In this document: one piece after another, positions 1 through 64,000 of the stretch
Numbering within the stretch: position 1 is the first letter of the stretch
Layout of the letters: each line of letters opens with the position of its first letter
Assembly (NCBI GenBank): GCA_963802945.1
Contig: CAWDKY010000015.1
Span: forward strand, 384,001 to 448,000
DNA: 64,000 nt
From: an uncultured delta proteobacterium
GTDB taxonomy: Bacteria > Desulfobacterota > RBG-13-43-22
Direction: 5' to 3'
Position numbers and translations under genes: made by a program
Notes under the pieces: model-generated
The model's database searches: none
What the model saw: the letters and a program-made list of their open reading frames with translations, nothing else
What the model was told of the DNA's origin: nothing

Positions 1-1615
1 CAGGCCCCCCCATCTTCTCCACCAGAGTGTTGCTGTGGAGCAGGATACTGGAAGATATCAGGAGGGTTTTGCAATCCATCTCCTGGAGTAGATGATCCTT
101 TACCAAACGGTCGCGGGTGGATACGAAATAGGTGTTGGGTTCATGATCCTTCACTATGCCGAGGAACTCGGACCGTTCCTGGATCGTCTTCATGGCAATG
201 TTTGGCTTCTTACCATGCAGGTAGTAGGTGGCCACATTTCGGGCAAAGGGGGTTTCATAAGGTGTTCTTTGGTAGAAGATCACGGTTACGGGTGTATGCT
301 CATTGAAATACTGATTCAACCTCTTGGAAAACTCAATATGCTGAGCCACTGGCACAAAAAGCAGGAGAACCAGAAGGAGGGTATTGATCAAGACGGAAAT
401 CAGCACCACCACCTTGACCGCCGAGGAAAGATCGGCTTTCCGAATGCGTACCGGCAGCTTATTAAGATAGTCCCTGAGTCCGTAGCCGAGGATTACCGGT
501 AAAATTCCAAAGATGGGGAAGAGAAAGCGATCCTCTTTATGTGGAATGAGGCAGTGGCCCAAGAGGAAGAAGCCCACGCTCAAGCTGTAAGGATCGCGGA
601 AGGTTTTGATTAAACCTCTCCCCAGGAAAAATAGGAAGATGACGCTCAGGGGAGGGGCGGTGAGGGCTATGGAAAGAACCCCCACATAAATCCAGACCGA
701 GTTTGTACTCATGGCCCTGCCCTGTATCACATTGATCTTCCAGTAGGTATAGGGTGTGAAGGCGAACTGTCCATAGTAGTGGCTGTCAAGTAGAACATTG
801 AAGGCGGTTCCAATGAGGAAACCCAGGGCGATTCCGGAAATCGTCGGTAACGAAGCTTTTTCAAAGAACAGCAGCCAAATGCCCAGTCCGATCATGGCGA
901 ATCCCATTTGAAACCGGAAAAAGAAGGCCAGGCTCAGTACAAACCCGACCAGCAGGCCTTTCCACACCGTCATCGAACGGGCACTCAAGTACCTGTAAAG
1001 CAGGATCGCTGAAAAGTAAGTAAGACCTCCGAAGATTTCAGAAGAAAAGAGGGTCTTGATGAAAGGGAAAGCCCAGGAGAAGTTGGCGATCAGAAGCAGG
1101 AGGTAAAGGGTCAGTCTGCTGTCGTTCCTGAAGGTTCGCAGAATGATGTAGTTAAATAGCGTAAAATTCAGGAGGCTGGTGATTATTCGCAGGATCGTGT
1201 GCGCTGTATAAGGATCTCCCAAATGCAAGAATTGCATGGCCTGGTAGAAGCCGAGAAAAAGATAGACCTGAAGGGTCTGACGTACTTGCTCTGGGAGCTC
1301 CCGGGCCATCAGATTGAAGGGCGTGATGCCCAATTTGTAGGTGGCAAACTCGATGATCGAATGATGCTGATCCGGGTGATAATATCCAATAGCGTTCAGG
1401 GCTGAAATCATTTGAATGATGAATCCCGAGAAGATTATTAGGGAAATATTTCTATCCCAGGTTCCGGATAACCCGTTGTTGCCAAACACGGGAGGGGGTA
1501 CGTCGTTCAAAAGATTTTGCGAGTCAGTCCTCATATCTTGTCCGATCGCCTTAGGTGAAGTTCCTGGAGCGCTATAGGAGGCTGGTCTTGCTCTCAGGAG
1601 ATTTTCCTTTTTCAT
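1..1615 (-). CDS. GT-C membrane glycosyltransferase, PIG-B/Alg9-like (runs off the window edge)
   Basis: Manual translation of the minus strand (absent from the ORF track because no stop is in the window): multi-TM protein with GYYHPDQHHSIIEFA near the N-terminus and HKEDRFLFP; ATG at 1615 or 1534. Confidence 0.7.
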   Translation of the reverse strand, partial: MKKENLLRARPASYSAPGTSPKAIGQDMRTDSQNLLNDVPPPVFGNNGLSGTWDRNISLIIFSGFIIQMISALNAIGYYHPDQHHSIIEFATYKLGITPFNLMARELPEQVRQTLQVYLFLGFYQAMQFLHLGDPYTAHTILRIITSLLNFTLFNYIILRTFRNDSRLTLYLLLLIANFSWAFPFIKTLFSSEIFGGLTYFSAILLYRYLSARSMTVWKGLLVGFVLSLAFFFRFQMGFAMIGLGIWLLFFEKASLPTISGIALGFLIGTAFNVLLDSHYYGQFAFTPYTYWKINVIQGRAMSTNSVWIYVGVLSIALTAPPLSVIFLFFLGRGLIKTFRDPYSLSVGFFLLGHCLIPHKEDRFLFPIFGILPVILGYGLRDYLNKLPVRIRKADLSSAVKVVVLISVLINTLLLVLLLFVPVAQHIEFSKRLNQYFNEHTPVTVIFYQRTPYETPFARNVATYYLHGKKPNIAMKTIQERSEFLGIVKDHEPNTYFVSTRDRLVKDHLLQEMDCKTLLISSSILLHSNTLVEKMGGP

Positions 1616-1694
1616 GGTGCGAAACCTACAGCCACCTTCAGGGTATTGCCTGGAAAATCTCCGGGAGGATCATTCCTTCAATTATTTTTAAACA

Positions 1695-1755
1695 CTTGCC
1701 CTTAAAATGAAAAGTATAAAAAAAGAAAAAAACACAGTCAAGGAGAAAATAGGGC
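1695..1755 (-). promoter_or_regulatory. IS91-end-like repeat copy 1 with sigma70 promoter facing the GT-C gene
   Basis: Minus strand CCCTATTTTCTCC-TTGACT-N17-TATACT; similar to 2206-2276 and 3412-3490. Confidence 0.55.
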
Positions 1756-1892
1756 GGAAAGCGGAGGAGAACCTTTTCGGGAGAAAACGAGAACAATGAG
1801 GGAGAGACAACTCCATGTTTTAAGGTTTGAAGACCCTTCAGGACTGTCGATATCTTTTATTTTAAAAGAATATGCAATCTCCAGGTATAGGC

Positions 1893-2104
1893 CTGTGCCT
1901 GCACCCGTATATCGGCCCCGAAATCCCAAACAGACCCCTTACTATCGCTCCGTTGAAGACCAGCTTGAAACCCTGGAGCAAGTCTATGAAGATCGTTTTG
2001 AAAGGATATCCGGATTCTTTTGCCCCCATGTCAAACAAGTTATGGAGCGGTATCTGGATTGCGGCAATCTCCTCAAAGGAAAGATCAGGACATCTAAATA
2101 TTAG
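1893..2104 (+). pseudogene. IS91-family transposase N-terminal fragment
   Basis: VYRPRNPKQTPYYRSVEDQLETLEQVYEDRFERISGFFCPHVKQVMERYLDCGNL matches the N-terminus of IS91/Y2 transposases; truncated after YLDCG. Confidence 0.75.
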
Positions 2105-2205
2105 AAGCCTGCTCCTATGTTTTCACTTTTTGGCTTCTGTTGGCTCAAGAAGGTCCTTCTATCCTTCAGCTAATCGGCCTAAACCTCCTTAAATCCCTTG
2201 GCTAC

Positions 2206-2276
2206 CCCTATTTTTTCTCCTTGACCGCTCTTTCGTTTTATTTTATACTCTTACCATTCAAAAGCAAAGAATTATC
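2206..2276 (+). promoter_or_regulatory. IS91-end-like repeat copy 2 with sigma70 promoter
   Basis: CCCTATTTTTTCTCC-TTGACC-N17-TATACT-CTTACCATTCAAAAGCAAAGAATTATC. Confidence 0.55.
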
Positions 2277-2278
2277 AA

Positions 2279-2446
2279 ATGGGCGGTAACGAATTTCATC
2301 TGGCTTTTAAGGTGGATGATCTTGCAGCATCGTATGCTCCTCCTGAAACGATGGACTGCATCTGTTTTGAAGACAAGGCAATGGGCATTTACTTCATCCA
2401 CGATCCGGATGATTATTGGATTGAAATTATCCTTCAAAAGAAATAG
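2279..2446 (+). pseudogene. C-terminal half of lactoylglutathione lyase (VOC/glyoxalase)
   Basis: NEFHLAFKVDD...MDCICFEDKAMGIYFIHDPDDYWIEII; N-terminal half missing, begins right after the IS91-like end. Confidence 0.65.
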
Positions 2447-2519
2447 AAATATAACCATTGGTGCCGATCACTATGGTCCGTATGCGATCGGATGAATAAT
2501 AAATAAAGGAGGCAATCCG

Positions 2520-3143
2520 ATGAAGAAGTCAATTTTTAAAATGTTATTTTTGACATTGGTGATTATCACACCTGTTTCAGTAATGGCCCAGGTAAGCGTG
2601 AATGTCAATATTCCTCTGCCTCCGCCGATTATCTTTCCGGCGCCACCCGAGATGGTAGTAATACCTGAAACGTATGTCTATGCTGTGCCTGATGTGCAAG
2701 AGGAAATATTTTTTTACAACGGCTGGTGGTGGCGTCCATGGGAAGGGCGCTGGTACCGCTCACGGTACTACGACAGAGATTGGGTGTATTTTAATCATGT
2801 CCCTCATTTCTATTTGAACATACCCCCGAGCTGGAGGGATGATTATCGACATCATCGCTGGAGAGGGCAACGTTGGGAGCACCAGCGGATACATTATTCC
2901 GAACTGCAAAGCAACTGGCGTGATTGGCAAAAAGACAGGCGTTGGGAAAAGCAAAACACCTGGGGTGTCCAGGGCCTGCAGCCAAGACCGCAAGGGCCGC
3001 AGTCAAAACCACAGGGCCTGCAGCCAAGGCCACAAGGGCCGCAGTCAAAACCACAGGTCATACAGCCAAAACCACTGGTCAGGCAGCAGCCAAGACCACT
3101 GGTCAGGCAGCCAAAACCACTGGGACATAAACCAGAAAAGTAA
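2520..3143 (+). CDS. Secreted Pro/Trp-rich protein (YXWGXW-like) with C-terminal PQ repeats
   Basis: AAGGAGG RBS, signal peptide, VNVNIPLPPPIIFPAPPEMVVIP, Trp/Arg-rich middle. Confidence 0.75.
   Translation: MKKSIFKMLFLTLVIITPVSVMAQVSVNVNIPLPPPIIFPAPPEMVVIPETYVYAVPDVQEEIFFYNGWWWRPWEGRWYRSRYYDRDWVYFNHVPHFYLNIPPSWRDDYRHHRWRGQRWEHQRIHYSELQSNWRDWQKDRRWEKQNTWGVQGLQPRPQGPQSKPQGLQPRPQGPQSKPQVIQPKPLVRQQPRPLVRQPKPLGHKPEK
2970..3124 (+). repeat. In-frame tandem repeat (42-bp unit x2 plus ~21-bp units)
   Basis: QGLQPRPQGPQSKP twice, then QPKPLVRQ-type units. Confidence 0.85.
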
Positions 3144-3208
3144 AAGTTAAGGCACTTACTTGATGGTTTTGGTAGTCCTTCGAGAGATAGCTTTTGTTTT
3201 TTAAATAG

Positions 3209-3234
3209 AAAGGGGAGGCATAGCCTCCCCTTTA
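3209..3234 (+). terminator. Probable intrinsic terminator
   Basis: AAAGGGGAGGC-ATA-GCCTCCCCTTT hairpin after the 2520-3143 gene. Confidence 0.55.
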
Positions 3235-3317
3235 AAGGCTGGACCAATTAGTTTTTAGAAAGTTTTAAGCGCAGATTTCAATTGATAACCATTATCAAGT
3301 CGGTAAAAGATTTAATC

Positions 3318-3401
3318 TTTAGCAAACCAACCAGAGACCCCCACCCAAACACAAAGTCCGCGAACTTAAGAGAGACTCCTTGGATTCCCTGCTTCCTTCT
3401 A
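3318..3401 (+). repeat. ~80-bp direct repeat copy A (IS91 transposase 3' tail)
   Basis: AGCAAACCAACCAG...CCCAAACACAAAGTCCGCGAACTTAAGAGAGA...GGATTCCCTG recurs at 6574-6659. Confidence 0.85.
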
Positions 3402-3411
3402 CTTGTTGTTC

Positions 3412-3490
3412 GCTCTATTTTTCTCCTTGACGGTGTTCTTTTTCTTGTTTTATATTCTTCCTATTAAAATTAAAAAGAAAATTCTTATCA
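3412..3490 (+). promoter_or_regulatory. IS91-end-like repeat copy 3 with promoter facing the MBOAT operon
   Basis: CTATTTTTCTCC-TTGACG-N18-TATATT...AAAGAAAATTCTTATC. Confidence 0.5.
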
Positions 3491-3608
3491 AAAAAGACAA
3501 GACCTATGGATAAAGTAATGATTGACTCCGGTTGAATATACCGATATTGTTTTTTATTAAAAAAACAAGAAAACCCATCTTCTTTGCCATCCGGCAACCC
3601 AAAACAAA

Positions 3609-5078
3609 ATGGTTTTCAGTTCACTTCTTTTCCTTTTTCTATTCTTGCCCATCGTCTTAACCGGCTATTTTCTGTTCAGGAAGAACACCCGCAATTTTTT
3701 TCTCCTGGTGGCAAGTCTTTTCTTTTATACCTGGGGAGAGATGCAATTTGTCCCGATAATAATGATTTCCATGATTTTTAATTATTTTTTTGCCATCCTC
3801 ATCAAAACCTTCCAAAAATCAGAAATTTTGAAATCAAAAGAGGCCAGGATCGTTTTATGGCTGGCTGTTATTTTCAATCTGGGTCTCTTAGGTTTTTACA
3901 AGTACGCCCTTTTTTTAGCGGCAAATTTCAATTCGGCCATGCATGTCTTGGGTTTGTCCTATTCGTTGACCTTCCAGGCGATCCACCTGCCTCTTGGCAT
4001 CTCTTTCTTGACTTTTCGAGCCCTATCATATGTGATCGATGTTTACAACCGTAAAGTGACCAGTTCAAAAAGCTTGGTGACCATATCCCTATACCTGTCC
4101 TTTTTCCCTTTGACCATAGCTGGACCCATTGTTCGCTACAGTGAAATGGCCTCCCGGCTGCTGAAAAGGGTTGTGACCCTGGAAATGTTTTCGATGGGAA
4201 TGAGACGATTTATTTTCGGGCTGGGAAAGAAGTGCCTGATAGCCAATACACTGGCTTCCGTTTCCGACCGGGTGTTTGCCATATCACCCGACCGGATTAC
4301 TTGCGAACTCGCCTGGCTTGGAATCCTTTGTTACACCCTTCAGATCTATTTCGATTTCTCAGGTTACTCCGATATGGCCATCGGTCTGGGAAAAATGTTC
4401 GGATTCGAATTTCTGGAAAACTTCAATTACCCTTATATCTCCCAATCCATCAGAGAATTCTGGAGGAGATGGCACATTTCCTTATCGACCTGGTTTCGGG
4501 ATTACCTCTATATTCCCTTAGGCGGAAATCGTGTCCAACCCTACCGGACATATGGGAATCTGATCACCGTCTTCTTCCTTTGCGGATTATGGCATGGTGC
4601 CGAGTGGACTTTCGTCATCTGGGGACTGTGGCATGGATTTTTTATCATTTTGGAACGGCTTGGATTAGGTAGGCTGCTCGATTCATTCTGGAAACCTTTG
4701 AAACATCTATATGTCCTGCTGGTCGTCATCTTTGGTTGGGTATTCTTCCGGTCGGAGTCCTTGTCTTATGCAGCGGCCTATTTCCAGGCTTTGTTGGGGT
4801 TGACGAAAGGAAACGGATTGGAATTTCCCCTGTCACTATTTCTGAATAGGGAAATTGCAACAGCCCTCTGTGCCGGTGTGGTCTTTTCAGGACCTGTTCT
4901 GGCGTGGGCCGACGGACTGAGGAGAAAAGCCTTCACAAGATCCGGCGCAGTTTCCATCAGGCTTGTGGACCACGGGATTTCGATCGGAAAGGTGATGGTC
5001 CTGGGGATTCTTCTTGTTGCCTCGGTCATTTCTTTAGCCGGAGGGACCTATAATCCTTTCATCTATTTCAGGTTTTGA
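3609..5078 (+). CDS. MBOAT O-acyltransferase (AlgI/DltB/PatA family)
   Basis: MVFSSLLFLFLFLP start, LPLGISF, QIYFDFSGYSDMAIGLG, FWRRWHISLSTWFRDYLYIPLGG, GLWHGA, YNPFIYFRF end. Confidence 0.95.
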   Translation: MVFSSLLFLFLFLPIVLTGYFLFRKNTRNFFLLVASLFFYTWGEMQFVPIIMISMIFNYFFAILIKTFQKSEILKSKEARIVLWLAVIFNLGLLGFYKYALFLAANFNSAMHVLGLSYSLTFQAIHLPLGISFLTFRALSYVIDVYNRKVTSSKSLVTISLYLSFFPLTIAGPIVRYSEMASRLLKRVVTLEMFSMGMRRFIFGLGKKCLIANTLASVSDRVFAISPDRITCELAWLGILCYTLQIYFDFSGYSDMAIGLGKMFGFEFLENFNYPYISQSIREFWRRWHISLSTWFRDYLYIPLGGNRVQPYRTYGNLITVFFLCGLWHGAEWTFVIWGLWHGFFIILERLGLGRLLDSFWKPLKHLYVLLVVIFGWVFFRSESLSYAAAYFQALLGLTKGNGLEFPLSLFLNREIATALCAGVVFSGPVLAWADGLRRKAFTRSGAVSIRLVDHGISIGKVMVLGILLVASVISLAGGTYNPFIYFRF

Positions 5079-5085
5079 TAGCTCT

Positions 5086-6195
5086 ATGATGAAAATCCTC
5101 AAATCATTCACCTCAATAAAGTCCTCTTCCCATCAAATCATTAGAAGGCCGTGGGAGGCCTTCCTGAGGATGTTCTGGATCGGCTTGTTTTTCATTTTCC
5201 TTTGGGTGCCTCTGATAAACATGTTTTTCCCCCTGCTTCCGAGACCGGAAAATGCCGAAAAAAGAATACTCGCTCAAAGGCCAGAACTCCAGCGGAGGAC
5301 CATTACCGATTACCCTAAAAATTACGAGCGCTATTTCAATGACCATTTTGGAGGTCGAAATCTCCTTGTTCATTTGAATAGTTACATTCAAGTCCGGTGG
5401 TTTAAGGTGTCGCCTCTCAGGAGTGTTCTGATCGGTAAGGAAGGCTGGCTCTTTTATACTCTGGATAATGGCATTAACGACTATAGGGGATTAGCCCCTT
5501 TTTCTCAGGAACACCTGGAGGCAATCCGTCGGAATATCCTCAAGCAGACTTCCTGGTTAAGGGAAAAGGGAATCCACTACCTTATTCTGATATGCCCTAA
5601 TAAACATACGATCTACCCAGAGTATTTACCGGACGGGATTACACGGGTGAACCCAATGACGAGATTGGATCAAATCGTCGAATATTTGAGGGGGAATGAA
5701 AAGGCCGTTCTTATCGATGTCCGGAAGGAAATTAAAGAAGCAAAAAATAATCTTTTGGTTTATTCGATGACCGATACCCACTGGAACAGTTATGGGGCCT
5801 TTATTGCTTATCAGAAAACCATGGAGGCCCTTTCAAAAAGCTTTCCCTCGGCGGCTCCCCTGGCGGTTTCCGATTTTGCTGTTTCGGTTAAACCCAACCA
5901 AGGTCTTGGGGACCTGGCCGTTATGTTATCTCTAAAAGGGAAACTTAAGGATCAGGACGTGAACTTAGAACTGAAAGATGATTCGTCGGCTCAAAAAAAG
6001 AAAATCCCCAAGGCCGTCATCCTCCATGACTCTTTTATTTTCTCCATAAACCCTTTCCTGGAACACCATTTCGACCAGATGGTTCTGCAACACTGGGGTG
6101 AACATGGATTCGATTACCATTTGATCGAACAGGAAAAACCGTCGGTGGTCATTTTTCAAATAGTCGAACGCCGTCTTGATGCTTTGCTCAAGTAG
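5086..6195 (+). CDS. AlgJ/AlgX-like SGNH polysaccharide O-acetyltransferase
   Basis: N-terminal TM, GKEGWLF, PNKHTIYPEYLP, TDTHWN, follows MBOAT gene. Confidence 0.9.
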   Translation: MMKILKSFTSIKSSSHQIIRRPWEAFLRMFWIGLFFIFLWVPLINMFFPLLPRPENAEKRILAQRPELQRRTITDYPKNYERYFNDHFGGRNLLVHLNSYIQVRWFKVSPLRSVLIGKEGWLFYTLDNGINDYRGLAPFSQEHLEAIRRNILKQTSWLREKGIHYLILICPNKHTIYPEYLPDGITRVNPMTRLDQIVEYLRGNEKAVLIDVRKEIKEAKNNLLVYSMTDTHWNSYGAFIAYQKTMEALSKSFPSAAPLAVSDFAVSVKPNQGLGDLAVMLSLKGKLKDQDVNLELKDDSSAQKKKIPKAVILHDSFIFSINPFLEHHFDQMVLQHWGEHGFDYHLIEQEKPSVVIFQIVERRLDALLK

Positions 6196-6254
6196 AAAGG
6201 GCGGAAGATGATGTCTCTGAATAACCTTCCAAGGTAACTTCCGGATCACCCCCC

Positions 6255-6420
6255 CCTTATAGAAAGGAAAGTAACCATAATAGCGAACCATTTGTTCATC
6301 CTGGTCGGGGAGATGATTGCATAAGGCAGTCAAAGGTGGGATCAATCATTCTAGGACATCGAAGCTCTTTTCGTGTAGATTATCCTTGGATCGATAGATG
6401 ATCTAGAACTACTCCGGGAG
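6255..6420 (-). pseudogene. IS91-family transposase internal fragment
   Basis: Minus strand IYRSKDNLHEKSFDVLE* ... LCNHLPDQDEQMVRYYGY (Y2 catalytic region), disrupted. Confidence 0.7.
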
Positions 6421-6461
6421 ATCAAATACGGTTCTTCAATTAAGACGCCGGTCGCTTAAGT

Positions 6462-6659
6462 AAAAATCATGAGGTCGATCCCCTAACCGGCCACAACTGC
6501 CGGGGTATGAAGCGGATTAACAGCATTATCGTAGACCAGGAAGTGATCAACAAGATTTTAGGGCACGTGGCCTTTTAGCAAACCAACCAGGGACTTCCCA
6601 CCCAAACACAAAGTCCGCGAACTTAAGAGAGAGTCATCGGATTCCCTGATTCCTTTCTA
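6462..6659 (+). pseudogene. IS91-family transposase C-terminal fragment including direct-repeat copy B
   Basis: EVDPLTGHNCRGMKRINSIIVDQEVINKILGHV resembles the EVDPLxCPxCxGxMRII...VIxKILxHL tail of IS91 transposases. Confidence 0.7.
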
Positions 6660-6880
6660 TGAGGATCCCTGATTAGGATTTCGGGGCTCATGAAGATTAC
6701 TCGACCGCGAATTACACGAGTCTGCCATCCATCCACCCAACCTTCGAAACCTGAATTCGCGTAAGGTCACTTACACCGAAATGATATTTTTTGTCTGCCT
6801 CAGCGATATGGATAGGCGCCACATCGGGAAGGAGTGTGGCCTTAGCGCCAGGTGAAAACAGAAGGAAATTCGGCCAGGCA

Positions 6881-7807
6881 TCACCTGAGGGGTAGCCGCT
6901 CCAAGAGTTGACCGACGATGCCATCCCCTTCATTCGGTTCCTTGAGGCCCACGACCCCCACCACAAATGAACCAGACTGGTGCAAGGCCGTACCCTGGTA
7001 AAGGGGGTCGATCACCTGGAGAGAGGCGCCCTTTTTATCGCCGGAAATTTGGGGTACAACCTTGGCCTCCTTGAGGTACTTCACGTATTCGTGGAAGGTC
7101 CGGCCGGCCGCCTCCTCTGACCCGGCCAGTATGACAATAGCCTTGGCCGGCTTCCCCTTGGTCGTCACCTCTACGGTGAGACCCCTTCCAAAGAAGCTGT
7201 AGCCAAGCAACCCCCGGGGATAGTATTTTTCTGTGAGGGCAACGGCGCCGGCCACTTTGAGGAGCTCGAGCTCCCGGGGTTTTTCCCGGCCTTGGGGAAG
7301 GTTGTGTGAGACGGCTTCAGCGCACGACAGAAACAGGCTTGGTTCCTGGGTGAGCGTCCCGGAGGTCTCGATCTGAACGAAGTAACGATCCTGGTAAAAC
7401 ATCAATTCCGTTTCATCAAGGAAACCTTCTGCACCCACTTTCATTTGCGGTAGCGTTGCACTACGATAGTTCGAATAGATGCCAAAGGCATCGAGCGGCG
7501 ATCCCATCTCGAAGATGTTGACTACCAGGCCGTTCTCCTGGGGTCCGCCTGAGGGTGTAGTGACCTTCATGTATCTAACTGTCGTGGCCCTCTTGAAGCC
7601 GTACGGCAAATAGAGCTCAGCCTCCCCGTTGATATACCTGTAAAGGTTCTCCGGGGTATAAGTCGCCACCTTGCCCTCCATAGCCCATTCAGGGGCACAA
7701 CTCGTTGGAAGGAGACCCTCAGGTAGCTTCTCAGCCGCTGATCCCGGAGAGACAAAAGACAGCACGGCCGCCGTGCAAAGAATAAAAACCAGAGCGAAAC
7801 GGGTCAT
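6881..7807 (-). CDS. Secreted protein, DUF6599-like
   Basis: Signal peptide from ATG 7807 (ATGA overlap with upstream gene); LYRYINGEAELYLPYGF and IFEMGSPLDAFGIYS motifs. Confidence 0.7.
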   Translation of the reverse strand: MTRFALVFILCTAAVLSFVSPGSAAEKLPEGLLPTSCAPEWAMEGKVATYTPENLYRYINGEAELYLPYGFKRATTVRYMKVTTPSGGPQENGLVVNIFEMGSPLDAFGIYSNYRSATLPQMKVGAEGFLDETELMFYQDRYFVQIETSGTLTQEPSLFLSCAEAVSHNLPQGREKPRELELLKVAGAVALTEKYYPRGLLGYSFFGRGLTVEVTTKGKPAKAIVILAGSEEAAGRTFHEYVKYLKEAKVVPQISGDKKGASLQVIDPLYQGTALHQSGSFVVGVVGLKEPNEGDGIVGQLLERLPLR

Positions 7808-8973
7808 GCAAATAGGCTCCTGGCTTGACGCATCTTTTCGGCAATATTCAGCCCGTGTACGCATTGGGCAACACATCCGGGGCAGGTCGAGCAAAGGGAG
7901 GCCTTAGGCGCCTCATCGAAGGTGGCCTTGGCCAGCGCATATTCTTTATAGCCCTGGGCATACATGAGAGCGCGGTTGACAATGCTGATGCCTACCCCGT
8001 TGGGACAGGTGTCTTCGCATTGCCCGCAGAGCCTGCAGTAGTAAGGATCGATGGCCTGTGCAGTAGTTTCGAAGAATGCGCTCATCGGTCTTCGTCAGTT
8101 TCATTCCCATGACAGGCACCATTTGGGTGACCTGCTCGATCGTCCTCATCCCCGGAATTGCGGTACTCACGTTCGTATCCTGGAGCACCCACTTCAGATT
8201 GGCAGCGGCCTGCTCGGGAGTTATGGCTTTGGCATCTTCCCTCGTCCTGTAACCGCCCATCTGGATCTTCATGGCGATCACGCCGATCCCTGCCGCCTTT
8301 GCCCTGGCGATGGCCTCTTTCACGGAGGGTTCCGTCTTGAAGTTATAGGCCACTAGGACAGTATCGAAAAACTTTTCCGGGTCATTTACCACCGCATTGA
8401 TGACCTCCGCCTGGTTGGTATGGGTGGTGACGCCGAAGAAACGGACCTTCCCCTGTTCTTTAAGTTTGGCATAAGCCTCCCTCACCTCTGGTATAAAGGC
8501 CCGCTCACGACTGTCAAGATTGTGGAGTTGGATCACGTCGATACGGTCGGTATGGAGATTCATAAGACTCGTCTCCACATCCTTCATGATGGCTTCCTTG
8601 GTGTTCGAGGCTCGGCAGGGTTTTCGTCGCCACATAAACCTTGTCGCGTATTCCCTTGAGGGCCCTCGACACGATCTCTTCGCTCCTTCCGTTCAGATAT
8701 CGCCGGGCCGTATCCACGTAGTTGATGCCCATATCGAGACCGGCTCTTATCACCTCAGACTCCGGGGTGAGCATGGCACCGAAGCTGAGGGTTGTGACCT
8801 TGAGCCCGGTTCGGCCCAGCGTGCGAAAGGCGAGCTGTTGCGGCCAGCTCGGCCCCGAAAAGGTTGCCCACGCCCGTAAGACCAAGGGCGACTGCCCCGG
8901 CACCGGCCACCCCGATCTTCAGTAAATCTCTCCTGTTTATTGAACGTTCCTCATCCATCTTCGTATCCTCCAA
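7804..8973 (-). pseudogene. Tat-signal aldo/keto reductase with C-terminal 4Fe-4S domain, split by 3 frameshifts
   Basis: Fragments give NRRDLLK Tat motif, RTLGRTGLKV, GINYVDTARRY, DRIDVIQLHN, GVIAMK, CRLCGQCEDTCP. Confidence 0.8.
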
Positions 8974-9072
8974 AGGTTTAAGTGTTGTTACCTAAAATTG
9001 CACTCAGTAAAATATTATACCTCTTTCTGAACAGTAGTCAAATGGGGTGACCAGCAAATGAAGCCCCTCGCG

Positions 9073-10575
9073 CTACCGTCTTTTCTTGGTCTTCTTGAAG
9101 ACCTCTATCCCGGCCTTCTCTTCAAGAGGGCAGACGTATTCACAAACGCCGCAGCCGGTGCACAATTGGTCGACCACGTACGGTTTCTTAAGGGTGATCC
9201 GTTTTCCCATATAGTTGACCTCTTCAACCGACTCGAACCTTATCGCCTTGTCGGGAATGGGGCAGTGTTCCTCGCAGACCATGCAGTTCATCTTCTTAGC
9301 ATAAGGCAGGCATTGATTTTTATCGAAAACGGCCAGTCCGATGACCGCTTTTTTCTTGACCTCCAGGGGCAGTCTCGGTATCGCGCCCGTGGGACAGACC
9401 TGTCCACAGAGGCTACAGTTGTATTCGCAGTAACCGAGGCGGGGATGGAGGACAGGCGAATAGAGACCATACAGACCCGCCTGGAGGGAGGCGGGATAGA
9501 GGGCATTCTTCAGGCAGACCTTCATGCACTCGCCGCACCTCACACACCTTTGTAAAAATTCTCCTTCATCCTTGACGCCAGGAGGCCGCAGCAATCGTGT
9601 CTCCCTCTCGGCTGACACTACGGTGAAGATCTGCGAGGCAAAAAACCCCGACACAACCCCGGTCAAAAAAACCCGTCGGCCGGGCGAGAAAAGGGGCTCT
9701 TTCCCGGTCTTCAGGGAGGGCAGGAAGCTCACGCGCTGAAAGGTGCATTTTCTCTGACAGTCGAGGCAGAGGATGCAATCGGGCTTTTGCAAAATTTCCT
9801 CATCGAAAGTAGTGGGACAAAGGGTCCGGCAGTCGCCGCAGTCTGCGCAGAGCCTGGCAGGAAGCCTTCTGAAGATGGAAAAGCGACCGAGAAGCCCCAG
9901 GAGCGTGCCGAGGGGACAGAGATTCCGGCACCAGTTTCTCCGCTCGAACCTCTCCAGTACCAAGACCGCTGCAAAGATGATAAGCGACAAGAAAGCGAGT
10001 GGGTAGAAGGTCGCTCGAAAAGGGAGCAAGTAGGTCTTGAGAAAACTGTAGCCCGGGTCCAAGTAATCCCTCGAATCTCCGAGGATCCGGTAAATGCCTA
10101 CCCATCCTTGTCTGGCCAGGAAGCCGATGAGAGGGTAAAGGGAGAAGGTGAGGAAGCGGACGAGGATCGCCATGGGATCGAAGAGACCGGAGAGGTTCAT
10201 GTTGAAGAGGGCTGCAAAAAGAAGGGTGAAGAGCAGATAATATTTGAGCTTGCCTTTGAGAAAGGAGAGGGGGCGTCCTTTCTTTATCCGTTTGGTCACC
10301 AGGTCTATGACCGTACCCAGGGGGCAGATCCAGCCGCAAAAAAACCTGCCCAGGATGAGAGAGAACAGGAGAACTAAAAGGCCGGGCAGGAGAAGGAGGG
10401 TGAAGGTCTTGGCCGACAAGAGGTAGCTCAGGGCCACGAGGGCATTGGCCCGGAAGAAGGCGTTGAGGGCTATGGAAATCTCATCCTTGCCCCGGTAGTC
10501 GGTGGTAATAAAGAGAAAGAGAAAAAGGGCCAGGAAGAAAAGCTGAAAAATGCGGGACAGACTGATCTTCATCAA
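9073..10575 (-). CDS. Membrane polyferredoxin (NapH/MauN-like fused to NapG/MauM-like)
   Basis: GRFFCGWICPLG, WCRNLCPLG, LRPPG, several CxxCxxCxxxCP motifs. Confidence 0.9.
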   Translation of the reverse strand: MMKISLSRIFQLFFLALFLFLFITTDYRGKDEISIALNAFFRANALVALSYLLSAKTFTLLLLPGLLVLLFSLILGRFFCGWICPLGTVIDLVTKRIKKGRPLSFLKGKLKYYLLFTLLFAALFNMNLSGLFDPMAILVRFLTFSLYPLIGFLARQGWVGIYRILGDSRDYLDPGYSFLKTYLLPFRATFYPLAFLSLIIFAAVLVLERFERRNWCRNLCPLGTLLGLLGRFSIFRRLPARLCADCGDCRTLCPTTFDEEILQKPDCILCLDCQRKCTFQRVSFLPSLKTGKEPLFSPGRRVFLTGVVSGFFASQIFTVVSAERETRLLRPPGVKDEGEFLQRCVRCGECMKVCLKNALYPASLQAGLYGLYSPVLHPRLGYCEYNCSLCGQVCPTGAIPRLPLEVKKKAVIGLAVFDKNQCLPYAKKMNCMVCEEHCPIPDKAIRFESVEEVNYMGKRITLKKPYVVDQLCTGCGVCEYVCPLEEKAGIEVFKKTKKRR

Positions 10576-10752
10576 CGAGTTCCTATCAAGCGAATCTGTA
10601 AACTGGGAATTTACACCTAACTTTTTATCAACTCGGGGGCAACAGCTCCTTTGGAGCGATGCCGGATACTGGATTAAATTGCCGATACTGGATGTTGGTT
10701 TTTATTTTTATCCAGTATCAAGGATAAAGTATCAAGTATCAGCTAATTTTTG

Positions 10753-11634
10753 TTAGGCCTTTATTATCCTCACCTTATCCAGATTCATCTCGCCCAGCCC
10801 CCTTTTATAGGCGGTGACCGTGATCGGCACGTCCTGAGGCTTGAGCCCAAAAAGGCCCGTCGCATAGGCATCAGCCGCCACGATATCGGTCGAGGCGATC
10901 ACCTTGTTGACGATTTTCACATCCCGTAGGCTGCCCCCCGTAGGGCCATGGGCCGTGAGGATGCGCGTGGCATCGATCACCACGAGATGGCTTTTGACCG
11001 CACTGTTCACATCGGCCAGGGCATCTTCGATCTGTCTGTGGATAAACCCCCGATCGCCCCCCATGATGCCCATCATGTTCTTCAGTCCAAGGGTCAGGCT
11101 GGTGAGCGAATGGTGCTTGGCAATAGGGACGTTAATGAAAACATCAGCCGTGAGGGCGTCGCTGTAAAGCTCCCATTCTTTCAGGAATGTCCCCTTGAGG
11201 TTTACCTTTTTATAACGTTCCTCCTCCACGTACCTGACGTCCACATTCTTGAGGTCTTTCAAGGCGGCCGGGATGCCGCTGTTTTCGTAGCTCCTTCTCA
11301 TGTCGTTGCAGGGATTGTCAAAGACCTTCACCCTTTTTACGCCTGCCTTGAGGCACTCCTCCGCAATGGCCCTGACAACGGACGGGTGGGTTGTGGCGGC
11401 CTGTTCCGGTTTTCTATCCCAGCCGATATTCGGCTTGACGGCCACTGTATCGCCAACCTTCACGAACCGGCCCATGCCCCCCAGGGCATTGATCGCCTTT
11501 CTCGTTATGGCCCCATAGTCCTGGCCCTCGGCCACCGCAACGACGGGCATCTCCTTGGCCCAAAGACTCTTTAGCAACAATGAATGCAAGGAGATGAAGA
11601 GCCCTGAAAGTTTGAGAAAATCCCTCCTATTCAT
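10753..11634 (-). CDS. DUF362 protein with Tat signal
   Basis: MNRRDFLK, VKPNIGWDR, INVPIAKHH, LGLKNMMG. Confidence 0.9.
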   Translation of the reverse strand: MNRRDFLKLSGLFISLHSLLLKSLWAKEMPVVAVAEGQDYGAITRKAINALGGMGRFVKVGDTVAVKPNIGWDRKPEQAATTHPSVVRAIAEECLKAGVKRVKVFDNPCNDMRRSYENSGIPAALKDLKNVDVRYVEEERYKKVNLKGTFLKEWELYSDALTADVFINVPIAKHHSLTSLTLGLKNMMGIMGGDRGFIHRQIEDALADVNSAVKSHLVVIDATRILTAHGPTGGSLRDVKIVNKVIASTDIVAADAYATGLFGLKPQDVPITVTAYKRGLGEMNLDKVRIIKA

Positions 11635-12240
11635 GGTGCAACCTCATATCTTTGTTTTTAAGACAGAATAACCGACCATCCTGCGCAAAGCGTACAGCGC
11701 GCCGGAACATAGAAGCAAGTATAAGCCCTCATCGCTATGGAGTCAAGACTCCTTCAATAGTCAAGGTCCTTTCCTTGCTTCTCTATCAAGATAAAATCAT
11801 TCCCGATCATATTAATCTGCTGAAACCCTGGAGGGTCCCAATTTACTAATCTTTTGCTTCATTTAATATGGAGTGACTTGTTGACTTCTTCCTTGTTATC
11901 CTCGGCTTGCCATTTTTGGAAAAAGATAAGATTTCAAACAGTAATCGTCAATAAGAGGGCCTTGATATTTATTGGACTTAGAAACGGCAGCGGCATGATT
12001 TAGACCAACTTTGGGATATTGAACAAAGGATGTTAAACAGAAACTGGATAACATGACGAAAGGTATATTATCCAGTCTTATAAACACAACAAAATTAAAC
12101 AGTTGCCTTTTGGAGCATTTTTTACTTTATTGAATATGCTTAAACTTTCTGATATTATCCAGAGAACTGTTCAATAACTTGTTATTTTGAAGATTATACA
12201 GAAACTACTCAATCACTGGTTGCCGCACCAAAGGGAAATC

Positions 12241-12984
12241 ATGAACACGTTGCTGAAGAAAGTACTTCTAAGTTTTAAAAAACCGCCCAAATTAATAGAA
12301 TCAAGGTCCGATACAGAATTCATAGCGCCCGATGTCCCTCTCTCAAAAATTGTTAGCCATCAAAAATGGCAGAAGCACCTATATGAAATCGGCAACAAAC
12401 CTGGCATGAGAGTGTTAGAAATAGGTAGCCGTGAAGTTACTGGCGCATCAAATGCTCGAAATGAGTTTTCCAAAGCAGAGTATGTGGGGTTTGACTATTA
12501 CCCCGGTGATAATGTTGATGTTGTAGGAGATGCTCATAAACTATCTTCCTATTTTGAAGGAAATGAGCGGTTTGATATCGTTTATTCAAGCGCTTGCTTT
12601 GAACACTTTGCAATGCCTTGGGTTGTCGCCACTGAGATTGCAAAAATACTTAAAGTGGGTGGTTTGGTTTTTGTGGAAACTCATTTTTCGTTTTCATCGC
12701 ATGAAAGACCATGGCATTTCTTTCAATTTAGCGATATGGCATTAAAAGTCCTGTTTTCCGAGGCGCTTGGGTTCGAATGTGTCGAGGCAGGAATGTCTAA
12801 CCCAATTGTTGGAAGATTTTCCTCGCTGGCGGATCCCTACTTGAAAAACAAACCCATTGTTGGTCTGTATTGCCACAGTGAGTACCTTGGCAAGAAAGTG
12901 AGAGATGTAGAGAGATTTGATTGGGAACAAATTGATTTAGCAAGTGTTGTAGGAGAAATAAAATATCCAAAACCAAAACCGTAA
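12241..12984 (+). CDS. Class I SAM-dependent methyltransferase
   Basis: VLEIGSRE, YVGFDYYPGDNVDVVGDAH, FDIVYSSACFEH, LKVGG. Confidence 0.85.
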   Translation: MNTLLKKVLLSFKKPPKLIESRSDTEFIAPDVPLSKIVSHQKWQKHLYEIGNKPGMRVLEIGSREVTGASNARNEFSKAEYVGFDYYPGDNVDVVGDAHKLSSYFEGNERFDIVYSSACFEHFAMPWVVATEIAKILKVGGLVFVETHFSFSSHERPWHFFQFSDMALKVLFSEALGFECVEAGMSNPIVGRFSSLADPYLKNKPIVGLYCHSEYLGKKVRDVERFDWEQIDLASVVGEIKYPKPKP

Positions 12985-13020
12985 TTCATCGCATTTGCCA
13001 CATCATCCAACGAAGGTAGC

Positions 13021-13084
13021 GGCTAAACCATCATTGCAGCGGACTCTGCGCCTACAGCCTCCGCCGCTGAACTAAAGTGTTCTC
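13021..13084 (+). other. Degenerate attC-like site
   Basis: GGCTAAAC..TTGCAGCGG...CCGCTGAA..GTGTT; arms pair with one extra base; lies just after the methyltransferase; R boxes imperfect. Confidence 0.5.
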
Positions 13085-13250
13085 ACCGCCGTTTTGCTCG
13101 ATTTCAATCAGTAATCGTCAATTTTCAGGATTCCCTCTTTAGAAGAGTTGTAGGTGTAAGCTGCAAAAAAGGGTCATCTTGGCACTTTCCGTCAACCCAA
13201 CTACTGGTCAGGACAGTTACCAGACATACCGAATGAGTTTCTTCATTATT

Positions 13251-13380
13251 GATTCCTGAGAAGTAACTCACGTTTAAGTGGATCGTCGCAATATGCTGTA
13301 TCCAATTTCCGGTAAATACTGCAAAATATTTTTATGTAAGCCGTCAGTATTTCAAAAAACCGAGTTACTTCTCACGAATC
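13251..13380. mobile_element. 130-bp MITE with 19-bp TIRs and 6-bp TSD
   Basis: GATTCCTGAGAAGTAACTC / GAGTTACTTCTCACGAATC (18/19), flanked on both sides by ATTATT. Confidence 0.75.
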
Positions 13381-13426
13381 ATTATTTACCAGCGTCCCTA
13401 TTTTCACGATAGGGTTCCAGGAGGCG

Positions 13427-14206
13427 TTATTTCCCGCTCACGGCCGGCTCGTAGAAACCTTTAATTCTTTTTCTAAGCTTGGCCCAAGAGTTAGTGATCA
13501 AGAAGCTCTCCTCCATATTATCAACCATGCCTCTGAACTTGTTCATTGGAATAGAAAAGCTAAGGATTTCTTTAGGAACATAAGGCCTGGCTGAAACGTC
13601 AAACAGGCCCAAAACAGCCCTGGGTCGGTCCAGATCTTTTTCTAAATAGGGGTACAAAACAATGGATCCGCACCCGGCCCCAAAAGGAGCGATGACACTC
13701 TCACGCCCTGTTTCTTCAAAACCGGACAAGGTAAAAAGCCCGGACAATACATCCGGGGGTGCATAAAAAATGACCACCTCGACATCGTCCTCCTGAACAA
13801 GGTTATCCCATCTTTTAAAGACAATATACTTGCCCGGGGCCTCATACCAGGGAGATTCTTCCATCAGTTGTTTTACTATTTCCGGAGATTTTTTGTACCG
13901 TTCTCCTTCCATTTTTCCTTTTATTCCGCAGGAAAGGAAATATTCGAAGCCGGGTCTCAGGTCACGAGCATATCCTAGATACCTTTTCCCACCAGCACAA
14001 CCGAACGAATCCCCTCCAAAGCATAAAGACTTCCCTTTTCTCGCTTTATTTAAGACCCCGATGAAGCACTGGTGACCTGTTGCCGGACCCTTGACCAACT
14101 CCCCCCGTCCTTCCTGATCCGTATAATAGAAGGCTATCGGGAGTTCAGCCCCATTAAAATATTTTTTCCACAAACTGAGAAACTTGTCCTTAAATTCTAA
14201 ATCCAT
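13427..14206 (-). CDS. DUF169-family protein
   Basis: CAGGKRYLG, PDVLSGLFTL, APFGAGCGSIV, GLFDVSARP. Confidence 0.8.
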   Translation of the reverse strand: MDLEFKDKFLSLWKKYFNGAELPIAFYYTDQEGRGELVKGPATGHQCFIGVLNKARKGKSLCFGGDSFGCAGGKRYLGYARDLRPGFEYFLSCGIKGKMEGERYKKSPEIVKQLMEESPWYEAPGKYIVFKRWDNLVQEDDVEVVIFYAPPDVLSGLFTLSGFEETGRESVIAPFGAGCGSIVLYPYLEKDLDRPRAVLGLFDVSARPYVPKEILSFSIPMNKFRGMVDNMEESFLITNSWAKLRKRIKGFYEPAVSGK

Positions 14207-14332
14207 GGCACCCTCCTATTGTTTTTGTCTTTTCTCATGTTTCTTGCCCCGCTCACATAACCCCTTTTTCTTCAAGAAACGATATGAATTGTAAAAATTA
14301 AAGATTTTACCCCGTACCCCCTGGTTCGATAG

Positions 14333-14662
14333 TCATTCTGTTTTTAATAATTTCTTTTCCTTCAATAGCTTTTCCACCTGGTCGGCATGCTCTACAGTAA
14401 ATCCGATATCGATCCACTGACCTTTCAGCTTGGCAAAAAAGATTCTATCTCGTTTGGGGCGTTTGAGGTCCAGGGGAAACCAAGTCTTGAAGTTCCCCGT
14501 ACCGTGGATCCTCCACTTCCCATTCCAAATGGTCGGTGTCTTTACGGTTACCCATTCAATATCGACCAGTTGCACAACCTTTTTCTTACCAGTCGGGAAA
14601 TAATAGTGATCAAAGACAATTTCATTCTCAGTCATAGAAATCAGATTGTCACGGTATATCAT
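14333..14662 (-). CDS. Hypothetical protein (cassette-like)
   Basis: GAGGAG RBS directly after the attC-like site; 109-aa ORF. Confidence 0.65.
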   Translation of the reverse strand: MIYRDNLISMTENEIVFDHYYFPTGKKKVVQLVDIEWVTVKTPTIWNGKWRIHGTGNFKTWFPLDLKRPKRDRIFFAKLKGQWIDIGFTVEHADQVEKLLKEKKLLKTE

Positions 14663-14681
14663 CTCGGGCTCTATTCTCCTC

Positions 14682-14746
14682 ATCGAATATTCGCTTAACT
14701 TGCGAACGGGCTTGGTCCCTGAGTCAAGTTGAAGCGGTTATTAGAC
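14682..14746 (-). other. attC-like site
   Basis: Minus strand GTCTAAT-AACCGCTTCAACTTG...CAAGTTAAGCGAAT-ATTCGAT; L arms pair with an extrahelical base; R boxes degenerate but complementary. Confidence 0.55.
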
Positions 14747-14778
14747 AACTGGAATATTTTTATCCTGTCGAGAATTAC

Positions 14779-14832
14779 AGGGAACGGTTCTGATTATTTA
14801 TTATTTCACCTTAAAGAAACCGTCCCATTTAT
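14779..14832 (+). repeat. Hairpin repeat copy 1
   Basis: AGGGAACGGTTC-TGATTATTTATTATTTCACCTTAAAG-AAACCGTCCCATTTAT; supplies the TAA stop of the flavin oxidoreductase. Confidence 0.9.
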
Positions 14833-16751
14833 CCTATCTTTCTTCCTGCGGCAAAGCCTTCCTCAACCGCCTCTAAAACTCTTCTGACCTGAACGGCATC
14901 GCCTATGGCCATGACTTTATAGGGCTTGCCCTCCAGTTGATGGGTCAGTTTGTTTTCCGGATTAGATCCTACGGCCAGGATAACAGTATCGGCGGGAATT
15001 ATTTCTTCTCGGCCGTCCCTGGAAACGAGGATGCTTTTATCTAATATTTCTTTAACCGTGGTATTCACATAGATCTTTACTCTCTCCTTTTCCAGCCCTT
15101 TCAGGAGCAGCTCTCTTGGAATGGCCTCCACATCCTGAGCAATCTCAGCCAGTTGTTCGACGATGGTTACGGTCCTGCCAAGGCTTGCCAAATGATAAGC
15201 CGTTTCTGCACCTACCATACCGCCGCCGATGATTACCGATGTTCGTCCGCATTCTTTTTCGCCGTTAAGTACGGCGTTCGCGAATACCACCTGGCTTTTT
15301 TCAACGCCCTTTATTTGAGGCACTATTGGCACACTTCCCGTGGAAAGGATAACTGCATCCGGCTGCTCCGCATCAATCAGTTCTGCGGTCACTTCCGCAT
15401 TCAGATGAACTTCAACACCCAGTTTATTTATCTGGTTGATCTGCCAGGTCACAAAGGAGCTGAATTCTCCCTTGGCCGGCGGTATGGCCGCCAAATAAAA
15501 TTGGCCGCCCAGTCTGCCTCCCTTTTCGAACAACTTTACCCGGTGACCTGTCTTGGCAGCAATGATCGCCGCCTCCATTCCGGCCGGTCCCCCGCCAACG
15601 ACGACCACTTTTTTCTTAACCCATTTTGGTTCAGCGGACAGCTCATATTCCCTTCCCAGTTGGGGGTTAAGAGAACATTTAATCGGCTGGTATCGGCCGA
15701 GCATGCCTATACACCCCTGCATACAGCCGATGCAGCGGACAATATCCTCAAAATCACCGGCCGCCGCCTTGATGGGCAGCTCAGGGTCGGCCAGGGAGGC
15801 CCGACCCATGGCAATAAAATCCGCTTTCCCGGAGGTCAGGATTGTTTCTGCTACCAGGGGTTCAATAATTCTTCCCACCGTCATTACCGGAATAGTAACC
15901 ACTTTTTTTACTTCCTCGGCAAAATCCACGATCCAGCCTTGGGAAGTGGCGGCACTGGGCGTAATGGCGGCACTGCTTCCATAAACGCCGGCAGATACCA
16001 GGATGACATCAATTCCCGCCTCCTGCAATAAAACAGCGATGGCTTTGGTTTCCTCAATAGTCCTGCCGCCGGGGACATATTCATCCGCGGAGATTTTGAA
16101 GCCCAGGGGGAAATCCCTGCCCACCTTTGCCCTGATATTGGAGATAACCTCTAAGGTAAAGCGTACCCGATTGGGCAGGTTACCGCCGTATTGATCGGTT
16201 CGTTTATTGGAATAGGGCGATAGAAATTGGGCGATAAGATATCCATGGGCACCGTGTATTTCTATACCGTCAAACCCGGCCTTTTGGGTCCTTAAGGCGC
16301 AATCGCCAAATTTTTCTATTGTTTCCTGGATTTCATTTATGGTCATTTCGTGGGGCATGGTTTGATTGATCGGACAGGGTATGGGAGAGGGTGCCCAGGG
16401 TTGTCCGCCGATTACCAGGGGATTGGTCTGCCGGCCGGCATGATAAATTTGGGCGAAAATTTTACTGTGGTATTGATGAACTCTCCGGGTAAGCTCGGCA
16501 TGGCTTTTGATTTGAGCGTCCGCCCATAATCCGGCCAGCCTGGGGAAGCCCCTGCCTTGCGGGTCAATGGCATAATCCTCGGTAATGATCAGCCCCCAAC
16601 CGCCTTTGGCCTTGGCCTCATGGTAGGCAATATATTTTTCAGTAGCCGTACCGTCATCATGGCAATAGAGGGTTACCATGGCCGATACAACCAGTCGGTT
16701 GGTAATTTCCAAATTTCCAATTTTCATTGGGCTAAATAAATTTTTTAACAT
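14829..16751 (-). CDS. NADH:flavin oxidoreductase (OYE family, DCR/BaiCD-like with FAD domain)
   Basis: LFSPMKIG, AGFDGIEIHGAHGYL, CIGCMQGC, VVGGGPAGMEAA, IGGGMVGAE; start reassigned to ATG 16751. Confidence 0.92.
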   Translation of the reverse strand: MLKNLFSPMKIGNLEITNRLVVSAMVTLYCHDDGTATEKYIAYHEAKAKGGWGLIITEDYAIDPQGRGFPRLAGLWADAQIKSHAELTRRVHQYHSKIFAQIYHAGRQTNPLVIGGQPWAPSPIPCPINQTMPHEMTINEIQETIEKFGDCALRTQKAGFDGIEIHGAHGYLIAQFLSPYSNKRTDQYGGNLPNRVRFTLEVISNIRAKVGRDFPLGFKISADEYVPGGRTIEETKAIAVLLQEAGIDVILVSAGVYGSSAAITPSAATSQGWIVDFAEEVKKVVTIPVMTVGRIIEPLVAETILTSGKADFIAMGRASLADPELPIKAAAGDFEDIVRCIGCMQGCIGMLGRYQPIKCSLNPQLGREYELSAEPKWVKKKVVVVGGGPAGMEAAIIAAKTGHRVKLFEKGGRLGGQFYLAAIPPAKGEFSSFVTWQINQINKLGVEVHLNAEVTAELIDAEQPDAVILSTGSVPIVPQIKGVEKSQVVFANAVLNGEKECGRTSVIIGGGMVGAETAYHLASLGRTVTIVEQLAEIAQDVEAIPRELLLKGLEKERVKIYVNTTVKEILDKSILVSRDGREEIIPADTVILAVGSNPENKLTHQLEGKPYKVMAIGDAVQVRRVLEAVEEGFAAGRKIG

Positions 16752-16802
16752 GCCTAGCCTTCCTAAATTATTTAACAGTTTTCTGAAAAACTTTTTTTTA
16801 AC

Positions 16803-16925
16803 AGGTTGCTCAAAAAGGTCCAGATGCGAGGCGCCCGAAAACCCGAGGAATGAGGCGTACATAGCAGTACGCCGCAGTGACGAGGGGTAAGGGCAACAAA
16901 GCAGATGGGCCTTTTTCAGCAACCT
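16803..16925. mobile_element. MITE-like palindromic element
   Basis: AGGTTGCTCAAAAAGGTCCA / TGGGCCTTTTTCAGCAACCT terminal inverted repeats with internal GGCGTAC..GTACGCC hairpin. Confidence 0.7.
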
Positions 16926-16959
16926 TTTAAAAGATCATGAATGATTATCTTAGCCGTTG

Positions 16960-17562
16960 TCATTTCTGAAACTTCGATGGTTTGAGCGCCTCCTGAAGTG
17001 TGGAGGCCATGTCCTGCTCCAAGGTTGCGACCCCTTTGATAACCCAAGGGCCGCCATTCTGCCAGTGAGCAGTAAAGTTGGTAATGGTTTGCCCGGTGGA
17101 AGGAGAGACGGCGAGAATCTCAAGGACCACGTCGGTTCCCCCCTCAACCAGGGCGAGGGAGGAGAAGAGCTTCACTATCGGTCCGAGTTCGCGGACAGTG
17201 ACGAAGAGAACCTGACTGAAGGTGCTCCCATAGACAGCGGCGATGGCAGGAACCTCTGTGGGCAGAAGGTCGATGGATTCTCGGTCGCCTATCTTGCGGA
17301 TGACCCTGACCTGGGCAAAGCACTCAGACGTGGAAAAGAATCGCTCAATCCCGCGCTGGGCAGCGGCCTCGCGGAAGGGAACATTCTTCTGATCGGGGCG
17401 CCACTTCGGACCCCAAAAAACAAGGGCCGAAGCCTGTTGGTTGGGCCCTTGACACAGGGGCTGCTGGGGAGCTTGCCCCGTGATTTGAAAATGCGTGCTG
17501 GCGCAGCCGGACAGCACAAGACCTAAGAGTAAAATCAATTTAACGGAACAGACGATGCGCAT
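16960..17562 (-). CDS. Hypothetical lipoprotein
   Basis: Lipobox LSGC after hydrophobic signal. Confidence 0.7.
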   Translation of the reverse strand: MRIVCSVKLILLLGLVLSGCASTHFQITGQAPQQPLCQGPNQQASALVFWGPKWRPDQKNVPFREAAAQRGIERFFSTSECFAQVRVIRKIGDRESIDLLPTEVPAIAAVYGSTFSQVLFVTVRELGPIVKLFSSLALVEGGTDVVLEILAVSPSTGQTITNFTAHWQNGGPWVIKGVATLEQDMASTLQEALKPSKFQK

Positions 17563-17603
17563 GGAGAGAACCTCAATAACGCACTGGTAAAATTTAAAAA
17601 GAA

Positions 17604-17625
17604 TTAAAGGGGACCTCCCCTTTAT
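17604..17625. repeat. Collapsed hairpin-repeat copy (outer arms only)
   Basis: TTAAAGGGGAC-C-TCCCCTTTAT matches the two outer arms of copy 5 with the core missing. Confidence 0.55.
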
Positions 17626-17635
17626 GCTACACGTT

Positions 17636-18094
17636 TTAAAAAAATATCATGGCCAGCGCCTGGGCAACACAAGCTGGTTTTTCCTGTCCCTCAATTTCGA
17701 TGGTGTGGGTCTGTATCATGAGAAGCCGGTTGCCGGGCTTTTCTTCCAGCCCTGTAAGCACAATCCGGTCACGTATTTTTGCACCGGAAACCACAGGGTT
17801 GAGAAATCGCACCCTGTCCAGGCCATAGTTGATACTCATCACGACGCCTTCCATTTTCAACGGCACCTGATAGCTGAAAAACGGTAAATGGGAGAGGGTT
17901 AGATACCCGTGGGCGATGGTTTGACCGAACGGTCCTTTGGCGGCTTTTTCCAAATCCACATGAATCCATTGATGATCTTTCGTGCTGTCGGCGAATTGAT
18001 TGATCTGTTCCTGTGTCACCTGTGTCCAATCGGATAGGAAAATTTCTTTCCCGATGGACTTCTCCAGACTTTTTAATACCGATGCTAGTGACAT
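17636..18094 (-). CDS. MaoC-family dehydratase (NodN-like)
   Basis: FADSTKDHQWIHVD, GPFGQTIAHGYLTLS, NYGLDRVRFLNPV. Confidence 0.92.
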   Translation of the reverse strand: MSLASVLKSLEKSIGKEIFLSDWTQVTQEQINQFADSTKDHQWIHVDLEKAAKGPFGQTIAHGYLTLSHLPFFSYQVPLKMEGVVMSINYGLDRVRFLNPVVSGAKIRDRIVLTGLEEKPGNRLLMIQTHTIEIEGQEKPACVAQALAMIFF

Positions 18095-18367
18095 GATTCA
18101 TTTCCCCTTTCAGTCTTTAACCTAAAGTCATCATAGCTGATTTAAGACATTTGCACAATACCGTATAATTCGAAAGCGGCATTCATTTTGGACTGTGCCA
18201 CCTGCGCTTATTCACGATTCGATCAAAAAGTTCAGCGATGGTCGAACAGGTCAAAACTCCATTGACACACCATATTGATCTTCATATACTCTCATCATGA
18301 AAAAGTAATGCCTTACCAATATATTCTCAGCGCTTTTTAAGAAAACAATTACACCAGGAGGGTTATC

Positions 18368-18751
18368 ATGTCCGCAATCGAAGAGGCCAAAAAGACTATG
18401 GAAGATTACTTTGCCGCTTTTAACTCAAGGGATGTGGAGGCTATCCGCAGACACCTGCATTTCCCGTTTAGCTGGATTATTAACACGCGTGTGCGGCCTG
18501 TCGCCAAGGCGTCTGAATTCGAATCTCCCACCCAAACACTTATCGAGACCGAGGGTTGGCATCACAGCGCCTTTGATTATATCGAGCCGGTGCAGGTGTG
18601 GGAAAATAAGGTTCACTTCAAGCTGGCTTACAGCCGTTTCAAGGCCGACGGCACCAGATACATGACCCATGAAGCACTCTGGATCGTGACCAAAGTTGAC
18701 GGTCGGTGGGGGATCTGTCTGATGTCCTTGAATATTCCCAAAACCGTCTAA
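18368..18751 (+). CDS. NTF2/SnoaL-like protein
   Basis: GGAGG RBS; YFAAFNSRD start and WIVTKVDGRWGI end typical of the fold. Confidence 0.7.
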   Translation: MSAIEEAKKTMEDYFAAFNSRDVEAIRRHLHFPFSWIINTRVRPVAKASEFESPTQTLIETEGWHHSAFDYIEPVQVWENKVHFKLAYSRFKADGTRYMTHEALWIVTKVDGRWGICLMSLNIPKTV

Positions 18752-18760
18752 TAAATAATT

Positions 18761-18818
18761 AATTGGGCCGGTTCTGATTACTTAATTATTTCGCCTTAAA
18801 GAGAACCGTCCCTTTTAT
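18761..18818 (+). repeat. Hairpin repeat copy 2
   Basis: GGGCCGGTTC-TGATTACTTAATTATTTCGCCTTAAAGA-GAACCGTCCCTTTTAT. Confidence 0.9.
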
Positions 18819-18833
18819 TCTCACAGTTAGGAA

Positions 18834-19355
18834 TCACCTATTCTTTAAAAACTGCTCGATCTCCTGCTTGTGTTGGGCTACGTAACTACAGCTTGGCTCT
18901 TGGCCGCACTTTCGACATTTCAGGTCGTAGGTGGAATTGATGGTCTGGCACCGTGGACAGGTATAGTCTTTCCTAATTTCCTTGAGCCATTGTTTGTAAC
19001 CCTTAGACTTGATTCGCTCAAGATTTTCCCAAAGGTCGATCCGATGAGGCATGGCAGATTGAAACTGCTTCAGTTCATCGCAGGGATACTCTTCACATTG
19101 GCTGCAAAAGGCGATGCCTCGTTCCGCTGCGCAAGCAAACATCTTGCATTTCTCGCAATAGGGCAACCTCTTGTCCGACCGGCATCCATAGCACTTGCTC
19201 TCTTCCGCTGATAAATGCAATTGTACCGCAAGCTTTTTGAGCCTTTCCTGATCTTCCGTGGTGGCGATAAACCATGAGCAGGCTTCACAGTAAAGGCCGC
19301 ATACAGCGGCTAATTTTTTGTCCAATTCTTCAAATTGCTTTTCTTCATTTTGCAT
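18834..19355 (-). CDS. DUF3795 Cys-rich protein
   Basis: AVCGLYCEAC, CYGCRS, CSQCEEYPC, CPRC...CRKC. Confidence 0.85.
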   Translation of the reverse strand: MQNEEKQFEELDKKLAAVCGLYCEACSWFIATTEDQERLKKLAVQLHLSAEESKCYGCRSDKRLPYCEKCKMFACAAERGIAFCSQCEEYPCDELKQFQSAMPHRIDLWENLERIKSKGYKQWLKEIRKDYTCPRCQTINSTYDLKCRKCGQEPSCSYVAQHKQEIEQFLKNR

Positions 19356-19395
19356 GACGACCTCCATCCTCATTTTCAAATACCTGCGGAATAAA

Positions 19396-19454
19396 ATAAA
19401 GGAGCCGGTCCTGATTATTTATTGTTTCGCCTTAAAGAGAACCTTCCCATCTAT
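19396..19454 (+). repeat. Hairpin repeat copy 3
   Basis: ATAAAGGAGCCGGTCC-TGATTATTTATTGTTTCGCCTTAAAGA-GAACCTTCCCATCTAT. Confidence 0.88.
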
Positions 19455-19529
19455 CATGCTTCTCCCTATTGCCTTGAATTAAGTAACCTGTCCTCGGGAT
19501 AGCACGGCACTTTGTTTATTTCTATAAGG

Positions 19530-21032
19530 TCATCCGTTCGGTCCCTTGGTCACCGGTTTGCCTATGTCCCTGACAATGGCCTTCAATAAGGCCAGGTAAA
19601 GCAAACGGTGAAAAGGATACAGGACATACCAATAGAGGATCCCACCCAACCCTCGGGGTAAAAAGCGGGAGATCTGCTCAAGCTCGGTATTGCCATCCGG
19701 AAGAGGCCGGATTTTGAATTCCAGGAGGGCTTCGCCGGGCAGCTTCATTTCAGAGACTAATATTAAATGAACCAAAGGTGTTATTTCCAATACTCGCCAA
19801 AAATCCAGGGCTTCGCCGGGCAGTAAATCAGTCGGATGGCGTCTTCCTCTCCTGAAACCGACACCCCCGACCAGGCGGTCAACCCAACCCCTGATTTTCC
19901 AGAGAATGTTTTCAGAATACCAGGCTTTCCCGCCCCTGCCTTGAATTACAGATTTCCAGACCTCTTCCGGATGGGCTTTAAAGCGAACACGAAAGCTCAT
20001 TTCCAGAATAGTCCCACCGGCATACTGAGTATCCCCGCAATAGTACCATTCCTGGGGAACAATAGCGCCGGCATCCATCCAGCAGGTATCAATTCGTTGC
20101 TGATCAATGCGGTCCAAGGCCAAGCGAATGGTTTGTCGGCAGTCCAGTAATTCTTGGGGGATGATGTCCCGGATCCGCTGGTCCTGGCAAGTAACTGGAT
20201 TACGCAATCCTTCAGTCAGAGGTCTGGCGATGGAAGAAGGGATCGGGGTGAGGAGATGGATCCAATAAGAACTAAACCTTGGGGAAAGGATTGGGATCGG
20301 AATAATCCACCGCTTGTGAAGATGGGCCTCTTGGGCATAGAGCTGAAAAAGTTTCCGATAGGTTACCACATCAGGCCCGCAAATATCAAAGTTCTCACCT
20401 AAAACCTCATCATGCTCCAGACACCCCTGCAGATAATTCAAGACGTTTCGGATGGCGATGGGTTGAACCGGAGTATTCACCCAGCGGGGGGCGAGCATAA
20501 TGGGTAACCGATCCCCAAGATAACGGACCAACTCAAAAGAAGCACTCCCGGATCCCAAAATCATGGCGGCCCGCAGGAAGGTAGCCGGCACCTGGCCGGA
20601 CTGTAAAATCCGGGCCACCTCCTGCCGGGAGCGCAGGTGTTCACTGAGCCGGCGATCATCGCGACCGCCCAATCCCCCCAGATAGATGATCCGATTTAAA
20701 CCGGCCTTGGCAGCCGCTTCAACCATATTTTGGGCTGCCCGCCGGTCGGTCTTGGTATACCCTTTAGGGTCGGCATTCATGGAGTGGACCAGATAGAAGG
20801 CAGCCCAGCATCCAGCCACAGCCTGATTTAAGGATTCTTGGTTCAAGACATCCCCGGTTGCCAACTCGACTAAGGGATGATTCCCCCAGGGACGCCCTTT
20901 TAATTTAGCCGCCGATCGCCCTAGAGCACGAACCTTATAACCGGCTCTTAAAAGTTGGGGAACCAGCCTTCCCCCCACATATCCTGTCGCTCCGGTAACT
21001 AATACAGGTTGGGTGTGCACGAAGATCTCCAA
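19530..21032 (-). CDS. Atypical SDR with DUF2867 domain (YbjT-like)
   Basis: VTGATGYVGGRLV, YLVHSM, GSGSASFE, LDFWRV, EMKLPGEALLEF. Confidence 0.9.
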   Translation of the reverse strand: MEIFVHTQPVLVTGATGYVGGRLVPQLLRAGYKVRALGRSAAKLKGRPWGNHPLVELATGDVLNQESLNQAVAGCWAAFYLVHSMNADPKGYTKTDRRAAQNMVEAAAKAGLNRIIYLGGLGGRDDRRLSEHLRSRQEVARILQSGQVPATFLRAAMILGSGSASFELVRYLGDRLPIMLAPRWVNTPVQPIAIRNVLNYLQGCLEHDEVLGENFDICGPDVVTYRKLFQLYAQEAHLHKRWIIPIPILSPRFSSYWIHLLTPIPSSIARPLTEGLRNPVTCQDQRIRDIIPQELLDCRQTIRLALDRIDQQRIDTCWMDAGAIVPQEWYYCGDTQYAGGTILEMSFRVRFKAHPEEVWKSVIQGRGGKAWYSENILWKIRGWVDRLVGGVGFRRGRRHPTDLLPGEALDFWRVLEITPLVHLILVSEMKLPGEALLEFKIRPLPDGNTELEQISRFLPRGLGGILYWYVLYPFHRLLYLALLKAIVRDIGKPVTKGPNG

Positions 21033-21053
21033 TAATTTTTGTGGAACATGGGG

Positions 21054-21790
21054 TCAAGTTTGGTACAGACCGCCATTGACCTGGATGGTTTGTCCGGTCA
21101 TATATCCATTGCCAACCAGCATAAGGGCCACATCGGCCACCTCTTCCACGGTCCCGAAACGACCGACCGGAATCCGGTCCGGTCTGGCCTTGATGCCATC
21201 ACTCATCATATCGGTGATGATCAGGGCCGGGCATATGGCATTGACCGTGATCCCCTCCTTGAATAACCGGGAAGCGTAGGAATGGGTGAGGCCCAGGATA
21301 CCGGCCTTGGAGGCCGCATAATGAGGGCCCACAACCCCGCCGACCTGGGCGGCGGTCGAGGACAGGTTGATGATCCTTCCCCATCGCTGGGACCGAAGGC
21401 CCGGCAAAACCGCTTGGGTCACCAGGTAACAGGATTTCAGATTGATCCTGAGCGTTTCGTCCCAGACTTCTTCGGTCATTTCCTCAAGGCCCCGGGGTTT
21501 GGCAATCCCGGCATTGTTTATAAGGATGGATATGGGTCCCAGTTCCATCTCGATGGTTTCTGACCAATCGGCTCACCTCTTCCGCCTGGCTGACATCGGC
21601 CTGTACGGCCAGACTGCGACGGCCAAGACTTTTGATCTCCGAACTCACCTCCTGGGCCTCGTTTTCATGGGTTTTAAAATTGACCGCCACATCAGCACCG
21701 GCTTTGGCCAAGGACACCGCAATGGCCCGGCCGATTCCCCGACTGGCCCCGGTCACTAAAGCGATCCGGCCGCTTATTTCCGAATGTCAT
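21054..21790 (-). pseudogene. FabG-like SDR split by frameshifts
   Basis: ALVTGASRGIG in one frame; NNAG, YAASK, PVGRFG in another; a further frame break near the start. Confidence 0.8.
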
Positions 21791-21813
21791 CTTTTCATCC
21801 CTTCTTTATTGAA

Positions 21814-22203
21814 TTAGGCTTTCGTGAACAGCTCGGGGTTGGCGTATTTGGTAATGTCAATAGCGAAATGGACAAACAAATCCTTTTGGCCCCCGATGGG
21901 GAGCCAATAGGAATCCACGAACCGTTTACTGGGGGCATAATAGCCGACGGATCTTTTGCCCACCCCTTCTTCCAAAGCCGAATTTCCCAGACACTGTTTA
22001 TGAATACAATCATCTCCGGATAATTGATAGCATTTCATTCCCAAGCGAACCCCTCTGTCTCTGGCTGTTTGGTTGAAATCTACAATAGTCCGATCTTTTC
22101 TTAAGAGGAAAACAGGAGTAGGAAACATATCCCACATCAAATGAAAGGCTTTTAAAATCTCCGGATTGACCTCAATATTGTCAGGCTCTTGACTCTTTTC
22201 CAT
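21814..22203 (-). CDS. Small PAS-like protein, copy 1
   Basis: FHLMWDMFP, LLRKDRTIVDFN, GMKCY...C...C; near-identical to 24846-25235. Confidence 0.75.
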   Translation of the reverse strand: MEKSQEPDNIEVNPEILKAFHLMWDMFPTPVFLLRKDRTIVDFNQTARDRGVRLGMKCYQLSGDDCIHKQCLGNSALEEGVGKRSVGYYAPSKRFVDSYWLPIGGQKDLFVHFAIDITKYANPELFTKA

Positions 22204-22239
22204 TTTTGTTCCTTCCAATGCTTACCGACCATATAAAAA

Positions 22240-22298
22240 TTAAAGGGGATGGTTCTGATTATTTATTATTTCGCCTTAAAGAGAACCGTCCCATTTAT
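22240..22298 (+). repeat. Hairpin repeat copy 4
   Basis: TTAAAGGGGATGGTTC-TGATTATTTATTATTTCGCCTTAAAGA-GAACCGTCCCATTTAT. Confidence 0.92.
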
Positions 22299-22436
22299 CC
22301 ACAAGATCTCAAATAAAAAAATGATAACACTCCAATTTGTTGAAGTCAAATTACCTTGACAGGCCATATTTTCTCCCTCTATACTTCACTCACCCAAAAG
22401 AAAATCCAAATCAAAGATAAAGAAAGAGAAAATAAC

Positions 22437-23522
22437 GTGAACCAGATTGATCCAATTTACCAGGAATTAGCGGAAAAAATGGGGAGTCCCGATTCAAAAA
22501 TATTACCCAGAGTACTCCAGAGGCTGGCTACTCTGGAACAGGCCCAAATCCTGCGCGAAATGCCGGCTTCCTTTGAGGAAATCGCCAAAAAGTTAGGCTT
22601 GAGCTTGGAAACAGTGGAAAAGCTAATGCAAGGGCCGTTTGAAAATGGGGTTATTTTCCATGGCAAGCATGGTTGGCGTATGCCGGCAAACTGGTTTTTC
22701 TTACACGACATGGCTGGGTCATCCGAGTCCAAGTATGACGATGACGTATTTTTTGATTTGATGATGGATGTGCATAATGAGAACATAGAACGGCTGGTAA
22801 AACGATTAAAAGAAGCCAAGGAACCGACTCTGAAGCAAGTGCAGAGAGTAGTTCCCGACTGGAAAGCCATCCAGGGTATACCCGGCGTTCTACCACATGA
22901 AAACACATTCGTAGGCTTTAAAGATGTATCACCGGTCGTTTCGATTAATTGCGCCTGCAAGAGGCTCTACCGTGACAGGAAGTGCAAAGATGATATCCCT
23001 CTCCGAGTATGCTTTACTGCCGGCAGATCCGGAAAGGTGGCTCTCGAACGCGGACTCGGGAGGGAGATCAACCACGATGAATATTTGGAGATTCAGGAGC
23101 GAGCTACCGAATATGGACTCGTTCATCTTTATCCGAATAATTCCAAAATACCCGACGGGATATGTAACTGCCATCATTGCTGTTGCGGTCAATTCTTGAT
23201 CAGTGCCCATACGAAGCCGAATTTTAATCTGCTCTCGATTGCCAAGAGTCGTTTCATTGCGGAAGTGGACCAGGAGAAGTGCAGGGGTTGCAGGAAGTGC
23301 GTGGATAAGAGATGCCCGGTCGGTGCGGCTCAGATGAAATTTTCCCCTGAATATGGTGAGGACCGTGCCTTTATTGATACGGAAGAATGCATTGGCTGCG
23401 GACTCTGTGTGCTGACCTGCCCAACTGGGGCCCGTAGGATGGAGTTAGTCAGACCGCCGGACCATATTCCGGAACCCCGTAACTTTTCTTTATCTGAAAT
23501 AGTTGCTGATTTAGTGTCCTAA
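22437..23522 (+). CDS. 4Fe-4S protein with N-terminal HTH-like region
   Basis: CACKR, ICNCHHCCC, CRGCRKCVDKRCP, CIGCGLCVLTCP; GTG start. Confidence 0.85.
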   Translation: MNQIDPIYQELAEKMGSPDSKILPRVLQRLATLEQAQILREMPASFEEIAKKLGLSLETVEKLMQGPFENGVIFHGKHGWRMPANWFFLHDMAGSSESKYDDDVFFDLMMDVHNENIERLVKRLKEAKEPTLKQVQRVVPDWKAIQGIPGVLPHENTFVGFKDVSPVVSINCACKRLYRDRKCKDDIPLRVCFTAGRSGKVALERGLGREINHDEYLEIQERATEYGLVHLYPNNSKIPDGICNCHHCCCGQFLISAHTKPNFNLLSIAKSRFIAEVDQEKCRGCRKCVDKRCPVGAAQMKFSPEYGEDRAFIDTEECIGCGLCVLTCPTGARRMELVRPPDHIPEPRNFSLSEIVADLVS

Positions 23523-23630
23523 ATTTGGTGCGAACACGACTTATTTCTTCAAAAATTCGAGGGACCATATTTATTTCCAATTTAAAAATTAAATTAGTAT
23601 GGATGTCCCCCGATTTAGTCCCGCTTTAAA

Positions 23631-23689
23631 TTAAAGGGGACGGTTCTGATTATTTATTCTTTCGCCTTAAAGACAACCGTCCCCTTTAT
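23631..23689 (+). repeat. Hairpin repeat copy 5
   Basis: TTAAAGGGGACGGTTC-TGATTATTTATTCTTTCGCCTTAAAGA-CAACCGTCCCCTTTAT. Confidence 0.92.
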
Positions 23690-23718
23690 CTTTTTCCCGA
23701 TGTCGTGGAATTCAACAA

Positions 23719-24468
23719 TCAATCTTTAAATCCGAATATTGCACTTTGAATGATTCTGGTTGCCATGATCATTTGTTCTGCCTTCATATAGGCACCACTC
23801 ATTCTATGTGTCTCTTTTCTATATTCTCTTGCATGTTCTTCTGACCAGAAGAAAACACACTCAGTTCAGAATGAATCGATAATACTATCGTCTTTGAGTT
23901 TGAATAAATCTATATCCGGTACAAAGATTACCGGTTCGCATCCTCCGTCCTTGACCTTATAGCGAAGATCACTGTCAATCTCGATTTCCATCGGACAAGA
24001 GCAGTGGGCACATTCGGTTTCAATTTGTACCATCAGGTGTTCGTTTCGTAATTTCCCTTGCACGAAGGGCGTTGCAAATGCATCTGCCGCTCAGGCGGCA
24101 TACAATTTTTCACCTGTGCTAAAAGAAATTTTGTGTGGGGTTTTATCAACCGTGACCGGATAGGCCCACACCACATCTCCCTTTCTGTTTCTATAGAGGA
24201 AGGTCATGCGCTTTTCCAGATAATCCAATGCGGTTTTAACACCATCAACCGAAAAACCAATCTCGTTCGATATGAATTCCGGGGATAAAGGCTTACTTTG
24301 ACGCGGGAGTTCTCTTACCACGAAATGATGAATCAGACGATATTCCTCGGATAGAGCGCCTTGTTCTTTTTCAAATTTTCTTCTTCCTTTAGCTATTTGT
24401 TTCTGCCATAAAAATGGCGGGACTTTAATTATATACCGCCACATTCCAAGCATGAGTTTATTACTCAC
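23719..24468 (-). CDS. merB: MerB-like organometallic lyase, predicted selenoprotein with two Sec (U126, U201), 249 aa
   Basis: ORFs 24091-24468 and 23866-24063 and a further 48 codons are one frame interrupted only by TGA at 24091-93 (LYAA-U-AAD) and 23866-68 (IDSF-U-TECVFFWSEEHA); also AYPVT...TPH and N-terminal wHTH. Confidence 0.82.
23828..23868 (-). promoter_or_regulatory. Bacterial SECIS-like hairpin after second UGA
   Basis: UGA-ACUGAGUGUGUU-UUCUUCU-GGUC-AGAAGAA-CAUGC: 7-bp upper stem, GGUC loop 19 nt after UGA. Confidence 0.75.
24055..24093 (-). promoter_or_regulatory. Possible SECIS hairpin after first UGA
   Basis: UGA-N21-CCCUU-CGUGC-AAGGG; G at second loop position; an alternative fold is possible. 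Confidence 0.5.
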
Positions 24469-24616
24469 AGAAATTTTCCTTTCAATCTATTTGAGGTTTC
24501 AAATGTTTAGTCGCATAAAATTTCAGCTAACCTGCCGCGCCAATGACCCACCCTTGGCCCTTTTCCAATTTTAAATGATATCGGAACCTAAAGTAGAACA
24601 ACGGTCTTGTTTAATT

Positions 24617-24673
24617 AATTGGGAGGATTCTGATTATTTATTATTTCGCCTTAAAGAGAACCACCCCATTTAT
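24617..24673 (+). repeat. Hairpin repeat copy 6
   Basis: GGGAGGATTC-TGATTATTTATTATTTCGCCTTAAAGA-GAACCACCCCATTTAT. Confidence 0.88.
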
Positions 24674-24845
24674 TCTATGCCAAATATAATTGGGAATAAA
24701 ATATCGATTAGCTCCTGGCATCGCTGTTCTGCTTAAACCGTCATACCCTGAATGGAATTTCAATCTGTTGTCCCGGTCCGACCCTTATTTGATTATTGAA
24801 ATCTCAGTTATGTCAACAGAATTTTCAAGGTAACCTTAAATTGGA

Positions 24846-25235
24846 TTAGGCCTTCGTGAACAGCTCGGGGTTGGCGTATTTGGTAATGTCAATAGCGAAA
24901 TGGACAAACAAATCCTTTTGGCCCCCGATGGGGAGCCAATAGGAATCCACGAACCGTTTACTGGGGGCATAATAGCCGACGGATCTTTTGCCCACCCCTT
25001 CTTCCAAAGCCGAATTTCCCAGACACTGCTTATGAATACAATCATCCCCGGATAATTGATAGCATTTCGTACCCAAACGAACCCCTCTGTCTTTGGCTGT
25101 TTGGTTGAAATCTACAATAGTCCGATCTTTTCTTAAGAGGAAAACAGAAGTGGGAAACATATCCCACATCAAATGAAAGGCTTTTAAAATCTCCGGACTG
25201 ACCTCAATATTGTCCGGCTCTTGACTCTTTTCCAT
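24846..25235 (-). CDS. Small PAS-like protein, copy 2
   Basis: 4 amino-acid differences from 21814-22203. Confidence 0.75.
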   Translation of the reverse strand: MEKSQEPDNIEVSPEILKAFHLMWDMFPTSVFLLRKDRTIVDFNQTAKDRGVRLGTKCYQLSGDDCIHKQCLGNSALEEGVGKRSVGYYAPSKRFVDSYWLPIGGQKDLFVHFAIDITKYANPELFTKA

Positions 25236-25350
25236 TTTTTTCCTCCCGATGCTACCATATAAGATTTACTATATATGCCGAATGAGTTTCATACTTATTC
25301 ACCAGCATCCCAAGTTTTCTTAAATTAAGGAAACTGTCCCCCGGATTACA

Positions 25351-25390
25351 GATTATTTATTTTTTCACCTTAAAGAGAACACCACTTTAT
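25351..25390 (+). repeat. Hairpin repeat copy 7 (left arm lost)
   Basis: GATTATTTATTTTTTCACCTTAAAGAGAACACCACTTTAT, flanked by two AATTAAG.AAACTGTCCCCC motifs. Confidence 0.75.
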
Positions 25391-25468
25391 TCTTGAATTA
25401 AGTAAACTGTCCCCCGAATAGTCTGGCCTGGTACCTCTGCTTATTGGAAGGAGGAGAGAAAGAAAAAA

Positions 25469-26503
25469 TTATTGCTTTGTTCTAAATTCCTTTAACATCG
25501 TACACTCAACGAGCTTATCCAGATTCTGTAGTGTAAACACCTTCCCCCGTGTTGCCAAGATTATCCTTTTCATATCTTCCCGCCGGACCCCGAAACCGCG
25601 GCCTGCGATGCATGCGATGACTTCGTACTTCGGCTTTCCCTCTGACTGTCCTTCCATACTCAGCGTACCCAGGCGTTGAATGCGGGCGACTTTGTCACGC
25701 GCCGTACCATCGTCCTCGGTTATTTTCGCTTCAATGATCGCCTGTGGATTGAATTCACTGGGAATAATGAAATCAGGTGTCTGATCAAAACCTTGAATTT
25801 TCTGTGCCCTTTTTGTTTTCCGGTAGGTGATACCTGCCTTGCTTAACACATCCTCAATTGCCGATTCCAGACTGTCTCCGATAAGATCGCTCACGGAGTC
25901 CCGGTGACCCGCGAAGGGTCTGCCAAGGAACCGCTCATAGAGCAGCATGGCATAAGGAACCCCGATATCTGCAAGTGATCTTATACCATCCAGACCTGTT
26001 CTCGTATCGGCCTTGTCAAGCCGATGTATTTTGTTCCGTGCCACATTCGGTACGTTCTTTTTAAGAAACTCACACGCGGTTACGATCAAGGCATTCAGCC
26101 GTTCCGCGCTCAGGCTGCTGATCTTAAGAGGTGTTATCGGTGCCAGCCGGATATCCCGATCAAGCGTACGAACGAAACCTTGGGTGACCACGATTTTTGT
26201 ATGCTGAGTGGCGATATAAGCCCACTCCGGCGGTGTGAAACCCAAAATGGTACGAATAACAATGACCGATACAGGCACGGCCTTAACGCAATCCATGACC
26301 ACCTCGGGTGTCAGGGTACGAAAACCGCCTGTTGCCTGTTTCAACGCTTCGTATCCTTTTTCAAACACTGGATATTCGACGAATCCATCACCTTTTGGCA
26401 TGATAAGAAATTCTGACTCAAGACAAGAAAATATCGCTGTCACATACTGATCAGGATCAGCCTGCACGTCCTCAAAAGGAACTTCAAAAGAAAATTTCAT
26501 CAT
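25469..26503 (-). CDS. Putative restriction endonuclease, PD-(D/E)xK
   Basis: TPDFIIP...IIEAKITEDDGTARDK; overlaps the stop of the methyltransferase. Confidence 0.75.
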   Translation of the reverse strand: MMKFSFEVPFEDVQADPDQYVTAIFSCLESEFLIMPKGDGFVEYPVFEKGYEALKQATGGFRTLTPEVVMDCVKAVPVSVIVIRTILGFTPPEWAYIATQHTKIVVTQGFVRTLDRDIRLAPITPLKISSLSAERLNALIVTACEFLKKNVPNVARNKIHRLDKADTRTGLDGIRSLADIGVPYAMLLYERFLGRPFAGHRDSVSDLIGDSLESAIEDVLSKAGITYRKTKRAQKIQGFDQTPDFIIPSEFNPQAIIEAKITEDDGTARDKVARIQRLGTLSMEGQSEGKPKYEVIACIAGRGFGVRREDMKRIILATRGKVFTLQNLDKLVECTMLKEFRTKQ

Positions 26504-28694
26504 CATCCGCTCCATATCGTTTTGACTTTTCCCGTACAACGGAGATCTTGACCTGCTCAAGGTGTTCCGTCTCTTCGCTAACATGCCGTCCGACAGCCTC
26601 TAGTCCACCGAATTCCTCGATCTTCGAAACAAGTGCTGCTGTTTTTTCTTGAACCGGTCTTGTATTGTCCCAAGTATGGCGAAGGTGCCACACCGCGAGC
26701 CGTGTAAAATGACCATAGATAATGCAGCGAACATCACCGCGTGTTTCCTTTACGCCCGCCTGGCGAAGGTTTCCCACATCATCCCTCACCAGGTCAGCAA
26801 AAGCCATGGGAGTATTAGCTAACCATCGGGCCGGTACGGAGCCGGTGCTTCGACAAACGAAGACCGTATCGACAATAGATGAACCAGTGCCGCTGATATG
26901 GATCGAAGCCCCCATCTCGGCAGGGCAAGGTAACGATGCGGAACAGACCAAGCTGGAATCGAGCATTGCAATAGCGATCGGATAATAGGCTTCGAGACTA
27001 TTGTGATGATAGGTAAACACCATCGGATGGCCGGGCTTTAAGGCTTGCGCCATTTTGCGGAACACGACCGAAAGTCCTTCCGTAAAATAATCGAGCCCCC
27101 GCTTCATATTAACGTTGCCGGTCAATTCCTGTTTGTCGCGCGTCGTACCTCGCGCAAATGCGGGATCGCCCGTACCCACGAGCTTGCGCAGCCATACATA
27201 GCAGAAATCCATCAACTCGGCATACTGCACATTGCTGTAATATGGCGGGTCAGTGAATACCGCATCCACTGACCTAGGTTGAAGGTCCGCTTCCATGGAG
27301 CTTTGGCTAAGAAGCCGCACCTGGCGTCTGATAGGTGGGGAGGTTCCGTTTTTCTGGTCCCCGATCCATTCACCACGAACAGGGACCTGAATCTTGCGGC
27401 CATGTTCGTGCCGTATCTCAAAAGGCGCATCGCAATAAGCTTTGGCTTTATAATATTTTTCGATAATATTGGCCCAGCCGCCGCTCCCCACGTTCATACC
27501 CCCGCCATTTATGATGCCGAGAAAGTTCGACTCGCACTGTACGAGCCCTATAGGGAAACCATGGACTGAAAAGATGTCAAGAGACTTTAGCGCCATTGAA
27601 TCATACCTGCAGAGCATATTCTGATAACGGAGCAGGTCCGAAAGGTTGGTTGCAAGTGCGTTCCGCACACGCTCATCAGAGACATCCGCGATGGCCCGGC
27701 AGCTCAATTCCAGCCCGAGGAGCTGGCGCAAATTGAACATCTCACGATACTTCTGGTACCCCCATCTATGGAGCCGTGCAGTCTCATCGCCACCCAATAT
27801 AATATCATCCGGCACAAACAAGGTCTTCATGCTATTCAACCTGTTTGTGGCCTCCGTATATTTGGCCAGATCGGTTCGCGAGGGCTTCTTAAAGAACCTG
27901 CCCTCGTGCTGTGGTTTGCATTTTTTACAGTGATACTCCATGGCGTACATCCGATGAGTTGGTGGATGCTCGGGCTTGAAGGAGTAAAAGTTTGGCTTGC
28001 CGCAGTGTTTGCACTCGTATTTGCTCCTCTTTGCTGGACCATCAACTAGAATTCGTTCGCCGCATGACTTGCACTTGCCCGGTCGATGTCGATCTTTTAC
28101 TCCGTTCAATTCCCCGCAGGACGCGCACACATATATGTTCTCAGGATGTCGTTTGTCCTCCGCAAGCAGGTACCCAGGAAAAAGATCATTCGCCTTGCCG
28201 CAGTTGGCGCAGGTATGCTGTTTTACCCAGAGGAAATATTTTACATGTGCCTTTCTTGATCCGCACTCAAGACAGGTTGTATGATATAAGCTCCCGATAT
28301 TTTGTTCCAACCCGCTGACAAGCTCATCCGCTGCTTTACGATAGGCCTTTAAGTCCAGGTGTTCAATCTCTTGCCGCACGATCCAGTAGGCCATTGGGTT
28401 GATGTCATAGCCGATCACATCGCATCCAATGCGGTTTGCTTCAACGATAGGGGTACCTCCGCCCATGAAGGGATCGACCACGACAAGGCCGGAGAGGTTA
28501 TTGGAAGAGTAGAAAGTGTCCTGCAGCGGTTTGTTTACAAACTCCGAGAGAAGAAGCCCACGGAAAAGCGTACCCGGTCGCCGCGCAAACCACTTATGCA
28601 CAGCGATAATAGGCCGGTAATTCTGCTGAATTTGCTTTTCATGCAAAGCCAGGGAAGAGATAAATGGTATGTCGAATTTTTTTTCAATGGACAT
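26484..28694 (-). CDS. Amino-DNA methyltransferase with Zn-ribbon insertions (DUF1156-like)
   Basis: HKWFARRPG, DPFMGGGT, TDPPYY, many CxxC pairs. Confidence 0.88.
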   Translation of the reverse strand: MSIEKKFDIPFISSLALHEKQIQQNYRPIIAVHKWFARRPGTLFRGLLLSEFVNKPLQDTFYSSNNLSGLVVVDPFMGGGTPIVEANRIGCDVIGYDINPMAYWIVRQEIEHLDLKAYRKAADELVSGLEQNIGSLYHTTCLECGSRKAHVKYFLWVKQHTCANCGKANDLFPGYLLAEDKRHPENIYVCASCGELNGVKDRHRPGKCKSCGERILVDGPAKRSKYECKHCGKPNFYSFKPEHPPTHRMYAMEYHCKKCKPQHEGRFFKKPSRTDLAKYTEATNRLNSMKTLFVPDDIILGGDETARLHRWGYQKYREMFNLRQLLGLELSCRAIADVSDERVRNALATNLSDLLRYQNMLCRYDSMALKSLDIFSVHGFPIGLVQCESNFLGIINGGGMNVGSGGWANIIEKYYKAKAYCDAPFEIRHEHGRKIQVPVRGEWIGDQKNGTSPPIRRQVRLLSQSSMEADLQPRSVDAVFTDPPYYSNVQYAELMDFCYVWLRKLVGTGDPAFARGTTRDKQELTGNVNMKRGLDYFTEGLSVVFRKMAQALKPGHPMVFTYHHNSLEAYYPIAIAMLDSSLVCSASLPCPAEMGASIHISGTGSSIVDTVFVCRSTGSVPARWLANTPMAFADLVRDDVGNLRQAGVKETRGDVRCIIYGHFTRLAVWHLRHTWDNTRPVQEKTAALVSKIEEFGGLEAVGRHVSEETEHLEQVKISVVREKSKRYGADDDEIFF

Positions 28695-29089
28695 TGGAAG
28701 TAAGGAAATGTGAGGCTGTCGTTTATTGAAAGAGAGTACATTATTTGCGGGTTAAATGCAAGAGTGTTGAGGTTTATCGAGAAAACTGGCCAAAAAAGAT
28801 CGTTCGGGTTAAAATTAATGAGGAACTTCCATGATGAATTTCCGCAAAGCACCCTGAGAACGAATTTCCCTAACGTTGTTTATACTCTTCCCATCAAAAA
28901 GCTAGTCTTTATCAAAAATACAGTCTGTATAAAATAGGAAACACAGACTGTTCCCCTCTATATACAAAAGTTGGATCAGGTCTTGGAATATAAGCTTTTC
29001 CTTTCAGATTCCTAAACCGTCTTGAAGTTAGTAAGTCTTTATTGATAAATCAAGACCTCTTCCTCCGTCACTGTAATATGGGATGTGGC

Positions 29090-30390
29090 CATAGTTTTAA
29101 AGCATACGGGAAAAGATACTTTGCTCGTTCAACTATAGATTGTTCATCCCATTCAGCTATATTGTAGAAATAATGATTTAGCATAAGAGAAGAATGTAAT
29201 AATTCGGTTTTTTTCGGAATCAAAGGGGCCGTTACTAAGGGCCGTATTTAACGGCTAAGTAACAATGGTCAAGTTTCCTACAGTTTGAATTATTTTGTTT
29301 CTGTATTGAACTTTCTCTTTTATTCTATCCCATGTTTCTGCTTTTTTAACATCGGACGAATAATACCAATCGTCTGTCATGTCGGGCTCAATACTTTCTC
29401 CTTCCAATTTATAATTTGCAGCCCATTTTTGGGGCATAATATGTTCTACCGATGCTTGATCGATAGTTAATGTTTCAGACTTTACTGATCTCAATCTATC
29501 TTCAATCATTCTCATGATGGTCACTAATTGTTGACTGCTTAGATTTCTGTATATTGGTGCATTATGCCATCGTTCAGTAAATGCTTTGTCATCCGGCCAT
29601 TTCTGGTCTCCCCCTTTCCTTGAAGAAGCAATTCCCTTAATCGTTCTCGTGAAATCCCTTCCTTTCTCAATTTACTAACAATTTCTACAAAGAAAATATT
29701 GTACTCTTTTGTCATTTTACTGCAAATAAGTCTTCTAACAATAAACGATTCAAGATCATTTAAACTAAATATTAGATCATCCTTGTCAAAACCGGACTCT
29801 TCAAATAAATATATTACGAGAGGATATACCGTTGAGACATCCCATATTTTCAATCTCCTTGCAAAATCACTGAAATCATCATCACTGGTTGGACCTTCAA
29901 GTAAGTAACGGTATCGCCTTCCATATTGGTTAAAATCAGAGAGTTCATCTTTAACTGTTGCATATGGCTTCGCAAGAGTTATCCAGTCTTTATATTCCAA
30001 ATGAACCCTTTTTGAATCAATGATTTGTCCTTTCTTTGATGAAAGGAATACTCGTGTAACTACATCCAAATGGGACGACCACTGATTCCCTCTTCTGATT
30101 GTTTGATCCCAAAATGACTCTTCAAAATACTTCCAATAATCTTCATAAAGCTTATCTCGATCCTCTATTCCTTGTTCGGCTCTCATGAAAACAAAACTTC
30201 TTAATAGGTCGGATTGACTGAGCGGTTTACCTTGTGAATTAAGGGAATGAAATATTTCTTGAGAGTTATCATTATCGTCGAGCAATATCTCGACAACGGC
30301 AAAATCATCCTTGAGTACTCCAAAAACTTCCATTAATATATCTTCGACAGAATAATTTTCCTCTTCTACTGCCATCATGGAATTAAAAGG
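29090..30390 (-). pseudogene. DUF262/DUF1524 (GmrSD-like) nuclease, 5'-truncated and disrupted
   Basis: QEIFHSLNSQGKPLSQSDLLR; VEHIMPQ...GNLT HNH motif; frameshift near 29595, internal TAG at 29255. Confidence 0.8.
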
Positions 30391-30394
30391 AATA

Positions 30395-31237
30395 TACTGG
30401 TACGATTTCACACAACCCCGGGCCATTGAGCGGCGTCATAAAGCCCGGCATTATCGCCGGCATGATCACCGTACGCTGGTTGAATATGTTGAAGCTAAAA
30501 TCCGTATCGAATGGCCTCCGGAAGTTATTGCTGCTCACCTAAAGCTTGATCACCCAAACGATAAAACCATGCGTATCTGCCAGGAAACTATTTATCGGTG
30601 GATATTTCAAGATGCTCAACAAGGTGGCGATCTCTACTGCTATCAGAGACGCCGTCACAAAAAACGCCGCAAACAAAGACGCTATGGCTCGGGAAGACGT
30701 TTTATCCCTGGGCGTGTTTCCATTGATCAACGTCCATCCCTGGTTGATTTACGCCAACGGTTTGGGGACTGGGAAGGGGACACGCTGGAAGGTGGAAAAG
30801 GAAAAGGGGGCCTGGCCACTCATGTCGAGCGTAAAGGCCGTTATCTATTGGCAGCCAAGCTCTCGGACAAGACCTCCAACACCATGACTCAGCAAAGCAT
30901 TAAATCCTTTCGGAAAGCTCCCCGGACCCTACGCCATACCCTCACCGTTGATAATGGTAAAGAATTTTCTAATTTCAAAGAGCTCGAAAATAAAACCGGG
31001 TTAAAAGTCTATTTCGCAGACCCCTATGCAGCTTGGCAGCGGGGAATCAATGAAAATACAAATGGTCTGTTAAGACAATATTTCCCAAAAGGAACTGATT
31101 TCCAAAAGATATCGGAAAAAGAGATTGCTTTTGTCGTTAAAAAACTAAATAATCGCCCCAGAAAATGTCTCCACTACCAGACCCCTCATGCGGTCTTCTG
31201 TCAGGCTCTTAGTGGTGCACTTTGAAGTAGAATCTGC
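30395..31237 (+). mobile_element. IS30-family element, 5'-truncated
   Basis: [60 protein letters not shown]; right end GGTGCACTTTGAAGTAGAATCTG. Confidence 0.92.
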
Positions 31238-31310
31238 CTAATATAATTACCATTGAGCCCAAACCTCCCCAATACAATATATCTGACTAAGGCTGTGCAG
31301 TAAGGAACAA

Positions 31311-31448
31311 GAGGTGTTTTATCGGGTGGATCTTTTGAGATATGGATCTGGGCCATGAATCTCCTCAAGATCTTCAGGAAAGTTTTTGGTAAGAATAAGA
31401 ATGAAAGGAATTATAGAATATAACTGGCTAATTTGCAAAGAAATATTT
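31311..31448 (-). repeat. ~135-bp promoter+RBS+start repeat, copy 1
   Basis: Minus strand TTGCAA-N17-TATAAT...GAGGAG-ATG GCC CAG ATC CAT ATC TCA AAA GAT CCA; recurs at 36765-36900, partially at 32950-32995. Confidence 0.8.
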
Positions 31449-31796
31449 TAAATGCAGGTGGTCCGCTATTTGTGCCAGCTTCTTATCAAGGGTCCAGAGA
31501 GATACGCCCGTCAATACAGCGGAGGCCAGAAGATGAACATCCACGTATCCCAACCCTTTCCCCATTAACCGGTTGTCTTCTATAAATGCCAACACTTCTT
31601 CGTGCTCGGCTACGATACTTATGGGTAACAATTCCAGGTACGAAAGGATGACCGGCCTATTCTTAAGATTACCGCAGGCCAGCTCACCTAAAATAAACGG
31701 ATGGCACAGAACTCTTCCATCATTGAGCAGGGCTGCAAGCTCGGCACTTCCCTTCCGTAGATGGGTAACCCAGACCGAGGTATCGACCAGAACCAT
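31428..31796 (-). CDS. vapC: VapC PIN-domain toxin
   Basis: MVLVDTSVW, HPFILGELACG, YVDVHLLASA, LWTLDKKL. Confidence 0.93.
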   Translation of the reverse strand: MVLVDTSVWVTHLRKGSAELAALLNDGRVLCHPFILGELACGNLKNRPVILSYLELLPISIVAEHEEVLAFIEDNRLMGKGLGYVDVHLLASAVLTGVSLWTLDKKLAQIADHLHLKYFFAN

Positions 31797-31799
31797 CGC

Positions 31800-31994
31800 T
31801 TAGACGGCACCCCTTCTTCTCGGTATGGCCTTCAACTGCTTTTGAGTCCCACCCAGCTTGGCCAGCCTCCTGGCGCCTTCTCTGGCGATGAGCGCCTCAA
31901 GCCCGAGCTTAACGAGGGTGGTTTTTTCCTTTATTCCCGTCAGACTGGAGGCTTTGTCCATCAGGTTATCCTCGATATTCAAAGTTGTTCTCAC
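31800..31994 (-). CDS. vapB: VapB antitoxin
   Basis: MRTTLNIEDNL...TGIKEKTTLVKLGLEALI, directly upstream of vapC. Confidence 0.9.
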   Translation of the reverse strand: MRTTLNIEDNLMDKASSLTGIKEKTTLVKLGLEALIAREGARRLAKLGGTQKQLKAIPRRRGAV

Positions 31995-32323
31995 GGTTTC
32001 ACCTCATACTATTTATATGCCTTAATATGCATCATTTGTGCATATTTGTCAAGCTATTCTCAGAAAGTTATTTCAGCTTTTTCCTGAAATCCTCCAAACC
32101 CAGGAAGTCGATAATTACATCCACTATCTTTAGGGCATAAATTTGGGGGGGCGAGATGATTTTTACACGCAAATACGACGTATAGTGCTACTAAATGCAA
32201 AACTGTTTGCATTTGGTTTAACCCTTTTCAAGGCGATTTTATGATTCGGTGGGGAAAAACACAGACAAATAAAAATGGAGATTTTTTTAGACAGGAAATA
32301 GGGGACAATAAAGTTAGGAATGT

Positions 32324-32569
32324 TCAATCGGGCAATTCGTCCAGAGTCACAAATCTCCCTTGTCTGATTTCTTCCCTGGCTTTTGAAATTCTTTTGAGAA
32401 ATTTTTCATCATGCTCCATTTTATAGTCGAACCAATCGTCCTCGTTTTGAAATCCGATCACTACGGCCGCCGGTTTCCCGTGACGTGTAATGAGGACCTC
32501 TTCTCCCTCGGCTTCACGAATAATGCTGCAAATATCGTTTTTGGCTTCGCTCATCGTATGTCTTTTCAT
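32324..32569 (-). CDS. Phd/YefM antitoxin
   Basis: SEAKN...EEVLITRHGKPAAVVIG. Confidence 0.88.
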   Translation of the reverse strand: MKRHTMSEAKNDICSIIREAEGEEVLITRHGKPAAVVIGFQNEDDWFDYKMEHDEKFLKRISKAREEIRQGRFVTLDELPD

Positions 32570-32865
32570 TCTTGCACTCCATGTTTATGCGGCCATTTTG
32601 CAGTTTCAGGCTTCAATGCAAAATCCAACACTTCAACCCGGCCTTTTTCATCGTTCACATCATAGAACACCCGCATTTGGTCCACTCGCAGGCGATATTG
32701 CGGTTGGCGTAACCCTCTAAGCCTTTTGATTCGACTCTTGCTTACTTTTTTAGGCGCCGTTTGAAGATGGGTTCGCATGGCTGCTTTTAAGGAGGAATGC
32801 CACTGGGCATTCAATTTCTTAAACTCCTCCTTGGCACTTTCCGCAATAACGATCTGATATTTCAT
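32566..32865 (-). CDS. RelE/ParE-family toxin
   Basis: YQIVIAESAKEEF, IKRLRG, YRLRVDQMRVFYDV; ATGA overlap with antitoxin. Confidence 0.85.
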   Translation of the reverse strand: MKYQIVIAESAKEEFKKLNAQWHSSLKAAMRTHLQTAPKKVSKSRIKRLRGLRQPQYRLRVDQMRVFYDVNDEKGRVEVLDFALKPETAKWPHKHGVQE

Positions 32866-33028
32866 TCTGGGAAGAATATAGCCAGATTTGTTCGGACTGT
32901 CAATCTTAACTTAAACAAAGGATACCTACTGAAAGACCGCCTATCGATAATAAAGGGAGTTATAGATACTGGCTAATTTGCAAAGAAATATTTTGGGAAC
33001 ATAGGAGGCATTCTCCTATTATCTTCAA

Positions 33029-33259
33029 TTAGGTGGACTGACTCCGAAGGAGATAAGTTTTTGACACGATGTTTGCGGTTTGGGTGGCCTCATCATAAAC
33101 AATAAAAGCATCTCCTTTTTTCAATTGCCTCTTGACCATCTCCACGTTTTCTTCAAGCGATTTCTTGGTATAACCGGAATCAGTGCCCTCTCGGGTGACA
33201 AATTCCTCGATAAGCCCGTCCAAGGCTTTCCGGCTAAGTTTTTCGTAGGGGATAATCAT
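33029..33259 (-). CDS. YheU-family protein
   Basis: MIIPYEKLS..ALDGLIEEFVTREGTD. Confidence 0.85.
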   Translation of the reverse strand: MIIPYEKLSRKALDGLIEEFVTREGTDSGYTKKSLEENVEMVKRQLKKGDAFIVYDEATQTANIVSKTYLLRSQST

Positions 33260-33377
33260 TGATCGTTACTAACTCTCGACCTTCACTTTAATCGGAACGG
33301 CTTTCGGAAAGTTCAGCAGAATAGGGTCAATGCATTCAAAATGATTTTGTCTTGATTGCCAGTACCTTTAATAGGTG

Positions 33378-34355
33378 TTATGGGATCGACAACGGAGTTT
33401 CCTCAGGTGTTAGTTTGACTAACTCAATGCTCGTCTTCCACAAATCCAGCGCCTTTGGCCGATCATACGACTCTTCAGAAGATGGTATCTCCATCATACC
33501 GGAAAAATACTTACCTGAAACTCCTTCGACCTCCGGGTCAAGCACAAGCCTGGCCAGGGCTTTGCCGGACTCGCTAACCCGGTTCATTGAAAAGAAAGCC
33601 CTGGCTATCGGCAGAATCGCGGGCAATATGAAGTTCCACCCAAAGCGTAAGATGGGATTGACATCCCGCACCAGGCCGGTCCCGGGCATCATGCCTGGAT
33701 TGAAGGCATTTACGGTTATGGGGTTTTGCCCAGTGCTTAAGCCCTCTTCCTGCAGACGACGTGACAGCTCATAAGTAAAGTAGATATTGCAAAGCTTTGA
33801 GGTCGTATAGCGTCGTCGTCCGGCCTTGCCGGAGCCCTCGCTGCTTGAGGTCTTTTCTGGCCGGGCAAGAGAAGCGGCTGAGTCATAATGCGGCTCAGGC
33901 ACGCCGGTCTTTTGAAGAGGGTCATGGGTATCGCTGCTTACGACTACGATCCTCGCCGGGGCAACGAGAAGTTTTAGAAGTAAATGGGTAAGCAGAAAAT
34001 GTCCAAGATGATTAACGCCAAAAGTTGTCTCAAACCCATCTTGGGTATAGGTCATACCAGATGCTATCTGAATCCCGGCGTTGCATACTATGGCCCGCAA
34101 CGGCGGCAAATCGCGAACTGTGAAGTCTTTTACGAAGTTACGAACCGATTCTAAGGAAGCCAAGTCGAGGGGTATCGCCTCTATCTTGGCATTGGGTGAC
34201 TGAGCCGTCAGCCTGCCAATCGCCTCTGAACCCTTTTGCCGGTTCCGACAGGCAATGATAATATGCCAACCTTTTTGAGAACCAGCCAGTTCTTTCACGC
34301 ACTCATAGCCAAGCCCCGAGTTGCCTCCGGTGACAATCACTGTTTTGTCAAACAC
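33378..34355 (-). CDS. SDR (retinol/protochlorophyllide-reductase-like)
   Basis: TGGNSGLG, LDLASLESVR, CNAG, NHLGHFLL, YTTSK. Confidence 0.92.
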   Translation of the reverse strand: MFDKTVIVTGGNSGLGYECVKELAGSQKGWHIIIACRNRQKGSEAIGRLTAQSPNAKIEAIPLDLASLESVRNFVKDFTVRDLPPLRAIVCNAGIQIASGMTYTQDGFETTFGVNHLGHFLLTHLLLKLLVAPARIVVVSSDTHDPLQKTGVPEPHYDSAASLARPEKTSSSEGSGKAGRRRYTTSKLCNIYFTYELSRRLQEEGLSTGQNPITVNAFNPGMMPGTGLVRDVNPILRFGWNFILPAILPIARAFFSMNRVSESGKALARLVLDPEVEGVSGKYFSGMMEIPSSEESYDRPKALDLWKTSIELVKLTPEETPLSIP

Positions 34356-34392
34356 GTTGTATCTCCAATTCCCTCACTCGAATCGACTGTAT

Positions 34393-34503
34393 TTGGGGAC
34401 GCTGTTAACTTATTAACTTTTATCAAACCGAACCCTTCATACTATTGCCCCAAAACTACTTTTGTTCCATTGGAACTTAATAACTTAACAGCGTCGCCTT
34501 TTA
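34393..34503. repeat. GGGGAC-ended inverted-repeat element
   Basis: GGGGACGCTGTTAACTTATTAA ... TTAATAACTTAACAGCGTCGCC. Confidence 0.7.
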
Positions 34504-34512
34504 TTTTCGAGC

Positions 34513-34594
34513 TGTCTTTCCGGCGAAAGCCGGAATCCAGAAACCTTCTACAGCCTGAGAAACCCCTGGACCCCGGCTTTCGCCGGGGTGACGA
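34513..34594. repeat. Palindromic element of TCATTCC-GCGAAAGC-GGAATCC type
   Basis: TCTTTCCGGCGAAAGCCGGAATCCAG...CTGGACCCCGGCTTTCGCCGGGGTGAC; related copy at 55426-55514. Confidence 0.75.
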
Positions 34595-34627
34595 CTGGGA
34601 GGGCTTTGGATTTTTGGATGTAAGCCC

Positions 34628-34687
34628 AAGCCCCTTTGAGTGGCTAATAATATTCAAGCCTCCGGCTCTACCGGAGGTCTAGTGACT
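34628..34687 (+). mobile_element. Possible IS200/IS605 end remnant
   Basis: GCCCCTTTGAGTGGC ... AAGCCTCCGGCTCTACCGGAGGT..TGACT double hairpin. Confidence 0.45.
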
Positions 34688-34703
34688 AAACCAGTCCCAT
34701 TTA

Positions 34704-36599
34704 TCATTCAGTCGTTTTTATCTCTTTTCCTTCAGCTTTCGATACGTTTTGGGAAATCATTTGCGACAACCAGGCATTGAACAGGTTTCCGCTCGCAGAG
34801 GCATCTCCACCCCCAACCAGAACCTGGGGCACAATCTGAATCTTACCAGTTGCGATCTCCTGAATGAGTTTGATGATCGCTACATTCTGCTGACCAATGG
34901 CCTCCTTCTGGGCATTGTAGGCAGCGGCAATACCGTCGCCCTCGATCTTACTTTTGTAAGAATTGCCGTCAGCCACCAGTATGGTAGATTCTTTAGTCCC
35001 CTGAGCTTGGAGAATCACGGAGCGCCTAATACCGTCGGCTTCCTTAACTCTGGCTTCAGCCCTGTCATTATTGATGTCTATGGATAATTTGGCATCAATA
35101 ACATCTTTCTGTTTATCCGCCCGGGACGATTTTTCCATGACCGCAATGCGTTTTTCCTGAGCCAGGGCCTCCTGGTCATACTGGGCCTGCTGCTGATTGG
35201 CAATCTCCTTCTTGGTTTGAGTATCCAGCAAATCCTTAGGTATATCGATATAAGCGATGAGTAAGTTTTGGGCCTCTACGTTGTACTCGGAAAATCTTTC
35301 TTTGGCGTGTGCCAGGGCTTCGGTTTGTAAGTCCGTCCGGCTTTGGAAAAAGTCAATCGCTTTCTTCTCGCCGGCCTTATTCCTGAAAGAGGAATCGATC
35401 AGCGGATGAACGATTTGATCAATCAGATTGGCCACTGATCCGAATCTGGCTATGATGTAGGCCGCATTGCCCGGTTGAATTCGGATCACCATTCGGACAT
35501 TGACTTCCAGTTGAAAGCCGTCTTTAGAGGTTACCTTTAAGGGATCAAAACTATACAGGACCGCCGCAGCTTTGGTCTCCGGTGATTTAACTCCCTTGAC
35601 CTCTGTCCCGATTCTTCCTTCGGTTGCCCAATCGATGGTAACGGCGGAAGTAGGCACTTGATAGGCGGTAAAAGCAATCGCATTCAGGTTGTATTTCCCA
35701 GGTGCTATCGGCTCTCTCCAAATGCCGCGAGTGTATTTATCGGTTATCAGTATTTTCTCAACATCTTCATGGATCGGACCACCGAGTTTTCCTTCTTTGG
35801 TAGTTCGCTCGGGCCCTTCGGGTGCCCTCTCCAACTCCAACCCCACGTTGGACCTGATGACGGCCACATATCCCGGAAGGACCTCGGCCACATCTTCAAC
35901 TTTGATATCAAACAAGTTCGGATTGATGTAATATATTCCCGGCTGCAAGGTATCCAACTGCGGCCCCCGGTATCCTTGGCTGTCGATAAAGAGCTGCCCA
36001 TTTTGATAAGCTTTATGGTCTGCTTCAGTACTGTCGTTTTTTAGAGCCTTCGGGGCGATGACATAGCCGGTCGGTAAGGGAATACCGTCTTTGGCCACGG
36101 CGATACCAATGGTATTCTCAGCTATTTTTATTGCCGGAGCCTTGGTAATATTGAACAGTCTGGTATTGATCCGGTAGGTACCTGGACGCAGGATTCCAAC
36201 CTGCGGTCCTTTCTTTCCATGGTTGGCTAAGAACATCTCCGCATCTTGAAATTGATTACACTCGACTTCATCGGCCAACACTCTGCCTTTAGGGAGTGGT
36301 TCGCCGTCAATAGATTCGACGATACCGACAGTAGCATTCTCTACCGTCACTACCGGAACTTTGGTAAATGAAAAGATGATTGGGAGCCTCCAATAGAGCC
36401 CCGGCATCAAGGTCCTGGCCCGAACCCCTATTTCCCCGTGACGGGCGATTATTTGTCCTGCAGGCATTTTTTTGCCGAACATGTTTTTAGTAAGGATGCC
36501 GACTTGATTGGCCCCGATCAAACAAAAACCTTTAAGGATAAGTATCAGAACAATAAAAGCAACCACATATAAGACGAACCATCCAAACATTCCTATCAT
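34704..36599 (-). CDS. SPFH/flotillin-domain membrane protein
   Basis: N-terminal TM, repeated GPQ..L.PG.Y.IN, SKDGFQLEV, coiled-coil tail, IVPQVLVGG. Confidence 0.88.
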   Translation of the reverse strand: MIGMFGWFVLYVVAFIVLILILKGFCLIGANQVGILTKNMFGKKMPAGQIIARHGEIGVRARTLMPGLYWRLPIIFSFTKVPVVTVENATVGIVESIDGEPLPKGRVLADEVECNQFQDAEMFLANHGKKGPQVGILRPGTYRINTRLFNITKAPAIKIAENTIGIAVAKDGIPLPTGYVIAPKALKNDSTEADHKAYQNGQLFIDSQGYRGPQLDTLQPGIYYINPNLFDIKVEDVAEVLPGYVAVIRSNVGLELERAPEGPERTTKEGKLGGPIHEDVEKILITDKYTRGIWREPIAPGKYNLNAIAFTAYQVPTSAVTIDWATEGRIGTEVKGVKSPETKAAAVLYSFDPLKVTSKDGFQLEVNVRMVIRIQPGNAAYIIARFGSVANLIDQIVHPLIDSSFRNKAGEKKAIDFFQSRTDLQTEALAHAKERFSEYNVEAQNLLIAYIDIPKDLLDTQTKKEIANQQQAQYDQEALAQEKRIAVMEKSSRADKQKDVIDAKLSIDINNDRAEARVKEADGIRRSVILQAQGTKESTILVADGNSYKSKIEGDGIAAAYNAQKEAIGQQNVAIIKLIQEIATGKIQIVPQVLVGGGDASASGNLFNAWLSQMISQNVSKAEGKEIKTTE

Positions 36600-36764
36600 T
36601 GTTTTGTTTCTCCTTTTTATTTATTCTCCATACCCTTTTCGGGCATAGAGTATTTGTCCCCGCGAGATTGAAAGCCTAACAAGTTATTCTAAAGTTTTCC
36701 GTATATCTCCTCAACCCTGGAGATTCCTCCATGTCGATATAAAGGCTTATGACCTAAAGTAAAG

Positions 36765-36900
36765 GGTGCTTTATCGGGTGGATCTTTTGAGATATGGATA
36801 TAAGCCATGAATCTCCTCAAGATCTTAAAGATAAGGTGTTTGTATAAATAAGACCGAAGGAAATTATATAACTTAACTGGCTAATTTGCAAAGAAGTTAT
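36765..36900 (-). repeat. ~135-bp promoter+RBS+start repeat, copy 2
   Basis: TTGCAA-N17-TATAAT (36891-36863), then MAYIHISKDPPDK mini-ORF. Confidence 0.8.
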
Positions 36901-37095
36901 TTTGTAAGCGGCAAGGACGCAGTTCGAGTTCGGAGAAGGAGGAGAAAGTCTAAGGCTATCAAACTTTGCTTGACAGGTCGAGCTATTTCTCATATTTTTA
37001 AAGTGAGGAAAAAAGAAGGTCAGGGTTTAAGAGGATTTTTCAGTACGGTCGATTTAAAAGAACGAACAATAGAAGAACAATAGAAGGAGGGGAAT

Positions 37096-37596
37096 ATGGC
37101 GATTAAAAAATTTCCAATTGAAGCCGGCCACATTATGATGTTTGCCAGGGCTATCGGCGATCCCAATCCCATTTATTACGACGAAGATTATGCCAAAACT
37201 ACGGAACCGGGCGGTGTCATAGCCTCGCCAACCTTTATTCAGGCCGCTGCGCAATTCGACCCAGACTATCGTCTGCGCCCCAAGATCGGCCAGCCCTGGT
37301 TTGGGTCGGGCAAAGAGCCGACAGGGATAAAACCGGGATCAGACGATGAATCGGGCGGTGGAGGAAGAGGACTCCATGCGGAACAGCACTACGAATATCA
37401 CCGTCCTATCCGGCCGGGGGATATACTTACGACTACGGTAAAGCCCGGAAAAACATGGGAGAAGGAAGGACGTCGATCGGGAAAGCTGGTCTTTAATGAG
37501 ACGATTATCGAATTCCGCGATCAAAAGAGTGAACTGGTCGTTACGTCACGGGGTGTGGGTGTCCGAACAGAACGGGCGGTTGATCAAGCCAAGTGA
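37096..37596 (+). CDS. MaoC N-terminal/FAS1-like hotdog dehydratase subunit
   Basis: FARAIGDPNPIY, LHAEQHYEYHRPIRPGD. Confidence 0.88.
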   Translation: MAIKKFPIEAGHIMMFARAIGDPNPIYYDEDYAKTTEPGGVIASPTFIQAAAQFDPDYRLRPKIGQPWFGSGKEPTGIKPGSDDESGGGGRGLHAEQHYEYHRPIRPGDILTTTVKPGKTWEKEGRRSGKLVFNETIIEFRDQKSELVVTSRGVGVRTERAVDQAK

Positions 37597-37607
37597 GGAG
37601 ATGATTT

Positions 37608-38030
37608 ATGGCTCTACAAGCAAGCAAACTTAAAGTTGGGGATACGTATACCGAACGTATTGTGGAAGACTTGAAACGCACACAAATAGTCCAGTATGCC
37701 GGGGCTTCGGGAGATTATAATCCGATTCATACCGACGAACTTTTTACGGTCAAGGTGGCCGGTTATCCTTCGGTATTTGCCCACGGTATGTTGACCATGG
37801 GCATGACAGGAAAGATGCTCACCAATTATGTGGGGGACGGACGGCTGACCCGATATGGAGCTCGTTTTACCAGCCAGGTTTGGCCGGGCGATGACCTGGA
37901 TGCCAAGGCCACCGTTGAAGCCATTCGGGAGGAAAACAAGCAATATTTTGTCGATCTGAAAATTGAGACGACCAATCAAAACGGTCTGGTCGTCTTAAGC
38001 GGCAGTGCCACGGCCCGGATCGATCCCTGA
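37608..38030 (+). CDS. MaoC-family dehydratase
   Basis: YAGASGDYNPIH, FAHGMLTMG. Confidence 0.92.
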   Translation: MALQASKLKVGDTYTERIVEDLKRTQIVQYAGASGDYNPIHTDELFTVKVAGYPSVFAHGMLTMGMTGKMLTNYVGDGRLTRYGARFTSQVWPGDDLDAKATVEAIREENKQYFVDLKIETTNQNGLVVLSGSATARIDP

Positions 38031-38123
38031 CAATCGTACAAAGAACAAAGACAAAGAAGGGGACATCCTCCCCTTCTTTCACTTTTGCTTGTCCGCTGTT
38101 TGTGGGTTTCGGCAAAGCGAGGA

Positions 38124-38441
38124 CTATTTCTTCTGAAAGGCCTGAAGACGTCTTAAAATTAATTTATAAACCTCCTCCTTCTCCCTTTTCCCGATACCGA
38201 TAACTTCAATCACTTCCAGGTAATCCTTCAGGAGACGATAGACAATGCGGATTTTCTTCTTGGACGCATAAAGTTTGAAAAATCCTGTGAGGTCCAAGCC
38301 CATTTTGTTCCCGAGAGGTTTTCCAAGAAACGGGCTTTCCGAAAGGGCATCGATCTTTTTGGCTACTTCCTTTCGAACCGAACCGTCCAGCCGAGCAAAA
38401 TCCTTGGCAGCCTCAGGATGAAATTCAATTTTAAAGGCCAC
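38124..38441 (-). CDS. RelE/ParE-family toxin
   Basis: FKIEFHPEAAKDF, GKPLGNKMGLDLTGFFKLY, IRIVY. Confidence 0.88.
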   Translation of the reverse strand: MAFKIEFHPEAAKDFARLDGSVRKEVAKKIDALSESPFLGKPLGNKMGLDLTGFFKLYASKKKIRIVYRLLKDYLEVIEVIGIGKREKEEVYKLILRRLQAFQKK

Positions 38442-38712
38442 GTTTCCCCTTCACCTTTTCCCAAGGGATGTTGTGAGCCCGTTTATGATTTTTTAGTCTC
38501 CGATCGATCATCTCCGCAATCTCGAGATGTTCCAGAAGGCTTTCCGCCTCTTTCAGAAGTTCATACTCGGAGGGTGACATGATCACAGCGGCCAACGAGT
38601 TATTCCTCATAATAAAGAGGGGCTCCTCGTTTTCGGTCAATTCTCTTAATCTCCCGGTAAGTTCCTTTTGCAGCTTAGTGATGGGAACCATTCGCTCGGT
38701 CTCAACTTGCAT
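38431..38712 (-). CDS. Phd/YefM antitoxin
   Basis: PLFIMRNNSLAAVIMSPSEYE; overlaps toxin start. Confidence 0.85.
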   Translation of the reverse strand: MQVETERMVPITKLQKELTGRLRELTENEEPLFIMRNNSLAAVIMSPSEYELLKEAESLLEHLEIAEMIDRRLKNHKRAHNIPWEKVKGKRGL

Positions 38713-38857
38713 GATGGCGCTCCTTTAATAAAATATATAGAATTATACATATAATAATATAAAAGTCAAACGGAAAAATTGAGGGAATAGAAGGAGACGT
38801 TGTCCACTTTATTCATTTTTGGTTGTCATTGGCAGGGGACGCTGGAAATAAAGAAAA

Positions 38858-40351
38858 TTACCGATTGCTATGGCCGTGTTCCGCCTGGAATTCATGGTAT
38901 TGGATGAAACGGGCCATGGCCCTGGCAGCCGTTTCCAGATTAGGATAGGCCGGTATACCGGAGGTAACGAATTTCAAGCGTGTTTGAGCGGCTCTATCTG
39001 CGTTGTTCAAATCATTACCATACATGTCCATGGAAACAACCAGCGGTTTGTTAAAAGAATTGTTCTTAACGAAATCAATTAGGAAATCATTGACCTCTCG
39101 CAGACCAATGTTTTGGTCTCCATGAAGGTGTTCATCATCATCAAAGGCCTCAAGCCCGCCAACGATCCGATCGGCAATGGCCAGATCTATGGCCGGGTCG
39201 GCCATGGCTATTTCCATGACCTGGCGATAGAGCTGAGCATCTCTTTGTACCATCCAGAGGTCGAGGGGATTCCTGGTGCTGTTTCCTTCCAGGCGGATGA
39301 AAGCGTTGAGTTCTTCCCTGGTTTTTTCGGAAAGGGGAGGTATCTCCAAACCCTGGCGCCCGCAAATATCGGCAAAGGCCACCGAGTTACCGCCGCCGCC
39401 GGCCAGGAGGAGGGTTCGTCTTCCTTGGCACGGTTTCAGATACATGAAGGCCAGGACGACGTCGATGATCTCTTCCAGAGAGTTTACTCTGATCGCGCCG
39501 GTCTGTTTAAAAAAAGCATCCCAGATTAGGCCTTCACCGGCCATCGATCCGGTATGCGAGGCCACCGCCCTCGAACCGGACTCGGTCACGCCGGCCTTCC
39601 AGATGATGACCGGCTTGGTACGGTTAATGTCTTTAATAAGCCGGGTAACCCGATTGCCGTCCTTGATACCTTCAAGGTAAATAGAGATGATGTGGGTATC
39701 CGGGTCCTGATGAAGATAGTCGAGAAAATCCGCCACCTGGAGTCCGCAGGCGTTTCCAAAGCTTATTATTTTGCTGAAATAGACCCCAAGCGATTGGGCA
39801 TAGGCGGTAAGAATTTCTCCGTGACCACCGCTCTGGGAAAGGAAAGCAAGATGTCCCGTACCGTAAGGTTTTACTCCCCAACCCGCCAGTTTACTGGCCG
39901 GTACATATAAGCCCATACAGTTGGGTCCCACGACCCGCAGGTTACCGCGCTTTATGATCTGCGTAATCTGCTGTTCAAGTTTTTTGCCTTCTTCCTCTCC
40001 GGTTTCGCTGAATCCGGAGCTGAAGATATGCACGTTCTTTATCCCCACTGCGATACAGTCTTCCAGTATCTGCGGGACACGAGGCGCTGAGACGGCAATA
40101 ATGACCAGGTCTATCGGTTCAGGGACGGACTGCAAATTGGGATAGGCCTTGAAACCCAGGACTTCGGTTGCTTTAGGATTGATCGGAAAGATTTTTCCGG
40201 GAAACCCGATATTACGAAGCCGTAACAAAAAACTGGTTCCTCCCCATCCCTGGGGATTAGGTGAGGCGCCGACCATGGCCACTGATTTCGGATAGAACAT
40301 GTTATCCAGTTCGTGTTTTTCCGGCATAGTTGATGTTTCCTCAATATCCAT
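38858..40351 (-). CDS. ADP-forming acyl-CoA synthetase alpha-like subunit
   Basis: FYPKSVAMVGAS, SSGFSE, VGPNCMG, SQSGG, ASHTGS. Confidence 0.9.
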   Translation of the reverse strand: MDIEETSTMPEKHELDNMFYPKSVAMVGASPNPQGWGGTSFLLRLRNIGFPGKIFPINPKATEVLGFKAYPNLQSVPEPIDLVIIAVSAPRVPQILEDCIAVGIKNVHIFSSGFSETGEEEGKKLEQQITQIIKRGNLRVVGPNCMGLYVPASKLAGWGVKPYGTGHLAFLSQSGGHGEILTAYAQSLGVYFSKIISFGNACGLQVADFLDYLHQDPDTHIISIYLEGIKDGNRVTRLIKDINRTKPVIIWKAGVTESGSRAVASHTGSMAGEGLIWDAFFKQTGAIRVNSLEEIIDVVLAFMYLKPCQGRRTLLLAGGGGNSVAFADICGRQGLEIPPLSEKTREELNAFIRLEGNSTRNPLDLWMVQRDAQLYRQVMEIAMADPAIDLAIADRIVGGLEAFDDDEHLHGDQNIGLREVNDFLIDFVKNNSFNKPLVVSMDMYGNDLNNADRAAQTRLKFVTSGIPAYPNLETAARAMARFIQYHEFQAEHGHSNR

Positions 40352-40699
40352 AATTAATTAACGCTCATTTCCCGTCTAGTGCGGAACACCATGAAGGATA
40401 AAAAAAGGATTCAAGGGGTCAAGGACCGCAGGGCGGAGTGAAAGGCGTGGAAGTAAAACCTCCTTAATCCTGGGATCCTATTTTCAAACAAAGCGTTCAT
40501 GCCCTGTCTTGTACTGAAAACAACGAAGCATTAAAATAAATACTTAGAATCTAGTGGTTAAGAGTTTTTATTCTGACTTCTGACTCCTGGATTCTGGATT
40601 CCTGATTTTTATTTTCGAAATAAACCCCCATCCCCTTTTTTATTTCCCTGTCTATTTGACAAGGTCTATTCTTTGACTTTCACTTCAATCAGTACACCT

Positions 40700-42124
40700 T
40701 TAGGAAAGCTCAGAACAACGGCGGACGTTATTGTAGTATTGGAGGGCATTACTCAAGGCCAGGGCGCAACGCTCGAAGGAAAGAAAAACCGGGATGCCCA
40801 TACCCTGCAAGTTGAACATAATATCTTTTACTTCCTTCTCGGCATCGGAATTATAGAGCATGCTTACAACCATCAGGGGTTTTGGACTTTTCCTCTTAAC
40901 GCTATCCAGTAGATCCATGGCCCCCTTAAGTTGTTCAGGGGTGAAATGCCAGCCCGGTTTGGTGGAAACGAAAAAAACCATATTATCGATATGGGGATCC
41001 TGGGCCACGATGCTCATGACCCGCTTCATGTCCCTGCGAACCGGCCCGGCAGAATCGATGGGATTGCGGTAACTGCCTCCCACCGGTCCAAAGAAAGTTT
41101 CCAGTTCATCATAGGACTCCTGGGTAAGCTGGGGCACATTCAACCCCGTTTCTACAAAAATATCGGTAGCAATCACCGAGTGCCCTCCAGGCCCTCCGGC
41201 AATGGCCACCCTGTTCCCATAAACCGGGGGAAGAAAAAGTAAGGCCTTCAAGGTATCGATCAGTTCCTCCAGGCTAACTACCTGTATGGCTCCGCACTGG
41301 CTGACCGCTGCATTCCAGATCACCTGCGAGGAAGCCAGGGACCCGGTATGTGAGGCCGTTGCCCGCCCGCCTTCCTCGGTCCGTCCGCCTTTCCAGATGA
41401 CCACCGGTTTTCGAGCGGCCACCTCCTTCAATACGGAAAAAAAACGGCGGCCGTTCTTCACCCCTTCCAGATACAGGCCGATGGCCTTGATTTCCGGGTC
41501 TTGGCCGAAATACTCCAAGAAATCCGGGGAATCCACCACAATCCCATTGCCGAAGCTCACGGACTTATTGATGTCCAAGCCTTGAGTATGGGCATCCAGG
41601 CTGAAGCCGATGGCAATGCTCCCGCTCTGTGAAATAAAGCCCAGCGGCCCGGGGACACCGATGTATTGTTCCTCACTTTGTTTGATTCCGACCCGGGGAT
41701 TGAAAAGCCCCAGGCAATTGGGACCGACGAGATGAAACCCGGCCTTTTCCGCTTTTTTCACCAGCCTTCGTTCCAAAGTCATTCCTTCTTCGGTATTGGT
41801 TTCAGAAAAACCGGCGCTGAAAAAATGGGCCGCAGCCACGTCCTTGCGAATGCAGTCTTCCAGAACGGCCACGGTTGCATTTCTAGGTACGGCGACAATG
41901 GCCAGGTCCACCGGTTCGGGAATATCAACCAGGCTGGGGTAATTTTCAATGCCCAGGGCCTTGATATCCTCGAAGGATTTGGGATTGACATGGACGGAAT
42001 AAAGTTTTCCCTTAAATGATTTGTGAGCTTTCAGCCAGTTGAAATTATTTCCTTTGCTATCCCCCACCACAGCCACCACCTTTGGGGTGAAGGCCCGGTT
42101 TAATTTATTGAAATCCACTTTCAT
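40700..42124 (-). CDS. ADP-forming acyl-CoA synthetase alpha-like subunit (paralog)
   Basis: PVDLAIVAVP, SAGFSE, VGPNCLG, SQSGS, ASHTGSLA. Confidence 0.9.
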   Translation of the reverse strand: MKVDFNKLNRAFTPKVVAVVGDSKGNNFNWLKAHKSFKGKLYSVHVNPKSFEDIKALGIENYPSLVDIPEPVDLAIVAVPRNATVAVLEDCIRKDVAAAHFFSAGFSETNTEEGMTLERRLVKKAEKAGFHLVGPNCLGLFNPRVGIKQSEEQYIGVPGPLGFISQSGSIAIGFSLDAHTQGLDINKSVSFGNGIVVDSPDFLEYFGQDPEIKAIGLYLEGVKNGRRFFSVLKEVAARKPVVIWKGGRTEEGGRATASHTGSLASSQVIWNAAVSQCGAIQVVSLEELIDTLKALLFLPPVYGNRVAIAGGPGGHSVIATDIFVETGLNVPQLTQESYDELETFFGPVGGSYRNPIDSAGPVRRDMKRVMSIVAQDPHIDNMVFFVSTKPGWHFTPEQLKGAMDLLDSVKRKSPKPLMVVSMLYNSDAEKEVKDIMFNLQGMGIPVFLSFERCALALSNALQYYNNVRRCSELS

Positions 42125-42885
42125 GGAAAATCCTTTTTCATATTCTTTTGTTCTTCATTCCATTCAATGGCCACAATCCTTTTCCCATTGACCTGTGCCG
42201 CCTCATCAGAGGCCAGATAAATGGCTGCCGGGGCCATGACCTCCGGTTTTAAGAGCAGTGCCAGCTGATCCTTGGGAATAGTGGATGGGACCATCCCAGT
42301 TTGTGTGGCACCGCCGGGTAGGAGCATATTTAATGTGATCCCCGTTCCTTCCAATTCTTTAGACCATATGGTACTCATGGACTCCAAGGCCGCCTTGGAA
42401 GGACCATAGGGACTGAAGCCTCTTCGTACCATGGTTTGCTGATTAATCGAAATATTAATAATCCGTCCGTATTGCTGTTGCAGCATGATGGGAACAACTG
42501 CCCGGGTCATCAGAAAAATCCCATTGACATTAGTGTCGATAATCATCCGCCAGACCTCAGGGTCGGTCTGCCAAAAAAGGGCGGGAGTGGTCATAAACTC
42601 TTCGCTGACGTACTTCATCCCCCTGGCCGCATTATTGACCAAAATATCGATTCTTCCATAAGAAGCCAGGGCTGCCTGAATGACCTTGTTGACATCCTCT
42701 GTTTTGGTAACATCCGCTTGAATGGCTGTAGCTCCTGTTAGAGATGCTACCTCTTGAATCTCCTTCCATTCCCGCGCAGCAGTCACCATGAGGCGGGCTC
42801 CCTCTTCAGCATAGGCCAAGGCGATCGCCCGGCCGATGCCTCGTCCGCCGCCGGTAATGATGGCCACTTTATCCTTCAGTTTCAT
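42121..42885 (-). CDS. Classical SDR
   Basis: TGGGRGIG, LVNNA, YGPSK. Confidence 0.92.
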   Translation of the reverse strand: MKLKDKVAIITGGGRGIGRAIALAYAEEGARLMVTAAREWKEIQEVASLTGATAIQADVTKTEDVNKVIQAALASYGRIDILVNNAARGMKYVSEEFMTTPALFWQTDPEVWRMIIDTNVNGIFLMTRAVVPIMLQQQYGRIINISINQQTMVRRGFSPYGPSKAALESMSTIWSKELEGTGITLNMLLPGGATQTGMVPSTIPKDQLALLLKPEVMAPAAIYLASDEAAQVNGKRIVAIEWNEEQKNMKKDFP

Positions 42886-43044
42886 CGTATCCTCCAGAGA
42901 ATAGGATTCCAAAGACAAAAATTTTAGGAAAAAAGTATAGAACGGGGAAGAAATAAGAGTCAAGGGAAAAACAGGGAGCTAATAATCATTCTCCATCGAT
43001 GACTGGAACAACTTTTCAGTTTTGTTTTTTGAGCAATCTCGAGA

Positions 43045-43887
43045 CTATTTTCCTTTCAGCACCGCCTCTGCGGCCAACTTATACTGCCTTCTTATCCGGG
43101 CAATTCTATCATCCAGGTCCTCGGTTCCTTCGATGGGGAAAAAGTATATGGTTTTACTTTTCATGGCCATCTCGTCTGTCGTGAGTCCTTCAGACTGGAA
43201 CTTCCTCACTTCCGATTCCAGGGCCTCGAAAAAGGCAAGATATTTTTCAACCATCTCTTTTCCGCCCACCGGACCGTGTCCTGGGACAACGACGTCGATA
43301 TCCATGGAAAGCATTTTCTTGAGGCCTTCCTTCCACTTTCCAAAATAGGTCTGTCCAAAAAATGGGAATTGCCCCTCTACATTGTCACCGGTGAACAAGA
43401 CCTTGTCTTCGGCCAGATAAATCATAATGGTTGCCGGTGAATGCCCGCCTACGATTTCAAGTTCGAAATGGGCATCTCCCATATCCAGGGAAAGTCCGCG
43501 ATCAAAGGTGATGTGCGGCGGAAGCATTTCAAAACGGTCGATGAAGGATTCAAATTTTGAGACCACCTCGGGGAAGGCCTCTGCGATGACTTGTTTGAGG
43601 AGCTTTTTATCTTTCAGGTAGGCCATGCCCCTGGCCGCCTTGGTATGGCAGATCACCTTCGGGGTTAAAAATACATTCCCCATCACATGATCGTAATGGT
43701 GGTCCGTATTGATCACATAAGCCGCTTCCCGGCCGGTCTGTTTTTTGGTCAGGTCAGCCCACTTTTCAGCGTCTTCGGGTAAAAAAGGGCTGTCCACATA
43801 AACCAGTCCCCTGGCAGTGGCTATGCAGCTTACATTGGCCCCCACATAATCGGTTTCGACCAGGATCCTTTTTTTAATGGTCTGCAT
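43045..43887 (-). CDS. MBL-fold metallo-hydrolase
   Basis: TDHHYDHVMGN, GGHS, LFTGD, VPGHG. Confidence 0.9.
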   Translation of the reverse strand: MQTIKKRILVETDYVGANVSCIATARGLVYVDSPFLPEDAEKWADLTKKQTGREAAYVINTDHHYDHVMGNVFLTPKVICHTKAARGMAYLKDKKLLKQVIAEAFPEVVSKFESFIDRFEMLPPHITFDRGLSLDMGDAHFELEIVGGHSPATIMIYLAEDKVLFTGDNVEGQFPFFGQTYFGKWKEGLKKMLSMDIDVVVPGHGPVGGKEMVEKYLAFFEALESEVRKFQSEGLTTDEMAMKSKTIYFFPIEGTEDLDDRIARIRRQYKLAAEAVLKGK

Positions 43888-43989
43888 GGTTCTTCCTTTC
43901 TTTTGCTGTTTTCTGTAAAATAAGCCGAGGGTTTCGAGCTTTCTCGTTGTTGTTCTTTTAATTAATTTGGAAAATTTCTATACTCTGAT

Positions 43990-44961
43990 CTAATCGCTCA
44001 ATAGGCGCCTTGGGTTATCGACCATCATCGTTCTTATCTGGGCATCGGTGACGCCTGCCTCTTTGAGGGTCGGAATAATATCGCGGAAGACATGGACGTA
44101 GGACCAGTTGGCTATTTGTCGACGACCCTCTTCAGGCAATACCCCTCCACGCCCTGATGAGCAGGCGATATAATCATGGGACAACATGATGCGTTTCTCA
44201 TAGCCGACTCCCAAAAGACCGATCAGCATGGCTATCCTTATTTTGTCCGGCAAGAATAATTCAATTCCGAACCGGTCAAAGGCGATATTCACCCCCTGGT
44301 TTAGCACATCCGACTGATATTGTAAGGAAGGATTGCCGCACATATGGCCGATCATGATGCGCTTCGGATCCAGCCCTTCCCTGATCAGCAGGGCAGCCTG
44401 TTCAGGTCCCATGGTCCCATCTTCCGTATGGGTGATAATCGGGAGGCCGGTTTCTTTAGCAGCCCTGGCTGCGGCCATCAGCACTGCTTCTTCAACGGCG
44501 GAAATACAATTCAAGCCCGTGGCTACCTTGATCACCCCGGGCTTTACGCCGGATTGGCCAATGCCCTGGGTTATTTCCTGTATCATACCGTCATACAGCT
44601 CGCTGACCATGTCCCCGACCCCGCTTCGGCTTCGCCCCATAAGGTAGCCCCATTTGCCCCGGGCTTCGGTGTATCTGCCGGTGGAGCAGATAATGTGGAT
44701 CTGCGATTGTTCGGATACCTCCTTCAGGATTTCGACATCCCGGTATAAATCCGGGGTAGCGTCAATAATTGCTCCGAGGCCATAAGGTTTCACCGGAGAC
44801 AGGGCCTTCAGGCATCTCTGGACCATTTTATCCCTATCGTAGGGCCGGGATAACGGGTCACACTCCCAGCCGGGTTGACTGGTGACAATATGTTCGTGGA
44901 CAAGGGTCGAACCTAAATCTTCCGGTGAAATCATACCCAGTACTGTATTGATTTTTTTCAT
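43990..44961 (-). CDS. Phosphotriesterase-family protein / lactonase
   Basis: TLVHEH, GVIKVA, ITHT, IGHM, LSHD metal ligands; DNPRRL end. Confidence 0.9.
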   Translation of the reverse strand: MKKINTVLGMISPEDLGSTLVHEHIVTSQPGWECDPLSRPYDRDKMVQRCLKALSPVKPYGLGAIIDATPDLYRDVEILKEVSEQSQIHIICSTGRYTEARGKWGYLMGRSRSGVGDMVSELYDGMIQEITQGIGQSGVKPGVIKVATGLNCISAVEEAVLMAAARAAKETGLPIITHTEDGTMGPEQAALLIREGLDPKRIMIGHMCGNPSLQYQSDVLNQGVNIAFDRFGIELFLPDKIRIAMLIGLLGVGYEKRIMLSHDYIACSSGRGGVLPEEGRRQIANWSYVHVFRDIIPTLKEAGVTDAQIRTMMVDNPRRLLSD

Positions 44962-45144
44962 GGCGCCTTCCTCATTGAATGGATTTGATAGAATTTCGCT
45001 TTTGGATGGCCAGATTATAAGACCATCAAGGATTGGAGGTCAAGGGGCAATAGTGTTTGGGACTGCAAAGGTAAAATAGTTGACTCAGGCGAAATATGTT
45101 TTTATACTTAATACTTCTAAACCTATCGAAGAGGAGAAACAATC

Positions 45145-45549
45145 ATGAGTCTGGAATCGGATTTTGAAGCCCTCCCCATCGGGCTTGATATAGGGGAATG
45201 GGAAATGGTCCTGGATGAAAAAACCATCAATAGCTATGCGGATCTGATGCAATGGCAGGCCAGGGAGGTTATCGATAAACTGCATTTTGCCCCGCCGGGG
45301 ACATCCATCAACATGCACCCCAGGATGCAGTTCGCCAAATTTACTAATTTGAAGTCAGCCATCTGGGCCAAAAGCGAGCATGAATTTCTGAAGCCTTTCA
45401 AGATGGGTACCAAGATCAGGATTCGGGGGAAGATCGTTGACAAATTCATCAAACGCGGACGGTTTTACAAAGTCGCTGAGTTTGAGACCCTGGACGAGAA
45501 CGACGAGATCATCATGAGAAGCCGGGAGACGGGTATCAACGTCGAATAA
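45145..45549 (+). CDS. Hotdog-fold protein
   Basis: EHEFLKP...GKIVDKFIKRGRFY. Confidence 0.75.
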   Translation: MSLESDFEALPIGLDIGEWEMVLDEKTINSYADLMQWQAREVIDKLHFAPPGTSINMHPRMQFAKFTNLKSAIWAKSEHEFLKPFKMGTKIRIRGKIVDKFIKRGRFYKVAEFETLDENDEIIMRSRETGINVE

Positions 45550-45560
45550 GGGGGAAAGAA

Positions 45561-45950
45561 ATGGGAAAAAATATACAAGTGGGCCAAGAGATCCCCGGTT
45601 TGACCAAGACTGCCTTTATGCCGATTGAAGAAGACGCGCGTAATCCCATTCATACTGAGGATTATGCCAAAGAACACGGTATGCAGGGGGCGCTGGTTGC
45701 CGGGTCCACCCTTCTCAGTTACATGCTGGAGATGCTTTACAACACCTTTGGGGAAAAGTGGCTCAGCCACGGGAAGATCAATATCTCCTTTATCGGCGGA
45801 GGAGCCTTAAACGGAGACCAGATAACCACTCATGGGAAGGTTAAGTTGATTGAACCCAAGGAGGGGATGAACCGGGTTACTTTGGATATCTGGATGGAAA
45901 ATCAGAACGGCGTCAAGATCATGGTTGGCCAGGCGAGCTGCCTTAAATAA
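45561..45950 (+). CDS. MaoC-family dehydratase
   Basis: NPIHTEDYAKEHGMQGALVAG. Confidence 0.85.
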   Translation: MGKNIQVGQEIPGLTKTAFMPIEEDARNPIHTEDYAKEHGMQGALVAGSTLLSYMLEMLYNTFGEKWLSHGKINISFIGGGALNGDQITTHGKVKLIEPKEGMNRVTLDIWMENQNGVKIMVGQASCLK

Positions 45951-45994
45951 CCTTTAATTTTATTACTTCTCTATTCATCAAAGGAGTTTTATCA

Positions 45995-46909
45995 ATGGCT
46001 AAACTGATGCAGGATACTACTTTCACTTTTACCGATCCGGACGGATTTCGGATCTTTGTGCGAAAATGGATGCCACCAGAAACGGTAAAATCCAAGGCCG
46101 TGGTCCAGATCGCCCACGGCGCGGCTGAACACAGCCTGCGGTATGAACGCCTGGGAAAGTTCCTCAACGAGGCTGGTTACCTGGTCTATGCCAACGACCA
46201 CCGCGGTCATTGGAAAACAGCAGGCACTATGGATAAGGCCGGTGTTGCCGGCATCGACGGTTGGAACGGAATCGTTAAAGACGCCAAACAATTGACCGAT
46301 ATCATCAAGAAGGAAAATCCTGGACTACCCGTCTTTTTGTTCGGTCACAGCATGGGCTCTTTGCTGGCTCAGCATTACATTCAGCAATGGGGAGAGGGGC
46401 TGGCGGGAGTTGTGCTCTGCGGCTCCTCAGGGGCACGCCCGGGTTTGGAAAAGAATATAGCATCTTTAGAGAAGCTGCCCAGAGAGGGAATCTCCAAAGC
46501 CATGTTCAGGGATGTCAATAAACGCTTCGAACCGGGCCGGACCGGTTTTGAATGGCTCAGCCGGGATGAAGACGAAGTCCAGAAATACGTGGATGATCCC
46601 TGGTGCGGCTTTCCGTTTACCTTTGGATTTTCATTGGATTTACTCAAGGGAATACGGGAAGGCTGGAGGGCAGAAAACGAAGCGCGCCTTCCCAAAGATC
46701 TACCGATTTTTATCATTTCCGGTGAAGATGATCCGGCGGCGGGAGACAATGCGGCTCTATTAAAGTTGCTGATCGATCGCTACCAGGCGTTGGGCATTAA
46801 AGATCTTACGAGCAAGTTGTACCCCGGGGCGCGTCACGAGATCCTCAATGAAACCATTCGCGATGAGGTGCACAGGGATTTACTAACCTGGTTTGACGCC
46901 CATTTATGA
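45995..46909 (+). CDS. Alpha/beta hydrolase (lysophospholipase-like)
   Basis: HGAAEH, DHRGH, GHSMG, ARHEILNE. Confidence 0.92.
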   Translation: MAKLMQDTTFTFTDPDGFRIFVRKWMPPETVKSKAVVQIAHGAAEHSLRYERLGKFLNEAGYLVYANDHRGHWKTAGTMDKAGVAGIDGWNGIVKDAKQLTDIIKKENPGLPVFLFGHSMGSLLAQHYIQQWGEGLAGVVLCGSSGARPGLEKNIASLEKLPREGISKAMFRDVNKRFEPGRTGFEWLSRDEDEVQKYVDDPWCGFPFTFGFSLDLLKGIREGWRAENEARLPKDLPIFIISGEDDPAAGDNAALLKLLIDRYQALGIKDLTSKLYPGARHEILNETIRDEVHRDLLTWFDAHL

Positions 46910-46953
46910 GGAGATGACCTCAGATCGGAATGATTTCCTTAATGCCTGCTTAT

Positions 46954-47010
46954 TTCTAAATCGGTATTGCCGGTAATTCAATATAGGAGGCCTGCCCCGG
47001 TTGATAAAAT
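46954..47010 (-). repeat. Duplicate of the last codons of the CocE gene
   Basis: GGTATTGCCGGTAATTCAATATAGGAGGCCTGCCCCGGTTGAT matches 48387-48429. Confidence 0.85.
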
Positions 47011-47351
47011 GTCCTTGGGACAAGATGAAAGGGATAAGGGGAAACCTATACTTTATAGGCCTTTGATAGAACTTGATCTGATCTAAGAGCAAAAGCCATA
47101 TTAACTTTTCCTGTATTCCTCAACCTTCCATTCTTGAAAAAAGACAATGGTTCAAACGGTAATCAATAGAAGGGACTTGCAATTTGTTGACTTTTTAGTT
47201 AGTAACGAGTAAGAAACCTTAAATAAAATAACCAAGTTTTCTTTTTGGCAACCCTAATCAGAGAGGTAGTCAATCTAAGAACATCGAACCTCTTTTCTCA
47301 AAGGAAAGGTGGGCTTTTTTATTGTGAAGGCCTCAACTGGAGATTTACAGA

Positions 47352-48056
47352 ATGAACGATAACAAGAAGAACAAAGAACAACTGATCCAGGAGTTGGAAG
47401 ATCTTCGCCGGAGGATTGCTGAACTCGAAAAAGCAGAAACCGATCGCAAGCAGGCCGATAAAAAGCTCAGCCAGACCCTGGAGAACCTTCGAAAAGCTTT
47501 GGGCGGCATCATTCAGGTCCTTTCGGGTACTAAGGATCCCTATACCGCCGGCCATCAGCGGCGGGTAGCTAATTTGGCCTGGACTATCGCCGGAGAGATG
47601 GGATTGTCCGATGATCGGCGGGAAGGGCTTCGCATAGCAGGGACTATTCATGATTTGGGCAAGGTCTCCGTCCCGACTGAAATTTTAAGCAAACCCACCA
47701 AGTTGACCATGATCGAATACAAAATAATCCAGGCCCATTCCCAGATAGGGTATGATATCCTTAAAGGGATAAATTTCCCCTGGCCCATCGCTGATATGGT
47801 CCTTCAACACCATGAACGGCTGAATGGTTCGGGGTATCCACGAGGACTCAAGGGAGAAGCAATCTCCCTGGAAGCCCGGATCCTTGTGGTGGCCGAAGTG
47901 GTCGAGGCCATGGCCTCCCACAGTCCCTATCGGCCCGCTTTGGGAGTTGATGCCGCTCTGGAGGAGATCGAGAAAAACAAAGGGATCCTCTATGACCCGG
48001 AGGTAGTGGAGGTGTGTCTGAAATTGTTCAAGGAGAAAGGATTCAGGTTTGAGTAA
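47352..48056 (+). CDS. HD-GYP domain protein
   Basis: DPYTAGHQRRV, HDLGK, HHERLNGSGYP. Confidence 0.9.
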   Translation: MNDNKKNKEQLIQELEDLRRRIAELEKAETDRKQADKKLSQTLENLRKALGGIIQVLSGTKDPYTAGHQRRVANLAWTIAGEMGLSDDRREGLRIAGTIHDLGKVSVPTEILSKPTKLTMIEYKIIQAHSQIGYDILKGINFPWPIADMVLQHHERLNGSGYPRGLKGEAISLEARILVVAEVVEAMASHSPYRPALGVDAALEEIEKNKGILYDPEVVEVCLKLFKEKGFRFE

Positions 48057-48065
48057 TTTTGGGTT

Positions 48066-48180
48066 GAGGTGATCCCCAAAAATTGGACAATGTGATGATA
48101 AGTTCTGAGTTAGCCTAAAGTAAGGACGGGGCTATATGCAAAAAAAGGAGCGATGACAGCTCAAGTTCAGGGCCGGGGCA
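48066..48180 (+). mobile_element. IS3-family left-end remnant
   Basis: TGAGGTGATCCCCAAAAATTGGACA resembles an IS3 IRL, followed by a decayed OrfA start. Confidence 0.5.
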
Positions 48181-48373
48181 GTCTAAACAATTCTCCCCTA
48201 TTTCCATCCGTAATTGTTTATTTTTGGAACGCCCTATTTTGAATAGTTGTAGAAACACATATTCAAGGAAGTGCCTTTGGGGTCGAGGATGTCAGCTTAA
48301 AAATGAACCGGGACTCCCTGCCCCTAATACCAATAACTTCTTTAAACCTTTGATCCTGAGAAACCCCGTCTCT

Positions 48374-50107
48374 TTATCCCTTCCCAGGTATTACCGGTAA
48401 TTCAATATAGGAGGCCTGCCCCGGTTGATGAAATATGGTCTGCATGGCCGGGATACCTGCCGCATCTTCTCCGAATGGATTACCGGTATTCATATTGCGA
48501 TCGAACCTGGGGAAATTGCTGCTGGTAATATCGATCCTGATTCGATGTCCTTTAGCAAAGACATTGCTGGTGGAGGCCAGATCGATCATATATTCATTGA
48601 TTTCTCCGGGGACAACCTGTTGAGGTTGAAGAATGGATTTTCGGTATCTGGCCCTTATGGCCCCTTCGGCCACATTGATGGCCAGCCCGTTGGGATACAC
48701 ATCCACCATCTTCACAAAAAAGTCCGTGTCCACTGCCGAGGTGGAGGCAAAGAGATGAATCTTTAGCGGACCGGTAACTTCCATCTCTTCCTTCAGCTCT
48801 GCTGTGCTGAAACACAACACATCGTTTCGTTTTTCAATAACGGATTGATCTTGGGGTCCCGCGGCTTGGTTTAAGTCCGGGTTAATTCTGCCGCCCCGGG
48901 TCGGCACGGGATCAAGAGGATTATACACATAAATATCCGGTGATTCACCTCCCAGTTCCTCCCTGCTTAACACCCCGTCACCTCCGGAGGTGTTGGCATG
49001 ACCACGGCTGTGGAGATAAAAACGCTGCCACTGGGTTTCTGGCAAGGGCCAGTTGTCGGCATTTTTCCATCTATTCCTGCCCATAACAAAGTAACGGATG
49101 GGAACAAGATATTTGCTTTCAATGCCTCTCAGGTATTTATCAAAAAAGGCCAGATGCCTACTGATCATGAACGCCCCTGCACCGGAGCCATAAGCACCGA
49201 AGTTGAGGGCCCCGATAAAATTGTGGAGCCTCGATCCATGGACCCAGGGACCCATGATGATGTGCTGCCCTTGCCGGGACATGGGAGAGCCGCCCTTTTC
49301 TTTCATTTTGAAAAAATTAAGGAAGATGTGGGCCACGCTCATATCGTACCAGCCTGCAGACTGCAAACAGGGAACCTGTATTTTGTCGTAGGCCCAGAGG
49401 AGTTCCTCTTCGGTTTTTTTCCCTTTCAGATTCTCATCACTAAAACGCCGCATGAATCCTTCCTGCAGCCCTTCAAACTTGAAATAGGGGATATCTTTTA
49501 GGGGCAAAAAGTTGCAGACCTCTTCAAAATGGGTCATAGCATAGTGTACCTGGTCCGACATGCCGGAGACATCTTTCCCCTGTTTGGCCATCTTTTCGAT
49601 CATATCCAGGGCCATGGTGGCGAACCAGCTTATGCCTGTTTCCAACTCTTTGACCCCACTCATTCCGGATTCACTCATATATCCCGCCCCGATGACATGC
49701 GGTGCAATGGCCTTCAGATGAGGAGGGGCTTCCAAGGCGGCGTCCCACTGATTACGCCCCAGGTAAGAGGCCCCGACCATCCCGACATGGCCGTCACACC
49801 ATGATTCAGCGGCAATGTTTTCAACAGTGTCGTATCCGTCCTGCCCTTCTGACCTCCCGACAGAGAATTCACCCTCTGAAGCAAACCGGCCCCGTGTGTC
49901 CTGGATAACCACAGCGTATCCGGCAAAGGCGGCATCTATGGGGGACAAAAAATCACTGGTGCCTGACCGTGTTTTATTATAGGGGGTTCGTACGATTATC
50001 GCCGGGTGTTTCTCCTTGTCGTCGGGCCGGAAAACATCCGCCCGTAAAGTCACACCGTCCCGCATCTTCATGGGAATATCTCGGTCAACACGTATGGAAT
50101 TATTCAT
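48374..50107 (-). CDS. CocE/NonD-family hydrolase
   Basis: MRDGVTLRAD, RTPY, QDTRGRFASEG, GASYLG, GWYD, GPWVH, SSNFPRFDRN. Confidence 0.93.
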   Translation of the reverse strand: MNNSIRVDRDIPMKMRDGVTLRADVFRPDDKEKHPAIIVRTPYNKTRSGTSDFLSPIDAAFAGYAVVIQDTRGRFASEGEFSVGRSEGQDGYDTVENIAAESWCDGHVGMVGASYLGRNQWDAALEAPPHLKAIAPHVIGAGYMSESGMSGVKELETGISWFATMALDMIEKMAKQGKDVSGMSDQVHYAMTHFEEVCNFLPLKDIPYFKFEGLQEGFMRRFSDENLKGKKTEEELLWAYDKIQVPCLQSAGWYDMSVAHIFLNFFKMKEKGGSPMSRQGQHIIMGPWVHGSRLHNFIGALNFGAYGSGAGAFMISRHLAFFDKYLRGIESKYLVPIRYFVMGRNRWKNADNWPLPETQWQRFYLHSRGHANTSGGDGVLSREELGGESPDIYVYNPLDPVPTRGGRINPDLNQAAGPQDQSVIEKRNDVLCFSTAELKEEMEVTGPLKIHLFASTSAVDTDFFVKMVDVYPNGLAINVAEGAIRARYRKSILQPQQVVPGEINEYMIDLASTSNVFAKGHRIRIDITSSNFPRFDRNMNTGNPFGEDAAGIPAMQTIFHQPGQASYIELPVIPGKG

Positions 50108-50177
50108 CTGTTCCTCCTTTGGCTGAGGGGGAAAATCATTTACATATTTTTTCATCCGCCTCACATGTTCATGAACA

Positions 50178-52661
50178 TTAATTCAAATCGGCTAAAGACT
50201 TCACCACCATCAAACCCTGGATCACCTCGTCCGGCAGATTGAAAATTGATTTCAAAACTAATTCCGGACGGATTTCTCCTTCCGGACCAGGCTCCAGGGT
50301 CCAGGTTGCCATTAATGTACCGTTGTTTTCAGGCAGCAGGGTCATTGTCCTGATCACATTTTTCAGGTTAAAGGGCTCCGATTTTTTATTGAATCTTTTC
50401 ACTGGCCAGTAGGTGGAAGATAAAAATTCTTTAACCTTTTCTTCATCCGCTAGCGATTTATCCAGTTCCACCTGATATTGATAAACCTGTTTTTGAGGCA
50501 GGGGGCTATTCAGGGGGACCTCGGCCATTTCCAAGATTCGTGTCCCTGGAAAGAGTTCTTCCGGCAGTCGGTTTTTAATAGATTCGACCTTTGGCCGATT
50601 CAGCAATTGAATATCAATAAATTCCCCCAGACTGCTTATCCCCACCGGCAGGGCCGGCCCGAAGGACAGGCGGGGCATGGGATGAAATCCCTGAGAAAAG
50701 GCCAAAGACAGCTCGGCTCGACGTAAAGCGCGGATGATGGCCTCTTTCCATTCCAAATGACCCAGAAAGCGGGACGGTCCGGTTTTGGTGATGAGGAAGC
50801 GGAACTTTTTTATGGATTCCTGGGGATAAAGCACTGACGGACGGCCTGCAGGAATGGTGAATTCTTTAAAAAGCAGAGGCTTGACCTTCAAGGAAGAGCA
50901 GACTCCGCACTGGTTGCATTCCCCCTGCCGGCAATCAGAGGTGGATTCACCAATCATGCCTTTTTGATATTCATTCCAGAGATAGTTTTTCTCCACGCCG
51001 GTACGAATAAAATCCCAAGGCAGGAAATCCTCCTGATTCCGGGCTTGGAGATAACTTTGAAGATCCACCCCTTCTTCTTCAAAGGCCTGCTGCCAGATTG
51101 GCCAGGAAAAATATTCTCCCCAGCCGTCTAAAAAACTTCCTTTTTGAAAGGCCCGGTAAATAACCCGGCTTAAGCGTTGATCTCCCCGCGACAAAACACC
51201 TTCCAAAAAACTCTGCCGGGTATCGTTCCATTTGACCTGGATGTGCTTACTTTTCAAGGCCGAGCGAATAAAGTTCAAGCGAGAAAGACTTTCTTCCATA
51301 GAAAGCTGCCCGGCCCATTGAAAAGGGGTATGGGGCTTGGGAATAAAAGTGGAAAGGGCCACATGAATATCGATCCGCCCCTTTTTCCCCCGGACGGTCC
51401 TCTCAATCTTTTTGACCAGCAGGACCAACCCTTCCAAGTCTTCCTGCGTTTCGGAAGGCAGACCGATCATAAAGTATAATTTCAGCACCCTCCAGCCCAA
51501 ATTAAAAACCATTTGGGCGGTTTGGAGGATTTCCTCTTCAGTAATGTTTTTATTGATTATGTCCCGCAACCGCTGAGTGCCGGCTTCCGGGGCAATGGTA
51601 AAGCCGGTCTTACGGACCCGTAAAATCTGTTCGATGACCTCGGAGTTTAAGGTATCCACCCGGAGAGAGGGCAAAGAAACGGCTACCTTTTCTCTTTCCC
51701 AGCGTTCCATCAAGGCCGGCAGCAGCCGGTTTAAACAGGTATAATCGCCGCTGCTAAGAGAGAGCAAAGTAGCCTCAGAATATCCGGTCCGGCTTAAGCC
51801 CTCTTCAAGCAATTGATAGACCCGTTCCGGAGACCTCTCACGGACAGGACGATAGATAATACCGGCCTGACAAAATCGGCAGCCTCGGCTGCAGCCCCGG
51901 GTGATCTCCACACTTAGACGGTCATGGATGATTTGTTGAAAGGGTAGTGGGGAAATGGCCGGATATTCTGCCTGATTCAGATCAGGGATGATGCGTTTTT
52001 GAATGACCACGGGTTTCCCGTTCTCTTTTCTTTTTCTTGAGGCCAGTATCGGGACATAAACCCCGGGCAGGTCAGCCAGGGAAACCAGCAAGGCCTTCCT
52101 GTCTCCCTCTGCCTTCTTCCAGTTCAACCAGGCCGTGCAAATTTCCTGAATAACCTCTTCTCCCTCACCGATCACCAGGGCATCAAAAAATCCGGACATG
52201 GGTTCCGGATTGAAGGTGCAGGGGCCGCCGGCAATCACCACGGGATCTCCATCCTTTCGTTCAACAGCCCAGATGGGAATCCCGCCCAAAGAAAGCATAT
52301 TCAAGGCATTGGTATAACCCAATTCATAGGGCAGGCTGAAGCCGACTAAGTCGAATGCTTTAAGGGCCCGGCCCGATTCCAATGAAGGCAGAAGAAGGGA
52401 TTGTTCCTTCAACACCTGAGCCATGTCCGGGGCCGGAGTAAAGACCCTCTCGGCCCAGACTCCGGGCAGTTGATTTAAAATGTGATACAGGATTTTCATC
52501 CCCAGGTAAGACATGCCGACTTCGTACAGATCAGGAAAGGCCAGGGCAAAACGAAGGTCCACTTTTTCGGGTTCTTTAATAATTGAAAAAAGTTCTTCCC
52601 CCAAATAACGACTGGGCCGGCGGACCCGGCCCAGATATTTTTCCAATAATGGGTTCATCAT
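50178..52661 (-). CDS. TIGR03960-type radical SAM protein fused to DUF2344 domain
   Basis: FPDLYEVGMS, RGCSRGCRFCQAG, APEAG, SQGFHPMPRLSFGPAL. Confidence 0.92.
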   Translation of the reverse strand: MMNPLLEKYLGRVRRPSRYLGEELFSIIKEPEKVDLRFALAFPDLYEVGMSYLGMKILYHILNQLPGVWAERVFTPAPDMAQVLKEQSLLLPSLESGRALKAFDLVGFSLPYELGYTNALNMLSLGGIPIWAVERKDGDPVVIAGGPCTFNPEPMSGFFDALVIGEGEEVIQEICTAWLNWKKAEGDRKALLVSLADLPGVYVPILASRKRKENGKPVVIQKRIIPDLNQAEYPAISPLPFQQIIHDRLSVEITRGCSRGCRFCQAGIIYRPVRERSPERVYQLLEEGLSRTGYSEATLLSLSSGDYTCLNRLLPALMERWEREKVAVSLPSLRVDTLNSEVIEQILRVRKTGFTIAPEAGTQRLRDIINKNITEEEILQTAQMVFNLGWRVLKLYFMIGLPSETQEDLEGLVLLVKKIERTVRGKKGRIDIHVALSTFIPKPHTPFQWAGQLSMEESLSRLNFIRSALKSKHIQVKWNDTRQSFLEGVLSRGDQRLSRVIYRAFQKGSFLDGWGEYFSWPIWQQAFEEEGVDLQSYLQARNQEDFLPWDFIRTGVEKNYLWNEYQKGMIGESTSDCRQGECNQCGVCSSLKVKPLLFKEFTIPAGRPSVLYPQESIKKFRFLITKTGPSRFLGHLEWKEAIIRALRRAELSLAFSQGFHPMPRLSFGPALPVGISSLGEFIDIQLLNRPKVESIKNRLPEELFPGTRILEMAEVPLNSPLPQKQVYQYQVELDKSLADEEKVKEFLSSTYWPVKRFNKKSEPFNLKNVIRTMTLLPENNGTLMATWTLEPGPEGEIRPELVLKSIFNLPDEVIQGLMVVKSLADLN

Positions 52662-52786
52662 TAACCTTAAAAAATAATGGAATCCAGAAGACAGAATTCA
52701 GAAGGGAATTTAATCGCAAAAAAGATATACAGTTTTATTCTGTATTCTGAATTCTAACTTCTGGATTCTAAAAATTACCAAAAAAA

Positions 52787-54373
52787 TTATTTCATCAACC
52801 CGTTCAAATCCTGTTCGGTATTTTTCAGGAAAGTTTTAATCTCCTGGATCTTTTCCTTCTGGGGGACGTTCACTCCTCTCATATAAGCCTTGATGGACTG
52901 CAAACGGCCTTCCAGAGAGGCAATCAGAGCCGGGATCTCTACAGCCTCAGGTATCGGCTCGGCAATCCTTGCCTGGGGTGGGATCAGGGAAATAGTTTCC
53001 TTCCACTCCGGGACCTTAACCTGAAAAGGATAGGAATTTTGGATGGCCTGGGCAAAGGCCAGGCTGGTCGATTCCTCGCCATGAATAACAAAGACCTTTA
53101 AGTTCGGATTTTTGAAATGACCAAGCCAAGCCAACAATTCTTTTTGATCGGCATGGGCTGAAAAACCGTTGATGGTGTGCACCTTGGCCTTGACCACCAC
53201 GTCTTCCTGAAAGATGCGGACCTTCCTTGCACCGTCAACGATGGCCCGCCCCAAGGTTCCCTCGGCCTGGAAACCGGTGAAGATTATCTGGGCCCCGGGC
53301 CGCCACAGATTGTGTTTCAGATGATGCTTGATCCTTCCGGCATTACACATGCCGCTGGCAGCGATGATAATAGCCGGGCCTTTTTGTTGATTGATGGCCA
53401 TGGATTCCTCAGCGGTCCTAGTATATTTCAACTCCGGCAGCTCTAGGGGGTTTTCCCCCTGGCTGACGAGTCGGGTCATCTCCTCATCAAAATATTCCGG
53501 GAATTTTTTAAAGATTTCCGTTGCCGCGATGGCCAGAGGGCTGTCTACGAAAATGGGAATGGAAGACATCTGTCCCTTTTTTCGAAATTCATGGAGCATA
53601 TAAAGAATTTCCTGAGTGCGCTCTACGGCAAAGGCCGGGATGATAATCTTCTCCCCATTTTTAATCCCTTCCAGGATGGCTGAAAGAAGTTCGGCTTTAC
53701 TTTCTTCCAAAGACTTGTGCTCCCGGTTGCCGTAGGTGGATTCCACGAATAAAAAATCGGCCTCCTCAATGATATCCGGATCAGGAACGATCAAGGCATC
53801 CTGTCGTCCAATATCCCCGGAAAAAATCACCTTGCCCTTCTGCCCTGGTTCCTGAAAACGGATGTCCAAAAAGGAAGCCCCCAGGATATGTCCGGCAGGA
53901 TGAAAACAGATTTCAATGTCAGGGTTGAGCAGCAGACACTCTTCCGGATCGACAGGCTGAAAAAAATTCAGACTGCGTTCCGCATCTTTGATCGTGTACA
54001 AGGGCTCCACCGGTTCCCGGCCGGAACGGATATTCTTCCGGTTTTGCCATTCAGATTCCATTTCCTGGATATGGGCGCTGTCCCGAAGCATGATTCGGCA
54101 GAGTTCAAAGGTGGCCTGGGTGCAGATGATCCTCCCTGTAAACCCTTCCTTAACTATTTTGGGGATCAGCCCGGAATGATCCATATGGGCATGAGTCAGC
54201 AAGATGTTTTTTATCTCCTGGGGTCGATAGGTTTCAGGGGAAAAGTTTCTTTTTTCAATGTCTTTTCCCCCCTGAAACATGCCGCAATCGACCAGGAACC
54301 GCGTGTCGGCCTGTTCCAGAAGAAAGCAGGAACCGGTAACTGTTCTCGTGGCGCCTAAACAGGTTACTTGCAT
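52787..54373 (-). CDS. Beta-CASP MBL-fold ribonuclease
   Basis: VTGSC, THAHMDHSG, AGHILG, FSGD, ESTYG, FSAHAD. Confidence 0.93.
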   Translation of the reverse strand: MQVTCLGATRTVTGSCFLLEQADTRFLVDCGMFQGGKDIEKRNFSPETYRPQEIKNILLTHAHMDHSGLIPKIVKEGFTGRIICTQATFELCRIMLRDSAHIQEMESEWQNRKNIRSGREPVEPLYTIKDAERSLNFFQPVDPEECLLLNPDIEICFHPAGHILGASFLDIRFQEPGQKGKVIFSGDIGRQDALIVPDPDIIEEADFLFVESTYGNREHKSLEESKAELLSAILEGIKNGEKIIIPAFAVERTQEILYMLHEFRKKGQMSSIPIFVDSPLAIAATEIFKKFPEYFDEEMTRLVSQGENPLELPELKYTRTAEESMAINQQKGPAIIIAASGMCNAGRIKHHLKHNLWRPGAQIIFTGFQAEGTLGRAIVDGARKVRIFQEDVVVKAKVHTINGFSAHADQKELLAWLGHFKNPNLKVFVIHGEESTSLAFAQAIQNSYPFQVKVPEWKETISLIPPQARIAEPIPEAVEIPALIASLEGRLQSIKAYMRGVNVPQKEKIQEIKTFLKNTEQDLNGLMK

Positions 54374-54596
54374 AATGAATTAACCTTTCTGAATGGTTGA
54401 AAAAAGGGTTCATGGATTCGAGGATTTAAAGGAGTTATTGGTAAAAGAGGGATGAAATACGATTTTCTCTTAAACCTTGAACGCTGAACCTTGAACCCTT
54501 TAATAACATCTATTGACAGTCTGAACTAAATAATATAATCAGATGGGTAAGAAATTCAATGAAAAAGTAAACTTTTTCGAAGCGGGGATTACGAAA

Positions 54597-55274
54597 ATGG
54601 CTAACGATATAAAACCAGAACTTCAGGAACATCAATACCTCATTGATGACCTGACTATCAAAGACTCATGGCGGATGTTCCGAATTTTGGGAGAATTTGT
54701 AGACGGCTTTGAAACCTTGTCTCAAATTTATCCTGCGGTCTCTATTTTCGGCTCGGCTCGGGCCAAACCCGGCGAGACTATCTACGAACAGGCGGTGGAG
54801 ATAGCCGGGCTTTTAGTCAAGGACGGATTCAATGTCATCTCCGGTGGCGGGCCAGGAATCATGGAAGCGGCCAACAAAGGAGCGGCCGAGGCGGGGGGTA
54901 AGTCGATCGGCTTGAACATCCAACTTCCTTATGAGCAAAAGCCCAATCCCTATGCCAATATTCGAATGAATTTCCGCTATTTCTTCGTCCGCAAGGTTAT
55001 GTTTGTTAAATATGCTGTGGCCTATGTCATCCTTCCCGGCGGGTTCGGGACCCTTGATGAATTCTCTGAGGCCATTACCCTTATTCAAACCCACCGTATC
55101 AAACCCTTTCCGGTAATTTTAGTGAACCGGGATTATTGGAAGGGGTTGCTGGACTGGATGCGTAAGGTGGTCTGCTCAGAAGGCAAGATCTCTCCCGATG
55201 ACATGGACATCATCCAGGTCATCGATGAACCGGAAGAAGTTGTCCGGGCTATCAAAAAGATTATTATTATTTAG
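54597..55274 (+). CDS. LOG-family protein (TIGR00730)
   Basis: SGGGPGIMEAAN, YFFVRKVMF, PGGFGTLDE. Confidence 0.93.
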   Translation: MANDIKPELQEHQYLIDDLTIKDSWRMFRILGEFVDGFETLSQIYPAVSIFGSARAKPGETIYEQAVEIAGLLVKDGFNVISGGGPGIMEAANKGAAEAGGKSIGLNIQLPYEQKPNPYANIRMNFRYFFVRKVMFVKYAVAYVILPGGFGTLDEFSEAITLIQTHRIKPFPVILVNRDYWKGLLDWMRKVVCSEGKISPDDMDIIQVIDEPEEVVRAIKKIIII

Positions 55275-55425
55275 TCCTCATCCGGAAAAGATGAAAGGGG
55301 ATGAGTACGGTCAGACATCAACTTTCAACTATCAGAAAAGACCTTTAACCATAAGGGGTTGACTGAATGCTGATCGCTGACTGGTAATGTAGTGTTCCAA
55401 TAAAAAGTTTACAATATTCATTAAA

Positions 55426-55514
55426 TGCCATTCCTGCGAAAGCAGGAATCCAGGTTAAATAGGCTGGATTCCGGATCGGGCCTGCCCCGTACCTGATACG
55501 GGGTCCGGAATGAC
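55426..55514. repeat. Palindromic element, same family as 34513-34594
   Basis: CATTCCTGCGAAAGCAGGAATCCAG...CTGGATTCCGGATC...TCCGGAATGAC. Confidence 0.75.
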
Positions 55515-55558
55515 AACCTTGTCAAGCGAATACTATTACACTTCAATTCTAATTTTCT

Positions 55559-57060
55559 CTACATTACAATATCCCGTTTAATAATCTTGCCTGAAGGCGT
55601 TTTAGGAAATTCATGGACAAACTGGATGATGCGGGGATATTTGTAGGGAGCGACCTGGGCCTTAACATATTGCTTCAATTCTTCCGCAGTGGTTTCCATT
55701 CCCGGACGGAGAACTACTGCAGCCGCCACCTCTTCTCCTAAATCGGAAGAAGGGATTCCGATAACCGCCGCTTCCAGGACCGCCGGGTGGGTATATAAAA
55801 CTTCCTCAATCTCCCGGGGATAAATATTATACCCCCCTCGGATGATCAAATCCTTCTTGCGGTCGACGATATAAATATAACCGTCCTCATCCCTACGGGC
55901 CAGGTCACCGGTATGCAAAAAACCACCTCGCAAGGCCTCGGCCGTGGCTTCCGGATTATTCAGATATCCCTTCATCATAGCCGCCCCGGAGACAATCAAC
56001 TCGCCGATCTCTCCAGAAGGGACATCCCGGTCTTGTTCATCCACAATACGTACTTGAAAACCCGGAATCGGCAGACCGATCGAACCGGGACGTGTCGGCC
56101 GGCCAAAGGGATTTTCCACACAGGTTGGAGAGAATTCCGTTAGCCCATAGCTTTCATAGATGGTTGTCTTGAAGCTCTTTTCAAATCGGTGCAGGATTTC
56201 CACCGGAAGGGAAGCCCCTCCGGAAATACAGAAACGCAGGCTGGACCTTTTCGGCGGATGACTTGAAGCCAATTCCGCCAGTCGAATGACCATGGTGGGG
56301 ACGGCATAAAGGAGAGTGCTTTTTTCTTCTTCAATGGCCTTAAGAACCTCTTCGGCATCAAAGACAGACCACATCCTGATGGTCAATCCGAGGAGAATGG
56401 ATATGTTTAAGGCATGAGTCTGGCCGTAGATATGAAAAAGGGGGAGCACACTCAAGGACTATATCTTCCGCTTCAGTTTGACGCACCTGGGCTACGGCCC
56501 TGGCATCCGTCATGAGACTTTGATGGGTCAAGACCGCCCCTTTGGGTTTCCCGGTCGTGCCGCTGGTATAGATCACGGCCAAGGGATCTTGGCCGTCGGT
56601 CGGGTGGGTTTCCATATCGACTTCCTGGTCGAACAAATCGGTTAAGGGAAAAAATCCGGGAGGCAGATCCCGTCCATCGGCGATACGCAGGTCGATTTGA
56701 GGACAGGAGGTCATGGCCGATAAGGCCTCAGGCAAATAGTCGCTGTGGCCGATGAAGGCCCGAGCGCCGGAATCGGTGAATATATATTCCAGTTCCCTTT
56801 GGCGAAAGAGAAAATTGACCGGCACAGCCACGGCCCCCAGTTTGGCCAGGGCATAATAAACCAGGGCCCAATTCAGGGAACTGGGCATCATCAATACGCA
56901 GAAATCACCGGCCTTAAGGCCTAAACGGGCCAAGCCCCCGGGCCAATCGATTCACGTCACGGTTCATTTCTCCGTAAGTGACAATGCTTTTTTCAAATCG
57001 GATGGCCGGATGGTCCGGGATCCGTTTGGCAGTATCGGTCAAAAAGTCTGCTAAATTCAT
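55559..57060 (-). pseudogene. Long-chain fatty-acid-CoA ligase split by 2 frameshifts
   Basis: MNLADFL start at 57060; YTSGTTGKPKG; YGLTE; TGDLA; VDRKKDLIIRGG; PKTPSGKI. Confidence 0.85.
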
Positions 57061-57269
57061 TTTTGAGGGGCCTCTTTAACTGTTTCAAGCCAAGGATTTC
57101 CTCTCTGAGGAATCGATTCTCTTTTTTCAATTCTTCTCTAGAGGGTTCTTTTTTCATGGTTCGGACTTTCCCTGGCAGGTTCTCTACCAAGTATAGTGAG
57201 GGTTATTCTGTTCTGTCAAAGCAATTCTGTCCCCCTTCGATGTTCTTGTGATTTTCAAACAGTTGGGTT

Positions 57270-58184
57270 ATGTTAAAGGTCGTGGATATAAATGAAAAAT
57301 ACCCAGCCCCGGTAAGACAGGCTTCAACGGTGGTTCTTGTCCGGGAGTATGATCGGGAACTCCAAGTCTACCTGCTTCGACGCAGCACGGAGAGCGGGTT
57401 TTTCCCGGGAAGTTATGTCTTTCCCGGGGGTGCTCTGAACCCGGATGAGCGGGATGCGACCTTCTGGCAAGAGCATATTGATTTACCGCCTGAAGACCTC
57501 CTGAAAACCTTTGGTGCTGGGTTGGATATCAAAGGAATCATCGCTTACGGGGTAGCGGCTATACGGGAGACTTTTGAAGAAGCTGGGATTTTTCTGGCAC
57601 AAAAAAAGAACCATGGGAACGGTTCTTTTAGAAGAACCAATGAGCGACCTTCCACTGAAGAGCTCGATGAAGGATGGTTTCGCAGGAGGGTATCGGATGA
57701 AGACTGGATGCTTTCCTTTTCAAATCTTTTCCCATGGTCCCATTGGATTACACCGGAGGTCATGCCCAAACGATTTGATACCCGTTTTTTTGTAGCCTTT
57801 ATGCCGGAAGACCAGGAATGTATTCCGGATGATCGGGAAACCGTTCATGGGCTCTGGGTCAGCCCGGGGAAGGGCCTTCAAAGGAATTTGCATGGGGAGA
57901 TACCCCTTAGTCCCCCGACCTTGGTCACCCTTCACGAGCTGTTGAAATTTGGAACAATGGACAGTCTCAGTAAGGCGACTCGATCCCGATCCTGGGGAGA
58001 CCCGATCCAGCCGATTAATATAAAACTGGATGAAGGGGCCGTCATTGTGGAACCCTGGGACCCTTATTATGGGAAACCGATTGAAATCGATCCCGACGGT
58101 TTAGCGGGGAAGGTTATCCCTGCGGGAGAAGCCTTTTCCCGTCTCTGGTTGAATCAGGGAATCTGGCGACCAGTGAGGATCTGA
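57270..58184 (+). CDS. NUDIX hydrolase (Nudt19-like)
   Basis: YVFPGG, AAIRETFEEAG, WITP...KRFDTRFF. Confidence 0.88.
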   Translation: MLKVVDINEKYPAPVRQASTVVLVREYDRELQVYLLRRSTESGFFPGSYVFPGGALNPDERDATFWQEHIDLPPEDLLKTFGAGLDIKGIIAYGVAAIRETFEEAGIFLAQKKNHGNGSFRRTNERPSTEELDEGWFRRRVSDEDWMLSFSNLFPWSHWITPEVMPKRFDTRFFVAFMPEDQECIPDDRETVHGLWVSPGKGLQRNLHGEIPLSPPTLVTLHELLKFGTMDSLSKATRSRSWGDPIQPINIKLDEGAVIVEPWDPYYGKPIEIDPDGLAGKVIPAGEAFSRLWLNQGIWRPVRI

Positions 58185-58316
58185 AAAATGAAACATAGGT
58201 CAATTATACAACTTGAAACTTGTTTCTTCCAGGAGCGATAAAAATGATAAGCTTCAAGGAAGGTTTTGTGTTAATGTGGAAAGTTACATTAATTGCAGCC
58301 TAGGGGAAAATATCAA

Positions 58317-59003
58317 ATGGAAAAAATGAAAACAGGGAAGGTTTTGACCTTAGATGAAAAGGCTACTGAAATAGATAAAGGTTTGAATCAAGCTTATCCC
58401 CAAGCCCGATGTTCCCTCCATTTTAAAAATCCCTTGGAGCTCTTGATCGCCACCATCCTATCAGCCCAGTGCACAGACAAACGGGTCAACGAGGTAACCA
58501 GGACCCTGTTTAAAAAATATAAGACCGCCCAAGATTATGTCCGGGTTCCCCTAATGGATCTGGAGGAAGATATCAGGCCTACGGGGTTCTTTCATAACAA
58601 GGCCAAGAATATTCAACAATGCTGCCGGGAATTGATTAATCAATATCAAGGAAAAGTACCTCAGACTATGGAGGAGCTGGTAGCCTTGCCGGGGATCGGC
58701 CGCAAAACCGCCAATGTAGTCCTGGGCAATGCCTTCGGCATTCCCGGGATTGTCGTCGATACCCATGTGGGCCGGATCTCCCAGCGACTGGGCCTGACTC
58801 AAGAAAAAGACCCGGTCAAGATCGAGTTCGCCTTGATGCCTTTGATCCTCAAGAAGCATTGGATTGTTTTTTCACACCAGATGATTGAACACGGTCGAAT
58901 GCTTTGTACGGCCCTTGCCCCCAAGTGTCCTTCCTGTTTTCTGCGGCCTTTTTGTGATTTCGGAAATCGGGAGGATCACTTTCTGAGAGGGGGAAAGAAA
59001 TGA
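58317..59003 (+). CDS. nth: Endonuclease III
   Basis: LIATILSAQCTD, LPGIGRKTANVVL, VDTHV, C-terminal 4-Cys cluster. Confidence 0.96.
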   Translation: MEKMKTGKVLTLDEKATEIDKGLNQAYPQARCSLHFKNPLELLIATILSAQCTDKRVNEVTRTLFKKYKTAQDYVRVPLMDLEEDIRPTGFFHNKAKNIQQCCRELINQYQGKVPQTMEELVALPGIGRKTANVVLGNAFGIPGIVVDTHVGRISQRLGLTQEKDPVKIEFALMPLILKKHWIVFSHQMIEHGRMLCTALAPKCPSCFLRPFCDFGNREDHFLRGGKK

Positions 59004-59104
59004 ATCAACCTGCCGCTGATTCCCTTCCTTTGGTTGAGATAAAAAACCTTTTCAAATCTTACTATCGGGGCGGTCAACAAATCCCCATTAGAGAATACCG
59101 ATAA
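59000..59104 (+). pseudogene. N-terminal stub of a LolD/MacB-type ABC ATPase
   Basis: LVEIKNLFKSYYRGGQQIP then stop; coupled to nth stop. Confidence 0.55.
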
Positions 59105-59411
59105 AAATCAGGCAAAGAACCACTACGATTAGAATGACCCGTCCTTTTTTCTGAGGTCTGACTAATAGGGCAGACGCCGATCCGTTTCTAGAAATCTTAA
59201 GTTGAGAGAGATCTTCTTTTTCCATTTGTCTTTTTCCCCTCAATCTGATATATTTTTTAATAGATATTAATGGTTCATGCCTTTTAGGGGCACCTTCAAG
59301 ACATGAAAATTGATTTCGCCGAATTATTTTCTTTTTAAATGAGTCGTTTCCCCTAACTGTCCTGCTTCCCCGGACTTCTTTAAAATTGGCTCTCAGTAAT
59401 TTTCAAGTTAA

Positions 59412-59488
59412 GGGCGATTAGCTCAGGTGGATAGAGCGTTGGTCTCCGGAACCAAAGGCCGTGGGTTCAAGTCCCGCATCGCCCGCCA
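59412..59488 (+). tRNA. tRNA-Arg(CCG)
   Basis: GGGCGAT/ATCGCCC acceptor stem, anticodon arm TTGGT-CTCCGGA-ACCAA, TTCAAGT loop, encoded CCA. Confidence 0.96.
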
Positions 59489-59499
59489 AGTAAAAATAA

Positions 59500-59800
59500 C
59501 CACTTACATCTTTTGAGTTCTCTTTATAAGTCAATTTTACCTCATTTTCTAACGATATTCTAACGGAGTTCAAAGAACTCTCCAAAAGATCCACTTGTTG
59601 CCGATTAAAATTGGCATCATTAAACAAGTGCCCATAAACATCAAGGGTGATCTGGATACTGGAATGTCCCAGTTGAGTGGATAAATATTTGATGTTTTGG
59701 TTGGCCAGGATTCGCATGGAAGCGTTAGTATGTCTTAACGAATAAAAAGATACCTGTCTTAATCCCGCCCGTCTTAAGGCCGGGTTAAAATACCTTTTGG
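59500..59800 (-). pseudogene. Tyrosine integrase C-terminal relic
   Basis: PALRRAGLRQVSFYSLRHTNAS...QLGHSSIQITLDVYGHL, convergent on the tRNA 3' end. Confidence 0.85.
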
Positions 59801-60137
59801 CTACATTATCGTGAGAGGAAGGCTTCCCGTCTGCTCCCGGAAAGACAAGATCAAGCTCCCCAATAGGACAGCGAAGTTTCCACTTTTTAAGCTCTTGAAT
59901 AAGATGGTTTGATACATCGACTCTCCGAATTGAATCAAAGCTCTAGAGTAGGTCCTGAAATAAGCCATTATTTTGCCTGCAATTTTTAAGTATTTCAAGT
60001 CAATAAAATTACTTGACATTTTGTTCATTATATTAAAAAATAAAATTATATTTAGTGAAAACTGATTTGAAAAACGAATAAGGTATCAGGAAAAATTGCA
60101 TAAACCAACCGAGGCCAGGCCATCCATGGAGGTGTTT

Positions 60138-60776
60138 ATGATTAAATCTATACTAAAGCGATCAAGTCTTTTTATATTTACCGTTTTATGCCTGTCGAGT
60201 CTTATTCTCCCTTTCTCTTTGTCCGCTGCTGGGGAGTCGAATACTCTGGAGGCCTCCATAGCGGCTGATGTGGCCTCAGGCCGGGATATTGCCCAAATTA
60301 TTCAAAGCGCCATTGCTGGCGGAATGAGCCTGGAAGATGCCATCGGGGCAATTATTAAGGCCGGGGGCGATCCGGCCAATGTTACCTATCTGGCCATTAC
60401 CGCCAAGTATCCGGCGGGATCTGTGGTTAAAGGCGCCTGTGAGGGTATTGCTAAAATGAAGTTATCAAGAGAGGATTTATTGAAGGGAATAACTCTTATT
60501 TTTTCAGCCGCAATTCAGGCCGGAGCAAGCCAAACCCAGATTTGTAAGAGCTGCTTAGCAGCAGGAGTGGATTCGACACTAATCGCCAATGCCTATAGCG
60601 AGGCCTCCACAACCCAGGGACCGGCATTCGGATATACCCCTCCGGGCGGCCCAACGGGCCTCGGCTTTGGAGCACCCGGACCCGGTTCGGGTGGCTCCGG
60701 AGGAGGAGGTGGTGGTGGTGGTGGAGGAGCTGCAATAAAAATAAGAACCGCCAGTCGGTATAAGCCTTTACCTTAA
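60138..60776 (+). CDS. Secreted Ala/Gly-rich hypothetical protein
   Basis: GGAGG RBS, signal peptide, Gly-rich tail. Confidence 0.7.
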   Translation: MIKSILKRSSLFIFTVLCLSSLILPFSLSAAGESNTLEASIAADVASGRDIAQIIQSAIAGGMSLEDAIGAIIKAGGDPANVTYLAITAKYPAGSVVKGACEGIAKMKLSREDLLKGITLIFSAAIQAGASQTQICKSCLAAGVDSTLIANAYSEASTTQGPAFGYTPPGGPTGLGFGAPGPGSGGSGGGGGGGGGGAAIKIRTASRYKPLP

Positions 60777-61025
60777 TAATCCTGATAAGCTAATAAGATG
60801 GGAAAAGAAGTTTTGACCCAGGAGTAGATCGCCCTGGGCGAAAGAAAAGGCCTGCTTATTCTCGGCAATCAAGTCAGACTAAAGCGGACGGATGGTTCCA
60901 AGGTCTTTAAACTTTAACCGGTTTTTCAAACTAAAAGGGATTCTTTTGTGCTATTCACTATCTTAACGCCAATGAATTTTTTGCTCTTCGCCTTTAGCCT
61001 AATGCTGTTGTCGGTTCTGAAGCAG

Positions 61026-61397
61026 ATGATCCCTATTAGTCGTTCACGGTCTTTGTCGGTTCTGCTGGTTTTTTTTGTCCTGGAGGGGTCTCTTTGGGCG
61101 GAAGCTCGGCCCGGCCTTATTCCCAAAGTGCAAGGCAGGGTTACGGTCAGATTACTCAGTGAGGAAAAGGCAACTCCCGTAAAGGCAGGTGACCCTGTTT
61201 TAGTCGGCCATTTGGTCCAGACGGAAAAAGAATCTAAGGCACAAATAGTTTTGAAGGACGATTCCCTTATCACTATTCTGCCGGAGAGCGAATTAAGGAT
61301 AAATCAATATAGCTATTCGTCCCGGGAAAAAAGAGCACGGGTGATAATCCAGGTATTTCACGGTAAAAGAAAATTATCAATACGCTTAGACGACTAA
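61026..61397 (+). CDS. FecR-domain protein, probably truncated
   Basis: KVQGRV...GDPV..GHLVQT..ESKAQIVLKDDSLITILPESELRI. Confidence 0.6.
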   Translation: MIPISRSRSLSVLLVFFVLEGSLWAEARPGLIPKVQGRVTVRLLSEEKATPVKAGDPVLVGHLVQTEKESKAQIVLKDDSLITILPESELRINQYSYSSREKRARVIIQVFHGKRKLSIRLDD

Positions 61398-61520
61398 GAA
61401 TCTATTCGGCTTACCGTTTATTTGTTTTTCTTTACCTCTCTCAACCTTTCTTTGACAATATTGGGAAACAATAACAGCCTCCCCTTGACCCCGGTCCTTG
61501 ATTAGGGCATACTAACAGAC

Positions 61521-62591
61521 ATGCAAATTGGAATTATTGGACTCCCGCAAACAGGAAAGACGACCCTGTTTCAAGCCTTGGCCGGAGGAGAAAAAGCGAT
61601 CTCAGCTTATGCTTCCGGAAAATTAGAAATCCATACCGCAATGGCCGAGATACCCGACCCGAGGGTTGATCAACTTACAAAGATTTTTAAACCCAAAAAG
61701 ACCGTCTATGCCCAGGTAACCTTTGCCGATATCGCCGGACTGGATAAAGGGCTCAGTGAAAAGGGGCTTCCTGGGGCCTTTGTCAACCTCCTTGGTCAGA
61801 TGGACGCCTTCGTCCATGTCTTACGGGCCTTTGATAATCCTTCTGTAGCTCATAGTGAGGGTTCTATCAATCCCATTAGGGATCTTACCCTTCTCGATAC
61901 CGAGTTTTTATTGCAGGATCTCGCTGCCGTTGAGCGACGGTATGACCGGCTCTTGGAAGGCCTGAAAAAGGGGTCTCTGGACCGGGAACAGGGTCTTAAA
62001 GAAAAACAATGGCTCGAATCCATGAAGGCGGCCCTGGAAGAAGAAAAACCCTTGCGGGACCTGGGGCTGAGTGACGAAACCATCAAGCCCTTTCGGGGAT
62101 ATGGTTTTTTATCCCTCAAACCGGTATTAGTGGTGGTCAATACCGGGGATGATAGAAAAACAATGGATATTCCATATCAGCATCAAGCCAGTGCCGTGGT
62201 TTATCTGTCAGCCAGGCTGGAAAAGGAGATCTCGGAACTGCCTCCGGATGATGCCGCCGTGTTTATGCAAGAATATGCCTTAACTGAATTAAGTCGCAGC
62301 CGGGTACTCCAGCTTTCTTATGATCTGCTTGGTCTGCAATCCTTTTTCACGGTTGGTGAAGACGAGGTGCGTGCCTGGACCATCAGGCGTGAAGCCACGG
62401 CTCTGGAAGCCGCAGCCACGGTCCATTCAGACCTGGCCAAGGGATTCATCCGGGCCGAGGTGGTGGGATATGAGGAATTGATCGAACTGGGAGGAATGAA
62501 TCAGGCTAAAAACAAGGGCAAGCTTCGTTTGGAAGGCAAAGACTATAAGGTCCAAGACGGAGAGATCGTTCACATCAGACACAGTTCTTGA
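61521..62591 (+). CDS. ychF: Redox-regulated ATPase YchF family
   Basis: GIIGLPQTGKTTLF, DIAGL, FFTVGEDEVRAWTI, GFIRAEV, RLEGKDY. Confidence 0.92.
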   Translation: MQIGIIGLPQTGKTTLFQALAGGEKAISAYASGKLEIHTAMAEIPDPRVDQLTKIFKPKKTVYAQVTFADIAGLDKGLSEKGLPGAFVNLLGQMDAFVHVLRAFDNPSVAHSEGSINPIRDLTLLDTEFLLQDLAAVERRYDRLLEGLKKGSLDREQGLKEKQWLESMKAALEEEKPLRDLGLSDETIKPFRGYGFLSLKPVLVVVNTGDDRKTMDIPYQHQASAVVYLSARLEKEISELPPDDAAVFMQEYALTELSRSRVLQLSYDLLGLQSFFTVGEDEVRAWTIRREATALEAAATVHSDLAKGFIRAEVVGYEELIELGGMNQAKNKGKLRLEGKDYKVQDGEIVHIRHSS

Positions 62592-62748
62592 TTGAAAGGC
62601 CTTAGAGAAAATTACAGGTTGCTGAAACCGGGTAACCCCCGAAGGGGTGGGAGTGAGACGAAAGGTTTTCTTTATTCTGTTAAGGATAAACCGAAGATAT
62701 TAGAAATTCAAATTTTTTCTCCATGTTCAATGCCTCGTGTTACAGAAT

Positions 62749-63414
62749 TTAAACCGCCCTGCTCCGATTATTTTTTGAAGATTCCATCCGTTGACGAAAG
62801 AATTCAATAATACCCGGCAGCACAGAGATGAAAATAATGGCAAAAATAACAAGGGTAAAGTTCCGTTTGACCACAGGTATATTGCCGAAGTAAAACCCGC
62901 CTAACACGAAGACAGGAATCCAACAGATGCTGCCCGCCACGCTGAAGGTGATGAACTGGCTGTATCTCATTTTTCCTATGCCGGCCACAAAGGGGGCAAA
63001 GGTGCGCACGATAGGGACGAAGCGGGCGAGAATGATGGTTTTTCGCCCGTACTTTTCATAAAAGTTATGGGTCCTGTCGAGGTACGCCTTGTTGATGAAC
63101 CGGGAACCCTTACCGGCGAGAAGTTTTGCCCCGATACCCCGGCCTATCCAGTAGTTTGTCGAGTCGCCCGCTATGGCAGCAAGGGGAAGAGAAGCAGCGA
63201 GCCACCCAATATCGAGAGCGCTAAGGGCGGCGAAACTGCCCGCAGCAAAGAGGAGCGAATCTCCTGGAAGGAATGGGGTAACCACCAGCCCGGTTTCAAT
63301 AAAAATGATGACAAAAAGGATCAGATAAGTCCAGAGGCCGTAATCCCGGATAATGACACTCAAATGTTGATCCAGGTGTAAAAACAGGTCTATAAAATAG
63401 GCTATCCATTCCAT
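62749..63414 (-). CDS. dedA: DedA family membrane protein
   Basis: ETGLVVTPFLPGDSLLFAAG, ARFVPIVRTFAPFVAG. Confidence 0.95.
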   Translation of the reverse strand: MEWIAYFIDLFLHLDQHLSVIIRDYGLWTYLILFVIIFIETGLVVTPFLPGDSLLFAAGSFAALSALDIGWLAASLPLAAIAGDSTNYWIGRGIGAKLLAGKGSRFINKAYLDRTHNFYEKYGRKTIILARFVPIVRTFAPFVAGIGKMRYSQFITFSVAGSICWIPVFVLGGFYFGNIPVVKRNFTLVIFAIIFISVLPGIIEFFRQRMESSKNNRSRAV

Positions 63415-63549
63415 GAGGTCTGGGGTGTTCCCTTCCTTATTAATATTAATCAATGTGGTTGAAACATACCATACCCGATCCAAGTATTGCAAGGTAAGTT
63501 CAAGGGGAACTTATTTGATCAAATGGAAAGAAAATGATAACTTAGTGTA

Positions 63550-63783
63550 ATGTCAGATCAAGATTTTCAAATTGAAGTGTCCTGTTACTCGGGCTTCAGG
63601 TATGGGGAGAGACCGATTTCTTTTAAACTCCTGGAAAGGACCTTTAAGGTCATAGAGATCCTGGATCAATGGTATGGGGAAGACCATCTTTATTTTAAAA
63701 TCAAGGCCGATGATCAGAGGGTTTATCTGCTGAAATACGAACAAGCTAAAGATCAATGGTCCCTGACAGGCATGATTCCCTAA
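63550..63783 (+). CDS. Conserved small hypothetical protein
   Basis: VSCYSGFRYGERPISF...ILDQWYG...YFK. Confidence 0.7.
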   Translation: MSDQDFQIEVSCYSGFRYGERPISFKLLERTFKVIEILDQWYGEDHLYFKIKADDQRVYLLKYEQAKDQWSLTGMIP

Positions 63784-64000
63784 AAAGACCTCTTCCTTTT
63801 CTTGGATTTCACCGTGGATTTGTCTTTCAGAAATAGAGGAGTGGCCTTAAAAAATATTTGACAAGGTGCGCCCTTCTGAAGGCAACTGATTGTTGTAACC
63901 AGGAAAGGTTATGAATTGCTGAATGTATTGCTCGAAGATATTTTGTGTGTGTGGGGGGTTAATAAACGACTTAATGTTGCAAAAAAAAGCCAAATTTTTT

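Follow-up and report, generated by a model that had tools for sequence, protein, structure and literature searches.

REPINs, the doublets of REP-RAYT systems (Bertels and Rainey 2011; PMC3116915), are non-autonomous inverted pairs of GTAG-tagged REP sequences that form hairpin doublets outside genes, and their unit flanks the gene of a single-strand Y1-HUH transposase in inverted orientation. TIRtrons (TIRYT) are related in kind: in the passages of Di Nocera et al. (2013; PMC3733652) that we compared, RAYT-like genes are flanked by inverted repeats (TIRs) that have GGGGWSAS in common, and the repeat families occur as singles, dimers and clusters. Integron attC arrays and CALINs are co-oriented hairpins at gene-sized spacing, with mostly single-gene accessory modules that vary among relatives. 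In the attC consensus, the hairpin base carries a pair of inverted outer core sites, R'' (RYYYAAC) and R' (GTTRRRY).

Here we describe an odd local array of hairpin repeats in a 64-kb stretch of DNA (the window, which is the whole stretch analysed) from a 4.37-Mb assembly, G000, and tie it to a known repeat class, the REP/TIR units of Y1-HUH transposases. We identify its repeats as REPIN-like doublets of the published GGGGWSAS-type TIR/REP kind (PMC3733652), because their palindromic core is dispersed in other genomes and there flanks a RAYT/TIRYT-like clade of Y1-HUH genes. In G000 they are probably orphan copies serving as breakpoints, in a region where accessory-gene content is hypervariable. 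They share with REPINs the inverted pair, the location outside genes, the lack of autonomy and, in other genomes, the flanked transposase gene. They differ in their core (GGGGACGGTTC), in their number (nine copies, seven of them in one co-oriented 10.6-kb cluster) and in that the cognate flanked gene was found in neither the genome nor the genus.

The array and its repeat unit

Using a covariance model (scores in bits), we located seven co-oriented copies of a hairpin repeat of about 63 nt at 14774-25393, all on the + strand and within a few bases of where the first-pass annotation had placed them; as it had also stated, the 64-kb window holds no further full copy. The distance from copy to copy is 636-3985 bp, which is gene-sized. 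Every copy is intergenic or overlaps just a stop codon at a gene end, in agreement with the earlier placement at gene boundaries, and most sit directly past stop codons. Copy 1 (14774..14835, 77.5 bits), a REPIN-like doublet, provides with its 3' tail the TAA stop of an Oxidored_FMN/Pyr_redox gene (14829..16922, - strand), as had been noticed. An arms-only hairpin at 17603..17628 (+ strand, 21 bits), previously reported at 17604, is read as a deletion derivative of the doublet. Copy 2 (18758..18821, 83.3 bits) is flanked by convergent genes for a 127-aa protein (18368..18751, +) and a DUF3795 protein (18834..19379, -), and copy 3 follows at 19395..19457 (77.3 bits). Copy 4 (22239..22301, 91 bits) lies amid the divergent starts of a 134-aa gene (21814..22218, -) and a 4Fe-4S gene (22356..23522, +), with gaps of 20 and 54 nt. 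Copy 5 (23630..23692, 89.2 bits) has the best-preserved arms and the exact GGGGACGGTTC core; copy 6 is at 24614..24676 (83.7 bits), and copy 7 (25345-25393, 36 bits) is degenerate, consisting of the loop and a poor right arm.

The first-pass annotation overlooked four smaller elements, all on the + strand. Three are right-arm-like half sites (GAATTAAGTAAACTGTCCCC) that are co-oriented: a singlet at 19476..19495 (family D4), the reverse complement of which starts GGGGACAG, and two on either side of copy 7 (25322-25341 and 25395-25414). The fourth is a right-arm remnant at 34689..34705, which abuts an SPFH/Band_7 gene (34704..36599, -) and, like copy 1, supplies the stop codon of its gene.

The gene modules of the array (open reading frames and Pfam, within 14333..25235) encode, in order, a 116-aa protein, Oxidored_FMN/Pyr_redox, a 200-aa lipoprotein-like protein, MaoC, the 127-aa protein, DUF3795, NAD-binding/DUF2867, a broken SDR, two copies of a 129-134-aa protein, a 4Fe-4S protein and MerB with an in-frame TGA. 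Pfam confirmed that four intervals hold a single gene: those for DUF3795, the 4Fe-4S protein, MerB (read through its in-frame TGA) and a small protein, although the latter, annotated as PAS-like, has no Pfam match.

Each repeat has the arms GGGGACGGTTC / GAACCGTCCCC, with a core of 11 nt, and a spacer of 27 nt; as in REPINs, two inverted copies of one short unit thus make a hairpin outside genes. On the two sides, …ATAAA and TTTAT… complement each other in inverted order, which lengthens the palindrome; they are not direct repeats. Overall, the unit passes from A-rich sequence through a G+C-rich stem to T-rich sequence. Seven of the eight positions of GGGGWSAS fit the main core, GGGGACGG, and the half-site motif, GGGGACAG on the other strand, fits as well. 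The 27-nt loop has six matches at three or fewer mismatches (0 expected from shuffles), and one specific spacer is common to all copies in the genus. Spacers differ pairwise by 0.116 and arms by 0.209, so that the spacer is about twice as conserved, the opposite of what simple arm recognition predicts. Most copies have imperfect arms; pairing extends to 83.7% of stem cells, versus 82.7% in shuffles, of which 70 of 500 reach the observed value. The stems are decaying without compensating changes, and the inverted arms of about 15 bp that had been described are present but do not form a clean stem throughout.

These repeats are not attC sites, which the first reading had already recognized. In the alignments the outer stem reads TAAAGGGG/CCCCTTTA, outer core sites of the form RYYYAAC...GTTRRRY are absent, and the consensus stem carries no extrahelical bases. 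GTT and AAC occur as a pair only where the stem meets the loop, the former in the 5' arm and the latter in the 3' arm, and both strands read GTT...AAC. IntI is absent from G000: TIGR02249 reaches no more than 79.6 bits there, and its cut-off of 265 is exceeded in 6 of 14 genus genomes. The surroundings of nine intI loci of relatives (72,382 bases) contained no repeat copy, nor did any lie beside three further intI genes, and repeat and IntI are not paired in the genus: G000 and its sister species G005 have the repeat and no IntI, and G001, G002, G007 and G009 have IntI and are repeat-free. We also rejected a MITE of a DDE transposon, as the flanks extend the palindrome as inverted complements and there is no direct target-site duplication, and an intrinsic (rho-independent) terminator, given the 27-nt loop, the position of copy 4 between divergent starts and a tail of merely TTTAT. 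The loops of intrinsic terminators are far shorter than 27 nt.

The core in other genomes

Genomes of other phyla carry GGGGACGGTTC as a dispersed palindromic repeat in high copy: core counts per genome reach 420 (420, 297, 85, 35 and 17, compared with 0-1 for a reversed control). At least 120 stretches of the species collection contain both arms in the exact pattern; the 80 listed matches that we examined come from many phyla, and the architecture a-core-a'-loop-a-core'-a' is common among them. Comparison of these sequences indicates that a single 11-nt core is common to such repeats across many phyla, always between copy-specific inverted flanks, a constancy that the compared passages of PMC3733652 do not mention. 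A literature search for GGGGACGGTTC or its complement returned no relevant paper with the motif.

The core (at one mismatch or fewer) was found in 34 of 80 loci of Y1 relatives (alignment A4) and in 2 of 80 for the reversed control. It lies around the Y1 gene in inverted orientation on both sides in 20 and on one side in 12 of the 114 loci scored. The alignment for finding Y1 loci was drawn from core-rich genomes, which may bias the count; only one of its six genes had nearby cores. All 20 two-sided loci and, outside the genus, 10 of the 11 one-sided loci fall into a single 52-row clade (SH-aLRT 93, in a tree from a quick search only). The core is on both sides of a degraded Y1 gene in a Blautia MAG. 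A unit that flanks a Y1-HUH gene in inverted orientation, as in REPINs, was found in other genomes only, and not in G000 or its genus. The first-pass annotation had mentioned a link between GGGGAC-type repeats and Y1-HUH (RAYT-like) genes, and this link was borne out, both by these many genomes and by the GGGGWSAS motif in the passages of PMC3733652. The flanked Y1-HUH gene that it proposed to look for did not turn up closer to home: the 11 Y1 sites scanned in G000 are free of cores out to 1.8 kb, and none of the best 30 Y1 loci of the 14 genus genomes is flanked, so the link to an enzyme rests on other phyla.

G000 has nine strong copies, two of them outside the window (C16:210368 and C20:5138). 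Seven of the nine are clustered within 10.6 kb in one orientation, a departure from the dispersal that is usual for REPINs. Nor is the core enriched in this genome (exact matches, 6 versus 5 for the control; one mismatch, 67 versus 70), and the dispersed many-copy population of a REPIN family is missing. We found no copy-rich genome in the genus (maximum, 11 matches), and the exact pattern is low-copy and sporadic in the phylum, occurring in 7 of 201 genomes. Genome-wide scatter in random orientation had been named as the mark of an ordinary repeat; the copies are not scattered in G000, but the family is scattered in other genomes and, in one genome of the phylum (G093), has doublets in both orientations.

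Breakpoints between close relatives

When the window was compared with G005, six of the eight window-side breakpoints lay 10 nt or less from a repeat edge (binomial estimate 3.5e-4, even when 16% of intergenic DNA is counted as 'edge'). G005 lacks copy 1 and the 116-aa gene (14333..14683), and this indel ends at 14835. Where the window has the arms-only hairpin, G005 carries a stretch of 2.5 kb containing three repeats along with two gene modules; a 598-bp segment that it is missing (18159-18756) abuts the left edge of copy 2. Copy 3 is conserved in G005 together with its flanks (L022 6691-6762). Repeats of the copy-4 type share their left neighbour across the window, G005, L047 and L050, and are followed by a different right neighbour in each of the four. 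At the MerB locus of G008, homology begins directly after the right end of copy 5. At the site of the 34689-34705 remnant, the metagenome contig L049 has a full doublet; relative to L049, the window has 2.6 kb in place of the doublet and has kept the right arm alone. One partial repeat deletion spans between two TTAAAG microhomologies. Gene content between and beside the repeats thus varies among close relatives with breakpoints at repeat edges, which is what the first-pass annotation had proposed to look for by comparing gene order. The edges of the modules are irregular and do not run consistently from repeat to repeat: the insertion of the 127-aa gene adjoins a repeat at just one of its ends, and the other edge of the MerB module is its start codon and not copy 6.

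Explanations for the array

We consider it fairly likely that orphan REPIN-like hairpins mark, and may cause, these breakpoints. Each repeat consists of two inverted REP/TIR-type units, with the core GGGGACGGTTC, around the 27-nt spacer. In other bacteria the unit is a dispersed, often high-copy, non-autonomous element that flanks one RAYT/TIRYT-like Y1-HUH clade; in this genus it is a low-copy local subfamily with its own spacer and decaying stems, the cognate flanked Y1 gene not having been found. Copies occupy intergenic gaps, and insertions, deletions and replacements between relatives start or stop at their edges. The bases of the palindromes may favour the breaking and rejoining of DNA, whether because replication stalls or slips at a hairpin, because copies of about 60 nt recombine with each other or because a non-cognate Y1 enzyme nicks them. 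The repeats would then be passive breakpoints and portable homology, not the sites of a dedicated capture enzyme, and their co-orientation could stem from descent, local duplication or strand-specific insertion. Even this small number of orphan copies falls at the breakpoints where close relatives have exchanged or lost accessory genes and, if the repeats cause this turnover, they offer a cheap, enzyme-poor route to modular gene exchange.

Several observations invite comparison with integrons, in which case a dedicated enzyme, its gene lying elsewhere or missing from the assembly, would recombine the hairpins and so insert and excise gene modules beside or between them. The array is co-oriented with gene-sized spacing, four intervals hold one gene each, cargo differs among relatives with breakpoints at repeat edges, no integrase is adjacent (as in CALINs) and one module is present twice in the array at 97% identity; toxin-antitoxin (TA) and restriction-modification genes adjoin related hairpins in other families of the phylum, and Rossellomorea has similar arrays of single small accessory genes parted by core doublets. 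We nevertheless regard such a system as unlikely, as the genome has no integron integrase, the repeat is uncoupled from the intI genes of relatives, stem decay is uncompensated, module edges are irregular and the core behaves elsewhere as a dispersed REP-like repeat. The working gene-capture system proposed in the first-pass annotation is not supported: no cognate enzyme was found in the genome or genus, and in contigs of relatives there was no sign of a junction from a circle or an empty site. The interpretation of that annotation as a whole is partly supported. The accessory genes, or the whole block, might instead have been imported with their own 3' hairpins from repeat-rich donors. Repeats that abut gene 3' ends and supply two stop codons fit this idea, as do the persistence of the linkage between repeat and gene end in other contexts (G004, L049 and G008), the mosaic GC content of the array (0.43-0.54; genome mean, 0.474) and the sporadic occurrence in the phylum. 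Yet the single spacer in all genus copies speaks for multiplication within one lineage and not for arrival from varied donors, no copy-rich genus genome was found and copy 4 sits amid two gene starts, making passive import quite improbable. We give still less credence to signals that act in cis at the RNA or DNA level, for example as bidirectional terminators, operators or stabilisers of mRNA, and are under selection beside accessory genes. The A-rich, G+C-rich and T-rich succession of the repeats, their frequent position directly past stop codons and a spacer better conserved than the arms would suit this role, and REPs are described as often transcribed and downstream of genes (PMC3733652); but no Rfam family matched the repeats at gathering score, related loci matched generic hairpin models alone and below gathering, the loop is far larger than that of intrinsic terminators, copy 4 lies between divergent starts and the stems show no compensatory change.

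It is also conceivable, if doubtful, that pairs of hairpins, or a hairpin and a half site, let a Y1-HUH enzyme excise and paste neighbouring genes as single-stranded DNA, in trans and across phyla; in that case, the arrays of this genome, the sister species and Rossellomorea would represent an HUH-based counterpart of integron cassettes. Turnover driven by an enzyme in this way would amount to a second, HUH-based type of cassette platform. The enzyme superfamily, Y1-HUH acting on single-stranded DNA hairpins, is that of IS200/IS605 and its miniature derivatives, and the strand-specific insertion of these elements could account for co-orientation. IS200/IS605 elements have distinct left and right ends, whereas the present doublet is one unit inverted at both ends, and the IS200-type genes of G000 (133-146 aa) end in other hairpins.

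Few, co-oriented hairpin doublets

The first-pass annotation proposed a gene-cassette array bounded by hairpin repeats, and these array repeats exist as it described them. A direct-repeat search of window positions 13000–27000 returned a 63-nt family with six copies, and a 30-nt sub-family added a seventh copy at 25351. The 27-nt loop TGATTATTTATTATTTCGCCTTAAAGA matched six times at three or fewer mismatches, where shuffled sequences predict none. A covariance model built from the seven copies scored six of them at 77–91 bits (14774, 18758, 19395, 22239, 23630 and 24614; copies 1–6) and the degenerate seventh, at 25345, at 36 bits, all on the + strand and in the places first reported. The model also recovered the arms-only hairpin that had been noticed at this stage, at 17603, and matched nothing further in the window, consistent with the claim that the repeat occurs nowhere else in the 64 kb. 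The gene content described between copies agrees with the open reading frames found, and copy 1 does supply the stop codon (TAA) of the flavin oxidoreductase gene. Right-arm-like half sites, co-oriented with the full copies, are located at 19476, 25322 and 25395, and a right-arm remnant lies at 34689–34705.

In the 4.37-Mb, 72-contig assembly that includes the window (G000), only two additional strong copies were found, C16:210368 and C20:5138, each with a PIN-domain gene on one side and a BrnT-like gene on the other; a supposed homology break between these two was in fact a short divergent patch within homologous DNA. A genome-wide hairpin family with arms of this type was not seen in the assembly, and the 11-nt core word of the arms is not enriched there (6 exact matches versus 5 for the reversed word, and 67 versus 70 with one mismatch). 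Genome-wide scatter, which would mark an ordinary dispersed repeat, is seen for the core in other genomes and not for the repeat in G000, which has just nine strong copies. Among 60 relatives searched with the model, the array loop was shared only by G004, G005, G008, G010 and G011, all of the same genus. The copies are again clustered and co-oriented in the sister species G005 (five on one 14-kb contig) and in G004 (three inside 18 kb). Other families of the phylum gave weaker matches that keep the arms and have quite different loops.

The stems are decaying. Among 19 copies, drawn from genus genomes and metagenome contigs, pairing holds in 83.7% of stem cells, versus 82.7% in shuffles (70 of 500 do at least as well), and a double change is seen in just 3 of 15 stem pairs; changes in the arms thus break pairs without compensation. 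The spacer is better conserved than the arms (pairwise difference of 0.116 versus 0.209), with shared sub-family variants accounting for part of the arm difference.

Indel breakpoints cluster at repeat edges

Contig L022 of G005 is collinear with window 13.1–25.7 kb at ~93% identity, with several interruptions. In place of the segment 14314–14834, which comprises a 116-aa gene and copy 1, G005 has 45 nt, and homology restarts at the first base past copy 1. At the site of the arms-only hairpin, G005 instead carries two modules and three repeats in 2.5 kb, one of these repeats being split by a different small element, and it lacks 18159–18756 (a 127-aa gene), a gap that borders the left edge of copy 2. 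Rightward of copy 4 the gene sets differ, with a 4Fe-4S protein and MerB in the window and a phosphatidylserine-decarboxylase-like gene, a TfoX_N gene and an M90 peptidase in G005, and homology is regained at half sites near 25.3 kb. Eight breakpoints were placed on the window side (14313, 14835, 17593, 17604, 18158, 18757, 22245 and 25349), and six of them fall within 10 nt of the edge of a repeat or half site; we estimate the chance of this as 2e-8 where 3% of positions would qualify, or as 3.5e-4 where 16% would. The comparison of gene order suggested by the first-pass annotation thus revealed different content between repeats, with indel breakpoints clustered at the repeat edges.

Other sequences showed similar transitions. 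Repeats of the copy-4 type have one left neighbour and four right neighbours across the window, G005 and two metagenome contigs, and homology stops directly past ...TTTATC. Metagenome contig L049 has a full doublet (two inverted core units with their spacer) between a PIN toxin–antitoxin pair and a Band_7 gene; at this site other genes occupy 2.6 kb of the window, which retains the right arm alone. The MerB homologue of G008 occupies a different genomic place, and its homology with the window starts one base past copy 5 and stops short of copy 6, at the start codon. In the G005 homologue of copy 4, the left arm and loop are deleted between two TTAAAG words, which points to slippage. We note that, of the 24 sequencing runs listed, each with a share of at most 0.14 and none an RNA run, four metagenome runs yielded only relatives' contigs in a G005-like layout, with no circles or empty-site junctions, and are uninformative on activity.

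The hairpins themselves, or homology between repeat copies, could cause the breaks at these edges, and the shared orientation would reflect descent, local duplication or strand-specific insertion.

Several features of the array cargo were observed alongside. The MerB-family gene (23701–24468, − strand) is open only if a residue is assigned to one in-frame TGA, immediately before 24091, and the Pfam MerB match (residues 107–235) spans this TGA, as expected of a selenocysteine form. A 300-nt duplication at 97% identity (21808–22107 and 24840–25139) covers a gene of 129–134 aa that has no Pfam match and was called 'PAS-like' at first reading; each duplicate has a shared ~75-nt upstream element with a half site at its end, and G005 holds one and a half copies of the duplication. 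The short-chain dehydrogenase at 21054–21756 (− strand) is split into frames of 164 aa and 90 aa; G005 has a whole 244-aa frame and relatives' contigs miss one base at 21561, within the gene. The split reflects either a frameshift or a fault in the assembly. A small multi-copy element distinct from the hairpin repeats occurs at window 16773–16930, where 156 nt absent from relatives are inserted upstream of the flavin oxidoreductase gene, and at L022 7957–8266; its depth on metagenome contigs is 42–92 versus ~5 nearby. The G005 copy splits a hairpin repeat at a duplicated TTAA, and a 'right-half-only' site there (L022 7939–7956), considered as a recombination product, is the end of this split doublet.

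A core shared across phyla and its link to Y1-HUH genes

Of 201 genomes searched in the phylum, 7 contain the exact pattern GGGGACGGTTC-N(5-90)-GAACCGTCCCC and none its reversed control (0/201). In a wider species collection, the arm pattern with a gap of 25–55 nt matched at least 120 stretches, and the matches listed span Bacillota, Actinomycetota, Bacteroidota, Cyanobacteria, Omnitrophota, Elusimicrobiota, Atribacterota and others. The 80 stretches examined have a common architecture, a - core - a' - loop - a - core' - a', in which the flank 'a' is a copy-specific segment of 6–10 nt that pairs with the segment immediately inside the core. Units of flank and core are also found as tandem multimers. 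Five such genomes contain 420, 297, 85, 35 and 17 copies of the 11-mer, and the reversed word occurs 0–1 times. A Micropruina genome (G217; L190 and L191) has head-to-tail arrays of 4–5 units with a period of 46–57 nt and the core in every unit; one inverted unit can terminate such an array.

Three tandem cores lie 85–200 nt upstream of the only Y1 gene in the Micropruina genome, and a Blautia MAG has core hairpins on both sides of a degraded Y1 gene. We aligned six Y1 proteins from core-bearing genomes and used the alignment (A4) to retrieve 80 loci from the species collection. The core, with at most one mismatch, was present in 34 of these and the reversed control in 2, which upholds the association between GGGGAC-type repeats and Y1 HUH genes that the first-pass annotation had named. 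At the best loci, the core lies immediately upstream on one strand and immediately downstream on the other, which is the arrangement that defines REP–RAYT and TIR–TIRYT systems. Scoring of 114 loci, including 30 from the genus, gave 20 with two-sided cores, 12 with one-sided cores and 82 with neither. A quick maximum-likelihood search placed all 20 two-sided loci, and 10 of the 11 one-sided loci from outside the genus, in a single 52-row clade (SH-aLRT 93), to which none of the 28 genus rows belongs.

In their account of TIRs, Di Nocera et al. 2013 (PMC3733652) describe these repeats as flanking RAYT-like genes, some sharing the motif GGGGWSAS, and the related families as occurring as singles, dimers and clusters. 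The array half site, which reads GGGGACAG on the other strand, fits this motif, and the main core GGGGACGG fits it at 7 of 8 positions. Y1 subclass 2.1 has NHVH and a C-terminal helix-turn-helix, as do the A4 proteins, which by motif would belong to this subclass; where Quentin et al. 2018 (PMC6006769) treat subclass 2.1, REP-like sequences are said not to have been found for it. A search of the running text of papers with the core and its complement returned no relevant paper. The array repeats are doublets of the unit that flanks Y1-HUH genes elsewhere, and thus REPIN-like doublets of the GGGGWSAS-type TIR/REP family, families of a kind already known.

Core-flanked Y1-HUH genes, for which the first-pass annotation had suggested looking, were found in other genomes but not at the loci scanned in G000 and its genus. 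G000 has 13 PF01797 matches, several of which are RAYT-like frames of 240–340 aa. Around 11 Y1 sites (ten PF01797 matches and one found with A4) there was no core-like word in a flanking arrangement within 1.8 kb and no similar hairpin nearby, and a local RAYT was rejected on this ground; core flanking was likewise absent from the 30 best Y1 loci of 14 genus genomes (0/30). The array repeats in G000 are few, orphan and decaying.

Alternative identities and the cassette question

We considered whether the repeats belong to an integron or to another mobile element. The attC consensus carries outer AAC...GTT core sites, which were absent from the repeat layout in the alignments read. G000 lacks IntI, its best TIGR02249 score being 79.6 bits where the cut-off is 265. 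This cut-off is passed in six of 14 genus genomes (G001, G002, G004, G007, G009 and G010; 296–387 bits), with genes mostly at contig ends and cassette arrays not recovered, and the 72,382 bases surrounding nine genus intI loci gave no match to the repeat model. Beside three intI genes from other families of the phylum, there were no arm-like words, and an inverted-repeat search gave no array. G000 and G005 have the repeat and lack IntI; G001, G002, G007 and G009 have IntI and lack the repeat. An attC identity, which the first reading had also denied, is rejected on three grounds: the anatomy of the sites, the missing IntI, and intI genes in relatives that show no association with the repeat. 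Inside the G004 array, a tyrosine recombinase accompanies a broken IS91 transposase, but PF04986 is missing from the repeat-bearing G005 and G011, which rejects a link to the IS91 family. A possible resemblance to a Tn3-type inverted repeat, in the GGGG...TAAG layout and a length of ~38 nt, was considered and dropped once the Y1 association appeared. A fixed neighbour gene was also rejected, as the largest family among 402 open reading frames near hairpins at 80 loci occurs in 7 loci. No Rfam family reached its gathering score in the window, and eight related loci matched only microRNA-type hairpin models, all below gathering.

The proposal of gene capture gains from the breakpoints at repeat edges, but a cognate flanked Y1 gene was not found at the loci scanned in G000 and its genus, and the stems are decaying. 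No recombinase lies close to the array within the window, which holds only an IS30-like rve gene (30377–31225) and a truncated fragment of a tyrosine recombinase (PF00589, 37.5 bits) beside a tRNA gene (59412–59485); the latter two may mark the boundary of an old integrated element at 59412–59927. An enzyme-driven cassette array with the hairpins as its sites is improbable, though similar single-gene arrays in a Rossellomorea genome keep the idea in play at low odds. Most of the 35 cores of that genome (G215) lie in two ~10-kb stretches (L110 and L194), in which a core doublet or singlet occupies nearly all gaps between small accessory genes (YCII, DinB, GNAT, MerR, nucleotidyltransferase, glyoxalase and DUF4181, among others). 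The interest of the array repeat lies in its cross-phylum core and in its coincidence with accessory-gene breakpoints.

Rightward of the array, the window has a defence and mobile-element patch (25469–31225) with genes for a 371-aa restriction-like protein and a 736-aa DNA methylase, and a fragmented GmrSD-like gene (29255–30426), the end of which overlaps an IS30-like rve transposase gene (30377–31225). Toxin–antitoxin pairs follow beyond this patch, at 31.4–32.9 kb and 38.1–38.7 kb.

Follow-up and report, generated by a model that had tools for sequence, protein, structure and literature searches.

A MerB-like protein of an uncultured Desulfobacterota bacterium with predicted selenocysteine at two active-site cysteine positions

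The 64,000-nt stretch of DNA analyzed here (hereafter the window), from an uncultured deltaproteobacterium of the phylum Desulfobacterota, contains a gene predicted to encode a 249-residue protein of the MerB (organomercurial lyase) superfamily in which both active-site cysteines of MerB, Cys96 and Cys159, are replaced by selenocysteine (Sec), while the active-site aspartate, Asp99, is kept. A preliminary description, made from the sequence alone, had proposed a two-Sec protein of this length, and the proposal was borne out by conservation of both TGA codons in homologous genes, by the Sec machinery of the genome, and by comparative analysis of the hairpins that follow the two codons.

The gene is encoded by the minus strand, where one frame of 249 codons (24468..23722) is interrupted by nothing other than TGA (Table 1). 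The preliminary description had the coordinates and the two-TGA frame right; the strand, however, is minus, and the plus-strand translation of 23719-24468 contains many stops. The position of the GTG start is consistent with the N-termini of aligned relatives, and 24 relatives, 39-63% identical to the window protein, align with it over its entire length. Aligned relatives (n = 25) stop 0 to 10 residues past an FGF/FGW motif, by TAA, TAG, or TGA, and nothing is conserved among these 25 beyond the stop codon. Gene callers had been expected to split the frame, and table-11 ORF calling does return one fragment of 125 aa (24468..24091) and another of 65 aa; public protein sets are likewise fragmentary. 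A scan for promoters and terminators gave counts no higher than shuffle expectation. Three further regions of the window (21054-21900, 55559-57200, and 7946-9000) were considered as hidden selenoproteins and rejected, since other stops and frame breaks leave no read-through candidate in them.

Table 1. Coordinates of the gene and its parts, numbered along the forward strand of the window
Feature	Position	Strand	Description and basis
CDS, predicted MerB-fold selenoprotein, 249 residues	23722..24468	-	GTG start, two internal predicted Sec codons; translation, Pfam MerB 52.8 bits, model fold, alignment
Predicted Sec codon 1, UGA, residue 126	24091..24093	-	Equivalent to MerB Cys96; motif YAA-U-AxDA (here LYAA-U-AADAF)
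Predicted Sec codon 2, UGA, residue 201	23866..23868	-	Equivalent to MerB Cys159; motif (D/N)xF-U-xxxVFF (here IDSF-U-TECVFFW)
Genuine stop codon TGA, third in frame	23719..23721	-	Ends of relatives; no conserved hairpin after it
Shine-Dalgarno-like AAGGA	24477..24481	-	8 nt before the GTG at 24468; read from the sequence
Hairpin 1, CCCUU / loop CGUGC / AAGGG	24055..24069	-	Inside codons T-P-F-V-Q-G; loop begins 26 nt past UGA1
Hairpin 2, UUCUUCU / loop GGUC / AGAAGAA, 7 bp	23836..23853	-	Inside codons F-F-W-S-E-E; loop begins 19 nt past UGA2

TGA occupied both sites in all 105 homologous genes examined (25 + 80), whose carriers were MAGs of Desulfobacterota, Nitrospirota, Chloroflexota, and Acidimicrobiia. 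When 401 genomes of the phylum were searched, 29 gave matches, and each of the 25 full-length matches, 39-63% identical to the window protein, had TGA in both aligned columns. The six other places listed for the phylum comprised two pieces of one frame-split copy and four short or remote matches that have 27-37% identity and zero to two TGAs. Scanning species-representative genomes identified 205 relatives; among the best 80 of these 205, TGA was present at both sites in 80 of 80, and two of them (L079 and L110) had one additional stop each. All 80 loci were retrievable solely via the peptide pattern VxWAYPVT, the second pattern containing a Cys codon, and because VxWAYPVT excludes the TGA sites the sample of loci is without bias towards TGA. 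Protein conservation was strong on both sides of each TGA.

The preliminary description had tied its proposal to the presence of Sec machinery in the genome and to homology downstream of the TGAs. Both were found: homology continues past the two sites, and the genome (4.37 Mb, 72 contigs, 47% G+C) encodes tRNA-Sec (74 bits), selA (627 bits), selB (266 bits), and selD (392 bits), all scoring above their cut-offs. The selD gene of this genome has an in-frame TGA of its own, with a comparable hairpin. TGA is nonetheless an ordinary stop here, since 570 of the 1725 open frames of at least 300 codons terminate in it.

Bacterial SECIS elements are stem-loops that lie shortly 3' of the UGA and carry a G in the apical loop. 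Both hairpins of the window gene conform to this pattern, the loops CGUGC and GGUC each containing G. Hairpins after each TGA had been described earlier, the second with a 7-bp stem and a GGUC loop 19 nt downstream, and this second hairpin is as it was described. Folding of the single sequence after the TGAs, however, gave z values of -0.82 and +0.17, with 45 of 200 and 104 of 200 shuffles folding equally well; on the window sequence alone the hairpins are therefore not beyond chance. An Rfam scan of 23600-24600 at E <= 10 likewise returned matches at chance level and no SECIS family.

In contrast, comparison among relatives supported both hairpins. All five core pairs of hairpin 1 were standard in 25 of 25 sequences, and across its codons (133-138) relative synonymous codon entropy was 0.14 in 81 sequences, versus 0.85 elsewhere, the latter being the mean of 77 other conserved degenerate codons in the gene. 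For hairpin 2 the corresponding value, in the same number of sequences, was 0.27 versus 0.85. The closing pair of hairpin 2 was U-A in 15 and C-G in 10 of 25 sequences and unpaired in none, a score reached in 0 of 500 shuffles. When all 105 sequences were considered, Trp TGG was paired with Ser TCA in 82 and Arg CGG with Ser TCG in 23, with no mixed combinations, and a quick tree placed approximately eight changes of state between the two. Taken across relatives, these comparative data place both hairpins far beyond chance and indicate that they are under RNA-level selection.

We also scrutinized public protein data for members of the family. Among clusters formed at 50% identity there were 499 matches at E <= 1e-3, and 149 of the best 150 of these 499 cluster representatives were aligned. 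The majority (88) end at residue 124 or 125. Eight others are internal pieces flanked by the two TGAs, eight carry Cys at 126 and stop at residue 199 or 200, and in four Trp stands at one TGA site or at both. Full-length representatives read, at positions 126/201, Ser/Cys (three), Gly/Cys (three), Glu/Leu (one), Ser/Arg (one), and Gly/Gly (one); one C-terminal piece has Arg at 201, and 31 are other fragments. The nearest full-length Sec-free homologs have Ser or Gly at 126, not Cys, and given these residues a strictly catalytic role for position 126 may not extend to every relative. Cys homologs, which the preliminary description had proposed to look for at both TGA positions, were found in part: MerB itself is Cys/Cys and eight clusters have Cys at 126, but none of the 149 close representatives aligned has Cys at both 126 and 201. 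The lack of a Cys/Cys form among close relatives suggests that selenium is essential to the chemistry of the protein, not optional.

A comparable picture emerged from a set of 5.8 billion proteins, from which 116 were aligned. Of these, 63 end at residue 125 and 41 run the full length with both sites given as Trp; in a further 4 residue 126 is Cys and the protein stops at 200, 1 reads Gly/Leu, and 7 are other fragments. Source names in this set are 'hypothetical protein' or 'alkylmercury lyase', and NCBI records with a name are hypothetical proteins in truncated form. In NCBIfam (June 2026), no model cut-off was reached by the window protein or by seven further sequences, namely four of the family, one full-length Sec-free homolog (P0004), and two of a paralogous family. 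One contig from an RNA library covers the whole gene at approximately 87% identity and may be DNA carry-over. Among sequencing runs, the share of sampled words present never exceeded 0.14, and the four runs examined showed only contigs of relatives.

A gene that falls into fragments under table-11 ORF calling, whose single-sequence hairpin energies are not significant, and whose metagenome-pipeline relatives are given Trp at both sites in 41 of 116 aligned proteins might be taken for no selenoprotein gene at all, and instead for a pseudogene, three small ORFs, a sequencing error, or the product of a code in which TGA specifies Trp or Gly. We consider this extremely improbable. All 105 genes have the two TGAs in identical alignment columns with strongly conserved flanks, the genome has the full Sec machinery, TGA is a common stop in the genome and also the stop of this same gene, the sites align with the MerB cysteines and are matched by Cys at 126 in eight clusters of relatives, and the hairpins appear to be under selection at the RNA level. 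TGA conservation, hairpin covariation, the machinery, and the use of TGA as a stop exclude a pseudogene, a sequencing error, and an alternative genetic code for practical purposes. Almost certainly, then, each internal UGA is decoded as Sec, because a SelB-type hairpin within the coding sequence follows each of them, whereas the final UGA, which no such hairpin follows, terminates translation.

The preliminary description had called the protein MerB-like, and sequence profiles and predicted structure agree with this assignment. The read-through protein scored 52.8 bits with Pfam PF03243 (MerB), for which the cut-off is 27 (E 5e-14, residues 107-235), and the gene also passed in a six-frame search of the genome with the same model. 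A profile built from 25 members of the family matched MerB and MerB2 chains in the PDB with E values from 2.4e-8 to 7.2e-6. The protein was modeled by AlphaFold2 with a pLDDT of 89.7 and a pTM of 0.87, and in a Foldseek search of the PDB with this model the top 11 matches were all MerB or MerB2 (E 3e-12 to 1e-7; target-normalized TM-score 0.65-0.81), with subsequent matches having E values of at least 0.04. Membership of the MerB superfamily, together with the predicted MerB fold, is strongly supported.

Residue equivalences counted along 1s6l_A place U126 at Cys96, D129 at Asp99, U201 at Cys159, and C153 at Cys117, in agreement with the earlier claim that the TGAs stand at the two catalytic cysteines with the aspartate retained. 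D129 is invariant in both the 25 and the 81 sequences compared (25/25 and 81/81), and the MerB core surrounding the active site is conserved across the family. Approximately 40 N-terminal residues have no counterpart in MerB, and for these AlphaFold2 predicts a beta-hairpin and a long helix.

Canonical MerB (1s6l, 3f0p; MerB2 5c17) has in common with the window protein its fold, its Pfam family, the three active-site positions, the alignment at Cys117, and a catalytic core of similar length. Unlike MerB, to which it is approximately 15-20% identical, the window protein has Sec in place of Cys96 and Cys159, lacks Cys160, and carries the N-terminal extension of about 40 residues. The active-site geometry is presumably preserved, although with different chemistry. 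It scores far below the NCBIfam MerB cut-offs (NF033555 and NF009710; 41 versus 200 bits and 47.7 versus 193 bits), as do four more sequences of the family and two of the paralogous family. While merB is found in mer operons, the window gene has no mer operon and its genome no MerA.

That Sec-containing MerB-like families had already been reported, as the preliminary description stated, is correct: the SAO locus encodes a MerB-like selenoprotein, SaoL (NF040728; Haft and Gwadz, bioRxiv 10.1101/2022.07.06.499078). According to the accessible part of that preprint, the single Sec of SaoL belongs to a Cys-Sec (CU) dipeptide, Cys is retained at the Cys96 position, and the protein is encoded in a nine-gene locus (10.1101/2022.07.06.499078). 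As far as this text goes, SaoL and the window protein are both MerB-like proteins of anaerobes with Sec at the metal ligand equivalent to Cys159, both are shortened by annotation pipelines, and the substrate range of SaoL is suspected to extend beyond mercury. In contrast to the single Sec of SaoL in its CU dipeptide, the window protein has two, in the motifs AA-U-A and SF-U-T, and no Cys precedes the Sec of the latter. It scores 41.5 bits against the SaoL model, for which the cut-off is 140, and the genome holds no SaoL-grade match, the best reaching 34.7 bits against the same cut-off of 140. Nor do the Pfam-annotated flanks of the window gene include an ABC transporter set, whereas the nine-gene SAO locus, in the accessible description, includes an ABC transporter, SaoT, and SaoC. 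Judged by sequence comparison, the window protein is neither canonical MerB nor SaoL.

A second two-Sec MerB-like protein, P0003, is encoded on another contig of the same genome (G000:C13:25801-26508). This paralog scores 62.5 bits against Pfam MerB and is 21% identical to the window protein. Two in-frame TGAs occur at the same aligned positions both in the copy of this genome and in one relative. The motifs of P0003 are Q-U-AFE and YA-U-ST, and Glu replaces Asp in P0003 and in L140, another member of the paralogous family. Compared with the window protein, the paralog has no N-terminal extension and a longer C-terminal tail. Its family was found in 49 of the 401 genomes of the phylum, with exactly two TGAs in 43 of the 46 places of at least 40% identity. 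Since the paralogous family also carries two TGAs, double-Sec MerB-like proteins are, on this comparative evidence, recurrent in the phylum.

Pairs of Sec residues are known from other proteins. A 2026 review of prokaryotic selenoproteins counts 119 families and, in the accessible part of its table, lists metal-binding double selenoproteins among the entries. In those proteins two Sec are thought to bind one metal, as would be the case here. As far as the accessible source describes them, their motifs (UxxU, CU) imply Sec residues near one another in the chain and their folds are unrelated to MerB, whereas the Sec residues of the window protein are 75 apart in sequence and would be brought together by the MerB fold. 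SaoL is the sole MerB-like entry in the accessible text of the 2026 review and of a 2022 selenoprotein review, and no MerB-like match occurs in the main text of BSepDB or in the accessible text of the GOS selenoproteome paper. The literature searched, to the extent of its accessible main text, yielded no description of the two-Sec MerB-like form, and an earlier description may exist. To our knowledge, no earlier account of the MerB fold describes a metal site with both ligands Sec, 75 residues apart and joined by the fold alone.

The window gene stands alone, with a convergent gene for a ferredoxin-domain protein on one side and small ORFs lacking annotation on the other, and the flanking genes with Pfam assignments encode oxidoreductases, a ferredoxin-domain protein, and a methylase. 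In the window, the roughly 10 kb to each side of the gene contained no merA, merR, or merT/P, no ars genes lie beside it, and MerA had no match above cut-off in the whole genome. The earlier statement that merA, merR, and a transporter are lacking beside the gene holds for the window, and MerA is missing genome-wide; some relatives, however, do have a MerR-family regulator (9/73). Apart from such regulators, the genes closest upstream in relatives (n = 73) included no mer or ars genes. A conserved operon was not found across 81 loci, the largest cluster of neighbors comprising 19 of the 81. Directly upstream on the same strand, a MarR regulator was found at 19/81 loci by clustering and 18/73 by Pfam, and a MerR-family regulator at 11/81 and 9/73, respectively. 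A 4HBT thioesterase was found downstream at 9 of the 81 loci, and an AMP-ligase was a neighbor at 8. A MarR- or MerR-family regulator upstream, as seen in many relatives, would be the arrangement expected of an inducible detoxification gene. The MerR-family regulator adjoining the gene at L072 is unlike a mercury sensor, because it has one cysteine only.

The product of the mercury methylation gene hgcA was also considered. In the genome of the window, HgcA fell below its HMM cut-off, and an HgcA cap-helix motif was absent from a six-frame translation of the genome. Across the phylum, hgcA scored above cut-off in 13 of 25 carrier genomes versus 106 of 376 non-carriers, a mild co-occurrence with the gene in a hand tally whose related genomes are not independent. 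Carriers comprise sulfate reducers, syntrophs, and MAGs of Nitrospirota and Chloroflexota, from groundwater, lake, and marine settings where record titles name the source. Several of the carrier assemblies from the phylum consist of one or two contigs and may represent isolates.

In MerB, two Cys ligate the metal and an aspartate is the proton donor. By homology, two selenolates of the window protein would clamp a carbon-bound soft metal or metalloid, and Asp129 would protonate the carbon, cleaving the C-metal bond as in MerB. Relative to thiols, a Sec/Sec pair would offer higher affinity and a lower pKa, such that the selenolates would be deprotonated at neutral pH and would form tighter complexes with soft metals. 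According to the accessible part of one review, selones that mimic organomercurial lyase break Hg-C bonds faster than their sulfur analogs, the thiones (PMC11639659). The probable cost of a bis-selenolate would be slow product release, to an acceptor that is not evident; Hg(II) in particular should be released very slowly, and because the genome has no MerA above cut-off, a mercury product would have no known acceptor. On balance, we lean slightly towards a cytoplasmic, stand-alone MerB-fold enzyme with a Sec/Asp/Sec catalytic site that works by this lyase mechanism. By analogy with MerB, the proposition that the protein is a C-metal(loid) lyase is evenly poised, and an organomercurial such as methylmercury is a plausible but doubtful physiological substrate, one without mercury being among the competing readings.

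Slow release also bears on what we regard as a serious though unlikely alternative, namely that the protein is a non-catalytic soft-metal or metalloid binder, acting as a sink, chaperone, or sensor that holds Hg(II), Cu(I), Cd, As(III), or similar. A bis-selenolate would be expected to hold Hg(II) extremely tightly, the genome offers no MerA to accept the product, and the gene stands alone. In addition, the Cu(I)-binding protein NosL is named as the sole structural relative of MerB in the accessible text of one paper (PMC10114901), and metal-binding double selenoproteins are among the entries in the accessible part of the selenoprotein review. A mere binder, however, accounts poorly for an acid at the position of Asp99, the MerB proton donor, that is invariant in 81 of 81 sequences and kept as Glu in P0003 and L140, or for conservation of the entire MerB core near the site.

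It is very unlikely that the MerB fold has been re-used in a redox enzyme cycling between a diselenide and two selenols on a non-metal substrate. We know of no redox members among MerB-fold proteins, no conserved redox partner lies beside the gene, and the protein has no thioredoxin-like motif. Adjacent placement of the two Sec, expected by homology to Hg-bound MerB, would nevertheless suit such an enzyme, and CoA-ester enzymes do occur in a few neighborhoods (the thioesterase at 9/81 loci and the AMP-ligase at 8/81). Most prokaryotic selenoproteins are redox proteins, according to the accessible text of two sources (PMC13188914, PMC9312934).

Whatever the reaction, the gene exposes an annotation blind spot, in that a large multi-phylum family is represented in public sets almost exclusively by 125-residue stubs or Trp mistranslations and has no curated model. 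Hairpin 2 additionally offers a teaching case for SECIS evolution, as the Trp-to-Arg change is always paired with a silent change of the Ser codon that restores the RNA pair. For the lyase reading, the widest interpretation, to which we assign only a small chance, is that the family and its paralog are obligately selenium-dependent C-metal lyases of strict anaerobes, destroying trace methylmercury or other natural organometal(loid)s without a mer operon. Enzymes of anaerobic mer-independent demethylation are described as not established in the accessible text of a recent source (PMC10114901), and the carriers of the gene overlap with anaerobes discussed for methylmercury turnover, so that the gene offers a concrete candidate. 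If this interpretation were true, the family would have gone unseen by merB surveys, owing to its shortened annotation and to the Cys96 and Cys159 that such surveys require, and it would be an enzyme hitherto missing from the account of mer-independent demethylation in anoxic sediments.

The source genome (G000) encodes a second MerB-like protein, 21% identical to that of the window, whose gene carries two in-frame TGAs at aligned positions matching those of the window gene, within the motifs WFGQ-U-AFE and SYA-U-STMTIF. No NCBIfam model covers this second gene; two-TGA relatives of it were found in 49 of the 401 genomes of the phylum. The in-genome selD contains a hairpin of 5 bp with the loop CGGGA, approximately 17 nt after its UGA. 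In many relatives of the window gene, including locus L029 (genome G241), the terminal stop is also TGA and lies a few codons past the conserved C-terminal FGF/FGW motif; internal Sec TGAs occur in the same genes, and therefore a single mRNA holds both recoded and terminating UGAs. TGA read-through was also considered for the SDR, aldo-keto reductase, and AMP-binding genes of the window, whose Pfam models were covered in the C-terminal part only, and was rejected, as the upstream sequence has other stops and frame breaks. These three genes may be pseudogenes or assembly errors.

Features of the window and of the source genome (G000; C13 and C17 are its contigs)
Feature	Location	Strand	Details
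64-nt palindromic repeat, bracketing copies	window 23626-23689 and 24610-24673		arms GGGGACGGTT / AACCGTCCCC
64-nt palindromic repeat, further copies	window near 14789, 19410, 22254, 25348		
SDR	window 21054-21548		
Aldo-keto reductase	window 7946-8632		
AMP-binding enzyme	window 55559-56452		
DUF1156/DNA methylase protein	within window 26484-31796		736 aa
GmrSD N-terminal fragment	within window 26484-31796		
rve-type integrase	within window 26484-31796		
PIN-domain gene	within window 26484-31796		
Second MerB-like gene	G000:C13:25801-26508 (locus L001:1285-1992; L134)	+ in L001	Pfam MerB, 62.5 bits
selD	G000:C17:415477-416388 (L020)		itself a selenoprotein; motif AG-U-ASKLG

The window MerB-like gene is bracketed exactly by two copies of a 64-nt palindromic repeat, spaced 984 nt apart and 84% identical to each other. 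Six copies, all in a single orientation, occupy intergenic gaps across 14.8-25.4 kb of the window, and a genome-wide search allowing up to two mismatches returned only seven copies, five of them in this same region. The element is perhaps cassette-like or terminator-like; no canonical attC boxes were recognized in it by eye, and Pfam scans of the window found no integron integrase. Adjoining this repeat-punctuated region, at window 26484-31796, is a stretch of mobile- or defense-looking gene content made up of the DUF1156/DNA methylase, GmrSD, integrase, and PIN-domain entries of the table.

Among relatives from public protein sets, P0004, P0008, P0116, P0016, P0018, and P0180 are full length and lack Sec; the residues that they have in its place are Ser, Gly, Arg, and Leu. 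Each of these four residues has a codon (TCA, GGA, CGA/AGA, and TTA, respectively) that a single base change would produce from TGA. These substitutions would fit either lineages that no longer decode Sec or inactive copies.
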